From: a virus | Taxonomy: Duplodnaviria > Caudoviricetes | Length of the DNA stretch: 51,379 bases | Direction: 5' to 3' (one strand) | IMG/VR virus record: IMGVR_UViG_3300020460_000021 | Coordinates: 1-51,379 of that record | Shown: positions 1 to 51,379 of the stretch, in pieces | Layout of the letters: each line of letters starts with the position of its first letter | Position numbering within the stretch: the stretch's first letter is position 1 | Program-made: the position numbers and the translations under genes | Notes under the pieces: generated by a model | Database searches by the model: none | What the model was told of the DNA's origin: nothing | What the model saw: the letters and a program-made list of their open reading frames with translations, nothing else

Positions 1-255
1 TACATCTAATATTTGTAAATTTAATTGGGATGTAGAAAAAGTACCGATCCATACAGAATTTGGAGAAGTACCAAATAGATATGCGATTATTAGAAACGAT
101 ACAAAAGATGTATTATCTGTTGTATCTCCTACTTATGAAATGTTATACAATCAACAACTTGCAGATATGGCTAATGTGTTTTTAGAAATGACAAATAAAC
201 CACCAAAAATAAATGAGTTTTATAATGGTGGTCGTATTGCTATCGAAATAGAAAA
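1..255. repeat. Terminal direct repeat, copy 1 (circular assembly overlap)
   Basis: 1-255 aligns without gaps to 51125-51379 with 6 substitutions. Confidence 0.95.
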
Positions 256-871
256 TGATACTTTATATAGTCAATCTGTATTAGCAGGATTTGACGGTAA
301 TTACAAAGGTCATATAACATTGATTAATAGTCATGATAAATCATGCAGATGGATGATTGCAGTTACTATTTTTCGTATTAAATGTGCAAATAGTTTTATG
401 GCTTTTATAGGTCATGGATTAAATGAAAATAGTAATGTTGCAAAAGAGTTTGTTTCAGGTCGTCATTCAACATATGATATATTGAATTTTAATAAAGCAA
501 AATCAACGGTAATAGATGCACAAACAACGATGAAAACATATTTAATGCAAATGCAAGATTTACAAAATCAAACCTATAAAGGGAATCCAAAAAAAACATA
601 CGCCGCACTTTTTGCACCAAACAAAAAAGTGTTTTATGGTGTTAAATGGAAAGACAATAGTAAACGTTTTGTAAATAGAGCAGATACATTTGATAAAATA
701 TATCATGACCGTTATAAAAAAGAACTAGGCAATACAAAATATGCTATGTTCAACACAATAACTCACATGGTAGATCACGAATGTAGTAAAAAACAATCAG
801 AAAATGGTTGGCATATGTTAGGACGTGGAAATGACATAAAACAAATGGGTTTAAAACACTTAATGTCGTAA
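2..871 (+). CDS. DUF932-like protein, 3' part (gene starts at 51063 across the junction, ~310 aa)
   Basis: Frame is open from base 2; WDVEKVP..YAIIRNDT.DVLSVVSPTY.MLYN, RIKCANS and TKYAMFNTIT..DH match the DUF932 pattern. Confidence 0.75.
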   Translation, partial: TSNICKFNWDVEKVPIHTEFGEVPNRYAIIRNDTKDVLSVVSPTYEMLYNQQLADMANVFLEMTNKPPKINEFYNGGRIAIEIENDTLYSQSVLAGFDGNYKGHITLINSHDKSCRWMIAVTIFRIKCANSFMAFIGHGLNENSNVAKEFVSGRHSTYDILNFNKAKSTVIDAQTTMKTYLMQMQDLQNQTYKGNPKKTYAALFAPNKKVFYGVKWKDNSKRFVNRADTFDKIYHDRYKKELGNTKYAMFNTITHMVDHECSKKQSENGWHMLGRGNDIKQMGLKHLMS

Positions 872-1021
872 ATTCATAAGCCTCATTTCAAGAGTAGTGG
901 ACGACTCTTCAGGCAACAGACATATAATCAAAACAAGTTATAAGAGAACTCTTTATAACCATGCAAAACAACCCTAATTGCTTAAGGGTTCTCTTTATAA
1001 CATTTTAAAAAGGAAGTACTC

Positions 1022-1315
1022 ATGCTTAAAATAAAAAACATCAATGATTTAGAAGAATATGCCATTAACAACAAAGCTACATTTTTATCGGTAGACCATG
1101 CTGAATGTAGAGTATTATTAGAAGGTTTAAAATTAATTGAACATAAAAGAGTTAATCTGTTACCTAAAATCAAACCTTTAAAATCAGCATTAGAAGAAAT
1201 TGAAATAGAATTATTTGACAATTCTATTAAAGATTCTAACAATCATTATACAATTGCAACAGAACTAGAATCACGAAGCAATCAATATTGTGCAAGTGGT
1301 CGTTGTGATGATTGA
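1022..1315 (+). CDS. Hypothetical protein
   Basis: 97-aa ORF with AAGGAAG RBS; co-oriented with early arm. Confidence 0.7.
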   Translation: MLKIKNINDLEEYAINNKATFLSVDHAECRVLLEGLKLIEHKRVNLLPKIKPLKSALEEIEIELFDNSIKDSNNHYTIATELESRSNQYCASGRCDD

Positions 1316-1628
1316 GAGTAAACCCAAACAAGGTTACAAGTTTGTATCCACTTTAAACATTAATGAACATTTTGAAATGGATTCAGGAAGAAAAGGTAAA
1401 GTAATAAAACATACCTCTTCTTATACAACGGTTATGTTTTATGAACCACCAAATTTTGCAGAACCAGAAGATATAGGTTTTTACATAGGTCGAACAAATA
1501 TATCTCTCCAAACAGAAGTAAGGATTATTGATGAAACAAACAAAAGAATTAAAAAGTCTACCACACTCAATAGAAGCAGAAGAAACTCTACTAGCAATAC
1601 TAATCGCACACAACGAAATATTCGATAA
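1290..1628 (+). CDS. Hypothetical protein (start uncertain)
   Basis: ORF fills the gap before dnaB; its 3' end overlaps dnaB. Confidence 0.55.
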   Translation: MQVVVVMIESKPKQGYKFVSTLNINEHFEMDSGRKGKVIKHTSSYTTVMFYEPPNFAEPEDIGFYIGRTNISLQTEVRIIDETNKRIKKSTTLNRSRRNSTSNTNRTQRNIR

Positions 1629-2925
1629 GATTTCTAAATATATAGAAGATCCAAAAATATTTTACAATGAATACAATGCAGAAACATATCGAATTATTCA
1701 AAGTCTTATTAAAGATAATGTACAAGCAGATTATGTAACTATAAGTGCAAGAGTAAAAGATAAATATAAAAAATATATAACTGCATTTTGGTTAACAGGT
1801 TTAGAATATACAAGCACAGGTCAAGCAGAATCCTATGCTAAATTAATTTATGAAAAATATGTACAACGCAATATTATCAAAGAAACAGAAAAGATTAAAA
1901 ATATTGCATATGATGACACAGAAAAATTTATTGATGTTGTTAATCAAGTAAGAAAATTTTCAGATGATTTTATTTCTGTAAACCCAACACAAGAATTTAA
2001 TTTAAAAGAACTTTCAAAAAATACAGTTAAATCATTAGGGGATAGTAAAAACCTCGTACACTTTGGATATAACCTGCTTGATAAAATGGCAGGTGGTATG
2101 ACTCGTGGTGAAATAACTGTAGTTGCAGGTAGACCAGGACATGGTAAAACTACATTTGCAGTAAACCTTATCCCCCATCTTCTTAAACAAAATATGAAAA
2201 TACTAGTTATCAATCGTGAGATGACCAATGAAGAAATGATGAAAAAACTAATCGTTCTTATGTCCCAAAATTTAAGTTATCACAATATTCGCATTGGTAA
2301 TATTTCTAAAATTGATTATGAAGAAATTGATGGTGTAATTAAAGAGATCCATAAGTTTGAAAATAAATTATATATGTATGATGATGTTAATACACTTACA
2401 GATACTATATCAATTATTACACAAATCAAACCTGATATTATTATTGATGATTATATACAATTAGTTAAGGTTCAAGGCAAAGACGCTAGACGTTTTGAAA
2501 TTGAATCTGTTATGCAAGAATATAAATGGATTGCAAAAAAATATAAATGCATTCCTATTTTAGTTTCACAACTCAATCGTAACATAGAAACCCGTATAGA
2601 CCCTATTCCAAAAATGAGTGATTTAGCTGAAGGCTCTTCAATTGAGCAAGTAGCTGAGAATGTATTATTTGTCTATTATGATTATAAAGTTCATTACAAC
2701 AAAAGTGAACTTGGTAAACATAAATCACAAATAGTTGCATCTAAAGTACGTTATGGTACAAGTGGAATGTTTACAATTGGTTTTAATGGCGATAGAGTCA
2801 GATTTCATGAAGATATAAACTCTTTAGAATACACTAAACAGATAGCAGAAAATATTGTTATCAAAGAAGAACCTAAAGATTTTAAAAGAGCAATGTTTCA
2901 AATACAGAAAGGAACATTTAAATAA
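1531..2925 (+). CDS. dnaB: Replicative DNA helicase, DnaB family
   Basis: N-terminal PHSIEAE, Walker A GRPGHGKT, Walker B IIIDDYIQL, SQLNR, SDLAEGSSIEQVA, KVRYG. Confidence 0.95.
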   Translation: MKQTKELKSLPHSIEAEETLLAILIAHNEIFDKISKYIEDPKIFYNEYNAETYRIIQSLIKDNVQADYVTISARVKDKYKKYITAFWLTGLEYTSTGQAESYAKLIYEKYVQRNIIKETEKIKNIAYDDTEKFIDVVNQVRKFSDDFISVNPTQEFNLKELSKNTVKSLGDSKNLVHFGYNLLDKMAGGMTRGEITVVAGRPGHGKTTFAVNLIPHLLKQNMKILVINREMTNEEMMKKLIVLMSQNLSYHNIRIGNISKIDYEEIDGVIKEIHKFENKLYMYDDVNTLTDTISIITQIKPDIIIDDYIQLVKVQGKDARRFEIESVMQEYKWIAKKYKCIPILVSQLNRNIETRIDPIPKMSDLAEGSSIEQVAENVLFVYYDYKVHYNKSELGKHKSQIVASKVRYGTSGMFTIGFNGDRVRFHEDINSLEYTKQIAENIVIKEEPKDFKRAMFQIQKGTFK

Positions 2926-2992
2926 TGAGTGGTGATTGTTTTTATCTATTAATATTTCTTAGTCGAGGAAATATTAACCCTACAAATACCTT

Positions 2993-3238
2993 ATGTTGAA
3001 TAATATACAATCACCTACTCATACTTGTTGGAATTGCAAATATCATAATACGGAAGGAAATACATTGAATACATATTGTATGTGGTTTGAAAAATACAAA
3101 CACAAAAAAAGAGAGATACCTAAAAAAGTATTACAAGAAGGTTGTAAATATCATATCTACACATACCATCAAGATGCTAATGTCAAACGAAAATTTATAG
3201 ATCTGTTTGATATCGTAGAGGTTTACGATGAGCGATGA
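2993..3238 (+). CDS. Hypothetical Cys-rich protein
   Basis: CWNC plus further Cys; overlaps the next gene. Confidence 0.6.
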   Translation: MLNNIQSPTHTCWNCKYHNTEGNTLNTYCMWFEKYKHKKREIPKKVLQEGCKYHIYTYHQDANVKRKFIDLFDIVEVYDER

Positions 3239-3446
3239 TGTAAATCCAAAATATTATACCAAAGGTATTGAAGTTGCAGAGTTTGTGCATTCCCACAAAT
3301 TAGGATATTTAGAAGGCAATGCTATTAAATATTTAACTCGTTGGAAACACAAACATGCAAATCCAAAACAACAAAAACTTGACTTACAAAAAGCCAAAAG
3401 AAACATCGAATTATTAATTCAATATGAAGAAAGGAAAGAAAAATGA
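3228..3446 (+). CDS. DUF3310 (T7 gp1.7-like) protein
   Basis: VNPKYY..GIE and GNAIKYLTRWKHK..DLQKA motifs. Confidence 0.85.
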   Translation: MSDDVNPKYYTKGIEVAEFVHSHKLGYLEGNAIKYLTRWKHKHANPKQQKLDLQKAKRNIELLIQYEERKEK

Positions 3447-3685
3447 GTATAGAAAAAGTATACAATATTACAGTATCATCAACATATAGTGATTTTGATT
3501 TAGAAAGATTTTTGAAATCAAAAAACATGCAAATATTTATGGGTAATGAATATATGTGTGACATTACAACTATTAAAGTACAACCCAAATTTCAAATTGT
3601 AGAAAAAGAAGAAAAAATGTCACCAGAAAAATATATTTCTAAATCATATAAAATGGTTGGTGATAGTTTAAATGACTTAAAATAA
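3443..3685 (+). CDS. Hypothetical protein
   Basis: 80-aa ORF overlapping the upstream stop. Confidence 0.65.
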   Translation: MSIEKVYNITVSSTYSDFDLERFLKSKNMQIFMGNEYMCDITTIKVQPKFQIVEKEEKMSPEKYISKSYKMVGDSLNDLK

Positions 3686-3709
3686 TCTTTAATACTTAGG
3701 GAGCATAAT

Positions 3710-3862
3710 ATGGACGAAAAATTAAAAATCTATGAACGCATGGCGAAAGCATTAATGCGAAAATGGAAACAAAAACCAGAAACTTTATATCCAGAACTTA
3801 TTCATATTTTGCAATCCCTTGGTATTGATTGGATTGAAGATAATAAAACAATAAAAAAATAA
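3710..3862 (+). CDS. Small hypothetical protein (50 aa, MDEKLKIYER...)
   Basis: Translated by hand; AGGGAG RBS upstream; below the ORF track cutoff. Confidence 0.65.
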   Translation: MDEKLKIYERMAKALMRKWKQKPETLYPELIHILQSLGIDWIEDNKTIKK

Positions 3863-3880
3863 ACATCTAGGAGGCAACAG

Positions 3881-4099
3881 ATGAGAACAAAAGAAGCAAA
3901 GCAATTTATTCAAACAAATGATATTAATAATCAAAAATGGATGTTTGAAGAAGATGCGTGTAAATACTTGAATTGCGATAGAAAAACATTAAAAAAAGCA
4001 AGAGATCTTGGCAAACTAAAATTCAGTAGGCCAGGAAAACGTAGAATATATTATAAATCTGAATGGTTAGATGAATACATTTTACAAGGAGTTAGATAA
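3881..4099 (+). CDS. Excisionase-like helix-turn-helix protein
   Basis: EEDACKYLNCDRKTL..GKLKFSRPG.RIYY..WLDEY is the Xis/HTH_17 pattern; AGGAGG RBS. Confidence 0.8.
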   Translation: MRTKEAKQFIQTNDINNQKWMFEEDACKYLNCDRKTLKKARDLGKLKFSRPGKRRIYYKSEWLDEYILQGVR

Positions 4100-4101
4100 C
4101 A

Positions 4102-4482
4102 ATGTATACAAAAGAAGAAGATATAGGTAATCATTGTGTTAGATGTAATAGAGACACATCACTTGGCTCAGGATTATTTGTAAACAGAATTCCTACACAC
4201 TGTGATTCTGAAAGTTGGTTTGAAGGAAAAAAAATCTTTGAAAAAAATCATTATCGTATTGGTTATTTATGTCTCGATTGTAGTGCAATAGAATGTGATA
4301 GATGTAATGAAATGATATCTATAGAGGAATATATAAAAGCTAACGATTTTATATGGGATGTAGATAAAAGTGTTTATTCAAAAATATTACATAAAAATCA
4401 ACATTGTTTTAAAGATGGAGCAATAGTTGTTCATTACGAATGTTTAAAACAAAATGAACAAAAAATATATGATGAGGTTTAA
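4102..4482 (+). CDS. Hypothetical Zn-binding protein
   Basis: CVRC, CLDC, CDRC and HYEC motifs. Confidence 0.7.
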   Translation: MYTKEEDIGNHCVRCNRDTSLGSGLFVNRIPTHCDSESWFEGKKIFEKNHYRIGYLCLDCSAIECDRCNEMISIEEYIKANDFIWDVDKSVYSKILHKNQHCFKDGAIVVHYECLKQNEQKIYDEV

Positions 4483-4774
4483 AAAAACAGATCATTGGGA
4501 AATGATAGGCAATATTGCCAAAACATTACAATTAAAGAAAGAGAGAAAAAATATGGACTTATCAGAATTTATAGACAAGTATTGTCAAAAAGAATATGGG
4601 CATACAAACTGGGGTTACAAAAAAAGCTATACACAAGAAGAACTTAATAGCAATAATTATGATTTAGAAAACGATATTGTATTCTGGCATAAACCTCTAG
4701 AAGATGATGAAGAATATCATCCAGATACAGAAAGAGAAATAAACGAGGAGGAAAGAAATGAGTCATCCAAGTAA
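4454..4774 (+). CDS. Hypothetical protein (true start may be MDLSEF near 4553)
   Basis: ORF in early arm with acidic C-terminus. Confidence 0.55.
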   Translation: MNKKYMMRFKKTDHWEMIGNIAKTLQLKKERKNMDLSEFIDKYCQKEYGHTNWGYKKSYTQEELNSNNYDLENDIVFWHKPLEDDEEYHPDTEREINEEERNESSK

Positions 4775-5150
4775 AGTAAAAGGCAATAGAATTGAACGTG
4801 AAATCGTAGATATATTTAAAGAATATGGTTTTACAGAAGCAAAAAGAGCATGGGGTTCTAATGGTCAATCATTAGGACTTCACGAAGAGGTCGATTGTTA
4901 TATTCCTGAAATAGATTTAAAAATTCAAAGCAAAGGAAGAAAACAAATTGCATCTTATGTTATTCCAAATATACCGATTGTTGACATACAAGTTGTAAAA
5001 GCCAACAACAAACCTTATTTGGTAATTACAGATATACATGATTATGTAAAAGACAAACAAAAAATTATAGAATTGCAAAAAGAAATTATAATGTTAGAAC
5101 AAGAAATTAACAAATTAGAAACAGATCTAGCATATACAAACTCTGTTTAA
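4758..5150 (+). CDS. Holliday junction resolvase, Hjc-like PD-(D/E)xK nuclease
   Basis: SKVKGNRIEREIV, VD, IQSK motifs; GAGGAGG RBS. Confidence 0.75.
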   Translation: MSHPSKVKGNRIEREIVDIFKEYGFTEAKRAWGSNGQSLGLHEEVDCYIPEIDLKIQSKGRKQIASYVIPNIPIVDIQVVKANNKPYLVITDIHDYVKDKQKIIELQKEIIMLEQEINKLETDLAYTNSV

Positions 5151-5151
5151 T

Positions 5152-5937
5152 TTATTTATGTTTATTCAATATTTTTCTAAAATTTCTTATTTGTCGAATC
5201 TGTTGTTCAGTATCGTTAGGTTTAGTTAAAAAAGTAGTTTTTATAACAACTTTCATGTTTGGTAAAAAACTAAATTTTCCTGCTAATTGCGTAGGAACAT
5301 TATGACCATTTTTATGTATATACACAACATCTTGTATTAATTCAAATGGTTTGCTTTGTTGACTAGATTTTATCAAATAAAACATATCAGCTATAATTAA
5401 ACCTGCTTTTCTAAACGCATTAATAGAACTTTTTTGTATAAGATTTTCTATTGGATGTGTATTCATATTATACCATTTACCAATATGCCAATAATGGTCT
5501 TCTAATTCTTTCACAGTATACCCCAAATATTGAGAACACTCCTCTTTACCTTCCACCCAATCCATTCTTCTATGTAACTTACCCATACCAGTCAATTTAA
5601 ATGAAACTTGACATACACTATGATGGTTGCTATACATTTCTTTAAATGCACTTGCAATTTTACTTTGCGGCGAATTAAGTTGAGATTTTAATTCTTTATT
5701 TTCTTCTGTTAACCTAACAATTTGTTTAATTAAATCTGCAGTTGTGTTTTGATTTGGTTTTTTTACTTCTTCGTCTTTTAAAATATTATAATATTTAGAC
5801 GGTAAAGAATTATTTTTTTTCCAACGTGAAACTGTTGCTTGTGTAACAGAAAAAAAATTAGCTATATTTTGTTGAGTAGTTGTTTCACCTATATTAGTCA
5901 AACGTTCTAATAACCTATTAAAAGTAATATTGGTCAT
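5152..5937 (-). CDS. Repressor-like protein: Cro/CI HTH + coiled coil + PAS-like domain
   Basis: TQQNIANFFSVTQATVSRWKK HTH; LIKQIVRLTEENKELKSQL coil; LGYTVKEL and YIHKNGHNVP PAS/PAC-like motifs; next to attP and int. Confidence 0.75.
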   Translation of the reverse strand: MTNITFNRLLERLTNIGETTTQQNIANFFSVTQATVSRWKKNNSLPSKYYNILKDEEVKKPNQNTTADLIKQIVRLTEENKELKSQLNSPQSKIASAFKEMYSNHHSVCQVSFKLTGMGKLHRRMDWVEGKEECSQYLGYTVKELEDHYWHIGKWYNMNTHPIENLIQKSSINAFRKAGLIIADMFYLIKSSQQSKPFELIQDVVYIHKNGHNVPTQLAGKFSFLPNMKVVIKTTFLTKPNDTEQQIRQIRNFRKILNKHK

Positions 5938-5972
5938 TATACCCCCCTTTTTTTGTGTTGTTGCTTAATCAT

Positions 5973-6001
5973 AATATACAATTTTATACATTTTTATGCA
6001 A
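5973..6001 (-). promoter_or_regulatory. Sigma70-like promoter, proximal to repressor
   Basis: TTGCAT-17 nt-TATATT on - strand, about 35 nt upstream of the ATG. Confidence 0.55.
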
Positions 6002-6049
6002 ATATCTATTATTTTATAGCTAAAAAACAACTTTTGTTGGAGGTATAAA

Positions 6050-6205
6050 AAAGAGGAATTAATTTCTCGGTGGATTCTAGGAACGGTTGCACAGAATCGA
6101 GTAAGTTTCATGGACGACGCTTGCTCGATTCTTTTTTTGTGCAAACCTAGCAACAGACACTTCCAAAAGGAAGCATGTGTATTTAGGATGTGATCCTAAA
6201 TTCTT
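6050..6205. ncRNA. Structured RNA (repressor leader or sRNA); strand uncertain
   Basis: Nested stems CTAGG/CCTAG, TTGCACA/TGTGCAA, GAATCGAGTAAG/CTTGCTCGATTC; also CTTCC/GGAAG and ATTTAGGAT/ATCCTAAAT. Confidence 0.6.
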
Positions 6206-6260
6206 GTTTTGTAACGTTTTTGTAACAAATCTTGTTATAAAGTTAACTTACTAATATACT

Positions 6261-6289
6261 ATTATAAAGCAAAAGTTTTAAAAATGCAA
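6261..6289 (-). promoter_or_regulatory. Near-consensus sigma70 promoter, distal
   Basis: TTGCAT-17 nt-TATAAT on - strand, pointing through the structured region toward the repressor. Confidence 0.65.
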
Positions 6290-6310
6290 TATTGTGCAAT
6301 CTTAAATATC

Positions 6311-6558
6311 TACCCCCCACCATTTACCCCCCACTTTTTTAACAACAAAACTCAAAAGACCCCAATAAAACTCTTAAGTCCCCTCTGAAAATATATTTAA
6401 TTAAAATTATCGAATATGGTGTTTTTAGATTTTAAGTCCACAGTGTCTACCAATTCCACCACCCGGGCATCGCATCTTTTGTCGTCAATCTTTTTATCAA
6501 AAAACTAAATAATTAAAAAATGTTAAAATACCTTTACCCCCCACTTTTTACCCCCCAC
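6311..6558. mobile_element. attP region with four integrase arm-type repeats
   Basis: TACCCCCCAC at 6311, 6325, 6535 and 6549 (two pairs, 14-nt period) flanking a tRNA fragment, just downstream of int. Confidence 0.85.
6428..6468 (-). other. attP core: 5' half of tRNA-Leu(TAA)
   Basis: - strand reads GCCCGGGTGGTGGAATTGGTAGACACTGTGGACTTAAAATC: acceptor 5' strand, D-arm and anticodon loop; then diverges, no T-arm. Confidence 0.9.
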
Positions 6559-6562
6559 CTAG

Positions 6563-7729
6563 TCAAATTTTGGGGAAAAAACCTGATTTTTTAACACTTG
6601 GAAAATCTGTTTCTAATTGGGATATATGAAATTTAGTATAACCATCAGTTGTATTAGTATTAGTATGACCTAATAATCTTGATACTAAATGAATATCTCC
6701 AGTTTCAAAATATTTTCGCACTGCAAATGTATCTCTTAAATTATGAAAACGCAAATTACTTTCATCACCTAAAACTTTTTTTACTGCTTGTTTAAATCCT
6801 TTTGATATTTTACTACGATCATTAAACTTAACGATATGATATTTTTTATCTTTTGCTTTCTTTTGAAAATCAATTAAAAAATCTTTTTGTTCTTGATTTA
6901 TAATGAACTCTCTGAATGTTTGTTTTCTTTTTGTTTCTTCCATTGGTATTTTCATCAAATAGTTTTTATTTAATGGAATAATATTAGCATAAAAAGGTTC
7001 TTTTAATCTACATCCAGTTTCAACATAAAATTTTATAACTTGTTTTAAATAGTTTGCATCATCACGAGTTTTTTTAAAACCTACAAATTCATTAAAATCA
7101 CATTGCAATATTTTTTCTAATACTGGTTCTGAAAAATACATTGGTTCTTTATCAGGTTTAGGTGGTAGTTTTATATTTGGTTTATTATTAAGATTTAAAT
7201 TCCAATCTTTAACTTTTTCAGTATAAATAAAATCAACTAAATATTTAAAATATCTAATACTATTATATGTAAAGTATTCAGAATTTTTTTTATTTACATA
7301 TTTTCTAAATCGTAAAACATCTTTATGTGAAATACTTTCAAAATTTTTGTTTTTACCTAAGCAATCTAAAAGTCTGCCTAAAATAATTGTATAACCTCGA
7401 ATAGTTTCTTTAGATGCATTTTCTGTTGTTTTATAATCCATATAATAATCAATTGCATTTTTTAAAGTAATTGTTCTTACTTTACTCACTTTATCTTCAT
7501 TGATCCATTCAAAATATGTTTTATCTATAACACCATTTAATAAATTTTTTCTTTGTTGATGTACTTTTAATGCTCTTTTTTCTGCTTGATTATGTTGTTG
7601 AATAGTTGATAAAGACATATCAACTTTTAATGGAATCATTATTTCTTTATAAGAATTATTATTTTTAGTGCGAAGCCTATAATAATACATATTCCATTTA
7701 AAATTCCAATGTTGTATTCTGCTTGGCAT
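6563..7729 (-). CDS. int: Tyrosine integrase
   Basis: TGCRLKE (R), FHNLRDTFA (HxxR), LGH...TTDGY (H, Y); SAM-like central domain. Confidence 0.95.
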   Translation of the reverse strand: MPSRIQHWNFKWNMYYYRLRTKNNNSYKEIMIPLKVDMSLSTIQQHNQAEKRALKVHQQRKNLLNGVIDKTYFEWINEDKVSKVRTITLKNAIDYYMDYKTTENASKETIRGYTIILGRLLDCLGKNKNFESISHKDVLRFRKYVNKKNSEYFTYNSIRYFKYLVDFIYTEKVKDWNLNLNNKPNIKLPPKPDKEPMYFSEPVLEKILQCDFNEFVGFKKTRDDANYLKQVIKFYVETGCRLKEPFYANIIPLNKNYLMKIPMEETKRKQTFREFIINQEQKDFLIDFQKKAKDKKYHIVKFNDRSKISKGFKQAVKKVLGDESNLRFHNLRDTFAVRKYFETGDIHLVSRLLGHTNTNTTDGYTKFHISQLETDFPSVKKSGFFPKI

Positions 7730-7748
7730 TAAGCCAAGTTTAATAAAA

Positions 7749-10700
7749 TTATTTTAAATTTTTTAAATTTTTTTGTTGTTGTATTCTTAATGGACTTATA
7801 TAATCAATATCACGCTTATCTATAAACAATTTATCTCCTGTAGCAGTCTCATAACCTCTTTTAGCTAAACCACCAACTCCTTGAAAAACACTTAAGTTAG
7901 AATAGGGATTTTTTTTAGAACCTTTAATATTCTCAGAATCATCTAAAGCTTTTAATGCTTTTCCTAATTCACTCATAATAACAATAGAAACGTCAGAACC
8001 ACCAACTCCAGTTCCAAGCCTAATCATATTATGCATTTTTTTAATTGTTTCTTCTTCGTCTTCTTCTTCATCATAATAATTTTTAAATGCTTGTGATACA
8101 AACCATGATAGAGTTGCAATAGATGTTACAATAGTAGAATATAAAGGAGATACTAATCCTTGACTTGATTTTGACATATTACTTCGACCTAACATCCATT
8201 TAATACTTCTGAAAATAGGGTTTGTTAAAAAATTACCCCAAATTGCTAAAGGAAAAAATGTACTAGCAACAGCATGAATACTAAAAAATTGCTGTTGTGC
8301 AAATCTAGAAGGATTTATATATCCCTCAACTCTTTCATTTTTAATTTGTTGTTTAGTTGGCATAAATGTTTTTTTAAAACCATAAGCAGTCATACCTACT
8401 GTACCTAATATTGCCCAAAATGGTGCACCTGCAAAAGTTGTAGTTAATGTTCCTAAACCCCATAACATAGGATTTGTTTTATTTGTCATTATATTACTAT
8501 ACATAGTTGCAAGAGTATTTTTTAAAAATCGAATTTTTTTACTTTTCTTATCTACTAAAATTTCATCATATCTAAATCTAGAATTTATACCTTGTATAGT
8601 AATTTTTAAATCTGACGCAAACTTTTGTTGCCACCAGTTTTTTAATGCATTTAAAAATCTTCCTGTAACATTTCCAAAACCTTGTCCCGCCGCCATTGGT
8701 TCTAAAGAAAATTGTACTAGATTTACATATCTTCTACCTAAAAGCGATTTTTGTTCATCAGTATATGCGTCAGACATTTTACCTGCTTTTTGATATCCAA
8801 TAATATATGATATTACTCTTAAAATTTGTTCTGTATCTTGAATAGATGGTACAATTTTATATTGATCTAATAAAGCCATAACTCTACTATCTGTTTTTTC
8901 TGTTTGTGCTCTATGAGTAATTGCATAATTAGATGCTCTAGTTAATATTCTTGATAAACCATTTGGAAATGTTTTTTTAATTCCTTTTAATGTCATTTTA
9001 AGTATTTTAATTCTTCTCTTAACTTCTTTTTTTTCTAATTTTTTCTTTCTTAAACTTTTTAATTGAATTTGTAATTCTTTAATTTGTGCTTTCATTTCTT
9101 TTGTAACTTTTTTATTAGAATGTATTTCATAAGCTCTTAATTCTTCACTTATATAACCTTCAATAAATTTAACATAAGATGTAATTCCTGCTTTTTCTGC
9201 TAATTTATTCCAATACTCAGGTTTTCTACTATATTCAAACATTGCATCTTTTGCAATATCTAATCCACTTGCAGTTATATCTTGTATATGAGAACTTAAA
9301 TTTACTAATCCATCAGAAGGGTGAATTAACAAATTAGAATAATACCCTTTATTTATATTACCCAAAAATCGTCTAAGTTTTTCTGGGGTTAAATTGTAAA
9401 AAGGAATTGTTTTATTAAAAACATCAGCTACTATTTTATCTGTAAAACGAAGTCCAAGAAAAGTAGCTTCAGCATCAATAGAATTATATTTAGTTCTAAA
9501 TAAATTTAAAGCGTATTGTTTTGCTTGAGGTACTTCTTTTGGATTTTCAATAAATAATTTTAAAAGAGAAAGAGCAACTTTATTACGATACAATGTTTCT
9601 GCAGTTGTATTCATATAATCTCGTATTACAAAATTATCTAAACGTGACTCTTCTATAGGTATAAAATGTCTTATTGATTTAAAATTCTTTAAATAATTTA
9701 ATCCATATATAGGGTCAGCTTGACCATGATGTATCCCATCATCATCAAAATCATCTATAATTTTTTTAATTGCATCTAATGATTCTGTTTTTTCGTCTAT
9801 TTCTAATTGCAACATTCTTCGTTTTGGTTGATTTTTTAAATCAACTGCATCAAGCCGAGTTATTAACGCATCAATTTGATCGGGTAAAGTAACTAAAGCT
9901 TCACTCAAATGTTTTTTTCTTATAGCAGAATCATATATAGTAGGAAAATATTTAATATCACCCATTTGGTCTACTGTTTCTTTTAATCTTACCGTATCAA
10001 TACCCTTTTTATCTACATAAAATTCATCTACATCTTGAAATTCAGGACTATTATTAGTATAAAGTTTAAATATTTCAGAAATTTGATTTTGTATTGCAGG
10101 GTCTAAATTTTGAGTTTGTTCTATTAAACGTTTATGTTCTTTAGATAATTGTTCTGACATTTTTATAACTGCTCTACCAAATGATTCTAAATTTTGTGCA
10201 ATATTAGATTTAATTTCTAAAAATTTTTCAAAATCTAATGTATTCATTACCAAAGGTGTAGCTACACCACCACTTTTTAATTCGTTTGATCTAATTTTTT
10301 TTATTTTTCCATCTTTACCTTTTACTTCTATTCTTTTCAAATCTTCTGGATGAACAATATTTTTTTTATACATTAATATAGGAGCTGTACTTGCATATGC
10401 AAATTTTGAAGTTCCATCTGCATAAGTGCCAACTTTTTTCTTACCTCTTTTTATAAAAAATTCTCCAGTTTTTACACTTATTTTAATACGATTTTGTAAA
10501 TACATATAAATAATTTGAGTAAGCGTATCTTCGTCTTCAAAATATTTGTTAAATGTATTTAAAAATTCTTCTGGAATTAATCTATTTATAACGTCGTTAA
10601 TACCTATATCATTAATATTATTTATTATTGGCGTTTTAGAACCAGTTGTAAAATTTTTTATTTTACGTTCTTTTTTTTGATTTGGTATACCTTCTGTTGA

Positions 10701-11402
10701 ATGTTTGGTTTCTAATTTATTTGCATCAGAACTAGCATAAGTTATTGTTTCAAAAAATTCTTGAAAATTTTCATTTCCAATTCTAGAAGCTACTTTTTGT
10801 GCAGTCATATATTGATATCTAACATTACCAATAAAACCTTCTCCTATACCTAAGTCAAAACCTTCTTCTGCTTTTTTAAGCATATTTTCTAATTCTAAAC
10901 CAAGTAATTTTAAAGATTCTCCCCTAAGTGCAAACAAATTAACTCTATCTTCTCCTGCTGAATTTTTTTCAATATAATTTTGATTTCCTTCTAATATTAA
11001 AAATTCTCTATTTTTTAATATTATGTCTCTTGCTATAATATGAAACCATGGTTTTAATACAGGATTTGCTTCTAAAGTTGATATAATACGAATTAAAAGT
11101 TGTGATTTTTCTATATTATTTTTTTCTGAAATTCCTTGTTTTTTTATTTCTTTTAAAATCTCTTGTTCTGTAATTACATCCGTATTTCTATTTGAACTTA
11201 ATACTGAATTCCAAATTTTACTTATTTTAAATATAATTTTATTATCATTTGTGTTATTTGATATCGAAGACAAATCTTGATTCTTTGGGTCTTTCATTAT
11301 TTTAATATTAACATCCGAATTAACATCGTGTTCACGATTTGCATCTGAAGCTAAAATATCTATTACATTTTCTTTTGATTCTTTACATGCATTTCTACTC
11401 AT
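7749..11402 (-). CDS. Large internal virion/ejection protein with C-terminal hydrophobic helices
   Basis: ~1217 aa; TAATG coupling to the upstream giant gene; hydrophobic segments such as LWGLGTLTTTFAGAPFWAILGTVG. Confidence 0.7.
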   Translation of the reverse strand: MSRNACKESKENVIDILASDANREHDVNSDVNIKIMKDPKNQDLSSISNNTNDNKIIFKISKIWNSVLSSNRNTDVITEQEILKEIKKQGISEKNNIEKSQLLIRIISTLEANPVLKPWFHIIARDIILKNREFLILEGNQNYIEKNSAGEDRVNLFALRGESLKLLGLELENMLKKAEEGFDLGIGEGFIGNVRYQYMTAQKVASRIGNENFQEFFETITYASSDANKLETKHSTEGIPNQKKERKIKNFTTGSKTPIINNINDIGINDVINRLIPEEFLNTFNKYFEDEDTLTQIIYMYLQNRIKISVKTGEFFIKRGKKKVGTYADGTSKFAYASTAPILMYKKNIVHPEDLKRIEVKGKDGKIKKIRSNELKSGGVATPLVMNTLDFEKFLEIKSNIAQNLESFGRAVIKMSEQLSKEHKRLIEQTQNLDPAIQNQISEIFKLYTNNSPEFQDVDEFYVDKKGIDTVRLKETVDQMGDIKYFPTIYDSAIRKKHLSEALVTLPDQIDALITRLDAVDLKNQPKRRMLQLEIDEKTESLDAIKKIIDDFDDDGIHHGQADPIYGLNYLKNFKSIRHFIPIEESRLDNFVIRDYMNTTAETLYRNKVALSLLKLFIENPKEVPQAKQYALNLFRTKYNSIDAEATFLGLRFTDKIVADVFNKTIPFYNLTPEKLRRFLGNINKGYYSNLLIHPSDGLVNLSSHIQDITASGLDIAKDAMFEYSRKPEYWNKLAEKAGITSYVKFIEGYISEELRAYEIHSNKKVTKEMKAQIKELQIQLKSLRKKKLEKKEVKRRIKILKMTLKGIKKTFPNGLSRILTRASNYAITHRAQTEKTDSRVMALLDQYKIVPSIQDTEQILRVISYIIGYQKAGKMSDAYTDEQKSLLGRRYVNLVQFSLEPMAAGQGFGNVTGRFLNALKNWWQQKFASDLKITIQGINSRFRYDEILVDKKSKKIRFLKNTLATMYSNIMTNKTNPMLWGLGTLTTTFAGAPFWAILGTVGMTAYGFKKTFMPTKQQIKNERVEGYINPSRFAQQQFFSIHAVASTFFPLAIWGNFLTNPIFRSIKWMLGRSNMSKSSQGLVSPLYSTIVTSIATLSWFVSQAFKNYYDEEEDEEETIKKMHNMIRLGTGVGGSDVSIVIMSELGKALKALDDSENIKGSKKNPYSNLSVFQGVGGLAKRGYETATGDKLFIDKRDIDYISPLRIQQQKNLKNLK

Positions 11403-14400
11403 TATACAATACAACCTTTATCTTTAATTGCTTGCATTAGCCTTTTTTCAGCTTTAATTGCAATTTTTGCAAATTTATTTTTTGGTTCAAAAATTTTTGC
11501 TAATTCTTTTCCTTCTGCGTTTATAATTTTTAAAAACAAATCATTCCAAGAAGTATAATATAAACGCAATACAGAAGGATCTAAAATTGCATCTACATTT
11601 TCTCTTGAAGGAGGTATAATATTTATAGCATCTTTTGTTTTTCCATATTGTTCGTTAACACTATCGCTTAGATATTTGTAAGTCATATACATTCTTTGTG
11701 ATTTAGATAAATCAGCAGTTTGTTCAATAAACTCTTGATATATCTTATTTAATTCAGGGTCTGTATTCCACATTTGTTGATTAATATTTGACTCTGATTT
11801 TTTTCTAAATTTTGAATTTCTTGTTGAAGTCCATCGTTCTAATCGACTAGATAATTGTTGTGCTAAAATACCTGCATTTCTTAAATAATTTTCAATTTCT
11901 CCTGCTCGAATATCTTTAGTTGTTTTATTTTCATCTTGTAAATATTGGTCTACAATGTTTTGTAATATTTTATCTGCTACATTGTTTATACCTTCTCTGT
12001 GAATAAACCTTTGTTGTTCAAATCCAAGATTAAAAGCAGTTTGTGTAATTCCTTCTTTTGATAACAAATTATCATAAGTAACTGCTATGTTTTCATATAA
12101 ATTTTGAACTCCTTTTTTTCCTTTTAAAGAAAAAATTCTAGGGCTTTTTGTTCCTTTTGTTTCTACAGGAACTCCTTCCTCATTTTTTTCAACTAATCTA
12201 TTTTCTATATGTTCTTGAACTCTTGCACTATACTCAAAATAATCATCAAAAGTTAAATTGCTTCTTGTTTCAACATCTCTACCTTTTTGCAAACTAGAAA
12301 TATCATTCATTGGTTTTATTAATAAATATTTTAATAAAGCAAATTGGTCGGAACTTAACTCTATAGAAGTATCACCAGGCCCAACAAAATAATAACTCAT
12401 TAATTTTTTTAATCCTTTTTCTTCCCATTGCCAATCATTTAATAAACCTAATTTTATATGGTCTACAGAGGCTTGTAAATATTTACTTCCCATTAATTCT
12501 AATTTTATATTTTCTCGCATTTCTTCGTTATAAACAACTTCATTTAAATCACGCAATCTTAAATTAACAAAAGTATCTTCTTTTAATTGTTGACCATCAA
12601 GAATTGTTTTTTCAGGAGCATATGCCTCAATAGATTCAAACCAAGTATTTAACATACCTATATGTTTTAAGAAATTTGCAATTCCACCTAATGCTTTTTT
12701 ACCTACTTTTATATTATCATAGATTTGAAGAAATTGATCTATATTACCAATATTTAACGTAGGTAAATTTTCTTCTAACCCTAAGCCTAAATCTTTTACA
12801 TCGCCAAAATCATCTTGTTCTTTTTTAAATAATCTTGATAATTTTTTTATTTTATTATCTAATAAAACAATAGAAGCAGTATCGCCATCACCATCTCCTT
12901 CAAAAACAGACTTTACAACATCATGTGATACAATAAAAGTATCTCCTATATCTTCTACTGCTACAACTCTCATAATACGAGTATTTGTTTTTCTTCCAAC
13001 TGGACTTCTAATACCCATTACATATACTTCATTTCTTTTTAACCAATCATTTAATTGTTTTTTAGTAGCATATTTTACATTAATCATTTTTTTAATATTT
13101 TCAATAAACTGATGGTCATATGGCATTACAACTTCATCATCGGTTAATGGTTTACCTTCATTATTTGGATTTCCAATAGTATCCATTCTAAAATGCAAAT
13201 ACGTACCATAGGTTTCAAAAGCTCCTATTCTATCAAATATTTCATTTTTAATTAATAGTTTTGCATTTGCTAATTGAGAAGGATGAAACCCTGCACCAAG
13301 TTCAGCGTTCGCTCTCATTTCACTTTCATACCCACCTATAAACATTGCAAAATGTTCTAAAATAAATTTATCTAGTTCCTTAGGATTGTTTACAAGTTTT
13401 TTCAAACGTTGTATTTGATTATAAGCTGATTGAGTTCTTGATTTATCTTGGTCGTTAAATAAATCGTTTAATGCTTTTATAATTTTTGGATCAGTAATAA
13501 AATTACTTCGTTGTGGAGAAAACTTTCCTTTTGTTTTTGTTTTATCATAAGGATTATGAATTAAACCAACACTACTTCCTGGCAATTCAAGGATTTGATT
13601 TGTTTTGTTGTATTCGCCTGTTTGTATTTTTGTTTCATCTGGAGTATTTAACATATCAAAATAATTACCCTCAGCATCATAAAGATTTACATAACCATTT
13701 AAATCTCTTTTATAAGTTGCAATAATAGTTTTTGTTCCATCTTTATTAACTTCTACAAATTGACCTTCTTTATCACTATCTAATAAAATAGGACTCATTT
13801 CTTCATGTTTGATTGCAATAACACCTTTTTCGTCTTTATGATACCATGCTGTTTTTGCTCTATTAGCTCTAGTTTGAGTAGCTAAATATTTAGGATAATC
13901 TAATTTAAATACTTTGTCTGATGTTAAACTCATTCCATCTAATACATATTGTTCTTTACCATCTATTGTTTTTATTAAATCTATTTTTCTTGTTTGATTT
14001 GCTTTATTAATAATATGTAATTGCACTTTAGAATCATTTGTGGTAACAGGATTAAACACCATTACTTTTCTGGTTGGCATTGAACTATTTGTAGTGCTTG
14101 GAGTAAATGGTATTTTTAAACGTTGAAATATTTTATTAGAATCTAGTTCATAATAATTTTCACCAAATATTTTTTTATATGTTTCATGCCTTACTATATT
14201 AAATAATAATAATCTTCTAAATGCTGAAGGCAAATTTTGTTGATTTATTCCTGTTAAATTTTGAATTTCTTTTAGACCTTCTTTTGTTGTGTAATAATCT
14301 CTTTTATCATTTAGTAAATAACTATTTAAAGTATTTGCACCTTTACTACCTTCAGCTTCATTATAAATAGCTTCATCTTCCCAATAAGTTTTAGTTGAAT

Positions 14401-17400
14401 TGCTATTTACTATTTCTTGCAATCTTTTACCTTCAACAGAATTTAAATTAAATAAAACTTGCATTTGAGAATCACCAAGATTTGCAATAGGAATTAAATT
14501 ATTTTGAAAAAAAGATTTATATACTCCATTTTTATAATCACTTAAATCTAAAGAATAACTATCCGTATAAAATATAGGTTCTCCAAATTGATTTCGTCTG
14601 TCTTTGTCTTTAACTAAATGAAAAATATCAGCATCACTTAAATAAACCAGTTCATCTGATTTAAATATACCTAATTTTTCTACTAAACGTTTTTTTTCAA
14701 ATGCGGGTAATACTTTATATTTAAATATTTTTAATTTATTATCTTTTTCATTTTTATCTTTTAGAATAATTTGATATTCTTTGAATTTTTTATAAACTAT
14801 TATATTTGCAACATTTTCTTTATGTTCTGGTGAATGTATAATTTTTTTATTCTCTGGTTTATTAGACAACCAATATCTTAATGCAACAGTTTTTGAAAAT
14901 TTATTTTTAGTTATAATATCTTCAATTGTTCCTGTGCGATTTATTCTAAAATTATTTTCTTGTATAAATTTTTTAGATGAAATAGTAGAAACAAAATCTT
15001 CAAAAGATTTACTATTTTCAACAGTATCTTTTAATCTTAAAGCAAGAACGTTCGATTGTATAATTCCAAATTCATTTAAAAAAGCATTTTGTATATGAAC
15101 AGGGTTGTCTCCAATACCTGCTTCTAAAGCTTCTAAATTTTCACTATAACCAATACCTTCTTTTATGTATTCTACAAAAGAAGATGTTGCAAGTTCTAAT
15201 TCATCATGTGCTGATACACCAAATATATTATTTGTTAATTCATCAATTTTATCTTTATTGTCTTCAATAACAGAATAATTTTTATCTGCTTTATAATTAT
15301 ATGTACTACTCCATTCATCAAATGATTTTTTAAGGTCTGGGTTTATTAAATCTTTACTAAAATGTTCTGCAAATGCAGGAAAATAATCTCTTGAAATCAT
15401 TGTACTATTTACCAAATGCATCCACGCATTTTCAAATATTCTATTTGTTTTTTCAATATCACGCCTACCCCTATTTATACCAAGATTTAATCTATACAAT
15501 TCATTAGGTTGTGTAGTATAGTCTACATTAAAATCATTAGCTAACATGCTAACTGCATTGGATATTATATTTTGTGATATAGATTGTTGATCATATAAAA
15601 TTAATTTATTTTCATAATAATCAGTTATTTTATCTACATAATTATTCATAGTTCCAAACATTTGATATAACATACTTTTTCTAAATTTATTATCAAATTT
15701 TTGATCTTCAATCATTGACTGAAATTTGTTAGTTTTGTCAAACAATTTTCCAATTTTTAAAAATAAATTATAAAAGAAATCTTTAATTTGTTGAAATAAA
15801 CTAACTTCACTATCTGGCAATATTTGTTTTGAAAAATAAGCTTGTACTGTAGTATCTGTAAAAAAATAAGTAAAAAATTCTATTGGTGTATCATCTTCTA
15901 AAGCATTAGAAAGTCTTCTATGTAAAATTGTATCTTTTTTCTTTAAATTATTTTTTGTTTTATTCCAAAATTCTTTTGTTTTTTTATACAATTTAATTAC
16001 ATCTTTGTATTCTTTTGTATTTTGTATTTCAGGATTTTGTAAACTTGCACTTGTAATATAATGAATATATTCGTGAACAAGAGTTTCTTGTAAATTGTGT
16101 ATACTATCTGCAAAACTTTGTTGATTATCAAATAAACTTCCTAAAAAAATTTCTATTTTGTTTTCAAAATTAAAATATACTCCTGAAGATTCGCCTTGTT
16201 CTTCTATTCCTTTTTTATTAGAAATTTGTAATGTTACTTCACCTCCCCCATCTTCTATTTTTAATTTACTAAGAGTATTTCCTATATTTGCTAACATAGG
16301 AAATAATTCTTTTCTTAAAAAATAACTTTTTCTTCCTTTAAAAGTAGAATCTTTTGGAATAACATTTATATTTAACATGTTTTGTATAAAACCCACTATT
16401 TCTTTGTGGTTTTGATACATAGTTGAATACTTTGTATCAACATTTTTTTTACCAAAATCATTATATATTTTTTGTAAATTTTTTAATATTTTTTTACTAT
16501 TTGCAGTTAATTGTCCATTATTATCAAATTGAAATTTTGAATTATTAAAGTCATTAATAAATTTATTAAATAGTTTTTGTTGAGGCTCATCACTAACAAC
16601 TTTAGGTTCGACATCATCTTTAGTTTTAACAGGTTCAACATCATCTATAGTTTTAGGAGGTTTTCCTCGAACACCAGTTACTCCTTCCATTAATTTAGAT
16701 GTTTTATCTTTTTTAGATATTTTATCTTCTTTTTTAGGAGGAGCAACTTCTTTTTTAGGAGGAGGTTTTTTTGTAGAAACTTCTTTTTTAGAAGGTGTAT
16801 GTTCACTTTCTAAACCTAATGCTACATCCATAGCATGGTTAATTTCATCTCTTGTTATAGGTTTTTCTTTTTTTTCTTTTACTTTCTTTTTTCTTTTATC
16901 TTTTGCTTGTTGTATATCAATTGCTCTAGATGTTTGTAAAATTTCATCCATGTTTTGAACAGTCTTCTTAACCCAAGGTTGCCGTTTTCCAGTAGCTTTA
17001 TTTATTGTATTTGCCTTAGCTATTGAGGATTCAAATATTTCAAATCTTTCTTTTTTATTAGTATCTGCAGGATTTAATTCTAATGTTTGGGGACTCCATT
17101 TTGTTATATATACTGTTTCAAGTTGATTTGTTTTAGGATTTATTTTTTTCCCTTTTTCTAATACTTGTAAATTAAAAACTGTTCCTTTTTCGTTTAATAA
17201 TCCTAATTTTTTTTGTGCTACCCCTGTCATATTTAATTTTGAAATTATAGAAGGGTCATTTTTACCATCTAATTTTTGTATAGTTTCTTCATTAACAGGA
17301 TTTTGTAATTGTTGTCTTACATTTTGTCGTTTATCTTTATTTTTTGCATTATTTTTTCGTTGAGTTTCTAAATCTTTTTTTCTGTTGTCTTTTGATACAT

Positions 17401-19699
17401 CATAATGTTCTTTAAGCTCTTCATTTACTTCGTTTATTTGATTATCAAAATCCAAATCTGCAGAATCATAATTAGCATCAATAGTATCTACGTCTTTTAT
17501 ATCATCTGAATAAGTGTTTGTTTCATCTGTTTGGTCATCAAGACCTATATCCATATTATATTCTTTTATTATTCTTTTAGCATCTTTTTCTCCAAAAAGT
17601 TGTGTTAATTGATTATAACCCTGCAAATAATTACCAAGTTTGCTATTCATTATATCGGTTATGCTTATTTGCATTTTATCCATAACATTTTTCATTTCTT
17701 TTGTTTTTAAAATGCTAGTTAATTTTTCTGATCCATCTATTCCTTTAAAAAAACCAATTTCTGCGTCTTTTTTTTGTCTTTCTACAACACGCATTTCTAA
17801 TTCTTTTGTATCATAATTTTCTAATATAGACTTATCTACATTTTCGTATGGGTCTTTACCCATAAATAAATTCAATCGAACCATTGTGTCTAATTCATCT
17901 ACAGTAAGACCTTTTTCAAAATTATCATCTGTTAAAAACTTATAATGTTTGTCAGCTTTTTCAGCTATAATATTATCTATTATAGATTCATTTATATCTT
18001 TATATCCTAATGCTTTTAAAGTACCTCTAGCACCTACATCTAATGCAGTTGTACCAACTCTCATAACTCCACCTGTTACAAAACCTGCTCTAAAGGCTTC
18101 ATCAATTCTATTATTAAATGCATCATCTAATGTTTTTAAATGTTCGGGCATATAATTGTTTACCATACTCATGTTCAATGATTCTTGAACACCTTCTGTA
18201 ATACCCTCTTGTATTGCGTTTATACTCCAAGTGCTTAAAGCAACAGCACCTTTTTTTAATCCTTTTTGTTTTTGAATTCTTTGCATCATTAATTTAAACC
18301 AATGATGAGCTGTTGCTTTTTGCCCAACTTTACCTGCATTTGATTTTGTAAATAACTTAAGAATACCTTTCATTGAGTTTGCGGCAACTCCACCACCTAC
18401 AGCTTCTGCACCTGAAGAAACAGCTTCTATTAAAGCTGACATTGTTCCGTATTGTAAACCTACATTATACGCTATTTCACCAATTTGATCGTCTGTAATC
18501 TTGTCTGCAGTTGTTTGTTTTTCTGTTTTAAAACCAGAATAAACAGTGTATTTGTTTTTAAACTCTTCTTCAGTCATTTTAGACTGACCATTATTTATCA
18601 TTTCACGTTGTTGTTTAGCTTGATTTCTTAAATCAGAAAATAAATTAACTAATTCTTCAGTAGTAGAACCACCTTCTGCTAAAAAACCACCACCAGACGA
18701 AATACCTGTTCCTGCTACTATAAGAGGAACACCTACAGGTGCACCTACACCACCAGTACCTAATGTTAATGCACCACCTATAGTGTTAAAAGTACCACCT
18801 ACAATAGATGTTGGAGTTGAAAGAAGTGTTTTCATTACTTGATTCATAAAAAATTTAGGATCTCTTAAAAAAGTAGCTGGACTTAGTATTGCATCACCAA
18901 ATTCAGCTTTATATTGTTCTGGAGTTAAACCATATACACCAGACAAATTAGTTTCTACACCTTCTTCATTAATTGTTTCACTGATTTTTTGAAAAAAATC
19001 TGAATAATCAATATCTGCTGTTTCAGATAAAGGTATCTTCCCGTATTTACCTAGAGGAATAAAAGGATTTGTAAGATAATTTTCAAATGTTTGCCCTGTT
19101 ACATCAAATCCAGTACCTATGCTTTGCATAAACTGGTCGAATCCTTGTGCCCACAATCCATCGCTTGAATTTTGTTCATGACGATCTATTTCTTTTTGCA
19201 TGGATTCTCTAGTAGCATTAAAGTAACCCTTTTCATGTGTTAAAAGTTTTGTATATTCTTGATTTATTTCTTTTTTATGTTCATTTGATATGTCTTTAGG
19301 CAATCCTTGTGCTATAAATTGTTCTTGTTCTAATAAATGTTCAGCAGTAGAATTAATAATTTGATTTTTATGTATAGAAGTAATGTTTTCTGAACCAGAC
19401 AAATAATTAAATATATCAGCTATTTGTGTTCTATAAAGATTAAATCTTTTATCTTCATGACTATTATCTCCAATAGTAAAATTTTTTCTATATTCTCTGT
19501 CTTTATAATCAAAACCTTCATACCCTAATTTTTTTAATTTGTTATCTAAATGATTATACAGAGGACTATCAGGATATTCTTGCGTTTGAGGATTTATTAA
19601 AAAACTATTAGATAGTTGAACTTCATTATTAGGATATGTAAAAATATCTCTATTCCACAATTCATCATATTGCTCAGGATTTAATATTTTTTGTGACAT
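11402..19699 (-). CDS. Putative virion-packaged two-barrel RNA polymerase polyprotein with zincin domain
   Basis: GIRSP (13001) and FEGDGDGD (12881-12895); LDGMSLTS...K...K upstream barrel; HEYIH (16061-16075); located in the virion module. Confidence 0.75.
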   Translation of the reverse strand: MSQKILNPEQYDELWNRDIFTYPNNEVQLSNSFLINPQTQEYPDSPLYNHLDNKLKKLGYEGFDYKDREYRKNFTIGDNSHEDKRFNLYRTQIADIFNYLSGSENITSIHKNQIINSTAEHLLEQEQFIAQGLPKDISNEHKKEINQEYTKLLTHEKGYFNATRESMQKEIDRHEQNSSDGLWAQGFDQFMQSIGTGFDVTGQTFENYLTNPFIPLGKYGKIPLSETADIDYSDFFQKISETINEEGVETNLSGVYGLTPEQYKAEFGDAILSPATFLRDPKFFMNQVMKTLLSTPTSIVGGTFNTIGGALTLGTGGVGAPVGVPLIVAGTGISSGGGFLAEGGSTTEELVNLFSDLRNQAKQQREMINNGQSKMTEEEFKNKYTVYSGFKTEKQTTADKITDDQIGEIAYNVGLQYGTMSALIEAVSSGAEAVGGGVAANSMKGILKLFTKSNAGKVGQKATAHHWFKLMMQRIQKQKGLKKGAVALSTWSINAIQEGITEGVQESLNMSMVNNYMPEHLKTLDDAFNNRIDEAFRAGFVTGGVMRVGTTALDVGARGTLKALGYKDINESIIDNIIAEKADKHYKFLTDDNFEKGLTVDELDTMVRLNLFMGKDPYENVDKSILENYDTKELEMRVVERQKKDAEIGFFKGIDGSEKLTSILKTKEMKNVMDKMQISITDIMNSKLGNYLQGYNQLTQLFGEKDAKRIIKEYNMDIGLDDQTDETNTYSDDIKDVDTIDANYDSADLDFDNQINEVNEELKEHYDVSKDNRKKDLETQRKNNAKNKDKRQNVRQQLQNPVNEETIQKLDGKNDPSIISKLNMTGVAQKKLGLLNEKGTVFNLQVLEKGKKINPKTNQLETVYITKWSPQTLELNPADTNKKERFEIFESSIAKANTINKATGKRQPWVKKTVQNMDEILQTSRAIDIQQAKDKRKKKVKEKKEKPITRDEINHAMDVALGLESEHTPSKKEVSTKKPPPKKEVAPPKKEDKISKKDKTSKLMEGVTGVRGKPPKTIDDVEPVKTKDDVEPKVVSDEPQQKLFNKFINDFNNSKFQFDNNGQLTANSKKILKNLQKIYNDFGKKNVDTKYSTMYQNHKEIVGFIQNMLNINVIPKDSTFKGRKSYFLRKELFPMLANIGNTLSKLKIEDGGGEVTLQISNKKGIEEQGESSGVYFNFENKIEIFLGSLFDNQQSFADSIHNLQETLVHEYIHYITSASLQNPEIQNTKEYKDVIKLYKKTKEFWNKTKNNLKKKDTILHRRLSNALEDDTPIEFFTYFFTDTTVQAYFSKQILPDSEVSLFQQIKDFFYNLFLKIGKLFDKTNKFQSMIEDQKFDNKFRKSMLYQMFGTMNNYVDKITDYYENKLILYDQQSISQNIISNAVSMLANDFNVDYTTQPNELYRLNLGINRGRRDIEKTNRIFENAWMHLVNSTMISRDYFPAFAEHFSKDLINPDLKKSFDEWSSTYNYKADKNYSVIEDNKDKIDELTNNIFGVSAHDELELATSSFVEYIKEGIGYSENLEALEAGIGDNPVHIQNAFLNEFGIIQSNVLALRLKDTVENSKSFEDFVSTISSKKFIQENNFRINRTGTIEDIITKNKFSKTVALRYWLSNKPENKKIIHSPEHKENVANIIVYKKFKEYQIILKDKNEKDNKLKIFKYKVLPAFEKKRLVEKLGIFKSDELVYLSDADIFHLVKDKDRRNQFGEPIFYTDSYSLDLSDYKNGVYKSFFQNNLIPIANLGDSQMQVLFNLNSVEGKRLQEIVNSNSTKTYWEDEAIYNEAEGSKGANTLNSYLLNDKRDYYTTKEGLKEIQNLTGINQQNLPSAFRRLLLFNIVRHETYKKIFGENYYELDSNKIFQRLKIPFTPSTTNSSMPTRKVMVFNPVTTNDSKVQLHIINKANQTRKIDLIKTIDGKEQYVLDGMSLTSDKVFKLDYPKYLATQTRANRAKTAWYHKDEKGVIAIKHEEMSPILLDSDKEGQFVEVNKDGTKTIIATYKRDLNGYVNLYDAEGNYFDMLNTPDETKIQTGEYNKTNQILELPGSSVGLIHNPYDKTKTKGKFSPQRSNFITDPKIIKALNDLFNDQDKSRTQSAYNQIQRLKKLVNNPKELDKFILEHFAMFIGGYESEMRANAELGAGFHPSQLANAKLLIKNEIFDRIGAFETYGTYLHFRMDTIGNPNNEGKPLTDDEVVMPYDHQFIENIKKMINVKYATKKQLNDWLKRNEVYVMGIRSPVGRKTNTRIMRVVAVEDIGDTFIVSHDVVKSVFEGDGDGDTASIVLLDNKIKKLSRLFKKEQDDFGDVKDLGLGLEENLPTLNIGNIDQFLQIYDNIKVGKKALGGIANFLKHIGMLNTWFESIEAYAPEKTILDGQQLKEDTFVNLRLRDLNEVVYNEEMRENIKLELMGSKYLQASVDHIKLGLLNDWQWEEKGLKKLMSYYFVGPGDTSIELSSDQFALLKYLLIKPMNDISSLQKGRDVETRSNLTFDDYFEYSARVQEHIENRLVEKNEEGVPVETKGTKSPRIFSLKGKKGVQNLYENIAVTYDNLLSKEGITQTAFNLGFEQQRFIHREGINNVADKILQNIVDQYLQDENKTTKDIRAGEIENYLRNAGILAQQLSSRLERWTSTRNSKFRKKSESNINQQMWNTDPELNKIYQEFIEQTADLSKSQRMYMTYKYLSDSVNEQYGKTKDAINIIPPSRENVDAILDPSVLRLYYTSWNDLFLKIINAEGKELAKIFEPKNKFAKIAIKAEKRLMQAIKDKGCIV

Positions 19700-19702
19700 A
19701 TA

Positions 19703-21340
19703 TTATTTTTGTGTAGTAGTATCAACAGGAGCTTGTGTGCTATCTAAAGTAGTAGTAAATACATCAGAAGTAAAATTATATTGAGTGTTTAGATTATTTA
19801 TAGTTTCATTTGTTTGGTCAATTTCATTATTCATATTTAATATTTCACTAGCTTGTGAAACTTGTTGTACATAATAATCACTTATTTTCATTAAATAATC
19901 TGTCATTTCAAAATAAGTTACCGTTTTATCTCTCGTTCCTTGAGAATCTTTATCTTCATCTGCTCTAGAATGAGCTTCAAACATAGCTTTACCAAATCCT
20001 TTTTGTTTAGTTAGTAAATCAGACTCATAATTTGGATTATCTTTTTTAGTTTCTTTTGGTTCAGTAATATCCGTAATTATTTTTTTAACAAACTCAGGGT
20101 TTAATATTTGTCTACCATTAAAATTAATATATCTTGCATTTACAACTTGTTCATCAGCCCATGTCATTCCTTCTGTGTAACCATCTTCAGAACCAGTCAT
20201 TTTTATATAGTCTGTTTTATTTATTTTATCGTCTGCTGTTTGATAGTCTTCCCAATGAATTGATTCTTTTTTTATAGAAGGAATAATATTTACTACTACA
20301 TTACTTTTAGATTTACCAACATCTATTAAACCTAATATGTGGTCACTTACATTTTTTAATTGTCTTTCAACAGCACCTGGGGTTGTTAATTCTCCAACAT
20401 CAAATGATACTAAATTTTTAAAAGTTGGTGAAGATCCATCCATTTTTAATGCATCTTTTGCTTTACTATTAAAAAGTTTTAGTTCTGCACTCATAGACTT
20501 TGAAAAATCGTCTATAATATCTGTTTTTTGATTAGCGAAAGATGCAAGGTCTGGTACTCCTTTATACGTATCTTTTTTTGTAGGTTGACGTTTTGCTATC
20601 TCACCCAAAGTAGTTGCTAATTGTTGATCAAATTCTTTTTGATCACCTTTAAAAACAGATGCTGATACATTACTTAAAGTTATTCCCAATTCTTCATCAT
20701 CTATTTTTTTATCTCTGTTATACAATAAAAATGTTGGGTCATCTTCAAGATAATTTCTTAAACCTTCTCTATCGTTATTTACTATGTATGATGATATTTT
20801 TCCTCTTAAATCTTTAAAAGATTTGCTTAAATTTTCTGTTTGATACGCTGTTTTTAAATTTTTCGTAGCTTCTATAGTAGCATTTATATTTTTTGTTATA
20901 TCTTCTCTTAACTCAGTATTTGGAAGAGTTGATGCAATAGTTATTAATTCAGCTAATTCTGTTTCATTACCACCCGCTTTTTTTATTTGTTGTACATAAT
21001 TATTTTTTAATGTATTACTTGCTTTTTCTATATTAATGTTTTTTTTCTTTAAATCTGCAGTATTTTGAAGTCCATTCATTATTGCTTCTACTACAGGGCT
21101 ATCTACTTGATTAGCAATAGATTTAGCACCAGATGTAATTTTATCAACTTCTTTAGGGTCACTTAAAGTTGTTATTTGTTTTTGTAATTCCCCTAACACA
21201 TTTGTAGCTTGAGTAACCCTTCTATCTTCTCTTTGAAATGCTTGTGCTAATATATTGGAAGACATTCTTTCTTCTCTTTGTTGTTCTCTTATATTGCTTG
21301 CCCCTATATTTGCTAACATTCTATCTAGTGCATTTGCCAT
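19703..21340 (-). CDS. Putative internal virion/ejection protein
   Basis: 545-aa helical protein directly upstream of the giant gene. Confidence 0.6.
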   Translation of the reverse strand: MANALDRMLANIGASNIREQQREERMSSNILAQAFQREDRRVTQATNVLGELQKQITTLSDPKEVDKITSGAKSIANQVDSPVVEAIMNGLQNTADLKKKNINIEKASNTLKNNYVQQIKKAGGNETELAELITIASTLPNTELREDITKNINATIEATKNLKTAYQTENLSKSFKDLRGKISSYIVNNDREGLRNYLEDDPTFLLYNRDKKIDDEELGITLSNVSASVFKGDQKEFDQQLATTLGEIAKRQPTKKDTYKGVPDLASFANQKTDIIDDFSKSMSAELKLFNSKAKDALKMDGSSPTFKNLVSFDVGELTTPGAVERQLKNVSDHILGLIDVGKSKSNVVVNIIPSIKKESIHWEDYQTADDKINKTDYIKMTGSEDGYTEGMTWADEQVVNARYINFNGRQILNPEFVKKIITDITEPKETKKDNPNYESDLLTKQKGFGKAMFEAHSRADEDKDSQGTRDKTVTYFEMTDYLMKISDYYVQQVSQASEILNMNNEIDQTNETINNLNTQYNFTSDVFTTTLDSTQAPVDTTTQK

Positions 21341-21341
21341 A

Positions 21342-22307
21342 TTATGTTCTAAATCCTTTACCTATATCATATAAACTAGATACAGCTTTTCCTTGAGGCC
21401 CAAGTAAACCTATACCTTTCATTGCCATATCAATTGGTAATTGTTTTCGTGCTTGTTCTATTTTATCTAATTCACTTGCTAATTGAGTTCGAGTACTTTC
21501 AATTCTTCCTAAAGCATCTCTTGTTTTTTGGTCTTCATAACTTCGACCTGAATCAAATCTACTCTTTGCTTGGTCTACCACAGCATCCAAAGCATTTTGT
21601 ATTGTATTTCTAGCATTATCTGCCATTTCTTGAATACTACCTGTTTGTATATTACTTCTTGGAATTTTATCTAAACCACTTTTTAAAGACCCTCGTAATG
21701 TTGTTGCTCTATTGCCAATGGTTGATTTCATTTCTTTTTCTAAATTTTCAATAGCTTCTACTTCTGATGAAACCGTATCTGCTCTTAAAGAATCCAATCC
21801 ACCCATTGCACCTTCAATTCCTGTTTTTGCTTCTTTTAAAGCATCTTTTTGTTGCAACATATTATAAATTTGCAAACCCGTAGACGCTATATTAGCAACA
21901 CCACCCATTGATTTTGTTAGTTTACCAAGTTTACTTTCTGCAAATTGATCCATTAAAGAACCAACTTTATTTTTTAATTGATTCTTTAAAGGTAAAGAAG
22001 GTAAAGTAGAACTATCAAAATCACCTGCTTGTGCTAAAGTTGGTTCATCAACTATTCTATCAGCTTCCATTGGAGAAAACTGCAATTTTAATTCTTCTGA
22101 CAACATATTATTCATAGGCATTTCTGGTTTTTGGGGTGAAGAAGTTAACATATCATATAAATTTCTTCTATCTTCCATTCCACTTGGCATATTTTTAGAT
22201 TTTAATGCATCAACAATAGAAATTTGATTTTGACCTCCCATTAATTCTGGAACATTTTCTAATAAAAATTGATTCTGTGATGCACTTCCTATATATCCAT
22301 TAGCCAT
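21342..22307 (-). CDS. Putative internal virion/ejection protein
   Basis: Gly/Ala amphipathic segments and coiled coil; position after tail genes. Confidence 0.55.
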   Translation of the reverse strand: MANGYIGSASQNQFLLENVPELMGGQNQISIVDALKSKNMPSGMEDRRNLYDMLTSSPQKPEMPMNNMLSEELKLQFSPMEADRIVDEPTLAQAGDFDSSTLPSLPLKNQLKNKVGSLMDQFAESKLGKLTKSMGGVANIASTGLQIYNMLQQKDALKEAKTGIEGAMGGLDSLRADTVSSEVEAIENLEKEMKSTIGNRATTLRGSLKSGLDKIPRSNIQTGSIQEMADNARNTIQNALDAVVDQAKSRFDSGRSYEDQKTRDALGRIESTRTQLASELDKIEQARKQLPIDMAMKGIGLLGPQGKAVSSLYDIGKGFRT

Positions 22308-22738
22308 TATTTTTCTCCATTAAAAAGTTTTATCATATTATCCATTTGTAAACCTTGAATTAAATTTTTTAATTCTGGGTTTTCAAAAAATTGATCTGTT
22401 TGTTTTATTTGATAAATATCATCAAGATTTAAATCAACACCACCTACATTAAATTGTGTTTCTTTATTTGATATATAATCTTGTCTAGATGGAAAAGATT
22501 TTATGATGTCTTGATTTTCAAACATTTTTATCAAAGAATCATATCGTTCACCACGTTTTTTTCTAGCTTCTATCATTCCTGGAGCTCTTTCAAGAACATT
22601 GATGATAGGTGCTAACATATTTTCTCGTGATTTTTCTTTTTGCAAAAGTCTTGTAGCACTCGCTAAAGGTTCACTCACACGAGGGTCGGACAATGGATTC
22701 CTTGGAGGAAGGTTGCGATTATACCTAGAATAAGCCAT
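22307..22738 (-). CDS. Hypothetical virion-associated protein
   Basis: 143 aa; GGAG RBS; coupled to the next gene. Confidence 0.6.
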   Translation of the reverse strand: MAYSRYNRNLPPRNPLSDPRVSEPLASATRLLQKEKSRENMLAPIINVLERAPGMIEARKKRGERYDSLIKMFENQDIIKSFPSRQDYISNKETQFNVGGVDLNLDDIYQIKQTDQFFENPELKNLIQGLQMDNMIKLFNGEK

Positions 22739-22809
22739 AATAACTCTCCAAATCGCTGTTTAATTTAATACATTTCAAGTTTATTTTTTTAATAATTCTA
22801 CCTTTCGAC

Positions 22810-24306
22810 TTAATCGTCTGTTTGTACATCTTCCCATAGTTCATTAGCATAATCAGAAGTTTCTGTCATATCTAATTTGAATGTTTTTTTTGTTTTACAA
22901 TTTCTAGCTAAAATACAATCTGGTTGTTCTCGAAGTATCCATCTTGCATCGCTTTGATTATCAAGCACTAAGTCACCTGTGTTTGATTGATACACAAATA
23001 ATTTTCTCCATTTTTGTGAACTTTTACCTAAATCATAACCAACATTTACAGTATCGTTTGCATGAACTGCAGGCATGAATGAACTACCATTTACATTCAT
23101 TTGAACCGATATAGAGTTTCCACCATCTTGGTCAAATCCTATATCGTTATTACCTATATCACCAAATCGAAATCCACCTGCCACATGTAAATCACCATCA
23201 TTTTCTAAAAGAAATTTATTGCTACCATCATAGTTGATAGTAAGCACATTCCCTGATTCGTCATGATGTAACCTAAAAGCAGAATCCGTATAATTTTTAG
23301 TATCATTACCTGCATGAAAATAGATCACTCCACCTGCACTAGCATCTCCTTGAAAATGCACATTACCATTACTATCAAATTTTATAGCCCCACTAGAAAA
23401 TATTGCATTACCACCTGATGTTAATTCTGCTTTACCACTTCCAATATTGATACTTCCACTTGTTATTGTACCCATATTAGCACTTAATGCAGATAGCGAA
23501 GAAACATTCATTTCACTTGCCGTAATAGTTCCCGCCGCAATTTGAGTTGCTGTAATAGTGTCTGAAGCAATTGCTGATGCAGTAATACTGTTTGCAACAA
23601 TTTTATCAGTTCCATCTATACCATGGTCTGCAATCTTTGCACCATTTATAGTTAAGTTTGCTAATTGAGATGCAGTTATCGTTAAATTAGCTATCTTACC
23701 TGCAGTAATTTCTAAATCACCAATTTTACCTGCTGTAATTGCACCATCTGCTATTTTACCTGATGTAACTGCAGAAGAAGCAATTGTACCACTTGTTACA
23801 GCGTTTGTGTTAATTTTTCCTGCAGTAACCGCATTAGAAGCTATTTCATCTGCTGTGATTGCACTACTTGCTATTTCATTCGCTGTAATTACATTAGACC
23901 CTATTTGTGTTGCAGTAATACTATTATTTTCAATATGATTTGCTCCTATAGAAAGACTGGCTATTTGGTCTGCACCAATCGTTTCAAATGCTAGTTTATC
24001 AAATGTGATCGTATTATTTCGAATATGTCTACCAAGTACAGATTCATCTGACAAAATAAGATTGCTATTAGAACCACTACCCCCAGATAAAATAACTGTA
24101 TTGCCTCCAGGAATTCCTGCATCTGTAGATGTGTTTGGATTAGAAGACATAGGTGTATAATATTTTTTATTTCCTATATATTGAACTTCCTTATAACCAC
24201 TATCAGCTACAAACTCAACATTGCGTGTACCTTTTTCAGCACGCCCTTGTTGGCTTTTTAATTGTGCTTGGTGTCTCTGTGCTCTTTTATCTTTGCTAGA
24301 AGGCAT
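22810..24306 (-). CDS. Tail fibre/needle-like protein with 10-aa repeats
   Basis: More than 15 tandem (S/A)-I/V-T-A-x-x-I-A-x-x decamers followed by a beta-rich C-terminus. Confidence 0.7.
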   Translation of the reverse strand: MPSSKDKRAQRHQAQLKSQQGRAEKGTRNVEFVADSGYKEVQYIGNKKYYTPMSSNPNTSTDAGIPGGNTVILSGGSGSNSNLILSDESVLGRHIRNNTITFDKLAFETIGADQIASLSIGANHIENNSITATQIGSNVITANEIASSAITADEIASNAVTAGKINTNAVTSGTIASSAVTSGKIADGAITAGKIGDLEITAGKIANLTITASQLANLTINGAKIADHGIDGTDKIVANSITASAIASDTITATQIAAGTITASEMNVSSLSALSANMGTITSGSINIGSGKAELTSGGNAIFSSGAIKFDSNGNVHFQGDASAGGVIYFHAGNDTKNYTDSAFRLHHDESGNVLTINYDGSNKFLLENDGDLHVAGGFRFGDIGNNDIGFDQDGGNSISVQMNVNGSSFMPAVHANDTVNVGYDLGKSSQKWRKLFVYQSNTGDLVLDNQSDARWILREQPDCILARNCKTKKTFKLDMTETSDYANELWEDVQTDD

Positions 24307-26936
24307 TATTTTAAAGGTTTCTCTCTATATACGAGGTTAATGTCATTTAATACAAAACTTGAATGTGCCATGCCTTTAATAACGATTTGAAAACTATGTT
24401 TATTATTGGCTTCACTAGCTGTTGCAGGCGTTAATGCTAGTGTTGTAAATACATTACTTGTATTGCTAAAAGATTGTGTAAAATTTCGTAATGTTCCTGT
24501 TGCATTATTAGTTGTATAATGAACCGTTGGAATACTAGAACCATCATTAATTTTATAAGTTATATATACTTTTTTTAATGTTTTAAATTGTGCAGGGTCT
24601 TCTAATGTTTCATCTTTTGTGCGAATGTCTATATAATTCGTTGCTGATGCTGTGTTAATATTAAAAGATTTTATATTATGTGTTGTAGAATCTTGATATG
24701 CTCTTAATGTTCCATCTTTTTTAGTTTGTAAATTTGTTATATGCTTATCATCTTCAACAAGAACATCTTCTGCACTACCATCATTGCTTGAAATTCGTTG
24801 CCAAGACATAGTGATCATATTAAAATTATAAGCTTTTGAATCAGCATAGTCACCTATTACCAACAAATCTTGTGATAATGGTTTAAATCCAATCAAAGGT
24901 TTATTACCTACTAAATTTGTCCATTCACTTCTATCTATTTTGTTTGTTAATAAATCAATGACTTGTTTACCATCAAATAAAAAACATCCATAGTCATTGA
25001 CCCATGCAATCCCTTTAGTTGTTTTACAAACTGCACTTTCTGACCATACACCTCTATACGCATATGTATCTTCTAAATATTCAATGTCTTTTGTAACATT
25101 AATGAGATACATTGTCTGTTCTTTAAATTGTAAAATAAAATCTTGAAAATTTTCTAATGCAGTAATGGATTCACCATCATTGATTGCTACATCGATATAT
25201 CCATACTCTGTAAAAATATCAAATCCATTAGGTTCTGATTTATAGATTCTATCTGAATAGATACGAGTTTTACCATTGATATCTGTTACTTTGACATTAC
25301 CTACATACGCTCTTCTATTTAAAATAGTACTTGCACCAAAAATAACTTTAGACAATTTAGAGTCTTCACTATATCCTGCAATTGTAGAAAAGGTATCTAA
25401 CAAAGGGGGGTTTGTTATTTGAACTTCTGTATGACTTCGAGCACCATTACCTAATGCACTTCCCCATGCTTCAAAAGTTTCTCCTGTTGGTTTTTTAACA
25501 CCATTTTCAAAATCTACTTTTAAAAATAATTTTTTATCGTTGTCTAATGGAGTACCATCTAAATCAAATTCTGCATAATAAATATTTGCTCCTGTTGGTC
25601 TTTCACTATATGTACTAGAGCCAATTAACCATCCACTCGAATGTTTTTTTGCATGTACATTTATTTCTAATATTTTATCTTCAAAAGAAAGTGGATTGGT
25701 TTGATTTGCAAATAATCGAGTTCTACTTTCTTGCGTCCTATCATAAACAAAACTATAATACCATTTATATTGACCATTCCAAAGACCAACACTACTATCA
25801 CCAAGCTCTGCATGAGAAGCATAAAAAATAACAGCAGTTCCTGGATTTGTGCTTTTTACATCTACTCCAATTGACGTAATATTGGTACTTACAGGCGAAC
25901 CTTCAACCGATTCATGAGAACCGTGTTTTAGTTCTATAGTATTAAATTGATTGGCAGTTATGAGAGATACATCTACAGAATAAACAAATGCATTGTTTCC
26001 AGAATTTGATGCTGAATTTATGCTATTACCTAATCGTATTTGAAATGCTTCTTGTTGTAAAAAAGAAAATGATGCACTTGGAACATAGATTTTAACAAAA
26101 ACACTTTTATTCGTAATATCTATAGCTGTTCCACCAGACGATTTTGAAATACGATAATTAGAATTATTTGGATCTGTATCAGCCGTAAATTTTGTCATTC
26201 CCGATGCACCAGAAGGTAAAGCAACACCACCATCTGTACTTGTATGAACGGCTTGTGTTCCATGATTTACACTACCTGTTTTAGTCAGTATCTCTACATT
26301 AGAATCAGATGTATCTACCCATTCTGATGTTGAACCTGTTTTTTCTTTAATGTGAAGATTTAATGTTCCGTCTGTAATACTTTCATTTGGTGGATCGTTA
26401 TCATTTAAAAATACTCCACCACTATAAGGTTCATCAATATAGGTATCTGCTTCAATTAAAAATGGACTTGCACTTCCCGCACCTAATTGTTGATGTTTTA
26501 CATATCCTAAAAATTTAGTATGATGTTGAAAGGTTGCTTCGCTTATACGAAGATTTCCATCTGCTACAAAAAATCGTGGGCTTGTAATACTAGACAGACC
26601 ACTCGTAAATCGTGCATTTGGAAATGTATCTAATGAAACAAGTCCTTGATAATATTTATTAGCATTAGCAAATACTTGTAACTCTGTATTACTTTCTACT
26701 CCTGATAAATTAAAATCACTATTATAAATAATATAACCTTGTCCTTGTAATGGATTTATATCTGTGATATTAATATCACTACCATTTTCAAAAGTAGGTG
26801 CTAACGACACTTTTCCTGGCTGATTGGTTTGTACGTTTAAAGCTTCTGCAAGTTCATTTTTTTCAATATCTCTTGCATCAGAATAATTGTTTAAACCTCC
26901 ATCAAACGGATTTATTTGTGCCGATTTTTTAGGCAT
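24306..26936 (-). CDS. Tail nozzle/tubular protein
   Basis: 876 aa beta-rich; N-terminal FDGGLN..D.RDI..NE; C-terminal KTLKKVYITYK and NDINLVYR. Confidence 0.75.
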   Translation of the reverse strand: MPKKSAQINPFDGGLNNYSDARDIEKNELAEALNVQTNQPGKVSLAPTFENGSDINITDINPLQGQGYIIYNSDFNLSGVESNTELQVFANANKYYQGLVSLDTFPNARFTSGLSSITSPRFFVADGNLRISEATFQHHTKFLGYVKHQQLGAGSASPFLIEADTYIDEPYSGGVFLNDNDPPNESITDGTLNLHIKEKTGSTSEWVDTSDSNVEILTKTGSVNHGTQAVHTSTDGGVALPSGASGMTKFTADTDPNNSNYRISKSSGGTAIDITNKSVFVKIYVPSASFSFLQQEAFQIRLGNSINSASNSGNNAFVYSVDVSLITANQFNTIELKHGSHESVEGSPVSTNITSIGVDVKSTNPGTAVIFYASHAELGDSSVGLWNGQYKWYYSFVYDRTQESRTRLFANQTNPLSFEDKILEINVHAKKHSSGWLIGSSTYSERPTGANIYYAEFDLDGTPLDNDKKLFLKVDFENGVKKPTGETFEAWGSALGNGARSHTEVQITNPPLLDTFSTIAGYSEDSKLSKVIFGASTILNRRAYVGNVKVTDINGKTRIYSDRIYKSEPNGFDIFTEYGYIDVAINDGESITALENFQDFILQFKEQTMYLINVTKDIEYLEDTYAYRGVWSESAVCKTTKGIAWVNDYGCFLFDGKQVIDLLTNKIDRSEWTNLVGNKPLIGFKPLSQDLLVIGDYADSKAYNFNMITMSWQRISSNDGSAEDVLVEDDKHITNLQTKKDGTLRAYQDSTTHNIKSFNINTASATNYIDIRTKDETLEDPAQFKTLKKVYITYKINDGSSIPTVHYTTNNATGTLRNFTQSFSNTSNVFTTLALTPATASEANNKHSFQIVIKGMAHSSFVLNDINLVYREKPLK

Positions 26937-27945
26937 ACTTTGAAACCTTTCGTAAGAATGTTAAATACAACGATGCTTTTTCTGGGTCGAAAAATGTTGT
27001 GATTAGCCGTGGGTCATCATCTTCATATCTTGGGTCGATAATTGTAACAGGACATGTAAATATGTTTTGGTCTGGCAATCCTTTTTCAATAGCATACCTA
27101 TCATGTGTTTTATAACTCCCTACACGTAATGCATGTGAAATAAGACCTGTAGATGGGTCTTTTAATACTTGATATCCTGAAACATGAGTATGACCTGCTG
27201 TTAAAATGTGATCTCTCCAACCCATTTGAATTGCTTTTGATAATCCATGAGCTGTATTCCATTGAGAGTGACCTTTGAAATCATGTCTTGAATTGATTCG
27301 TACTTCTTTTCCATTAGGGAATCTCAAATTCATTCGTACTCCCCAATTTGCAAAAACTCCACCTCCATAGCTTACCATCCAGTCAAGTGGGTCACCTGCT
27401 CCAGTCCACGCATCGTGATTACCACCAACAAGATATAACCAGTTTACTTTTCCAATAAAATGTTCAACCAGTCTCCATGCCTCATTAGCACTTGTTGATT
27501 GTTGCCCATAAAGTCTTCCTAGTCTACCAATCCAGTTGTTATGCATATCTCCTACATTCCCTGCAAATAATCCATCTGTTTCATTTATAATATCTGCATG
27601 TTTGTAGAGCAACTCTATATCTGTTCCATCATCATCTATATGAGGGTCACCAAAATGTGCAATACCTATGGGGCCATTTATATTGATATCTACATTGATT
27701 AATTGAGTTTTATTCATATAATCATGTTTAATTTTATATTTATTGATACGTTCTTTAATTAAATCATCAATAGGTAAATGACCTGTTGGTAATTCTTCTA
27801 CTTCAAACGCATCTCTTTTATCTCTAGCATGTTGTTTCCAACGTCTAATACTTCTTGTTGAAATATTATATTGTTGTGCAACATATTTATTTCCGTATTC
27901 TCTAGCTAATCTTAATATTTCTACTCTTTTTTCTTTTTCTATCAT
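26929..27945 (-). CDS. Calcineurin-like metallophosphoesterase with N-terminal HTH
   Basis: GDPH, VGD, GGNHD and GHTH motifs; VAQQYNISTRSIRRWK HTH. Confidence 0.85.
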   Translation of the reverse strand: MIEKEKRVEILRLAREYGNKYVAQQYNISTRSIRRWKQHARDKRDAFEVEELPTGHLPIDDLIKERINKYKIKHDYMNKTQLINVDININGPIGIAHFGDPHIDDDGTDIELLYKHADIINETDGLFAGNVGDMHNNWIGRLGRLYGQQSTSANEAWRLVEHFIGKVNWLYLVGGNHDAWTGAGDPLDWMVSYGGGVFANWGVRMNLRFPNGKEVRINSRHDFKGHSQWNTAHGLSKAIQMGWRDHILTAGHTHVSGYQVLKDPSTGLISHALRVGSYKTHDRYAIEKGLPDQNIFTCPVTIIDPRYEDDDPRLITTFFDPEKASLYLTFLRKVSKYA

Positions 27946-28427
27946 ACTTCTATTGACCTCCTAAACCATCCATAATAATATTTCATTAAGGTTGGTTTTC
28001 TTGTGACTAATTCAGCATAATACAAACATCTAAATGCAGTTAATCTATGCGGTTCTAATTTTTTACAAGCACTTAGTGTTAATTTGCCTAAACCACCATC
28101 TACTGCTAGTTTGCTTCCTTTATGATTACAAGCTTTTTGTAATATCATAACTGCTCTTTTTCTTCCCATATTAACGACCATATCAAAATAGATCTCTTGC
28201 AATCTATCAGGAAGAGAATATGCTTTTGATTTTTTCCAATAACTGGTTCGATATACCTCAACAGCCTCTTGAAGAGTAAGGTTAGGAACATCCAACGATG
28301 GATTATGAACCTGTGATATACCCCATTTAGTAATACCTCCTGGGTCATCAGGGTCATTCGTTAGACGTTCGCCTCCCTCTCTTTCAATGACTCTTGCGAT
28401 GATTTTATATAATTCATCGCTACTCAT
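27942..28427 (-). CDS. Endolysin, glycoside hydrolase family 108
   Basis: REGG, DPDDPGGITKWGI, FDMVVNMG, VDG.LG..T and GW..R motifs. Confidence 0.9.
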   Translation of the reverse strand: MSSDELYKIIARVIEREGGERLTNDPDDPGGITKWGISQVHNPSLDVPNLTLQEAVEVYRTSYWKKSKAYSLPDRLQEIYFDMVVNMGRKRAVMILQKACNHKGSKLAVDGGLGKLTLSACKKLEPHRLTAFRCLYYAELVTRKPTLMKYYYGWFRRSIEV

Positions 28428-28609
28428 TATTTTCCCTTTGTTAGAACGCTTTCTAGAACTTCTCTAACAGTACTCCAAACAGCTTTTAATATTTTTTCTT
28501 CTGTTTTTTCGTTTATAATGGGAATATTAATGTTGTCATTAAGCTTTTGAATAACTTGTTTTTCAACATCTTCGTTAGTTATGTATTCAAGAATGATTTT
28601 TCCTACCAT
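28427..28609 (-). CDS. Hypothetical protein
   Basis: 60 aa; GAGG RBS; coupled to the endolysin. Confidence 0.7.
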   Translation of the reverse strand: MVGKIILEYITNEDVEKQVIQKLNDNINIPIINEKTEEKILKAVWSTVREVLESVLTKGK

Positions 28610-28633
28610 GCTACACCTCTTTTTTGTCTGTTG

Positions 28634-28864
28634 TTAATTGAACCAAATACCTATAATTACCGAAATAACAATAGGTATGATGAAAATCATAAATCCTCCC
28701 CAAGATTGTGCTACGATTCGAAATTTTTCATTGATAGAAACTCGTCCATTTAATTTCTCAAGATGTTTATCTTGTCTATGATTAATTTCAATAAGCACTT
28801 TTATATCAGCATGTAATTCACTTAATTTGTGTTGTACTTGCTCTCTATATTCTTGAAGATTCAT
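28634..28864 (-). CDS. Holin-like membrane protein
   Basis: Coiled coil, LNGRV motif and C-terminal TM helix; near the endolysin. Confidence 0.55.
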   Translation of the reverse strand: MNLQEYREQVQHKLSELHADIKVLIEINHRQDKHLEKLNGRVSINEKFRIVAQSWGGFMIFIIPIVISVIIGIWFN

Positions 28865-28990
28865 TTATTTTTTTCTACGACTTCTAATCTTAGCCATTTT
28901 TTGTTTTAACTTGCTTAGTTTAGAATTTTTTTTACCTGATTTTTTAGGTCTACCTACTTTTGAACCGTATGTTCCTTTTCCCATTGGCAT
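28865..28990 (-). CDS. Small basic peptide (41 aa, MPMGKGTYGSKVGRPKK...)
   Basis: Translated by hand; GAGGAG RBS; abuts both neighbours. Confidence 0.75.
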   Translation of the reverse strand: MPMGKGTYGSKVGRPKKSGKKNSKLSKLKQKMAKIRSRRKK

Positions 28991-28991
28991 T

Positions 28992-29117
28992 TTATTTCTC
29001 CTCTTCTAAGAATTCTACTTGGTCTTCATCGGGATCCATTACATCAAAATCAAATTCGACATCTTCCATTACCCAATGTTCGATAAGTTCATCCTCTGGT
29101 TTTCGTTTTATTTGCAT
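28992..29117 (-). CDS. Small acidic peptide (41 aa; alternative starts at 29123 and 29129)
   Basis: Translated by hand: MQIKRKPEDELIEHWVMEDVEFDFDVMDPDEDQVEFLEEEK; fills the gap exactly. Confidence 0.6.
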   Translation of the reverse strand: MQIKRKPEDELIEHWVMEDVEFDFDVMDPDEDQVEFLEEEK

Positions 29118-29383
29118 CTGCATCTCCATTTTCTAAGAGATTTGTTGATCCTTGAATTTGGGTCATTTGCAGTTTTTGTACCTGTGAGTTTTTTCTTCAT
29201 ACCACACATCCTTGCACAAAATGATTTTCTTCTAGAAGCATCCTTTCCTTTAGGATTTTTCTTTGTAACTGCCATTTTTAATTTAGAGCCAGGATTTGCT
29301 CTTCTATAACTAGCAATACCTTTTCGATTTAATCCACCACTTGGGCTTTTTCCTTCTTTACGTTGCCATGCAGGTGTTGCCAT
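29108..29383 (-). CDS. Basic protein, DUF6321-like
   Basis: AWQRKEGK.PSGGLN, RRKSFCARM and SLRKWRC motifs. Confidence 0.75.
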   Translation of the reverse strand: MATPAWQRKEGKSPSGGLNRKGIASYRRANPGSKLKMAVTKKNPKGKDASRRKSFCARMCGMKKKLTGTKTANDPNSRINKSLRKWRCRCK

Positions 29384-29559
29384 TATTTCTTCCTTTTCTT
29401 TGCAGTTTTTGCACTTCTTTTAAATGCTTTTTCTGTAGGAGCTCCTTTTGCTCCTTTTTTTCTCATTTTTTCACCACTACCTGCTTTGATTCTTTTGCGT
29501 TTAGCATGAATGTTTGCATATAGTCCTTTAGATTTACTTTTTCGTTTTTTTGGGGGCAT
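29383..29559 (-). CDS. Small basic peptide (58 aa, MPPKKRK...GLYANIHAKRKRIKAGSGEKMR...)
   Basis: Translated by hand; TAATG coupling to the next gene. Confidence 0.75.
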   Translation of the reverse strand: MPPKKRKSKSKGLYANIHAKRKRIKAGSGEKMRKKGAKGAPTEKAFKRSAKTAKKRKK

Positions 29560-29755
29560 CTTCTTCCTCCTTCACACATGAACAGTTTTCTTCTGTACAT
29601 TTATCTAAATGTTCTTGAGTAATTTCTATTGCACCTTCTAATTTGTATTGTATAATAGAAAGCCTGTTGACCTCTTGTAAAGTAGAGTTGTGTTGTGCTT
29701 TTAATTCAGTTAGTTGTTTTTTTAGATTCATCTCTGCTCCTTCTATTCCATTCAT
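29534..29755 (-). CDS. Hypothetical coiled-coil protein
   Basis: 73 aa with LEGAIE motif. Confidence 0.65.
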   Translation of the reverse strand: MNGIEGAEMNLKKQLTELKAQHNSTLQEVNRLSIIQYKLEGAIEITQEHLDKCTEENCSCVKEEEDAPKKTKK

Positions 29756-29779
29756 TTAGTATTGATATTAATTCTCCTA

Positions 29780-30109
29780 TCATCGTCTCATACTCAACAA
29801 TCTATTTAATTGATACACTTTGTCTTGCAGACGTATAATTTCTGCTTGATGCTGTGCTAGTAATTCTTTGTGTGCTTTTAATATTTCAAATTGCTGAAAA
29901 TCGGCTGGAATCCAAGAATTCTGGTTTTTTTCTTGAGTTTTTATAATCTCATCAATGTTGTTAGTATTTGCTATAGATGAATTTTCTACTATTCCCAATC
30001 TATTATTAATTTCTGAAAATGCGAATGTGGCTATGGCAATACCTCCGACAAGCTGAACGAGATATGACAAGCTGAAGGAAAGATTAGAGCTATCAGAAAT
30101 CTTTGCCAT
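29780..30109 (-). CDS. Membrane-anchored coiled-coil protein (possible spanin subunit)
   Basis: N-terminal TM helix followed by coiled coil; TAATG-coupled start MAKIS. Confidence 0.55.
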   Translation of the reverse strand: MAKISDSSNLSFSLSYLVQLVGGIAIATFAFSEINNRLGIVENSSIANTNNIDEIIKTQEKNQNSWIPADFQQFEILKAHKELLAQHQAEIIRLQDKVYQLNRLLSMRR

Positions 30110-30348
30110 TAGTATAATATCCAATCACTTGCTATATCATTCCAATCTTTATACATAGTTCTATTGGTGTCTTTTTTTACGACTTCAAACTCTTCATGGT
30201 TATAACACCAAAGCATTGTAGAATCTTCATTAAAGTGTAGTATTCTATTGTAAAAATGTTTTTCGCCATGTTGATCTTGTATATCTATATTATCTACGCT
30301 ATTACAGCTAAGTAAAAAAAAGAATGGTATAGTTATTTTTTTAAGCAT
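30109..30348 (-). CDS. Lipoprotein
   Basis: MLKKITIPFFFLLSC signal with lipobox Cys. Confidence 0.65.
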   Translation of the reverse strand: MLKKITIPFFFLLSCNSVDNIDIQDQHGEKHFYNRILHFNEDSTMLWCYNHEEFEVVKKDTNRTMYKDWNDIASDWILY

Positions 30349-31684
30349 TTTCTAATGCCTCCACTTTTGTTGATAGTTCTTGTACTGCTTTAATTATAGG
30401 AGCGATAAATTCTTGATAACGTAATCCCAAACTGCCTGTTTCAGGTTTAATATATCCTGCAAAATCATCTGTGCTTATTCCAAGTTCATCTAATGTTGAT
30501 TTGACATCTTGAGCAATAAGACCATAATGTTTTCTTTTGTGTGTAATTGCAGATTGTTTAACATCACCTGTTTCTTTATCAGGCCCTGTTGGTTCTGGGT
30601 CAGGCGTTAAGCTTTCTTCAGCAGTTTCATATTTTTGTTCTGGTGTTGTTTTCCATTTATAACTTTTAGGTTTTAGTTTATTAATAAATGCAAGACCTAA
30701 ATCTGTATCTGCAACACTTTCTTTTAAATTTAAATCTGAGGTTTGTATTGTGCTGTTCGTAGCATAAATATCATTCCACCTATAACTTCCATGCCCTAAA
30801 TTTTTAGCATCATCTGTGTTAGGATAATATTGACTTCCATCCCAAATAACATTTTCGCTTTGTGCATGTAAATAAAGAGAGCTTCCTGCAATATTAATAA
30901 GACTAACACCTGTTCCATAAATATATTCTCCTCCTGCATCACAAAAGAAAAATTTTGCTCCACTTGAAGTAGTTCCCTGCACATTCCCATTAGCGTAAAT
31001 CATAAATCTGCTATAACTTCCAAAATTAGCATAGGTTGGAGAGCCATTAGACAAAACCATAAATCTTAATGTATCTTCATTGTCTCTAACACCTATATGT
31101 GCAACTTCATTATTATCTGACCCGTCTGTATTATTATCATTTTTAAATGTAATAGATGCTACACTATCTCCATCTCCACTTGTTGTAGATACTTTTAAAA
31201 GAGCACTACCAGAATTTTCAATAGTAGATGCAGTAGATGTTAATGCTCCTGTATCTAATGTTGATGAGCCATTGTCTATATTTCCAAAACCACTTGTAAT
31301 ACTACCAGAATTCAATGCTCCAGTAGTTGTAATATTACTTGTGCCTGCAAAAGAACTGATTGCAGTATTTTCTACATTGTTTAAACTAAGGTCTGTTTTA
31401 ACTTCAGCAAAACTTCTCCCCTCTACACCATTGGCTGTAAATTTTGCATAATCATTATCAGCAACAGAAGCGTGGTCTATCTTTACTGCATTGGTATTTG
31501 CAATACCAAATGTAATAGCTGTTGATTGTGTGCTATCTGCAAAAAACTTGATACTATCACTGGCATCTTTAAAATACAGTTTACCAGTATTTGTATTGAT
31601 TGCAAGTTCCCCTTCAGCTAGATCACTTGTTCCAGGAGCACTTGTTCCGCTCGTTACACGTTTTAATTGGATTACATTTGCCAA
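30341..31684 (-). CDS. Tail fibre with C-terminal intramolecular chaperone (peptidase S74)
   Basis: TSDLNLK..GLAFINKLKPKSYKW, GLIAQDV, IIKAVQELS. Confidence 0.9.
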   Translation of the reverse strand: MANVIQLKRVTSGTSAPGTSDLAEGELAINTNTGKLYFKDASDSIKFFADSTQSTAITFGIANTNAVKIDHASVADNDYAKFTANGVEGRSFAEVKTDLSLNNVENTAISSFAGTSNITTTGALNSGSITSGFGNIDNGSSTLDTGALTSTASTIENSGSALLKVSTTSGDGDSVASITFKNDNNTDGSDNNEVAHIGVRDNEDTLRFMVLSNGSPTYANFGSYSRFMIYANGNVQGTTSSGAKFFFCDAGGEYIYGTGVSLINIAGSSLYLHAQSENVIWDGSQYYPNTDDAKNLGHGSYRWNDIYATNSTIQTSDLNLKESVADTDLGLAFINKLKPKSYKWKTTPEQKYETAEESLTPDPEPTGPDKETGDVKQSAITHKRKHYGLIAQDVKSTLDELGISTDDFAGYIKPETGSLGLRYQEFIAPIIKAVQELSTKVEALENA

Positions 31685-32656
31685 TTAATAAGTTCCTCCA
31701 TCAATAGTTGCTCCATCTACAGAAGCACATTTAATTCCTGCTAAAGCATAACTACTATCCGAAACATCTACGGTTGTTGTAGGTGCTGTTGCATTATTTT
31801 TAAAAAAAGTAAATACATCACTATTAGATGCATCAGAAAACATTCCTTTATATTTTGTACCACTACTTGCGTAAGTCCCATAGATTCCAACATCTACACT
31901 ATTTGCACTTGTATTATCTTTTGCTAAAGAAATAAGTGGGTCTTCTACGACCAATGTAGAGGATTCAATAGTAGTTGTAGAACCATTTACCGTTAACGTT
32001 CCTGCAATCGTAACATTATCAGGCAAACCAATTTGTATTTGATTCCCAGTTACTGTTGTATCGATTTCATTGCTTGTTCCTGCAAATGTAAGTGTTTCAC
32101 CCAATGCTACTGCATCGTTTGAACCAGAATCGGCGGCAATCGTAATAGTACTATTAGCAAGTTTTGCATTAGTCACATTTCCGTTAGTGATTTTTGCCGT
32201 TGTAACGGCATCAGAAGCTAATTCTGCAGTATCTACCGCATTATCTGCTAACATTGCGTTTTCGACCGCATTATTCGCTATTGTGAGTACTCCTGTGTTT
32301 GCAATAGTAGCATCTCCACTAATACTTTTATTATCAAAAGAATTAGATCCGTCATAAATCAAAATTTGTGCATCTGCTAATGAGGTAATTGTAGTATCAC
32401 CTAATTCTGCTAATGTATCTTTTGTAGCTACTTGTGCATCAACATATGCTTTGATACTTTGTTGTGTTGCAATTTTTACATTGCTATCAGAAGACATATC
32501 ATCTTCATCTAAAATAGGAGCTCCTACCCAATTAGCTGTAGAAGAACCAGATGCTATCCAAAATCTACTGTCATTGGTATTATATAAAGGTTCTCCTGCA
32601 CTTAAACCCGAAGAAGGAACGCTTGTACCTCTACGGAACTGTATTGTATTTGCCAT
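31685..32656 (-). CDS. Tail fibre protein
   Basis: MANTIQFRRG...GEP N-domain; decamer repeats; ends IDGGTY. Confidence 0.8.
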   Translation of the reverse strand: MANTIQFRRGTSVPSSGLSAGEPLYNTNDSRFWIASGSSTANWVGAPILDEDDMSSDSNVKIATQQSIKAYVDAQVATKDTLAELGDTTITSLADAQILIYDGSNSFDNKSISGDATIANTGVLTIANNAVENAMLADNAVDTAELASDAVTTAKITNGNVTNAKLANSTITIAADSGSNDAVALGETLTFAGTSNEIDTTVTGNQIQIGLPDNVTIAGTLTVNGSTTTIESSTLVVEDPLISLAKDNTSANSVDVGIYGTYASSGTKYKGMFSDASNSDVFTFFKNNATAPTTTVDVSDSSYALAGIKCASVDGATIDGGTY

Positions 32657-32985
32657 TAGAATGTTCCTCCATCTATGGTTTTATTGGTGAATGTGGCTGT
32701 TGATGAATTGGTGGGTATATCGGTACTAGAACCTCCACCTACTGTTTTTTCATCTAATTGATTTAATTCTGAAGCGGTTGCAGTTAATAAAGTGTTGTTT
32801 AATTTTAAGCCGTTAGATGAACCATCATGAGTAGATACATCTACGTTTGAATTAGAAATTTTTAAAGCGGTTGCAGTTCCATCTCCATCTCGAACACTTT
32901 GGTCACTAGCTGTAGAACCATCTGGAAGATGTAATAGTTGTTGATAGGTAGAACTTATTGCTTGGTTTGTTAATGAATCTGCCAT
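32656..32985 (-). CDS. Short tail fibre/anchor protein
   Basis: TATASELNQLD and FTNKTIDGGTF. Confidence 0.7.
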   Translation of the reverse strand: MADSLTNQAISSTYQQLLHLPDGSTASDQSVRDGDGTATALKISNSNVDVSTHDGSSNGLKLNNTLLTATASELNQLDEKTVGGGSSTDIPTNSSTATFTNKTIDGGTF

Positions 32986-33353
32986 TATCTAATTGCATGC
33001 GAACCAACAGGAATCATGATTCGTGCACCTCCAAATTTTTTATTTTGATATCTGTATACTTTCTTTTTGAATTCTGCCATATGGTAAGCCATCTTATCAT
33101 ATTGATTTTGATTTTCAGCAAATTTTGCTTTGACATAATCGACTAAAGCAATCGCCAACTCTTCATCACAATCAATGGAAATAGCATTTCCACTACCATC
33201 GGTTTCAGCAGTAATGGTTGTAGGTTGAGCATTATACTCCATTTTAATTCCATTGGTAATAGCTTCATCTGGGCTTTTGTAAAAACCTTCTGTATTTTCT
33301 CGTACAATTGCAATATTCCTTCCTGCTAAATAATATGCGTAATCTCTTTCCAT
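32985..33353 (-). CDS. Head-tail adaptor-like protein, C-terminal half
   Basis: EY..QP...ALVDYVKAK...Y....F pattern. Confidence 0.55.
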   Translation of the reverse strand: MERDYAYYLAGRNIAIVRENTEGFYKSPDEAITNGIKMEYNAQPTTITAETDGSGNAISIDCDEELAIALVDYVKAKFAENQNQYDKMAYHMAEFKKKVYRYQNKKFGGARIMIPVGSHAIR

Positions 33354-33625
33354 TAGGTATCATCTCCATCGTTACTTTCTACATGAATTACACGAGGTAT
33401 CCTTACATATTCAGTTTCATCTGTATCGTATATCATTACATTCTTTAAGGTTACAAGATCTGTAGGCAATGAATAAAATCGTTGGTCTTTTACAATATTT
33501 GATTTTGCATATTTAATATTATCATCTATCATTCCTTGTATCTCTCTTAATCCATCATTGATATAGGCAATTGCATATCCTGCATTTGATGTTGGTACTC
33601 GTTCCATTAATTCTTTTACTGTCAT
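33353..33625 (-). CDS. Head-tail adaptor-like protein, N-terminal half
   Basis: MTVKEL...YINDG...YSLP.D...LK.V pattern. Confidence 0.6.
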   Translation of the reverse strand: MTVKELMERVPTSNAGYAIAYINDGLREIQGMIDDNIKYAKSNIVKDQRFYSLPTDLVTLKNVMIYDTDETEYVRIPRVIHVESNDGDDT

Positions 33626-33626
33626 A

Positions 33627-33848
33627 TTATTGTCCCCAAACTGAATCTTCTTGATTCCATTTACTATTATTTGAAAGCGACCAAAAAAGACTTTTGATAG
33701 CTACCCATACACTACTTGGACTAGGTGCACTTGCACTCCAAGAACTTGTAACACTTGCATCTGTTGCATCCCAAGATGTACTTGGTGTAACAGTCGTTGT
33801 TGTATAACTCGAAGAAGGAGTTGGATTTGTTGTGCTCCATGTTGTCAT
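33627..33848 (-). CDS. Ser/Thr/Trp repeat small structural protein
   Basis: About 11-aa periodic W/Y in a S/T/P-rich chain. Confidence 0.65.
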   Translation of the reverse strand: MTTWSTTNPTPSSSYTTTTVTPSTSWDATDASVTSSWSASAPSPSSVWVAIKSLFWSLSNNSKWNQEDSVWGQ

Positions 33849-34300
33849 GTTATAAATGCATACTCCACAGCTATGTTGTTTGAATCAGATGCGGTTACTT
33901 TAATCGCCGCACTCGAAAATTCAGGCAATGTAAGAGCCATTCCTGCAGACAATCTGCATATTTCTTGACTTCCAATAGTTACGATCAGTTTATTGGTTCT
34001 TGCAGTTGTTCCTAATGCACTACTACTACTATAACTAAAACCTGTATGTTTAATAAATACCATATCATACGCACTTGTTGCTATAGTACTAATTGTATCT
34101 GTTGCTTGATGATAACTTGCATTTCCTGCAGAAAAACCTGTTGTAGTATGGGCTGTTTGCCCAACGGCTACTGAACCACTTCCTCCAACCATACGACCGA
34201 TATCACTTTCAATAACATCGACTGCAGGAGATTGATTTGAGACTGCATCTATTGTTACAATAGGAGTCATACTAATGGAATATTCTATTCTACTAGCCAT
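33845..34300 (-). CDS. Putative virion structural protein
   Basis: Beta-rich; likely start MASRIEY overlapping the upstream stop. Confidence 0.6.
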   Translation of the reverse strand: MASRIEYSISMTPIVTIDAVSNQSPAVDVIESDIGRMVGGSGSVAVGQTAHTTTGFSAGNASYHQATDTISTIATSAYDMVFIKHTGFSYSSSSALGTTARTNKLIVTIGSQEICRLSAGMALTLPEFSSAAIKVTASDSNNIAVEYAFIT

Positions 34301-35462
34301 CTTGCTTTTCTTCCTTTGGTGGTTGATATGGTACAAATGCACTTTCATACTCTTGTCTTAATGTTTGGTACTGTCTGACCTTCCATTCATAATCAAGTTG
34401 TTCTTTTGCAAGTTTAGTAGAATGTTCTTGAACATCTGCTTGTACATCAGCACTAAATCTTGCTAAGTCTTGAGCATATCGATTTAACGTTGCTGTATAC
34501 TCACCTACTTCTTTTTGTAAGACTTGAGCTTTATTTTGCAAATCTACATTGGTACTGGTTTGCATTAATTGAATTGCTCTATTAGCATCTGTTGTAAATT
34601 GTTGAATATCTTTTTGTACTTTGGCTTGATACTCTACATTATCTTCTTGAAATTTTTGATTAGCACTTGCTAGGTCTGCATTAAATTTTTGCACTTGAGC
34701 AGATATTTTTTCTACCTGACTTCTTGCAAGTTCTATATCATCATCATCGATAAATGTTTGTACTGCACTTGTATCAATGTCTTCCATTACTGGTGGAGTA
34801 AATACAGGAGCAGTTCCTGTTAAACTAAAACTCATTTCTCCAACTGCATTTTGTATTGCTCCATTTGGTGCAGTAAAACTAGGAGCACTTGGAATAGATG
34901 GTGCAGATGAAAAACTTAGATCACTTGGCAATGCATGACCTACCATTTTAACATGCAATAGTTTCATCGATGCATAAAGAACAGGTAATCTGTAATATTC
35001 ACTTGGAAAATTTGAAATAGAAGTACCACCTAAACTATCTAGTTCTGTTGTTTGTACAACATCAGCGTGTGCTGTTTGACTATTCGTTGGTAGTGGTAAC
35101 ACATTTAATGTTTGATTGCGAATATAGTATACTGGATTTTCTTCTGTTGCACGAAGCAAAGAAGTGGAATCGGATGCTTTAAATCTATCTTTTACAGCTA
35201 TTTGTCTTGCTGTTTTATAAGTAACGCTAGAACTTGAGTTTCTTCTAAATACAGATATAACTCGATGTGCACTTGATAAATCTAATGTAGTAGATGAACC
35301 AGTTAAATCAGCACTTTGAGTTGCAAACATAGGTAATATATTCGGATTTACAATTGCAAACCGATTGATTACGTCTTTCACGCCATCATTAAACCATTGT
35401 AATACGTTTGTACCTGAAGAAGAACCTGCTAACGAATCTACTTGTTGTGTAAATGTAGCCAT
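34293..35462 (-). CDS. Adaptor/ring-like virion protein with coiled-coil extension
   Basis: WFNDG, PVYY...VLP.P and FP.EY..L.VLYA adaptor motifs; follows the capsid gene. Confidence 0.6.
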   Translation of the reverse strand: MATFTQQVDSLAGSSSGTNVLQWFNDGVKDVINRFAIVNPNILPMFATQSADLTGSSTTLDLSSAHRVISVFRRNSSSSVTYKTARQIAVKDRFKASDSTSLLRATEENPVYYIRNQTLNVLPLPTNSQTAHADVVQTTELDSLGGTSISNFPSEYYRLPVLYASMKLLHVKMVGHALPSDLSFSSAPSIPSAPSFTAPNGAIQNAVGEMSFSLTGTAPVFTPPVMEDIDTSAVQTFIDDDDIELARSQVEKISAQVQKFNADLASANQKFQEDNVEYQAKVQKDIQQFTTDANRAIQLMQTSTNVDLQNKAQVLQKEVGEYTATLNRYAQDLARFSADVQADVQEHSTKLAKEQLDYEWKVRQYQTLRQEYESAFVPYQPPKEEKQDG

Positions 35463-35481
35463 GTTTACTCCTTAAGGAAGT

Positions 35482-35512
35482 TGGGGTAAGGAAGGAGGCT
35501 GACCCTACCCCA
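35482..35512 (-). promoter_or_regulatory. GC-rich hairpin after the capsid gene
   Basis: TGGGGTAGGG/CCTTACCCCA 10-bp stem with 11-nt loop; no U-tract. Confidence 0.6.
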
Positions 35513-35545
35513 GATTACGTTATGTATACTTCCAATAATCACGAG

Positions 35546-37162
35546 TTATTTCCAAACTGCGTGAGCTTCTGGCATAAGAGCTTCCAAACCTGCCTCAGTT
35601 TGAATGAGGTCGATTCTTCTGTCTACACCTGTGTTTTCAAGGGATTGAACTCCAACATAGATTGAAGTGTCTCTATTAACGCCATTACCTACTAAAGGTC
35701 TGTAAGCAACATGCTTCATATTAACACCAATCATCTTGATACCTGCATTGCCTGTATCTAAGTGGATATTACGTGTGACATTCATATCTCCATAAGGAGT
35801 AGAAATAGTAGTAATATCGAGTCCAAACTTCTTACTCTTACCAGTAATAGCCATATCAGCTCTTCCTAGTGAGTTTTGAGAAGTTCCTACGCTATTTCCT
35901 GCAAGTCCAGGCTGTACCCTAGATACATTGTTTGCAAAGTAACCACTTAATTTGTGCAACCAATTGTAAATATCAGTTGAGCACATAAATAGAGTTGCTC
36001 CTGCATTGTTGTATCTTGGATCTAAATAATTACTTAGGTCATCTAAGAAATCATCCTGTGACTTTGTACCTGTAGCTAGTGAGAATATGTTTCCATTGTT
36101 AAGAGCATAATCTACGATACCTTGAGTGTACCTTGTTGTGCCAGAGGCATACTTAGTACCAAAAAGCAATGCTTGCTCAATGTCGTATTTATGTTCAATT
36201 AACTTTTGTTTCCATATTCTAGCCCACTCATCAGGAACAAGCTTAAGCTGTGTAGCTCTTGCAGTATTAGTCATTTGACAAGTTGTTTTGAATATTTGAG
36301 TAAATCCAAAAACATCGGAATATGGTTGGTCTTGCCATGTATCAGGGAAAGTTGACCCTTCTGCATGTGCATTACCTACAGCATATACTTTATCGCCTTC
36401 TACAAAACCTGTTGCAACATGAGCATCAAAAGTAGTTCCTGAAGCTTCATATTGTGCACCTGGAATTGAGAAAAGGTCATAATCTCCAACTGTGATTGGT
36501 CTTACAACAGTTACAAAAGCGGCGACCGCTTCAGCATCGTTGTTAGAATCAAATGGAGTTGTAGATACATTAGTTACTTTAACCACTAAATAATCTTCAT
36601 CATACATAGCACTTGTAGGTACGTTTTCATCTGACAAAGTATGAGTAGAACCAGTTTCGTGTTTTCTGATTGGGATTTTTAGAAGTTGACCTGCTACGAT
36701 AAATTTAGGTTGTGTACCAGAAGAACCTACGGTAATTCCAGTTTGACCTAAAACAGATTGTATATTGCCTTGACTTTTGAAATCAGTTTCTAATTTGATA
36801 CCAAAAGTTTGCCCTTGAGCAAGTTTAGCACCTGCTAAGGAATATTCAGCATATGCATTTCCGTCATCATCATAGTTACTAGAAGTTGCATCTGAATCGA
36901 TAGCTACCACATACGCATAACGCTTGTGCCAACTGTGACGCATTTCTAGAGCTTTGAATTCGGGATCATCGGTTGGTTTTTTCGCCGCCATTGCGAGGAA
37001 ACGAAAAAACGGAGTTTGGTCAATTGCTAGCTCAGATACTCTATCTCCAAAATTGTATCTTCGTCTAAGGTCGCCAATACCTGAACCACCTGTGTCAGGG
37101 CTAGCACCTTTCGTAGACGGAGCAACATCGAGAGTTGATAAAAATAATGGATTATCAGCCAT
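35546..37162 (-). CDS. Major capsid protein (HK97 fold, DUF5309-like, with insertion)
   Basis: TPFF.FL, GNAHAEGS, TQIFKT, EHK.DIEQALLFG and TEAGLE..PEAH; follows portal and scaffold. Confidence 0.9.
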   Translation of the reverse strand: MADNPLFLSTLDVAPSTKGASPDTGGSGIGDLRRRYNFGDRVSELAIDQTPFFRFLAMAAKKPTDDPEFKALEMRHSWHKRYAYVVAIDSDATSSNYDDDGNAYAEYSLAGAKLAQGQTFGIKLETDFKSQGNIQSVLGQTGITVGSSGTQPKFIVAGQLLKIPIRKHETGSTHTLSDENVPTSAMYDEDYLVVKVTNVSTTPFDSNNDAEAVAAFVTVVRPITVGDYDLFSIPGAQYEASGTTFDAHVATGFVEGDKVYAVGNAHAEGSTFPDTWQDQPYSDVFGFTQIFKTTCQMTNTARATQLKLVPDEWARIWKQKLIEHKYDIEQALLFGTKYASGTTRYTQGIVDYALNNGNIFSLATGTKSQDDFLDDLSNYLDPRYNNAGATLFMCSTDIYNWLHKLSGYFANNVSRVQPGLAGNSVGTSQNSLGRADMAITGKSKKFGLDITTISTPYGDMNVTRNIHLDTGNAGIKMIGVNMKHVAYRPLVGNGVNRDTSIYVGVQSLENTGVDRRIDLIQTEAGLEALMPEAHAVWK

Positions 37163-37204
37163 GTTTATTTCCTTTCTCTATAGAAAGTCCATAAACCTAA
37201 TTAC

Positions 37205-38107
37205 TTATGAAAATAAGCTATCTACTCCATTGTCTAGGTTCTTTAACGACTCAAAGATTTGTTCATTAACATCAGTCGTTCTTGACTGGCTATTAGTTGA
37301 ACTCGCAGATGTTGGTATGTTACGAACCGCTTTCATCTGATTTAACATATCAGATTTTGTGTTTTTAGCAACGTTATTAGCAACTCTATCTTTATTTTTC
37401 AAATAATAAATATCTTCATAACTCATTTTATGGCTTTTGGCAAAATCCATTAACTCATTAAAATCGCTATCTTTCATATTCATTTTTTGTTTAAAAGCAG
37501 AGGCTTCTTTTTCTCTTGCTTGTGAAGCAATTTCATCGTTGCGTTGTTGTTTATCTTGAGCCAATTGTTGATTGACTCTTCCTTCTACTACACGATCTAT
37601 CATTCCACTAAATACTTTAGCAGAATCACTCTTCGGGTTCGCAACAGCATCATCAATATTAAATTCGAAATCGTCACCTAGTTGAAGTTCTTCACTTATT
37701 GATTTAGGTTTATTTCCTTCTTCTAGATATTCTCTTATTGTTGATACCAAGCCCTCATCATTTTTAAGGGCATCCACGAACGGTTTAAACGGAGTAAGCT
37801 CATCTGATTGCTCTTTTAATCTAAGAGCTTCTCTTGACGAATCTTTATACCGCTTTTCCCAATCTATCTTTTCTTCCGATGAGTCCACTTCTGGAGTTAC
37901 ATCCTCTTCGATTGATTGTGTAATTTGGGGGCTATCTTCTTGACCATCTTGAATTGCACCGTTCACTTCACGATCCAAGTCTTCAAAAAACCCATTTGTA
38001 GAGCCAAATATAGAATCACCTACTGCATCCTGACTCGATTCCTCGGTCGTTATGTTAGATGGAGCTTCTTCTATCTCTGGGTTATCTACGCCTTGCATTT
38101 CACTCAT
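37205..38107 (-). CDS. Scaffolding protein
   Basis: Acidic N-terminus, WEKRYKDSSREA, helical; between portal and capsid. Confidence 0.8.
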   Translation of the reverse strand: MSEMQGVDNPEIEEAPSNITTEESSQDAVGDSIFGSTNGFFEDLDREVNGAIQDGQEDSPQITQSIEEDVTPEVDSSEEKIDWEKRYKDSSREALRLKEQSDELTPFKPFVDALKNDEGLVSTIREYLEEGNKPKSISEELQLGDDFEFNIDDAVANPKSDSAKVFSGMIDRVVEGRVNQQLAQDKQQRNDEIASQAREKEASAFKQKMNMKDSDFNELMDFAKSHKMSYEDIYYLKNKDRVANNVAKNTKSDMLNQMKAVRNIPTSASSTNSQSRTTDVNEQIFESLKNLDNGVDSLFS

Positions 38108-40335
38108 TATTGCTCTCCTATTCCATTAAGTTGTTGTTTTCTCATAAGTCTTCGTTGCATATCACTTTCTGCTTTTACTTTATCTGCACTTCTACCATGA
38201 GAAAGTTTTGTGTCTTGTACACTCTTTTTGATCTCTGTTTCTGCTTGCATAACTTTTTGTTTGATACCTGCTTGTACGAGTTGTCTTTCGAGTGTTTCAA
38301 TTGTACCTTCTTTGTCTTGCATCTGTTTTTTCATTTTTTCTAATTGACTAGATAATTGTGAATACAGACTTTTGCGTTGTACAATCTTTTCTTTGTTTCT
38401 AATATCGGTTTCTGCTAGAACTGCAATATCATCTACAATACCTAGCTTCATTAATTCTTTTAATTCTGCTAAATAAGCCCATCTATTAATTGGGAGTGTA
38501 GAACCTGCTACAATACGAACATCAAATTTGGCGGTTGAATAATCATTCCATTTGCCAATAGCAATACCATAATCATTATAGATAGGTACGTTTATTTCTA
38601 CTTCTTTGATATTCTCTATATTGTTTGGTTGTACAATTCTCATCACTTTGTGAGCTTGATAAACCTTTTGTGAAAAATCTTTGACTACTTCACCAAGTTG
38701 TTTCAAACTAGGTTCAATAGCACTTTTTAACCATTGCTTAACCCGTCTAGTTCCATATTCATCTAAGGCAAGTAACCCTCTATAGGTTTCATTGGCTTGG
38801 TCTGGAGAGCCCATTGAAGTTCCATAGATACCTGCTAGATATTCCATATCCATTTTACCGTTTTGTGTGATTTGATAAAATGCATTGGATAGTTGTGCAG
38901 GTTGCACTTCTTTTGGTGGGTCATACCCAGAATTTACAGGTAACAATGCCCCAGGAGCAGTTGCAAATTTTTCCCAATAAGAGGTGTCAATTGACCCTTC
39001 ATAATACATCCATCTGAGTGATGAACCTAATGACGCATTGTGTATCATAAGCTGATGTGCTTTGTTGATTTCTTGTTGTTTACCAACCAAAGGTGAAACT
39101 GCACTCATTGGGAAGGGTGTGCCCGTCCACTTATACATAAAGGGAACAATGGGATAATGTTCAGAAGGGAGTATATCCTCTGAAAGAGTTATATCTCCTG
39201 ATACTTTGGTTAGTTTAATTTGTGGTTTATGAAATTCAACGACATCAACAATCGATTTTTGAAATGCTTTGTTGTCTTTAAAAATTTTAAATTCTTTTGG
39301 AGTAAGCACTTTGTTTTCTATAATAGAAATCTCTTGTTGTGCTTGAGCCATAAGTTGAGTAGAAAGTAAAGCAAGTTGTGCTTCGTTTTCTTTCATTCTT
39401 TTATCTAGCTCTAACTCCATTCTTTCTTGCATAATAGCACCTGCTTCTAATTGCCCTGCAAGATTTTGTTGTAATTCTTTAAATGCTACTTCCATTTCTG
39501 CTTGAGTTTCTGCTATTTGTGTATTTACTTTCTTTTGAACCATCTCAAGTTCTTCTTTAGATGGAATACGATTGTAGAATACATTCAGTAGTTTCGTTTT
39601 TTCTTTTTCGTATACTTCAAAATATTCTACTAACTCACTTTGCTGACCATCATTATCATACCCTGTTTTAATATCTTGATATTGAAAATCATTGGATAAT
39701 TCTGGTTTAGAAGAATAATCATAATCAGAGGCATGTCTACTAGCACTTCTATCAATTTTTGCTCTATGTTCTGGGTACATATTTGCTAACTGTACTTTTG
39801 GTAATACTTTACGTACTATAATGTGGGTTGCATCTTTAAAAAGTGGATCTCTTGATTTAGGGTCTATGTACACATCAAATGGGTCTGGTTGTTGTATAAC
39901 AACTTCTCCCATTCCTCTATCTGCATTTGGGTCTACAGTAACAAGTAAATAACCAACGGATTTAGTCACGCTATCACTAATAACATTAGAATACAATGCT
40001 TGACCATTTGAATTGTGCCAAATATAATCTGCTACATCTGCATAGACCGCCGCAACATCACTATCAGATTCTTCACTTCCAATCGCTTGCCATCTTGGTG
40101 TGTTGCTCGTTGCATAATAATTCAGCATTTCTACTACAGGTATAATACGATTAACCGTAAAGGTTGGCATTCCTTGGTCTTCGAGTTGTTGTTTATCTTG
40201 TTCATCGATTTGATTATCTAGATAAAAATCGTGACCTTCTTGATTGACTGTTTCCCAGTTCTGTCTTGTGCTATCATTAATAGCATCAAATAATTTTCGT
40301 ATCCTATTGGCTCTTTTATCTTCTCTTTTTGCCAT
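38107..40335 (-). CDS. Portal protein (P22-like)
   Basis: FY..NQ, P.FTVNRI, DP..VYIDP.S.D..F.DA, YPIVP and QQEINK; follows terL. Confidence 0.9.
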   Translation of the reverse strand: MAKREDKRANRIRKLFDAINDSTRQNWETVNQEGHDFYLDNQIDEQDKQQLEDQGMPTFTVNRIIPVVEMLNYYATSNTPRWQAIGSEESDSDVAAVYADVADYIWHNSNGQALYSNVISDSVTKSVGYLLVTVDPNADRGMGEVVIQQPDPFDVYIDPKSRDPLFKDATHIIVRKVLPKVQLANMYPEHRAKIDRSASRHASDYDYSSKPELSNDFQYQDIKTGYDNDGQQSELVEYFEVYEKEKTKLLNVFYNRIPSKEELEMVQKKVNTQIAETQAEMEVAFKELQQNLAGQLEAGAIMQERMELELDKRMKENEAQLALLSTQLMAQAQQEISIIENKVLTPKEFKIFKDNKAFQKSIVDVVEFHKPQIKLTKVSGDITLSEDILPSEHYPIVPFMYKWTGTPFPMSAVSPLVGKQQEINKAHQLMIHNASLGSSLRWMYYEGSIDTSYWEKFATAPGALLPVNSGYDPPKEVQPAQLSNAFYQITQNGKMDMEYLAGIYGTSMGSPDQANETYRGLLALDEYGTRRVKQWLKSAIEPSLKQLGEVVKDFSQKVYQAHKVMRIVQPNNIENIKEVEINVPIYNDYGIAIGKWNDYSTAKFDVRIVAGSTLPINRWAYLAELKELMKLGIVDDIAVLAETDIRNKEKIVQRKSLYSQLSSQLEKMKKQMQDKEGTIETLERQLVQAGIKQKVMQAETEIKKSVQDTKLSHGRSADKVKAESDMQRRLMRKQQLNGIGEQ

Positions 40336-41885
40336 TAAGCAAGTACCCAACTTTTAGGACGACTTCTGATATTTTTGGATATTACACCGTTTTCACGGTT
40401 TAGATTCTTCGGAGGAATCGCATATTTGGTTGCATATGCTAAGGCATCGATGGTGTCATCGTGTGCCATGCGGTTGCCAAATGTAAGAATTTCGTGGTGT
40501 AAATCATAATGATTCTTCTTCATTAGTATTTGACCTATCGAAAAACGTTGTGCTAGTATACCTTGAATTCTGTCTCTTTTAGACTGTCTTGTTCCTGGCT
40601 TTTCTTCTTTCCACTTTACACTAAAATCGTTTCTACGAAGAGATTCGCTTCTTAATGCTTGAAAGATGGGTCTACTCATAGTAGTATCTTCCACAACAAA
40701 TAAATTAGGATTGTACATATGAGCATACTGGAACATATAATCAACAATACCTGCTTTTCCTTCTCCCAAGATTGCCATGACAGGAATACCTCTTTCTCTG
40801 ACATAATCCAACACATACACTCGGTTATTTTCATCCACACCAACAGCAAGGATAACACTATAATCACTATCACGCCTATGAATGTCGGTAGCAGGATCAA
40901 CACCAATGAAGACATTAATAGGTCGATATTGATCTTCCGTCCAGATATAACTAACCCCATGCTCTTCATTGAACTCATAATGCCCTTCGTAATACTTAAT
41001 ATGGTTTGAATTAAATACTGAGTCTTCTTCACTTTGCACCTCCATCATATATTCTTGATAAAATTTCTGAGGTTGCCCACTATCTCTGTAAAATATTTTT
41101 TTCTCTTCTAGTTTTTCTTTTGTGAACCATGAAGACCATAAAGAGTCTCCATTTCTATTGATTGCCTTATACAACATGACCTTCCAAGCAAAATCCTTTT
41201 TATCTTTCTTTGCTTTTTCACTATTTGCAATAAGATTGTTTATAAAAGAATCATAATGAACAGGAGTGCCATTAATTCTAAGGCGACCAGTATGAGGCTC
41301 GAGAGCAGGATAAACGACCGCAGTGATAAGGTTTGCGTTTTTCGCTCTAGCATCTGTAGTAAGTGTGTTATTTTCATCTTCAAAGTCATCCAATATAATA
41401 AGGTCATAGCGTTTATGAAGTTTTGCACCTCCACGAATACCTGACACGTTTGATTTAGAAAGGAGCTTACATCCGTTGGAAAGCTCTATGTCTTCCTCCG
41501 TCCATTTACGTCCTTTCAAGTTTCCAAAATAATATTTAATCTTCTCGTTAAATTCCAAATGGGTTTTGACATAATCCATATTTCCTGACGCCAGTTTTTG
41601 TGTAGCTGATACCCATCCATAAAACAACGGTTCACGTGCAAAACAAAAGGACTGGAGCAAATCACATTTAGTCAGTACTGTTTTCCCATGTCCTCTTGGC
41701 ATAATGATAGCAAGTTGTTTGTTATTTTCATCGGATATCTCATCTGCTACCTCAAAATGAAACGGAGGTGTTTCACTTCTAAGAAAGTCATCAGGCAAAA
41801 AGAGCTTACCAAAAGCGATAAGGTCTTTACTAGCAAGCCTTAATGCTTCTTCAGCTCTTGATACATTTTCTTTATTTATATTCAG
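40335..41885 (-). CDS. terL: Terminase large subunit (probable CTG start at 41885)
   Basis: Walker A PRGHGKT, Walker B LIILDDFE, GTP, QEY, nuclease GVDPA and HDD.IDALAY. Confidence 0.93.
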   Translation of the reverse strand: MNINKENVSRAEEALRLASKDLIAFGKLFLPDDFLRSETPPFHFEVADEISDENNKQLAIIMPRGHGKTVLTKCDLLQSFCFAREPLFYGWVSATQKLASGNMDYVKTHLEFNEKIKYYFGNLKGRKWTEEDIELSNGCKLLSKSNVSGIRGGAKLHKRYDLIILDDFEDENNTLTTDARAKNANLITAVVYPALEPHTGRLRINGTPVHYDSFINNLIANSEKAKKDKKDFAWKVMLYKAINRNGDSLWSSWFTKEKLEEKKIFYRDSGQPQKFYQEYMMEVQSEEDSVFNSNHIKYYEGHYEFNEEHGVSYIWTEDQYRPINVFIGVDPATDIHRRDSDYSVILAVGVDENNRVYVLDYVRERGIPVMAILGEGKAGIVDYMFQYAHMYNPNLFVVEDTTMSRPIFQALRSESLRRNDFSVKWKEEKPGTRQSKRDRIQGILAQRFSIGQILMKKNHYDLHHEILTFGNRMAHDDTIDALAYATKYAIPPKNLNRENGVISKNIRSRPKSWVLA

Positions 41886-42181
41886 CTTCCAGACCTTCTT
41901 TTTCTTGGTGACCCTCTCCCATTACCTAACTTGCTTTCGATGTAATTCAAATGATTAGTAGTCTCATCATCTAAATGATTGATCTGTTTTCCGAGCTCTT
42001 TTATATCCTCTGAAAAAGAATCTTTCATTTCATTCTTAGCATCGATAAGCTTGATAATAATTTCTTGTAGGTCATCTATTTTTTTATTGAGTTCACCTGT
42101 CATCCACTTGAATACACCAAACAATAAAACTGCACATAGACCTGCAAATCCTAATTCTGCAAAATTACTGATATCTGGCAT
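41882..42181 (-). CDS. Membrane protein with coiled coil
   Basis: N-terminal TM helix LGFAGLCAVLLFGVF. Confidence 0.65.
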   Translation of the reverse strand: MPDISNFAELGFAGLCAVLLFGVFKWMTGELNKKIDDLQEIIIKLIDAKNEMKDSFSEDIKELGKQINHLDDETTNHLNYIESKLGNGRGSPRKRRSGS

Positions 42182-42468
42182 TATCCATAGTAGGCAAGTA
42201 CGGTGCCTGACCCTAAGGTTATAGAAGAAAAAGCTCCATAGATAATATCATCTTGGCGAATAGTTAAGCTAGAAATGTTGTCTCCTATCTTGCTAGTAGC
42301 AGATACAGAAGCATTTCCACCAACTACTTTTATCGCTACAAATGTACCCGTGTGGGCATTCGTATCTGATATCACCTTGAAACCTTGTTGACCTAGTTTC
42401 AGGTTGTTGGATTCGACTACGGTATAACGAACTTTGCCATATTTGGCATCTGAGGTTGTAATTGTCAT
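42181..42468 (-). CDS. Hypothetical beta-rich structural protein
   Basis: 95 aa; AGGAG RBS; IYG.F.SI.L.SG.VLAY ending. Confidence 0.7.
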   Translation of the reverse strand: MTITTSDAKYGKVRYTVVESNNLKLGQQGFKVISDTNAHTGTFVAIKVVGGNASVSATSKIGDNISSLTIRQDDIIYGAFSSITLGSGTVLAYYG

Positions 42469-42524
42469 CTTGAACTCCTAACGCACCTTACCGAGCTTGA
42501 CAACTCTCATGGGTGCTAGTTACG

Positions 42525-43250
42525 TCACTCTTCGTGAGCAGGAAGTTCAGGTCGTACGGCAGACGCAATTTCTTTAGAGTCAAATCCTTGAAAGACCGAC
42601 CCTGTTACTTGCGTCACCTTTTGTTTAGGCACAACCTCCGCCGCATCCCATAACATTTGGAATGCTTTAAGCCTATCAATAGGTCGACCCTCTGGATTAT
42701 CTGCTTCAGATTTTACACCATCCACTAAATACGTTAGGTCGATTCCTAAATCCTTGAACACCTTGTCTAATTCTTCTTTAACTGCTGACACGATTCGTTC
42801 CTGTTTGATTAATATTCCTGATCTAATTTTCGCATACTGATTGTTGTCTGTTGAAAACGACTTCTTGTATGCCTCTTGTGGATTCAAACCCAGAGCAATA
42901 TATTTTGAGAACATTGCTTCCTGAGCAGTTAGGTTCTTACGTTTTTGAACGGAATCAAGGTGGTTATTGTTCCCTCCGAACGAATAGATATTTTTACGTT
43001 TGGACGTATCCATTAGTTGGGATTTGGAACAAATGAAAGTACCTGTACAAGTGCCTACATAAGACACTTTCTTTTTATGCTTCATCATCTTTCCACCTCT
43101 GAGGATTTGGATAACGCAACCATCATCGGCTACGACCCAGTCTCCAACAGAAGCTTTTCTCCAATCAAGCTTGTACTGAATGGACGTTGGTACTTCATCA
43201 ACGGCATCATAGACATTGTGAATTTCTTTCTTTACCTCATACTCACGCAT
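42525..43250 (-). CDS. Probable terminase small subunit
   Basis: LT.QE..F..Y...G.NP..AY..SF HTH and RLKA..ML; upstream of terL. Confidence 0.65.
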   Translation of the reverse strand: MREYEVKKEIHNVYDAVDEVPTSIQYKLDWRKASVGDWVVADDGCVIQILRGGKMMKHKKKVSYVGTCTGTFICSKSQLMDTSKRKNIYSFGGNNNHLDSVQKRKNLTAQEAMFSKYIALGLNPQEAYKKSFSTDNNQYAKIRSGILIKQERIVSAVKEELDKVFKDLGIDLTYLVDGVKSEADNPEGRPIDRLKAFQMLWDAAEVVPKQKVTQVTGSVFQGFDSKEIASAVRPELPAHEE

Positions 43251-43461
43251 CAGGCATTACACCACCACAATTATTGACGACAAGTTCAAATACTTTATCT
43301 CTTTCTTGTGGATTCATCTCATCTAAGTGTTCGCTAAATGAAGCGGGTACATCTACCTTAAATGATTTCTTTTTCGGTGCAATATCTACGATTTTTTCTT
43401 CAAGCGATTCTAATCTATCACTTTGTTCGTTATATACTATGGTTAAAGTATATTTTTTCAT
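43243..43461 (-). CDS. Hypothetical protein, first gene of the late arm
   Basis: 72 aa; overlaps the terS start. Confidence 0.65.
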   Translation of the reverse strand: MKKYTLTIVYNEQSDRLESLEEKIVDIAPKKKSFKVDVPASFSEHLDEMNPQERDKVFELVVNNCGGVMPDA

Positions 43462-43730
43462 ATCTAAAGTTAAACATCCTAATTATTTTTACGTTCAAAA
43501 AAACCCGTTGTTGACTTTTACATCTGTGGGGGTTACCTTCGGTTGGACACAACCACAACAAGACCGTCCCTTTTTTTTCTACTCCCCTCTACAACTCCTT
43601 TTATAGATCCCAAAGTTTCAAAATTGTAGCATTTTGATATACGGCCTGTATTAGTACGGGTGCCCCTATGACAGAGAAATGCAAAGAGCATTTTAGTTAT
43701 TTATTAATCCAACATAAGGAGACTTTCAAT

Positions 43731-44069
43731 ATGAAAGCAAATTATCAATCAATGTATTTAACTCAATCAGCCGAAGACGGCACTTGGCTTTATACTTTAC
43801 CTAAGGTCAATCGTTCAATAGTTGATGGCCCTGTTAAAGGTCAAGTTGTTGAAGGTCGTCAACGCTATCAGCGTGATGAGGAAGGGAACTACCTTCAGAA
43901 TTCCGCTAAGTTAGAAGAGCAATCCACTTTCAAGTGGCATTATATTGTTCTTGATAGCAATTTGAATGACCTTCAAAGAGCAGATATCCTCAAGGAGGGA
44001 TATCCACCTGTTGTGGGCGTCGACGTGAACGCAGACGTTCTGACGGTCGACTGGAACTTTCTATCGTAA
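43731..44069 (+). CDS. Hypothetical protein, first gene of the early arm
   Basis: AAGGAG RBS before ATG 43731; followed by a terminator. Confidence 0.75.
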   Translation: MKANYQSMYLTQSAEDGTWLYTLPKVNRSIVDGPVKGQVVEGRQRYQRDEEGNYLQNSAKLEEQSTFKWHYIVLDSNLNDLQRADILKEGYPPVVGVDVNADVLTVDWNFLS

Positions 44070-44070
44070 G

Positions 44071-44094
44071 AAAGAAAGAAAGAAAGAAAGAAAG
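44071..44094 (+). repeat. (AAAG)6 microsatellite
   Basis: Six perfect copies between the stop codon and the terminator. Confidence 0.9.
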
Positions 44095-44117
44095 AGACAC
44101 AAGAGTGTCTCTTTTTT
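44091..44117 (+). terminator. Intrinsic terminator
   Basis: AAAGAGACAC-AAGA-GTGTCTCTTT running into a T-tract. Confidence 0.8.
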
Positions 44118-44156
44118 GATTTCCCATAAAATTTCACTAAAAAAAAGGAATTTAAA

Positions 44157-44294
44157 ATGACATACGAATTAAATATAGTTCATATAGTACAGATATTTTA
44201 CACAGGTATACTAATAGGTTCAATAATGTATGCTATACATATAAACCCTCATTTAAAGAAACAGACATCAATTAAACATCAGGATAAATCATGA
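44157..44294 (+). CDS. Small membrane peptide (45 aa)
   Basis: Translated by hand; AAGGA RBS; one TM segment; ATGA overlap with the next gene. Confidence 0.65.
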   Translation: MTYELNIVHIVQIFYTGILIGSIMYAIHINPHLKKQTSIKHQDKS

Positions 44295-44494
44295 GAGGCA
44301 GTTGGCAATGGGTAGTCTATGATGAAAACAATGAACCACATTATTTTACAGATAAAATTGAGGCATTTAAATATTATCATAATGTGGTCGATAATCTACC
44401 AAATTATAATGAATTCTGTGATGTATTAGAATATAAAAGACATCCTTCTGTTGTAAAATTTTGGAAAAGAAATAGTCTACCTGATAAATGTTAA
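44291..44494 (+). CDS. Hypothetical protein
   Basis: 67 aa; AGGA RBS. Confidence 0.65.
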   Translation: MRGSWQWVVYDENNEPHYFTDKIEAFKYYHNVVDNLPNYNEFCDVLEYKRHPSVVKFWKRNSLPDKC

Positions 44495-45394
44495 CACTTA
44501 TTTATAAGACTGACTATAAAATAGCATAGTGTTTAAAAAAGTCTAAACCATCAATTATGTGCAGGGAAATTAAGTCGCATAAAGTTTAGACAATTAATGT
44601 TCAAGCAGGAAAATAGGCAGAAGTATGGTGTAAACGTAAAGTGCGGAACACCATCACTGCTTGAATATATATAAATAAAAAAATTAAAAAAATGAAAGAG
44701 ATCATCACCTTATATGTGAATGAAGAAATAAGAAAGTTGCAAAATCTTATTTCGTTTATGGAATATATTATAAAGCACTACGATTGCCATATGGACTGTG
44801 CTAAATATATGAAATAATCATGGGTCAAATGTCATATCCCTTCAAAGTTAAGGTGCAAACTAATTTCCAAGACGTTGGTAATACAGATATGTATTAAAAT
44901 TTAATTATATAACAGCATTGTTGATCGTATGTATGGATACATTAAATTTGATTAGTCCCTGTTACACACTTCTATGCAACATACCATAAAGATGATCTCT
45001 TTCAGAATTATTTCCACAAAAACAAAAGATAGAAAAGAAGTAGTTACTACAGTTTCACTTCGCTGTTATCTTTATAAGAAAGGAACAACAGTCGAATGTC
45101 AGTTAAAATCTTGATTTATAGAATAAATAGAGACAAGCAAGTGGTCGTTGAAAATAACGATGGAATGTATAAACAATACATTTTTTGTATAACATTTGTT
45201 GAGGCTTGTAATACAAACGAAGGCCGTCTCATTGTTCATATGTAAAAGTCAACTAACAATTGTCAATACTTTTACATAATAAACAAGAAATTGCCTGTAC
45301 AGTTTATTTTAACTGAATAGCGACTTGCAGTAGTAGTAGAAATAAGTTACGATATATGTTTAGCAGGTATATCTATACCCAACCTACTACTACT
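44493..45394 (+). ncRNA. Tandem array of structured RNA domains (candidate large ncRNA)
   Basis: No ORF of 60 aa or more; about nine consecutive stem-loops, six with 8-14 bp closing stems; G-U pairs favour the + strand. Confidence 0.65.
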
Positions 45395-45425
45395 AAAATT
45401 TAAAACAAATAAGAAAGAACACATT

Positions 45426-45725
45426 ATGTATATCAATCAATTAGATGCATTTACAGAAAAAAAGAAAGATGAAGAAAAAAAATATTATATAGTACCAACC
45501 ATTACATTAATTGGAAATGATAATAATCAATTTATTGGAAGTTTTACTTCTAAAAAAAAAGCTCTTCAATCTTTGATAACTACGTCAGATAGGAATAAAA
45601 ATAAAAAACGAGGTTCAAAAAGAAAAAATATGGGTCAATATTATTATACAAATGGAACACATATCAACGCATGGGTTGATTATCAAGTTAATATAAAAGT
45701 AGTCGAAGAAAGTGAGGTGAAATAA
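45426..45725 (+). CDS. Hypothetical protein
   Basis: 99 aa; coupled to the next gene. Confidence 0.65.
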   Translation: MYINQLDAFTEKKKDEEKKYYIVPTITLIGNDNNQFIGSFTSKKKALQSLITTSDRNKNKKRGSKRKNMGQYYYTNGTHINAWVDYQVNIKVVEESEVK

Positions 45726-46084
45726 TGAAAGAAGAAATAATTGTTCAACAAACACCAACAGAATATTATGAAGAAATAATAGAAGATTTTAAAGAAGGAC
45801 ACAGAGACTATTATTTTGGTATCGAATTAAAAAAAGGTAAAATAGAAATAATTGCTCAATGGCATTCTATAGGTGGATTAGAATATGATATATTTATCGA
45901 CAAAAAAAAATTCCAAGATGGAGGTATTTTAGAAGGCGATACTTACCCTGATGAATTTTTAAACCCTGATAATGATTATTTATTTTATTATTTAGTTACA
46001 GATATTTTAAGTAATAATGAAATACAAATTTATCAAAAAAATAAAAAAAGATTAGTTTATTTAAACAAAAGCGAGGTGAAATAA
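45725..46084 (+). CDS. Hypothetical acidic protein
   Basis: 119 aa; GAGGTG RBS; TAATG coupling. Confidence 0.75.
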   Translation: MKEEIIVQQTPTEYYEEIIEDFKEGHRDYYFGIELKKGKIEIIAQWHSIGGLEYDIFIDKKKFQDGGILEGDTYPDEFLNPDNDYLFYYLVTDILSNNEIQIYQKNKKRLVYLNKSEVK

Positions 46085-46281
46085 TGAGTAAAGAAATGTT
46101 AAATAAAGTAAGTAAACAAGATTGTATGTATGCCATAAGATATTTATGGGAAGAAGGATTTGTAGAAGAAATGACTACAAATAAAAAATATTATACGACA
46201 ATATTGCTTAAAAAAGTAGCCAATTTTTATAATATAAAATTAGAAAGAGAAGATGAAAAAGAAAGGTGGCAAGATGTGTGA
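46084..46281 (+). CDS. Hypothetical protein
   Basis: 65 aa; GAGGTG RBS. Confidence 0.75.
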   Translation: MSKEMLNKVSKQDCMYAIRYLWEEGFVEEMTTNKKYYTTILLKKVANFYNIKLEREDEKERWQDV

Positions 46282-46444
46282 TTGTAAAACAACAGACAAT
46301 GACGAAAATATTTTATATATAGAACGATATGGAGAGAATGGCTCTGCTATCGAAATAGTATGTCGTGAATGTGAAAAACATATAGACATTGTAAACGTAC
46401 ATAATTATCAAGAAAGGAATTATAATGAGTACAGCACTAACTAA
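46253..46444 (+). CDS. Small Cys-containing protein (start may be MCDC near 46274)
   Basis: CDC and CREC; AGGTGG RBS before the second Met. Confidence 0.6.
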   Translation: MKKKGGKMCDCKTTDNDENILYIERYGENGSAIEIVCRECEKHIDIVNVHNYQERNYNEYSTN

Positions 46445-46988
46445 AGAAAAATATGATATTTTAAATTCAATAGGAACAAACTTATTGAGTAAATATGAAA
46501 AAGAACCTCATAAAATGTTAAATCATCTTTGTGATGAATTAAAAAAACATAATTATGTGTATAGCGAATTGCTATATGCAGGGTCTGGAGATGAAGGACA
46601 TATGTATGACTGGTATTTATATGGTGAAGAAACAACAGATAAAAAAACTGGAGAAATTATTTATCAAGAAAATTACGATTTTGATTTAATGAGTTACAGA
46701 GATGAATATACAATAAAAATTCCTACTTCACTTTATAATTGTTTTGCAGTCATAGAAGATTATTTATTGTATGAATATAATAAAGATAAAAATTCATGGT
46801 GGGGTGGAATTGTTACTCATGATTGGATTAATAATGAAGGTGGTGGTGGTACACTTAAAATCACATTTGATGATAAAAAAATAACTTCAAGTGCATATAA
46901 ATATAGACAACAAGAAGAATATTACGGAGATCAATATTTTCAAATTACACAAGATACATTAAAAGGAGTTTATGATGAAAGCGTATAA
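46425..46988 (+). CDS. DUF6878-like protein
   Basis: YAGSGDEG and DWINNEGGGGTL motifs. Confidence 0.7.
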   Translation: MSTALTKEKYDILNSIGTNLLSKYEKEPHKMLNHLCDELKKHNYVYSELLYAGSGDEGHMYDWYLYGEETTDKKTGEIIYQENYDFDLMSYRDEYTIKIPTSLYNCFAVIEDYLLYEYNKDKNSWWGGIVTHDWINNEGGGGTLKITFDDKKITSSAYKYRQQEEYYGDQYFQITQDTLKGVYDESV

Positions 46989-47319
46989 TCATGCATTATC
47001 AAGTGTCAAAAAATTTGGTGGTAAAGTAGAAGATTATATTAAAATACACGAATGGTTCGATGAATCTAAAGGATTTTATGGAGATCTAAGACATCGTGCA
47101 TTACGCCATCATACACAAGGTATTGTAGAATGTGAAAAACTATTTGGAGTTACAATAACCAATTCAAACAATAAAAAGGTTGTTGTAAAATCAATAGCAG
47201 AACAACACATTTTAGAAGACCTAGGTTTTTTACCTACAATAGAAAGTTGGTTTAAAAATATTATGCCACAAAAATGGATGAGTAGCATGAGACATCAAGT
47301 CCCCAAAAATCTAAACTAA
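46972..47319 (+). CDS. DUF6915-like protein
   Basis: HA.SS.KKFGG..EDY..IH.WFD.SK, RHRALRHH and EQH..EDLG..PT. Confidence 0.8.
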   Translation: MMKAYNHALSSVKKFGGKVEDYIKIHEWFDESKGFYGDLRHRALRHHTQGIVECEKLFGVTITNSNNKKVVVKSIAEQHILEDLGFLPTIESWFKNIMPQKWMSSMRHQVPKNLN

Positions 47320-47371
47320 CGTTTCTTTTTACCCTTTATACCTCATTTCTTTTTTTGCAATCGCAAGTTAA

Positions 47372-47400
47372 TTGTTTAATAAATCAAATATAGTTAAGTT
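47372..47400 (+). promoter_or_regulatory. Possible sigma70-like promoter for the recombination/replication genes
   Basis: TTGTTT-17 nt-TAAGTT in the intergenic gap. Confidence 0.4.
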
Positions 47401-47455
47401 CGTAGTAGCAACAGACTCTCTACGTATTTAGCTGTATTTCAACATAAGGAGTACA

Positions 47456-47659
47456 GTGATGTTAAATCATGGACAATACCAGATATTTCATACAAATACT
47501 AAAGACAGATATAGAGTTATTTTAATCGATAACAGAGTTATTGAGGTTGAGACAGACCCTTTAAGTGAAGTTTCCCCTATTTCTCAAGTTATTAAAAAAG
47601 TCGTAAAGGAAAGTGACAATGCCCAAAATACATTTAGACCAAACTATACTACAGACTAA
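47456..47659 (+). CDS. Hypothetical protein
   Basis: AAGGAG RBS. Confidence 0.65.
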   Translation: MMLNHGQYQIFHTNTKDRYRVILIDNRVIEVETDPLSEVSPISQVIKKVVKESDNAQNTFRPNYTTD

Positions 47660-47843
47660 AACAGTAGGTAAAATTTGTGATTACATAAGACATACATTGA
47701 ATTATGTAGATGTTGCAAATGAAGATGCTAGACGAGCAGTTCTTCTTGGTCAACATATCTTAGATACTCACGAAAAAGCCAATGAAAAAATATCGGTTCT
47801 AAAAACACGTTGTCATAAAAACAACGCAAAGAAGTATATATAA
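47613..47843 (+). CDS. Hypothetical protein
   Basis: 76 aa; AAGGA RBS. Confidence 0.6.
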   Translation: MTMPKIHLDQTILQTKTVGKICDYIRHTLNYVDVANEDARRAVLLGQHILDTHEKANEKISVLKTRCHKNNAKKYI

Positions 47844-48001
47844 TGGAATCGTATAAACAATTTGTTGACAGGTTGCGGGTTAATCCCCCCTTAATTAAAC
47901 CTCACGCCCCACAACCTAAGAAAATCAAGTATACCCAAGGAGGTAGCCTTGAAATATTAATTCGCAATCTCAACAAAATGATTAAAAGGAGACTTAAATG
48001 A
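47843..48001 (+). CDS. Small hypothetical protein (52 aa)
   Basis: Translated by hand; TAATG and ATGA overlaps at its two ends. Confidence 0.55.
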   Translation: MESYKQFVDRLRVNPPLIKPHAPQPKKIKYTQGGSLEILIRNLNKMIKRRLK

Positions 48002-48375
48002 ATAATACTATGTATGAAACAGTTAAAACAATAATGTTAGAAAACAGAGCATCAAGAGATAGTGATCCATTATTGTGTTTTTATTACTATCAAATGACAG
48101 ATAACAAATTTGCTCCAAGCAAAGAACCATCCATGTCAGTTAACGAATATTTTGAAAATCTTCATTATAAAAAAATGCCTACTTATTCTAGCATTTCTAG
48201 AGCAAGAAGAAAAGTTCAGGAAGACTATCCAGAATTAAGAGGTTCATTATATAGATACAAAAAAGAAAATACAAAAAACGTTAAAAAATGGGTTCATCAA
48301 ACCAAAGATAATCAACGAGATAAAAACAAATTAATAGAGGCAGGTTTAAAATATGGAAAAAAATACAGCAACTAA
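47998..48375 (+). CDS. Hypothetical phage protein
   Basis: RDSD..L and SISRARRKVQE..PELRG; AGGAG RBS. Confidence 0.75.
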   Translation: MNNTMYETVKTIMLENRASRDSDPLLCFYYYQMTDNKFAPSKEPSMSVNEYFENLHYKKMPTYSSISRARRKVQEDYPELRGSLYRYKKENTKNVKKWVHQTKDNQRDKNKLIEAGLKYGKKYSN

Positions 48376-49195
48376 TCCAAATGAACAACACCATAGAACA
48401 TTAGATCTTATTAACATTATTGATGTAGTATTAGAACAAAAAGCAGAACAAAACAACAAAGACAGAATTAAAGAATCAGAAGGCAGATATAGTGCTTCTG
48501 GTGCAGGTCTTTGTATGAGAAAACAATACTATCAAAAACATAACGCACCTAGAGATAAACATGATAAAATAGGATTGCGTACAATGCGACTTGGTACTGT
48601 ATATGGTGAAGATGTTCAAAATTGTGTGTTACAATATTTTTCTGCTTATGAAAATCTATCTTATAAATGTTATAGTGAAGAATATATATATGCAGATGAT
48701 TTGTATTCACATTCTAAAATTGGTGGACACTTTGATTTATTGATTGTTGATGAAAATAAACAAGGTTATTTGTATGATTTTAAAACTGCAAATAGTTGGA
48801 AATATAAAGGTTTATTTGGTCGCAATCGTTCTACTGCAAATCAAACAAGTAACTATGAATTACAATTAGGAACGTATGCAATGATATTAAATCATACAAA
48901 AAAATATTGTGATAAAGTTGTTCAAATGGGAAATATTTATTTCAATAAAGATAATTCCAATATGCAACAGTTACTAGCCGATGTCGATGTATATATAGAA
49001 TATGCAGATATGTATTGGCAAACACTCAATGATTATGAAAATGAAATGCCATCGATTGGTGGTAATTGCCCTACTTATGAATGGGAATGTAAAAAATATT
49101 GCAACTACAGAACAGTTTGTGATAGTCCATATATCATTCAAAAAAAATCTTCAATAGAAAATATTATTAATAAAGGAGCAGTATATGCAAAATAG
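48353..49195 (+). CDS. Cas4/AddB-like PD-(D/E)xK exonuclease
   Basis: CMRK, GHFD, DFKT, QLGTY and a C-terminal Cys cluster. Confidence 0.85.
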   Translation: MEKNTATNPNEQHHRTLDLINIIDVVLEQKAEQNNKDRIKESEGRYSASGAGLCMRKQYYQKHNAPRDKHDKIGLRTMRLGTVYGEDVQNCVLQYFSAYENLSYKCYSEEYIYADDLYSHSKIGGHFDLLIVDENKQGYLYDFKTANSWKYKGLFGRNRSTANQTSNYELQLGTYAMILNHTKKYCDKVVQMGNIYFNKDNSNMQQLLADVDVYIEYADMYWQTLNDYENEMPSIGGNCPTYEWECKKYCNYRTVCDSPYIIQKKSSIENIINKGAVYAK

Positions 49196-49865
49196 CGGTT
49201 TAGAAAAATTAAATAGCAGTGATTATATGATGCATTTTAATGAAATTGCATTATCTATCACTAAAAAACATGATGAAGTTAGCAACATAGAAACCCCTCG
49301 TGCATTTGTAAAAAGCAAAGCAGGTATGGATTATGTTGATTTAGCTTACATGAGAAAACTTGCTGATAAATATTACCCAGGATGGAGTTGGGAAAAAGCA
49401 GGTTTTCAAATATTAGGTGACCAAGAAGTTATTGTTGAAGGTCATCTAATATGGTTTGACAATGGTGTGAAACGCAAAGGATATTCTTGTGCATCACATA
49501 GAATTGCAAAATCAAGAGAAACAGGTAATTACGTAGACATATCAAACAATATCAAAGCGGCGAATACAGATGCAATGAAAAAAGCATTCAATACGTTTAT
49601 GAATATTGCTGATGACGTATATAAAAAACGTGTTATTGAACCTCTTGCAAAAACACTTGTTGCAGAGTTTCAAACATTGATACAAAAAGCCGAAACACTC
49701 GGTGTGTCTAGAGATACCGTTGCTCGATTTAAAAATGGTTTGTTGAACCACAAAATCAATACAGATAATTATGATGGTCTGTATAAACAACTAGATACAA
49801 TGATACAAGAAAAAACAAAGAAAAAAACAGTTAAAAAGGAGAAAGTAAATGTCAGTTCTGTTTGA
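49185..49865 (+). CDS. Rad52/Sak-like single-strand annealing protein
   Basis: DYV....M...AD..YPGWSWE and KAA.TDAMKKA; next to the exonuclease and SSB. Confidence 0.75.
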   Translation: MQNSGLEKLNSSDYMMHFNEIALSITKKHDEVSNIETPRAFVKSKAGMDYVDLAYMRKLADKYYPGWSWEKAGFQILGDQEVIVEGHLIWFDNGVKRKGYSCASHRIAKSRETGNYVDISNNIKAANTDAMKKAFNTFMNIADDVYKKRVIEPLAKTLVAEFQTLIQKAETLGVSRDTVARFKNGLLNHKINTDNYDGLYKQLDTMIQEKTKKKTVKKEKVNVSSV

Positions 49866-50403
49866 TCCAACCGCAATATCAAGTGAAAAGAAAACATTCA
49901 AACCGTTACCAGAAGGTACATATGCTTGTAATGTTTTAGAATTCCAAGAATCAAAAGTAGACTTAACTACAAAAACAGGTAATGTTATAGACATTATCAA
50001 ACCTGTATTACAAGTCAATGGTGATAAACATGAAGATTTTGCAAATCAAAGAATATTTGCAAACGTATTTATTACTAAAAATACAATTACAGAGAAAGGT
50101 ACACAACCCCCTACCGAGCGAGATAATCAATCTCTTTATTACTTTTTAGATTCTGTCAACTATCCAATGGAAACAGAAGAAGTAGTTGTAGAAGGTACTA
50201 AAAAAAATGCAATTGTATTACCAACAGCAGACGATGAAATAATCAAAGCGGATATTGTCGGTAAACCTGTTATGGTAACTACAAGAAATAAAGAGTATGA
50301 AAAAAAAGATGGAACTATAGGTACTGATACTCAAGTAAGAATGTGGATGAAATGGGAAAATGGAGAGGCCATCGAATCAGAAGATTCAGACCTCCCATTC
50401 TAG
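49849..50403 (+). CDS. Single-stranded DNA-binding protein (DUF669-like)
   Basis: FKPLPEGTY N-terminus, IVGKPV, acidic tail DSDLPF. Confidence 0.75.
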   Translation: MSVLFDPTAISSEKKTFKPLPEGTYACNVLEFQESKVDLTTKTGNVIDIIKPVLQVNGDKHEDFANQRIFANVFITKNTITEKGTQPPTERDNQSLYYFLDSVNYPMETEEVVVEGTKKNAIVLPTADDEIIKADIVGKPVMVTTRNKEYEKKDGTIGTDTQVRMWMKWENGEAIESEDSDLPF

Positions 50404-50414
50404 AACGATCAACA

Positions 50415-50460
50415 ATGAATACAAAGGCGGTTATCCTTTGATTAAATCGCCTTTATTCAT
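50415..50460 (+). terminator. Hairpin after ssb (terminator or processing site)
   Basis: ATGAATA/TATTCAT and AAAGGCGGTT/AATCGCCTTT stems. Confidence 0.55.
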
Positions 50461-50489
50461 AAAGAAAATATAATTAATGGAGGAGTTTC

Positions 50490-50675
50490 GTGTCAACAAC
50501 AACAATTAAAGAAATAGATAAATCAAAAGATATTATTGTAAACGTACCAATATCTCCAATGGAAATATCACATCTAATGGATGGTGCAAAATTCAATTGG
50601 AAAACCACAGATGATAAAGGTATTGAACGTGTACAAATCAATGTATTTCTTGAACAAGATATAGTAAGCGAATGA
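50490..50675 (+). CDS. Hypothetical protein
   Basis: GGAGGAG RBS; GTG start. Confidence 0.7.
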   Translation: MSTTTIKEIDKSKDIIVNVPISPMEISHLMDGAKFNWKTTDDKGIERVQINVFLEQDIVSE

Positions 50676-51133
50676 AATACAAATGCCCTGCTTGTGGTTA
50701 TCAACCTGACAAACAATTAGCAATGAAACAAACAGTAGAAATTTATAAAAACTTTAGTAAGGACATACAAAAAAACCTTAAAAAAATCATTCAAGATGTA
50801 AATAAAATATTGTTTGCTAATCAAATGCCAGTTGAAAAAAAATATAGATTTTTATATAGTATATCTCCTTGTAATGAAGAAGATATTGAATATGGTATAC
50901 GTACTTGGAATCTTAAAAAAATGGCTACAAACGGGAAATCTTTAGAGTATTTATCTGCTATTATTCGTGGTCGTGGAGAAACAAAAGAAGCGACTAAAGT
51001 AATAGAAAAATATACATACGGGTCTAATCCACCCGATATTCAACAAAAGGAGGTTGAAAAAAATGAATCATCTGAATTACATAAACGACTACAAAAAGGA
51101 ATTAAACTCGGTAGAAGAAAATCACACATCTAA
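50672..51133 (+). CDS. Zn-ribbon protein, possibly DnaD-like replication factor
   Basis: CPAC; SLEYLSAII resembles the DnaD C-terminal YxxxI motif. Confidence 0.5.
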   Translation: MKYKCPACGYQPDKQLAMKQTVEIYKNFSKDIQKNLKKIIQDVNKILFANQMPVEKKYRFLYSISPCNEEDIEYGIRTWNLKKMATNGKSLEYLSAIIRGRGETKEATKVIEKYTYGSNPPDIQQKEVEKNESSELHKRLQKGIKLGRRKSHI

Positions 51134-51379
51134 TATTTGTGAATTTAATTGGGATGTAGAAAAAGTACCGATCCATACAGAATTTGGAGAAATACCAAAT
51201 AGATATGCAATTATTAGAAACGATACAAAAGATGTATTATCTGTTGTATCTCCTACTTATGAGATGTTATACAATCAACAACTTGCAGATATGGCTAATG
51301 TATTTTTAGAAATGACAAATAAACCACCAAAAATAAATGAGTTTTATAATGGTGGTCGTATTGCTATCGAAATAGAAAA
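51063..51379 (+). CDS. DUF932-like protein, 5' part (continues at window start)
   Basis: GGAGGT RBS; ATG at 51063 is in frame with the 140..871 ORF through the overlap. Confidence 0.75.
   Translation, partial: MNHLNYINDYKKELNSVEENHTSNICEFNWDVEKVPIHTEFGEIPNRYAIIRNDTKDVLSVVSPTYEMLYNQQLADMANVFLEMTNKPPKINEFYNGGRIAIEIE
51125..51379. repeat. Terminal direct repeat, copy 2
   Basis: Matches 1-255. Confidence 0.95.

What the first reader, a model, noticed from the sequence alone, without database searches (positions are those of the whole stretch)
11402..19699. crAss-like virion RNA polymerase in a 51-kb integrating phage
Seen: the C-terminal third has VYVMGIRSP...FIVSHDVVKSVFEGDGDGDTASIV, preceded by LDGMSLTS...KT...IKH...ETK. 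Known: RxP plus DxDxD mark the catalytic double-psi beta-barrel, and DG plus conserved lysines mark the second barrel of two-barrel polymerases. Crassvirales (e.g. phi14:2 gp66) package such single-chain enzymes but are about twice this size and encode their own DNA polymerase. Inference: a compact temperate lineage that injects its own RNAP. This raises the question of how early genes are fired on prophage induction, when no virion enzyme is present.
Basis: partly seen in the sequence, partly recalled or inferred. Interest (0 to 1): 0.85.

Follow-up and report, generated by a model that had tools for sequence, protein, structure and literature searches.

The report
Two-barrel RNA polymerase in small phage
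A complete 51-kb marine phage genome that carries an integrase encodes a giant, probably virion-borne protein ending in a single-chain RNA polymerase whose fold is closest to the crAss-phage virion enzyme and to eukaryotic RNAi polymerases, in a phage lineage that is not itself crAss-like.

Summary
ORF 11402-19699(-) encodes 2765 aa with the quoted motifs. Sequence libraries gave no hit, but the fold is clear. An AlphaFold model of residues 1600-2765 (pLDDT 75) matches phi14:2 gp66 best by Foldseek (E 8e-10), then QDE-1. The DGDGD barrel superposes on cellular beta' barrels at 2.5-2.8 A. The first barrel, folded alone (pLDDT 88.5), finds gp66 as the only chain with Z>=8 among 48,161 (Z 10.9). 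R2231, P2233 and D2269/2271/2273 are invariant, and K1964, E2022 and K2024 nearly so, across relatives of 20-33% identity.

The phage is not a Crassvirales member: its capsid, portal and terminase belong to other families. It belongs to an uncultured marine lineage. All 38 related loci carry a giant ORF ending in this polymerase, and all ten near-complete records (50-81 kb) share its capsid and terminase.

Integration is well supported. There is a tyrosine integrase beside an attP whose 42-nt core equals the 5' half of a tRNA-Leu(TAA) gene. Only 4 of 37 relatives carry an integrase.

Virion packaging and early transcription are inferred, not shown.

The parts
11402..19699 (-). Giant ORF, 2765 aa (P0001): an N-terminal region of about 1650 aa plus a C-terminal two-barrel RNA polymerase module
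   Evidence: All 38 related loci have an open frame of 1412-4450 aa ending in the same module; some frames are cut by locus ends.
18665..18829 (-). Gly-rich, uncharged hydrophobic segment (residues 291-345), a possible membrane-active part of an ejected protein
   Evidence: A similar 50-aa window with at most one charged residue occurs at residues 233-305 in P0005, P0011, P0012 and P0014.
16061..16075 (-). HExxH (HEYIH, residues 1209-1213), a zincin-like metallopeptidase signature
   Evidence: H, E and H are the only invariant columns in 20 aligned segments. The motif lies more than 300 aa upstream of the DxDxD in 22 of 38 related giant ORFs. hhalign places it on the HExxH region of phi14:2 gp65, but only at 34.7% probability.
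11543..14749 (-). RNA polymerase module (about residues 1651-2719)
   Evidence: Model pLDDT 75.4, pTM 0.73. Foldseek: 6vr4_A E 8e-10, QDE-1 6e-7. VIA: QDE-1 Z 17.1 (660 aligned, rmsd 6.2), gp66 Z 12.2 (789 aligned, rmsd 4.9).
13556..14071 (-). First barrel (beta-like DPBB, residues 1877-2048) with D1921, G1922, K1949, T1950, K1964, H1965, E2022 and K2024
   Evidence: Domain model pLDDT 88.5. Unbiased VIA search of 48,161 chains: gp66 Z 10.9 (164 aligned, rmsd 2.7) is the only Z>=8. Then RDR2 6.8 and QDE-1 6.4, then beta-type RNAP subunits and generic DPBB folds at Z 4-5.
12791..13225 (-). Second barrel (beta'-like DPBB, residues 2159-2303)
   Evidence: Superposes on the AR9 beta' piece (134 aligned, rmsd 2.5, Z 12.9) and on bacterial beta' barrels (127-134 aligned, rmsd 2.7-2.8, Z about 12).
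13001..13009 (-). R-S-P (2231-2233); R and P invariant
   Evidence: Lies at the end of strand 627-633 of the model.
12881..12895 (-). D-G-D-G-D (2269-2273), the predicted Mg-binding triad
   Evidence: Invariant in 24 of 24 sequences. Lies in the loop between helix 660-666 and strand 675-681.
7749..11414 (-). 1221-aa conserved partner gene directly downstream, with hydrophobic C-terminal segments visible in the printed sequence
   Evidence: tblastn match next to the polymerase in 21 of 38 loci. Sequence. No Pfam or PHROG family.
19703..21340 (-). 545-aa gene directly upstream, no family; a possible third cargo or ejection protein
   Evidence: Not found by tblastn in any of the 38 loci.
6563..7729 (-). 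Tyrosine integrase
   Evidence: PF00589 46.5 bits against a cut-off of 27.1. phrog_1 E 6.8e-23.
6428..6469 (-). attP core: 42 nt identical to the 5' half (base 1 to the anticodon loop) of a tRNA-Leu(TAA) gene
   Evidence: Exact 39-mer found in 8 metagenome contigs. A complete tRNA-Leu(TAA) is present in 3 of them. 100% identity over 41-42 nt.
6311..6334 (+). Two exact copies of TACCCCCCAC on one side of the core (candidate integrase arm sites)
   Evidence: 4 exact copies plus one with a mismatch in the window, against 0.40 expected; 0 of 100 shuffles reach 5.
6535..6558 (+). Two more exact copies of TACCCCCCAC on the other side of the core
5152..5937 (-). HTH protein beyond attP, a weak candidate for repressor or excisionase
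   Evidence: PF07022 (CI repressor HTH) 21.0 bits, just under its cut-off of 22. Weak PHROG HTH hits.
35546..37162 (-). Major capsid protein (phrog_1328)
   Evidence: 43-64% identical (full-length matches 51-64%) in 23 of 37 related records and in 10 of 10 near-complete ones.
38107..40350 (-). Portal (phrog_156)
40335..41798 (-). Large terminase (phrog_38)
   Evidence: 32-81% identical (68-81% in 20 records) in 27 of 37 related records and in 10 of 10 near-complete ones.
51126..51379 (+). Second copy of a 254-nt terminal direct repeat (first copy 2-255, 98% identical); an assembly overlap of a circular or permuted genome of about 51.1 kb
   Evidence: Metagenome contig L043 runs through the junction with a single copy.

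Best explanation
The ORF encodes a multidomain cargo protein. It has a Gly-rich hydrophobic segment, a zincin-like HExxH region, and a C-terminal module of about 1100 aa that is a catalytically intact single-chain two-barrel RNA polymerase.

Shown here:
- The fold has both barrels.
- The metal-binding triad and the barrel residues are conserved.
- The nearest solved structures are crAss gp66 and QDE-1.
- The gene is the second-to-last large gene of the virion/late arm, with a conserved 1221-aa partner downstream.
- The genome is complete, has no DNA polymerase of its own, and carries an integrase with a tRNA-Leu attP.

Inferred by analogy with phi14:2 gp66, N4 gp50 and P23-45 gp96:
- The protein is packaged in the capsid and ejected with the DNA, together with its neighbours.
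- It then transcribes the plus-strand early/replication arm (about 43.2 kb through the junction to 5.15 kb), independently of the host polymerase.
- Host RNA polymerase transcribes the rest.
- In a lysogen no virion enzyme is present, so induction would have to start from host-type promoters. The virion enzyme would then be a device for the infecting particle only.
For: Fold, whole module:
- Model pLDDT 75.4, pTM 0.73.
- Foldseek against PDB: 6vr4_A (gp66) E 8e-10, QDE-1 6e-7, P23-45-type gp64 4e-4, then cellular beta' at about 1e-2.
- VIA: QDE-1 Z 17.1, RDR2 15.8, gp66 12.2; beta' barrels at rmsd 2.5-2.8 over 127-134 residues.

Fold, first barrel alone:
- Model pLDDT 88.5.
- gp66 Z 10.9 is the only Z>=8 of 48,161 chains. 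Beta-type subunits and generic DPBB folds follow.

Conservation:
- Invariant K/H, E/K, RxP and DxDxD.
- 85 representatives at E<=1e-3 and 24 at E<=1e-30.

Viral fold library:
- Three unnamed viral proteins come first (E 1e-41 to 1e-31), then two more unnamed viral proteins (about 1e-13), then crAss-phage proteins from 4e-11, phi14:2 itself at 4e-5, and P23-45 at 8e-4.

Context:
- TerL, portal, capsid, tail fibres, endolysin, 545 aa, this ORF, 1221 aa and integrase all lie on one strand.
- The partner gene is found in 21 of 38 loci.
- The polymerase sits at the C-terminus of a giant frame in 38 of 38 loci.
- HExxH lies upstream in 22 of 38.

Literature (passages read): in crAss phages the polymerase lies beside a zincin-bearing virion protein, and the three proteins are fused in some phages.

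Lineage:
- Capsid and terminase are shared by 10 of 10 near-complete relatives.
Against: - No sequence-level link to any characterised polymerase: Pfam, PHROGs, PDB phmmer, a PDB profile search and BLASTP against phi14:2 all gave nothing.
- Foldseek with the isolated first barrel found nothing at E<=1e-3. gp66 was rank 14 with E 0.1.
- Packaging, ejection, template and promoter are untested.
- No repeated motif or promoter signal was found in the early arm: sigma-70-like sites 27 against 24.7 expected, and no k-mer of 12 or more repeated three times.
- The zincin link to gp65 is weak (hhalign 34.7%).
- The models come from AlphaFold, not from experiment.
Confidence: 0.6

Rival explanations
1. 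The polymerase is real but not virion-borne. It would be made after infection or induction and would transcribe middle or late genes, as reported for SPbeta YonO and P23-45 gp64.
For: Single-chain two-barrel polymerases that are not packaged exist: P23-45-type gp64 appears among the fold matches, and SPbeta is named in the P23-45 paper passage. A temperate phage cannot rely on a virion enzyme at induction.
Against: Known non-virion forms are small stand-alone proteins (gp64-type chains are about 590 aa). Here the module is always the C-terminus of a giant frame of more than 2200 aa wherever the frame is complete. That frame carries a hydrophobic segment and an HExxH region, lies at the end of the structural arm, and has a conserved partner with hydrophobic segments. 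This is the layout of crAss, N4 and P23-45 virion enzymes.
Confidence: 0.17
2. The module works mainly on single-stranded templates in the manner of QDE-1. It would prime replication of a phage that lacks its own primase and DNA polymerase, or pull the genome into the cell by transcription, rather than serve as a promoter-specific early transcriptase.
For: [quoted passage not shown] No PolA or PolB was found in the window or in 4 complete relatives. No primase family appeared in the PHROG scans of the plus-strand genes.
Against: This does not exclude early transcription; the roles can coexist. The Z ranking is affected by chain length: gp66 aligns more residues at lower rmsd (789 at 4.9 A), ranks first by Foldseek, and wins clearly on the isolated barrel. 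Not every ORF was scanned for a primase.
Confidence: 0.15
3. The barrels are a decayed remnant, and the protein is now only a structural or ejection protein.
For: Polymerase identity among relatives is low (23-29% best tblastn segments, up to 34% in the tree alignment), while terminase is 68-81% identical in 20 records. No biochemical data exist.
Against: The Asp triad, RxP and H1965 are invariant across the 24 aligned sequences, and K1964, E2022 and K2024 are invariant there and at 90% or more in a second alignment, despite that divergence. The motif pattern used to cut the tree input was present in all 39 giant ORFs. Fast evolution with a fixed active site is also what the crAss literature describes (passage).
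Confidence: 0.03

Closest known systems
phi14:2 gp66, the virion RNA polymerase of a crAss-like phage (PDB 6VR4)
   Same: A single chain with two DPBB barrels. It is the best Foldseek match for the whole module and by far the best match for the first barrel. Both are giant proteins at the end of the virion gene arm with large neighbours. A zincin-type HExxH lies nearby: in gp65 for phi14:2, inside the same ORF here. Both have an endolysin and a metallophosphatase inside the late arm.
   Different: There is no detectable sequence similarity. The motif is DGDGD rather than DFDID. The host phage is half the size, has unrelated capsid, portal and terminase families, has no own DNA polymerase and carries an integrase. 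The polymerase module is C-terminal here, whereas in gp66 the catalytic motif is at residue 1361 of 2180.
QDE-1 and RDR2, eukaryotic RNAi polymerases
   Same: They give the highest whole-module VIA scores (Z 17.1 and 15.8, about 610-660 residues aligned). Both have a single-chain two-barrel layout with Gly at position 4 of the Asp motif (for QDE-1 this follows the statement in the gp66 paper).
   Different: These are eukaryotic cellular enzymes of about 1000-1400 aa, not phage cargo. On the isolated first barrel they score well below gp66 (Z 6.4-6.8 against 10.9).
P23-45 gp96, a virion RNA polymerase fused to the tape-measure protein
   Same: A two-barrel polymerase fused into a giant virion protein that also carries metallopeptidase and transmembrane parts (passage).
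   Different: In gp96 the polymerase is N-terminal, in a siphovirus tape measure of 5002 aa. Only the non-virion gp64-type chains appeared among my fold matches.
N4 gp50 virion RNA polymerase (Schitoviridae)
   Same: The concept is the same: a giant packaged polymerase ejected with two other ejection proteins (abstract in search listing only).
   Different: From recall, gp50 has the T7-like single-subunit fold, not two barrels. No such chain appeared in my fold lists.
SPbeta YonO
   Same: A single-chain two-barrel polymerase in a temperate phage (named in the passage; details recalled).
   Different: It is small, stand-alone and not reported as packaged (recalled). It was not seen in my searches.

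Membership tests
Two-barrel (DPBB) RNA polymerase superfamily | beta'-like double-psi beta-barrel carrying a DxDxD metal-binding loop | tested here: met
   Model residues 560-704 superpose on bacterial and AR9 beta' barrels at rmsd 2.5-2.8 over 127-134 residues. D2269/2271/2273 are invariant in 24 of 24 sequences and sit in a loop.
Two-barrel (DPBB) RNA polymerase superfamily | Second, beta-like double-psi beta-barrel with conserved basic residues | tested here: met
   The domain model (pLDDT 88.5) matches gp66 873-1322 at Z 10.9, then RDR2 and QDE-1, then the phiKZ, vaccinia, bacterial, Pol III and AR9 beta-type subunits, and designed or generic DPBB domains. K1949 is invariant in the second alignment; K1964 and K2024 are invariant in the first and at 90% or more in the second.
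Two-barrel (DPBB) RNA polymerase superfamily | Bridge helix and trigger loop after the catalytic barrel | tested here: inconclusive
   A 34-residue helix (model 721-754) follows the DGDGD barrel, and whole-module alignments to QDE-1 and gp66 run through it. I could not inspect residue-level equivalences.
Two-barrel (DPBB) RNA polymerase superfamily | Mg-dependent, template-dependent RNA synthesis | not testable with these tools
   Needs biochemistry.
crAss-type virion RNA polymerase (gp66 family) | Detectable sequence homology to gp66 or its orthologues | tested here: not met
   phmmer and profile searches against PDB chains, which include 6VR4, gave no polymerase hit. BLASTP against phi14:2 g066 gave none. 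tblastn against 50,697 phage records gave no match.
crAss-type virion RNA polymerase (gp66 family) | DFDxD catalytic motif | tested here: not met
   Here the motif is EGDGDGD. The family pattern used for the scans was E[GA]DxD[GH]D. The crAss motif is taken from the paper passage.
crAss-type virion RNA polymerase (gp66 family) | Closest structural neighbour is gp66 | tested here: met
   gp66 is Foldseek rank 1 for the module and the only Z>=8 for the first barrel. By whole-module VIA, QDE-1 scores higher.
crAss-type virion RNA polymerase (gp66 family) | Protein present in the virion and ejected | not testable with these tools
   Inferred only, from gene position and architecture.
crAss-type virion RNA polymerase (gp66 family) | Associated zincin-like protease homologous to gp65 | tested here: inconclusive
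   HExxH is conserved. hhalign to the gp65 HExxH region gives probability 34.7% over 49 columns. No PDB hit.
Order Crassvirales (the phage itself) | crAss-type capsid, portal and terminase | tested here: not met
   The window has phrog_1328, phrog_156 and phrog_38. phi14:2 has phrog_11589 (capsid) and phrog_6547 (portal). BLASTP found nothing below E 0.01. tblastn of capsid, terminase and portal listed no Crassvirales among the rows shown.
Temperate phage with a tyrosine integrase and a tRNA attachment site | Tyrosine recombinase catalytic domain | tested here: met
   PF00589 46.5 bits against a cut-off of 27.1.
Temperate phage with a tyrosine integrase and a tRNA attachment site | attP core identical to a host tRNA gene segment, next to the integrase gene | tested here: met
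   42 nt are identical to complete tRNA-Leu(TAA) genes in L046, L047 and L050. Four flanking exact decamer repeats.
Temperate phage with a tyrosine integrase and a tRNA attachment site | An integrated copy (attL/attR joining this phage to host DNA) | tested here: inconclusive
   Of the 8 contigs holding the core, 4 are attP forms of relatives, 3 are empty attB, and 1 (L044) is host flank plus tRNA 5' half plus unrelated DNA.
Temperate phage with a tyrosine integrase and a tRNA attachment site | Repressor | tested here: inconclusive
   For 5152-5937, the CI-type HTH scores 21.0 bits, under its cut-off of 22.

The most novel reading that the evidence does not exclude
A truly temperate phage packages and injects its own two-barrel RNA polymerase. 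Its early genes would then have two independent ignition routes: the virion enzyme on infection and the host enzyme on induction. The same uncultured marine lineage, unrelated to Crassvirales in its capsid genes, would show that gp66/QDE-1-type polymerases are a mobile cargo module spread across tailed phages. That would widen the pool of candidate ancestors of eukaryotic RNAi polymerases.
Probability: 0.35. Interest if true: 0.8.

Novelty: new variant of a known kind. Interest (0 to 1): 0.66.

Why it matters
In the papers I read, single-chain two-barrel virion polymerases are described for Crassvirales (about 100 kb, Bacteroidota hosts, regarded as non-lysogenic) and for Thermus phage P23-45. 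This finding places the same kind of enzyme, with an intact active site, in a separate and apparently widespread marine lineage.

- The lineage comprises 85 sequence clusters at 50% identity and 37 IMG/VR records. Its genomes are mostly 50-60 kb, lack a DNA polymerase, and have non-crAss capsids.
- It therefore provides a second, much smaller natural system for asking how such enzymes are packaged, ejected, activated and targeted. Here the zincin motif is fused to the polymerase.
- The window's clade adds an integrase with a well-defined tRNA-Leu attachment site.
- It also adds deep, independent sequence diversity for tracing the relationship between phage polymerases and QDE-1/RDR enzymes.

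Tried and rejected
Approaches that gave nothing for the ORF:
- Sequence libraries: Pfam at E<=1, PHROGs at E<=0.01, PDB phmmer at E<=10, and tblastn against 50,697 phage records.
- A profile of alignment A1 against PDB gave only low-complexity noise from the N-terminal columns, best E 0.02 to a CRISPR protein.
- A single-protein pattern scan of viral contigs found nothing. The alignment-based scan worked.

Comparisons with cultured phages:
- Roseobacter phage CRP-810 is the only cultured phage with a weak capsid match. It has a 2016-aa protein in the same slot with two HExxH motifs, but no DxDxD and no BLASTP similarity. I dropped it as a relative of the polymerase.
- BLASTP of 23 window proteins against 28 phi14:2 proteins found nothing below E 0.01.

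Alignment and domain searches:
- Alignment A3 (middle fragment against whole homologues) was misaligned onto the polymerase columns and was discarded.
- The middle region is too divergent for tblastn: 2 of 38 loci.
- Foldseek with the isolated first barrel found no match at E<=1e-3. The exhaustive VIA search did.
- A5 against PDB gave no meaningful hit.

Genome features:
- Rfam at gathering thresholds over the window gave 0 matches. An E-value search of the attP gap gave only a chance hit.
- ARAGORN found no tRNA in the window, which is expected for a half gene.
- Folding the fragment gave no stable structure (z +1.35).
- Promoter, terminator and repeat scans of the early arm were at background.

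Host identity is unresolved:
- Two Atlas look-ups of genes beside the empty attB gave conflicting phylum hints, Bacteroidota and Pseudomonadota.
- The integrase has no tblastn match in phage records, and the DnaB hits are uninformative.

Contigs at the attachment site:
- L050 has an integrase 128 nt upstream of the intact tRNA. The sequence directly upstream of the tRNA is host-type, so it is not the predicted junction.
- L042 is filed under an archaeal MAG. It carries the polymerase and its partner and groups with viral contig L012, so I read it as a binned phage contig, not as evidence for an archaeal host.

Literature:
- Six full-text searches returned no paper describing a two-barrel virion polymerase in a phage of about 50 kb, a non-crAss phage of this type, or an integrase-bearing phage. 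This covers only the held library.
- Supplementary files were not opened. Extended Data Table 1 of the gp66 preprint is an image and could not be read. It may list residue equivalences that bear on my motif comparison.

Tree:
- The tree is the quick version. The careful search did not finish.
- All 39 rows were kept, and 38 of them were distinct.

Tools not used: complex prediction, read laying and the look-up of sequencing runs.
Full report
**What is there**

The window is a whole IMG/VR virus record of 51,379 bases, rated 100% complete by CheckV. Its last 254 nt repeat its first 254 nt at 98% identity. A related metagenome contig, L043 (94% identical), runs straight through the junction with one copy. 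The genome is therefore circular or circularly permuted, with a unit of about 51.1 kb.

The ORF at 11402-19699 on the minus strand encodes 2765 aa. It begins 4 nt after the upstream gene and overlaps the downstream gene by 13 nt.

**Sequence searches**

- Pfam, PHROGs, the sequences of all PDB chains and 50,697 phage records gave no match.
- The word-indexed protein search found only a 97% identical copy and one 3661-aa relative with 25% identity.
- An exhaustive phmmer search with residues 1600-2765 against 1.84 billion cluster representatives found 85 proteins at E<=1e-3, 63 at E<=1e-10 and 24 at E<=1e-30.
- The ten clusters I looked up come from ENA, JGI, Tara and similar metagenome sources. 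They carry no functional names and sit on contigs of 10-56 kb.
- In an alignment of 24 members (20-33% identical to the query), the invariant columns include K1964, H1965, E2022, K2024, R2231, P2233, D2269, D2271 and D2273.

**Fold**

An AlphaFold2 model of residues 1600-2765, built on that alignment, has mean pLDDT 75.4 and pTM 0.73.

Foldseek against the PDB ranks as follows:
- phi14:2 gp66, the crAss-type virion polymerase (6VR4): E 8e-10.
- QDE-1: 6e-7.
- P23-45-type non-virion polymerases: 4e-4.
- Cellular beta' subunits: about 1e-2.

The VIA re-alignment gives:
- QDE-1: Z 17.1, 660 aligned, rmsd 6.2.
- Maize RDR2: Z 15.8.
- gp66: Z 12.2, 789 aligned, rmsd 4.9.
- Many bacterial beta' chains and the AR9 beta' piece superpose on model residues 560-704 over 127-134 residues at rmsd 2.5-2.8.

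That stretch is the barrel that carries RSP at the end of a strand and DGDGD in the loop before the next strand.

To test the second barrel directly, I folded residues 1839-2079 alone, using a separate alignment of 23 sequences (pLDDT 88.5).
- Foldseek found nothing at E<=1e-3. gp66 was rank 14 with E 0.1.
- The exhaustive VIA search of 48,161 chains gave gp66 residues 873-1322 at Z 10.9 (164 aligned, rmsd 2.7). This was the only chain at Z>=8.
- RDR2 (6.8) and QDE-1 (6.4) followed. At Z 4-5 came the beta-type subunits of the phiKZ, vaccinia, bacterial, Pol III and AR9 polymerases, together with generic and designed DPBB domains.

Both barrels are therefore present.

In the viral structure library, the best matches are three unnamed viral proteins (E 1e-41 to 1e-31, TM up to 0.70). 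Two more unnamed viral proteins follow at about 1e-13, then a series of crAss-phage proteins from 4e-11, phi14:2 itself at 4e-5, and P23-45 at 8e-4.

**Architecture of the whole protein**

Upstream of the polymerase module lie an uncharged Gly-rich hydrophobic segment (residues 291-345) and an HExxH motif (HEYIH, 1209-1213).
- HExxH occurs more than 300 aa upstream of the Asp motif in 22 of 38 related giant ORFs.
- It forms the only invariant columns of a 20-sequence alignment of that region.
- The gp66 preprint (passages read) says that gp65, the neighbour of gp66, has a zincin-like protease domain, and that the three large virion proteins are fused into one polyprotein in some crAss phages.
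- A profile comparison places my HExxH region on the gp65 HExxH region, but with only 34.7% probability. I call this link suggestive, not shown.
- The P23-45 paper (passages) describes a virion two-barrel polymerase fused to a protein that also has metallopeptidase and transmembrane parts.

**Context**

On the minus strand the order is: terminase, portal, a 300-aa gene, capsid, tail fibres, endolysin, metallophosphatase, an 876-aa gene, a tail-fibre-like gene, small genes, the 545-aa gene, this ORF, a 1221-aa gene, then the integrase.

The plus strand carries DnaB, RusA, a Cas4-like nuclease and SSB. It runs from about 43.2 kb through the junction to 5.15 kb.

The 1221-aa gene is found beside the polymerase in 21 of 38 loci, and its printed sequence shows hydrophobic C-terminal segments.

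phi14:2 has a comparable order: terminase, portal, one gene, capsid, then endolysin, metallophosphatase, structural genes, g067, g066 and g065. However, no window protein matches a phi14:2 protein by BLASTP below E 0.01. The capsid and portal fall into different PHROGs: 1328 and 156 here, 11589 and 6547 in phi14:2. The phage is therefore not a member of Crassvirales.

**The lineage**

A pattern scan of IMG/VR found 37 related loci, and one more lies in a species-genome contig.
- All 38 have a giant open frame (1412-4450 aa, some cut by locus ends) ending in the polymerase.
- The window's capsid is found in 23 of 37 records (43-64% identity; full-length matches 51-64%).
- The terminase is found in 27 of 37 records (32-81% identity; 68-81% in 20 of them).
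- Both are in all 10 records that are at least 90% complete; these span 50-81 kb.
- The polymerase is only 23-29% identical by best tblastn segment, and up to 34% in the tree alignment. It evolves much faster than the capsid genes, as reported for crAss polymerases (passage).
- No PolA or PolB family was found in the window or in 4 complete relatives.

**Integration**

The 388-aa product of 6563-7729 is a tyrosine recombinase (PF00589, 46.5 bits).

In the 625-nt gap beside it I noticed a tRNA-like stretch. A 39-nt exact search found it in 8 metagenome contigs.
- Three contigs (L046, L047, L050) hold a complete tRNA-Leu(TAA) gene whose first 42 nt equal window 6469-6428.
- Four contigs (L043, L045, L048, L049) are attP forms of related phages.
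- One contig (L044) has the host upstream flank and the tRNA 5' half followed by unrelated DNA. That is an attL-like junction of some other element at exactly this point.

Four exact copies of TACCCCCCAC flank the core in two pairs, against 0.4 matches expected by chance. They look like arm-type sites.

No integrated copy of this phage was found. The host is unknown:
- The host-type contigs have 27-32% G+C.
- Two Atlas look-ups gave conflicting phylum hints.

An integrase is present in only 4 of 37 relatives and in none of the 10 near-complete ones. Where present, it sits in the same slot, about 4.3 kb downstream of the polymerase.

In a quick maximum-likelihood tree of the polymerase, the window groups with L003, L004 and L006 (all integrase-bearing) and L005, with 100% SH-aLRT support. 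A fifth integrase, in L009, lies in another clade. At least two gains or losses are therefore needed.

**Mechanism**

Shown:
- An intact two-barrel polymerase module.
- Its fusion to a long N-terminal region.
- Its position in the late arm with a conserved partner.
- A complete small genome with an integrase and an attP.

Inferred:
- The protein is packaged, ejected with its neighbours and possibly released by the zincin-like part.
- It then transcribes the plus-strand early arm independently of the host enzyme, as shown for gp66 in phi14:2 (passages).
- At induction of a lysogen no virion enzyme exists, so host-type promoters must be able to start the programme.

I could not find either kind of promoter. 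The sigma-70-type scan was at background and no repeated motif emerged.

**Novelty**

Six full-text searches found no description of such an enzyme in a phage of about 50 kb, a non-crAss phage of this kind, or an integrase-bearing phage. One viral protein in the fold library already carries the automatic label 'RNA dependent RNA polymerase', so annotation pipelines have touched related proteins. I rate this as a new variant of a known kind.

Noticed in passing
window 2-255 and 51126-51379: A 254-nt terminal direct repeat at 98% identity. A DUF932-family gene reads in frame across the junction, so the record is a circular or permuted genome cut inside this gene. The two copies differ at a few codons, which suggests population microdiversity in the assembly.
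   Followed up: yes
L044 (metagenome contig), core at 2213-2251: The host upstream flank and the 5' half of tRNA-Leu(TAA) are followed by DNA unrelated to the window. Another mobile element appears to be integrated at the same point of the same tRNA gene.
   Followed up: partly
L050:468-1532: A tyrosine integrase (31% identical to the window's in the catalytic part) lies 128 nt upstream of an intact tRNA-Leu(TAA). The intervening sequence is host-type, so this is a different insertion beside the same tRNA.
   Followed up: partly
L042 (contig of a MAG labelled Candidatus Poseidoniales): A 23.8-kb contig binned with a marine archaeon carries the polymerase and its 1221-aa partner, and groups with viral contig L012 in the tree. 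It is probably a phage contig caught by binning.
   Followed up: partly
window 26929-28427: An endolysin and a calcineurin-type metallophosphatase (phrog_7339, E 2.7e-44) sit side by side inside the late arm. phi14:2 also has an endolysin (g077) and a metallophosphatase (g075, which also hits phrog_7339 at 4e-8) in the same relative place.
   Followed up: partly
window 44494-45426: A stretch of about 930 nt in the early arm has only very short ORFs. No tandem or strong repeats were found. The gp66 preprint mentions highly transcribed long intergenic regions in phi14:2.
   Followed up: partly
window 43526-43535 (minus strand): A fifth, one-mismatch copy of the attP decamer (TAACCCCCAC) lies in the divergent region between the two gene arms.
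   Followed up: no
G005 (record of L007): One relative rated 100% complete is 80.8 kb, whereas the other nine near-complete records are 50-59 kb. It could carry extra genes or be a partial concatemer.
   Followed up: no
L007-L017, L025, L042 and L005 giant ORFs: Sixteen of the 38 relatives lack an HExxH upstream of the polymerase in the giant ORF; these are mostly the sister clades of the window's clade. Whether the motif has moved to a neighbouring gene was not checked.
   Followed up: no
window 46972-47319: A strong match to DUF6915 (E 2.3e-45) among otherwise unassigned early genes.
   Followed up: no

Follow-up and report, generated by a model that had tools for sequence, protein, structure and literature searches.

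What does a densely coded phage genome keep in its longest part without genes? This question is raised by positions 44493-45394 (the stretch) of the virus record IMGVR_UViG_3300020460_000021, whose whole length of 51,379 nt is the window analysed here. A sequence-only reading had described the stretch as tiled by the closing stems of successive hairpin units, and had taken it for a large non-coding RNA or a polycistron of small RNAs.

The gene-free stretch and its genome setting

With ORFs of at least 50 or at least 60 aa counted on both strands, the largest ORF-free gap in the genome is located at 44495-45425 (931 nt), which bears out what had been read from the sequence. The runner-up, at 6154-6562, has 409 nt. 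Each of the six frames of the stretch contains 16-26 stop codons. TAA, TAG and TGA are all present and close every frame, which excludes stop-codon reassignment as a means of opening one. The stretch is thereby supported as non-coding for any long protein.

The uncultured marine phage carries an integrase gene and is probably temperate. The genes flanking the stretch are all on the + strand, and their module continues to exonuclease, SSB, helicase and RusA-like genes. This course toward replication and recombination genes agrees with the earlier placement in the early region, "early" being a term suggested by gene order only. The DnaB-type helicase, the SSB and the RusA-like protein suggest a bacterial host. 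The cumulative GC-skew minimum and the strand switch lie ~1 kb from the stretch. The skew of A over T is retained, and the + strand is A-rich with common A-runs. A (GAAA)7 repeat precedes the terminator hairpin of the first + strand gene (Table 1). No sigma-70-like promoter stands out, and promoter-like sites number 57, as expected by chance (60 +/- 8 in shuffles).

A search with the terminase large subunit (TerL) finds more than 599 related stretches in IMG/VR, while TerL identity to cultured phages is at most 26%. DNA similarity to 50,697 phage records gave no match. Used as protein anchors, the flanking 99-aa and 119-aa ORFs have no relatives in IMG/VR, and the sole match of the 67-aa ORF there is a contig (L096) that ends at the start of the ORF. 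The product of the first + strand gene has no usable match in the ESM Atlas. A TerL scan of a genome collection identified three MAG contigs, labelled Poseidoniales (71% identity), Dehalococcoidia (59%) and Methanosarcinales (57%). These three contain nothing like the stretch (best E-value 0.012 over 24 nt), and no host is assigned from their labels because the binning of phage contigs is unreliable.

Fold statistics and the hairpin units

The global fold of the stretch has an energy of -204.4 kcal/mol on the + strand, compared to -162.8 +/- 6.5 for its shuffles (z -6.44), and -203.1 kcal/mol on the - strand (z -6.11). On either strand, none of 20 shuffles folds as well. For comparison, nine control windows of 902 nt elsewhere in the genome, each folded on the strand of its genes and set against 12 shuffles, have z scores of -3.17, -1.47, +0.32, +0.47, +0.58, -0.67, -1.44, -2.40 and -3.38. 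The background of the genome is not zero, yet the stretch surpasses all nine windows, so that the folding check put forward with the earlier reading comes out far above background on both strands. The genome has 23 perfect inverted repeats that are 11 nt or longer and fall within 400 nt, and the stretch, 1.8% of the genome, contains 4 of them. Short hairpins (perfect stem of 8 or more, span up to 90) occupy 8 rows at 7 places, compared to 1.8 +/- 1.4 in shuffles of the stretch itself, and a count of 8 was reached only once in 300 shuffles.

In the ensemble of 44450-45440 on the + strand, six stems have mean pair probabilities of 0.93-0.99 (44541/44591, 44597/44668, 44693/45004, 45025/45073, 45239/45278 and 45329/45394). 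The stem sequences listed in the earlier reading were all found in place, and the stretch mostly holds as a real chain of RNA-type hairpins. The tiling itself is borne out for seven robust stems. On the other hand, the first proposed stem-loop (unit 1) is at chance both by z score and by pair probability, and is probably not a structural unit. The "weaker unit" at 45284-45327 (unit 8) makes better sense within a larger domain that encloses it than as a separate element. A search for a sequence repeat common to the units found none within the stretch, in agreement with the earlier remark that they share no obvious sequence.

Table 1. Positions and fold statistics of features in and near the stretch (values for + strand / - strand; shuffles as good out of 300)
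Feature	Position	Strand	Description	Energy (kcal/mol)	z	Shuffles as good	Pair probability
Terminator hairpin + T6	44091-44120	+	Canonical; 3' of first + strand gene; outside the stretch		-5.7 (+)
Unit 1	44493-44533		AACACT/AGTGTT		-0.4 / -0.6	92 / 73	0.00 (in context)
Unit 2	44541-44591		8-bp perfect stem GTCTAAAC/GTTTAGAC		-2.7 / -2.9	3 / 1	0.99 / 0.89
Unit 3	44597-44668	+	12-pair stem with one G-U on +; inner 6-bp helix	-24.3 / -18.0	-5.3 / -3.9	0 / 0
41-aa ORF	44692-44817	+	Begins at core closing stem
Core unit	44693-45004		14-bp perfect closing stem (44693-44706 / 44991-45004) around 284 nt				0.98 / 0.95
RNA-library stretch	44693-45026		Contigs of two metatranscriptome runs, one study
Hairpin within core	44725-44753		9 bp		-4.1 / -6.3
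Unit 5	45025-45073	+	Stem AAAGATAG/TTATCTTT, one G-U on +	-10.8 / -7.5	-2.2 / -0.9		0.93 / 0.14
Larger domain	45090-45325		Imperfect 20-nt closing stem with 11-bp perfect core (45099-45109 / 45306-45316); contains units 6, 7 and 8				0.94 / 0.84
49-aa ORF	45096-45245	+	Coincides with unit 6; candidate coding
Unit 6	45121-45237		Multibranch	-29.0 / -20.5	-3.8 / -2.5
Unit 7	45239-45278		11-bp perfect stem		-3.3 / -4.7		0.98 / 0.94
Unit 9	45329-45394		11-bp perfect stem AGTAGTAGTAG/CTACTACTACT		-3.9 / -3.6		0.99 / 0.99

The core unit is closed by the longest stem, as had been proposed, and its 14-mer is the sole inverted repeat of that length in the genome. Its pairing is well predicted on both strands, but its length is not rare in itself, as 32 of 100 whole-genome shuffles contain a perfect inverted repeat of at least 14 nt within 400 nt. 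Folded alone, the core unit (318 nt) has z scores of -2.8 (+) and -3.2 (-). Its interior is only modestly structured, and much of the z score of about -3 comes from the closing stem. The sequence A7TTA7 is located directly 5' of the core on the + strand (T7AAT7 directly 3' on the - strand), and an A6 run is located likewise directly 5' of unit 2 (T6 directly 3' on the - strand). No further copies of the core were found in the window (at most 2 mismatches) or in IMG/VR. A MITE or other mobile element was considered for the core and rejected, since the 14-bp terminal inverted repeat is present but neither additional copies nor flanking duplications are.

Strain variants, RNA libraries and the choice of strand

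The nearest relative, L003, has a TerL that is 99% identical. At the place of units 1-3 it carries an unrelated 63-nt hairpin (13-bp stem, z -6.5, 0/300 shuffles as good), and units 2 and 3 are absent. The two sequences realign at the start of the core, at ~85-90% identity. In the closing stem of L003, G44701 is opposite T44996, a wobble pair only on the + strand.

Inside the core, the hairpin at 44725-44753 differs among strains. In a variant from the DNA run X3, 44731 A>G together with 44747 T>C turns an A-U pair into G-C, and 44733 A>T together with 44745 T>G turns an A-U pair into U-G on the + strand, where alone it is a wobble. The loop is also altered in X3, and L003 has the 44733/44745 change only. 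Judged from three haplotypes of this one hairpin, its pairing has been kept through two-sided changes. With the first + strand gene as anchor, a metagenome scan yielded a near-identical contig (L085), with 10 differences over 6055 nt and a single one within the stretch, as well as two distant contigs, and these three offer too little variation for covariation statistics.

In relatives whose TerL is 73-79% identical, this position is filled with tightly packed small ORFs and shows no such gap. In a blastn comparison (word size 7) with 80 TerL-related IMG/VR loci (858 kb), the stretch matched only L003, and only in part. IMG/VR scans with four core-unit patterns returned L003 alone, or nothing. 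Several relatives contain ORF-free gaps of 260-570 nt, and those of six loci (L035, L036, L053, L057, L058 and L070) are related to one another as a non-coding family, located upstream of the terminase side, but none of these gaps resembles the stretch. In the collections searched, the stretch was therefore found only in near-identical strains of this phage lineage.

The variants bear on the two small ORFs inside the stretch. The 41-aa ORF is broken by a stop after 17 codons in L003 and by a 1-nt insertion behind 44737 in the X3 variant, and two models give it coding scores of -0.11 and -0.02 per codon, compared to 0.18-0.50 for neighbouring genes. By these comparisons it is not a conserved gene. 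The stretch could still be partly coding: it may encode a very small orphan early protein, or several of them, set apart by intergenic hairpins, and the chief candidate is the 49-aa ORF. AAGGAA is located ~10 nt upstream of this ORF, the gene caller of the source record predicted it (a protein cluster exists), the neighbouring true early genes are likewise orphans in IMG/VR, and relatives occupy the position with small ORFs. However, a protein search with it returned one candidate, the ORF itself, and its coding score is 0.04-0.14 per codon, below the range of the flanking genes. Its only variant, the L085 difference at 45171 (A>G), is non-synonymous (K26E) and falls in a hairpin loop. Even with a real 49-aa gene, ~780 of the 931 nt would be non-coding. 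We regard a coding stretch as quite unlikely.

Parts of the stretch are present in RNA libraries. Two seawater metatranscriptome runs contain the core in assembled contigs, which carry no strand, ends or level. That of run X15 (238 million letters) has 299 nt at a depth of 20.3 and spans 44693-44989 with no differences, and that of run X16 has 314 nt at a depth of 5.8 and spans 44713-45026 with 2 differences. Metatranscriptome mapping had been suggested earlier as a check for discrete ends; at the level of contigs, the RNA libraries show the presence of the core. Carry-over of DNA is an unlikely source of a depth of 20, because the phage reaches a depth of only ~3-9 in the DNA run X3 (373 million letters). 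The X3 DNA contig breaks at 44701-44996, almost where the RNA contigs break, and the ends of the latter therefore probably mark strain divergence rather than RNA ends. Within 43500-46499, coverage in the two RNA runs is confined to 44693-45026, which is no proof that the flanks are silent because the strains in the samples may differ there. Two other RNA-run records have matches of 36 nt with 5 differences inside unlike sequence, and were rejected as not from this phage. Four further RNA runs from three other studies (X17-X20) share only a few words with it (shares of 0.05-0.06) and were given no weight, while DNA runs of 11 studies contain the stretch.

These data also bear on whether the stretch has any role at all. 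It could be a functionless spacer, left over from early genes that an AT-rich genome has lost, and its hairpins would then be inconsequential. Its lineage-specific occurrence would agree with this, as would the control windows that reach z -3.4 and the frequency of 14-mer inverted repeats in shuffled genomes. On the other hand, inverted repeats and fold energy show a strong local excess, a hairpin has been replaced in L003 by another hairpin and not by random sequence, pairing has been kept through change, and RNA accumulates. A mere spacer is therefore highly unlikely.

A DNA-level element is another reading: an origin, a packaging or injection signal, or a recombination hotspot, with cruciforms or protein sites and incidental transcription. 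Both strands fold equally well overall, the strand switch and GC-skew minimum are close by, replication and recombination genes follow downstream, and strains exchange modules here. However, the stretch contains no iterons and no tandem or direct repeats except the A-run at 44673-44697. DnaA-box-like sites are absent from it, and their number in the genome is not above chance (12, compared to 20 +/- 5 expected). A replication origin was rejected on these features. Moreover, several stems contain G-T wobbles, which RNA tolerates and DNA does not, and the core is enriched in RNA libraries. We consider such an element very unlikely.

The choice of strand is less clear, and we lean toward the + strand. 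All flanking genes lie on it, the skew of A over T is retained, and unit 5 forms on this strand only (pair probability 0.93, compared to 0.14 on the - strand). In unit-by-unit folds it is better in 4 of 8 cases (units 3, 5, 6 and 8) and the - strand in 3, with one tie, and the sums are -115 (+) and -102 (-) kcal/mol. The two wobble pairs of the variants described above exist only on this strand. The earlier argument that G-U pairs favour the + strand fails, as there are 25 of them in each MFE structure and the two energies differ by 1.3 kcal/mol.

A possible, though on balance unlikely, alternative places one or more small RNAs on the - strand, antisense to the rightward early transcript and comparable to an OOP- or c4-like antisense or immunity RNA in a lysogen. 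Its terminators would be the core stem with U7AAU7, unit 2 with U6 and unit 5 with UGUUUUUG. T5-T7 runs follow these three stems on the - strand and no stem on the + strand, and the replacement hairpin of L003, read on the - strand, is followed by TTTTATATTT. The - strand is also more stable at 45001-45450 (z -5.1 and -5.6 in 300-nt windows, compared to -2.8 and -3.2 on the + strand), and units 7 and 9 count as better on it. In the X16 RNA contig, 44994 G>A gives C-A on the + strand but retains a wobble (G-U) on the - strand. The integrase makes expression from a prophage conceivable, and phage antisense RNAs of such a kind are described in PMC12197685. However, the T-runs may be compositional, given an A-rich + strand, and 45026-45640 contains no promoter-like site on the - strand. 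In addition, units 3, 5 and 6 clearly fold better on the + strand, and a "hairpin" of 312 nt is no canonical terminator.

Reading of the locus and comparison with known systems

The reading that we favour, with a probability of about 0.45, is that the stretch is a transcribed, strain-variable array of hairpins with a core RNA of ~310-335 nt, and not one conserved giant RNA. The earlier proposal is supported in part. A chain of separate modules fits better, while a single conserved large RNA is unsupported in view of the swap in L003, the relatives without a gap and the lack of another copy in the IMG/VR scans. In the array, the core at 44693-45026 would be surrounded by hairpin modules, seven or eight in number, that fold independently. 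We infer a rightward transcript, which would run over the 45-aa and 67-aa genes, enter the stretch, and fold co-transcriptionally into local stem-loops. The perfect stems of 11-14 bp may block exonucleases and offer processing sites to RNases specific for double strands. In such a transcript they would not be terminators, because U-tracts are lacking on the + strand. Processing would leave stable fragments, and the core would be the fragment seen in the RNA libraries. As the modules are self-contained hairpins, recombination could swap them between strains harmlessly, which would make the region hypervariable.

Candidate roles of the core RNA are a regulator of the phage's own early genes, an immunity RNA, or a decoy. 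Pairing in trans with the 50 translation-start regions of the phage was rejected, since the best duplexes (-27.3 and -30.6 kcal/mol) do not exceed the best-of-all null (-30.8 +/- 2.6 and -31.7 +/- 3.2). A more far-reaching version of our reading, which we consider a long shot, makes the stretch a new phage RNA locus. Interchangeable structured modules would surround a stable core of ~300 nt derived from an early leader, possibly in the prophage, and diversifying selection would swap the hairpin cassettes, for example as decoys for host defences that sense RNA, or as RNA-based immunity or exclusion between competing strains.

The non-coding RNAs of phages are still incompletely known, and those of uncultured marine phages in particular. 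The stretch brings together an uncommon trio: a tightly packed genome has here its largest part without genes, one unit has been traced in environmental RNA, and strains that occur together exchange hairpin modules. Should the core RNA act as a regulator or decoy, it would give access to the control of lysogeny or the evasion of defences in a group of phages that is very widespread. If it is only a processed leader, the stretch would be an ordinary, though unusually long, case of RNA structure between genes. For now, restriction to one lineage limits its general importance.

The sequence-only reading had recognised no known RNA family, and this stands. A cmscan of the whole window with the 4227 models of Rfam 15 gave no match at the gathering cut-off. 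This set includes the GOLLD, ROOL, HEARO, OLE and IMES RNAs as well as ribozymes, introns, 6S, RNase P and tmRNA. A permissive scan of 43900-45600 returned 12 weak matches, the best of them (20.9 bits, cut-off 45) outside the stretch, and ARAGORN found no tRNA or tmRNA genes in the 51,379 nt.

Among large RNAs, GOLLD and ROOL are phage and prophage non-coding RNAs with extensive base pairing and of unknown function, often next to tRNA islands, according to PMC12286853. The stretch is likewise large, non-coding, highly base-paired and phage-borne. A single multi-domain "ornate" RNA of ~900 nt of this kind would account for the size, the phage location, the nested domains with long stems, and the strong global z score. 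In contrast to those RNAs, the stretch has no Rfam match and no tRNA island. It is not conserved beyond near-identical strains, in L003 an unrelated hairpin takes the place of its 5' third, and there is no evidence of pseudoknots or tertiary motifs. A covarying structure shared over distant members, as in GOLLD and ROOL, was sought and rejected, with no homologue in the 80 loci or the IMG/VR scans. The RNA contigs moreover contain the core only and not the whole, a weak point in that their ends probably reflect strain divergence. One ornate RNA is scarcely probable.

The regulatory RNAs of temperate phages, to which the P4 CI RNA also belongs, are mostly smaller. PMC12197685 describes lambda OOP, P1 c4, phi24B 24B_1 and VP882 VpdS as short stable RNAs from early or immunity regions. 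Most of these RNAs have ~25-80 nt. The core RNA similarly comes from the early side of an integrase-bearing phage. However, it has ~300 nt, and its duplexes with candidate targets are no better than those of the shuffled unit. Table S1 of the same paper contains 38 phage sRNAs without a function, which might include comparable cases.

In T4-type phages, promoter-early stem-loops (PeSLs) are located in hypervariable regions of orphan early genes, at the borders of swapped modules, according to PMC2839356. The stem-loops of the stretch also sit where modules swap between close strains. However, PeSLs are copies of one conserved motif in which a sigma-70-like promoter is joined to a terminator stem-loop, while the units of the stretch share no sequence. 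A PeSL-type cassette was rejected on this ground and on the chance-level number of promoter-like sites.

Like intrinsic terminators, of which the genome has a canonical one at 44091-44120, the stretch has stable hairpins. However, none of its stems runs into a U-tract on the + strand (on the - strand three do), and the loops have 18-284 nt, compared to the usual 3-8. A terminator scan of 44493-45394 found none on either strand, and an array of intrinsic terminators was rejected.

The early genes of T7 have hairpins that are processed by RNase III, each separating two genes. In the stretch, seven or eight hairpins instead follow one another without genes between them. By analogy, the stretch would resemble T7 in that an early polycistronic transcript carries long hairpins in succession, at which the RNA may be cut or stabilised rather than terminated.

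Genomic setting

The 51,379-nt IMG/VR record represents a whole virus, with a completeness rating of 100% and a G+C content of about 30%, and its genes are arranged in two divergent modules (see table). The integrase gene in the window suggests that the phage is temperate. TerL relatives are encoded by more than 599 IMG/VR stretches; among the best 80 of these, one (locus L003) is 99% identical and all others are at most 80% identical, while identity to any cultured phage is at most 26%. Three further relatives (L086, L087 and L088, TerL 71%, 59% and 57% identical) are contigs in MAGs labelled Poseidoniales, Dehalococcoidia and Methanosarcinales, respectively. The DnaB, SSB and RusA-like genes of the phage group look bacterial. 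The two giant proteins are without a PHROG family match.

Coordinates of the features, in the window unless a locus is named
Feature	Position	Strand	Remarks
strand gene module	5152-43461	-	small and large terminase, portal, integrase, HTH protein, giant proteins
HTH protein	5152-5937	-
Integrase	6563-7729	-
Giant protein, 1221 aa	7749-11414	-
Giant protein, 2765 aa	11402-19699	-
+ strand gene module	43668 through record end to 5150	+	many small orphans; also DUF6915, Cas4-like exonuclease, SSB, DnaB-like helicase, RusA-like resolvase
Region with invariant block	43531-43745		around a AAAAATTGTAGCATTTTGATAT-like sequence
133-aa ORF	43668-44069	+	probable true start ATG 43731 (112 aa), AAGGAG ahead
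(GAAA)7 microsatellite	44068-44095		between stop codon of first + gene and its terminator hairpin
Canonical terminator	44091-44120
45-aa ORF	44157-44294		directly upstream of the stretch
Largest ORF-free gap	44495-45425		931 nt
Units 1, 2, 3	44493-44533, 44541-44591, 44597-44668
Core unit (4)	44693-45004		closed by 14-bp stem
Units 5, 6, 7	45025-45073, 45121-45237, 45239-45278		6, multibranch
Units 8, 9	45284-45327, 45329-45394
49-aa ORF	45096-45245		coincides with multibranch unit; possible ribosome binding site
Second largest ORF-free gap	6154-6562		409 nt; adjoins integrase gene
24-nt direct repeat	~6311-6334 and 6535-6558		near integrase
ORF-free block, L053	1154-1527
ORF-free block, L057	8207-8494
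ORF-free block, L058	8255-8655
ORF-free block, L035	3254-3645
ORF-free block, L036	3521-3912
ORF-free block, L070	3880-4272

The stretch (44493-45394) is located 0.8-1.7 kb inside the + strand module, after the conserved first + gene, its terminator, and ORFs of 45 and 67 aa. Apart from L003, the six relatives compared, all of them more distant, have stops that close the frame of the first gene upstream of ATG 43731, and the DNA there is strongly conserved despite this closure. The invariant block, lying about 100 nt 5' of the start of this gene, is likely an early promoter or operator region, situated where the two modules diverge. The GAAA repeat has 12 additional bases (three extra units) in L003, and is therefore length-polymorphic between strains. 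The 45-aa ORF, 91% identical in L003, encodes a small membrane protein with a single hydrophobic helix and a tail of basic character, and is conserved despite a low coding score. Near the integrase, the region 6001-6562, with a fold z score of -6.2 at 6001-6300, is a candidate attachment site region.

Non-coding nature and excess structure

The stretch is non-coding. The gap it fills is the longest in this dense genome to lack ORFs of at least 50 or 60 aa, as the sequence-only reading had noticed, and the next gap is less than half as long. Stop codons of all three kinds number 16-26 per frame in all six frames. The ORFs inside the stretch have coding scores of -0.11 to +0.14 per codon, compared to 0.18-0.50 for the neighboring genes, with low scores also found for two accepted small ORFs outside. 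A 41-aa ORF, whose start falls exactly on the 14-bp core stem, retains 17 codons in L003, and a variant contig from DNA run X3 carries a frameshift in it. The 49-aa ORF finds no relative except itself among 5.8 billion protein clusters, and is rather unlikely to be coding; if it were, the picture for the other ~780 nt would be unchanged. That part of the stretch encodes small orphan proteins is quite unlikely.

The folding energy of the 902-nt stretch is -204.4 kcal/mol for the + strand (z -6.44) and -203.1 kcal/mol for the - strand (z -6.11), with none of 20 shuffles as good in either case. The background of this genome is not neutral, as 67 windows of 300 nt (1-10,200) have a mean z of -0.9 (sd 1.45), and eight are below -2.5. 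Nine control windows of 902 nt elsewhere range from +0.58 to -3.38, none of them as extreme as the stretch. Of the 23 perfect inverted repeats (at least 11 nt long, within a span of 400 nt) that the genome carries, four are located here. Short perfect hairpins number eight, versus 1.8 ± 1.4 in shuffles, of which 1 in 300 reached that count. A functionless spacer is highly improbable.

The feature is real, partly as first described. All the stems listed by the sequence-only reading are present, and six of its closing stems, together with a 45099/45316 stem, have pair probabilities of 0.93-0.99 in the + strand ensemble. Unit 1, however, is at chance as a stem-loop domain, and the 14-bp stem is not remarkable in isolation, because an inverted repeat of that length occurs in 32 of 100 genome shuffles. 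In 300-nt windows the excess is concentrated at 44401-44850 and 45001-45600, and the interior of the core has z near zero.

RNA presence and strain variation

Parts of 44100-45500 are found in 20 public runs, six of them RNA libraries. Two RNA runs of one study (X15 and X16) and two DNA runs (X3 and X4) were compared over 43500-46499 through their contigs, which are strand-blind. True matches in the RNA runs are limited to two contigs, one of 299 nt from X15 (44693-44989, depth 20.3, no differences) and one of 314 nt from X16 (44713-45026, depth 5.8, with 44814 A>G and 44994 G>A), jointly spanning the core unit. DNA carry-over is an unlikely source, because the depth of 20.3 in X15 (238 million letters) compares with roughly 3-9 in the X3 metagenome (373 million). 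The break points of a DNA contig from X3 (44701-44996) nearly coincide with these ends, so the RNA contigs probably stop at graph branch points caused by strain divergence; the depth of this DNA contig, 8.95, is about the sum of two strain types with differing flanks. The missing flank cover in the RNA runs says nothing on flank expression.

Among the 80 related loci, the stretch is found at the DNA level only in L003. This locus is 92.6% identical to the window as far as 44413, departs from it within the last part of the 67-aa gene, and realigns from 44669 at ~85-90% until its contig ends near 44830. In place of units 1-3 it has an unrelated 63-nt hairpin (13-bp perfect stem, -24.2 kcal/mol, z -6.5), and thus one hairpin cassette has been swapped for another. 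A metagenome contig (L085) is 99.8% identical over 44012-50066, its single difference in the stretch (45171 A>G) being in a hairpin loop. L010 and L084 (TerL 73-79% identity) have tightly packed small ORFs at this position, with z near 0, and structure only directly after the first gene. The array is therefore specific to one lineage.

In L084, the 300-450 nt after the first-gene homologue are strongly structured (6301-6750, z -4.5 and -2.8), with ordinary small ORFs next. X3 contigs of another strain have unlike sequence joined directly before 44286 (67-aa gene start) and before 45447 (21 nt into a 99-aa gene), which makes each border of the region a recombination breakpoint among strains that occur together. 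Several more distant relatives have ORF-free blocks of 290-400 nt upstream of their terminase side. The blocks are related to each other (up to 79% identity over 364 nt) but not to the stretch, and form a non-coding element conserved in the phage group.

Relative to the window, the X3 contig has 11 differing positions and one insertion, nine of these in 44731-44747, the top of a 9-bp hairpin (44725-33/44745-53, pair probabilities 0.87-1.0). Its loop is replaced, pair 44731-44747 changes from A-U to G-C, and pair 44733-44745 from A-U to U-G, which is paired on the + strand only. L003 has the second change alone, so the helix is kept in all three haplotypes. The 44701 A>G change in L003 would form a G-U pair with 44996 on the + strand, the partner being beyond its contig. 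Two other changes, 44814 and 44827, are at unpaired positions. This pattern is suggestive of kept structure, not statistical evidence for it.

A transcript on the + strand is somewhat favored. All neighboring genes point that way, units 3, 5, 6 and 8 favor it by fold, unit 5 forms only there, and the two wobble changes and a maintained A-over-T skew agree. The - strand is favored by units 7 and 9 and the windows at 45001-45450, by T5-T7 runs that immediately follow unit 2, the core stem and unit 5 (none on the + strand), and by 44994 G>A in X16, which gives C-A on + and G-U on -, with the partner outside the contig. Antisense RNAs from the - strand are unlikely. The proposed + strand preference of G-U pairs is globally absent (25 each way) and weak unit by unit.

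Proposed mechanism and relation to known systems

Beyond the established non-coding nature, excess structure, RNA presence, module swap and kept pairing, we infer a transcribed modular hairpin array on a rightward early transcript (probability about 0.45). Its long stems without U-tracts would be processing or stability elements, processing would leave a stable core RNA of ~310-335 nt, and the self-contained hairpins would allow recombination to swap modules between strains. No RNA target emerged from a scan of the translation starts of the phage itself. An origin or other DNA-level element is very unlikely, the stretch having no iterons and no DnaA boxes.

The array is a transcribed non-coding stretch rich in hairpins, restricted to one lineage and containing a core RNA; in kind it is a phage non-coding RNA or structured early leader. 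As first noted, it belongs to no known RNA family, and its conservation is too narrow for a claim to a new class. T7 RNase III sites and the P4 CI RNA are further comparison cases.

A single giant RNA is the least probable reading: in size and phage location the array resembles GOLLD and ROOL (PMC12286853), but it has no model match, tRNA neighborhood or conserved architecture. Without a common promoter-terminator motif, and with strand, ends and target undefined, it belongs to neither of the two groups that are closest in working: the small, stable RNAs made by temperate phages, such as OOP, c4, 24B_1 and VpdS (PMC12197685), and the PeSLs, stem-loop cassettes found at the borders of shuffled modules in the hyperplastic regions of T4-type phages (PMC2839356).
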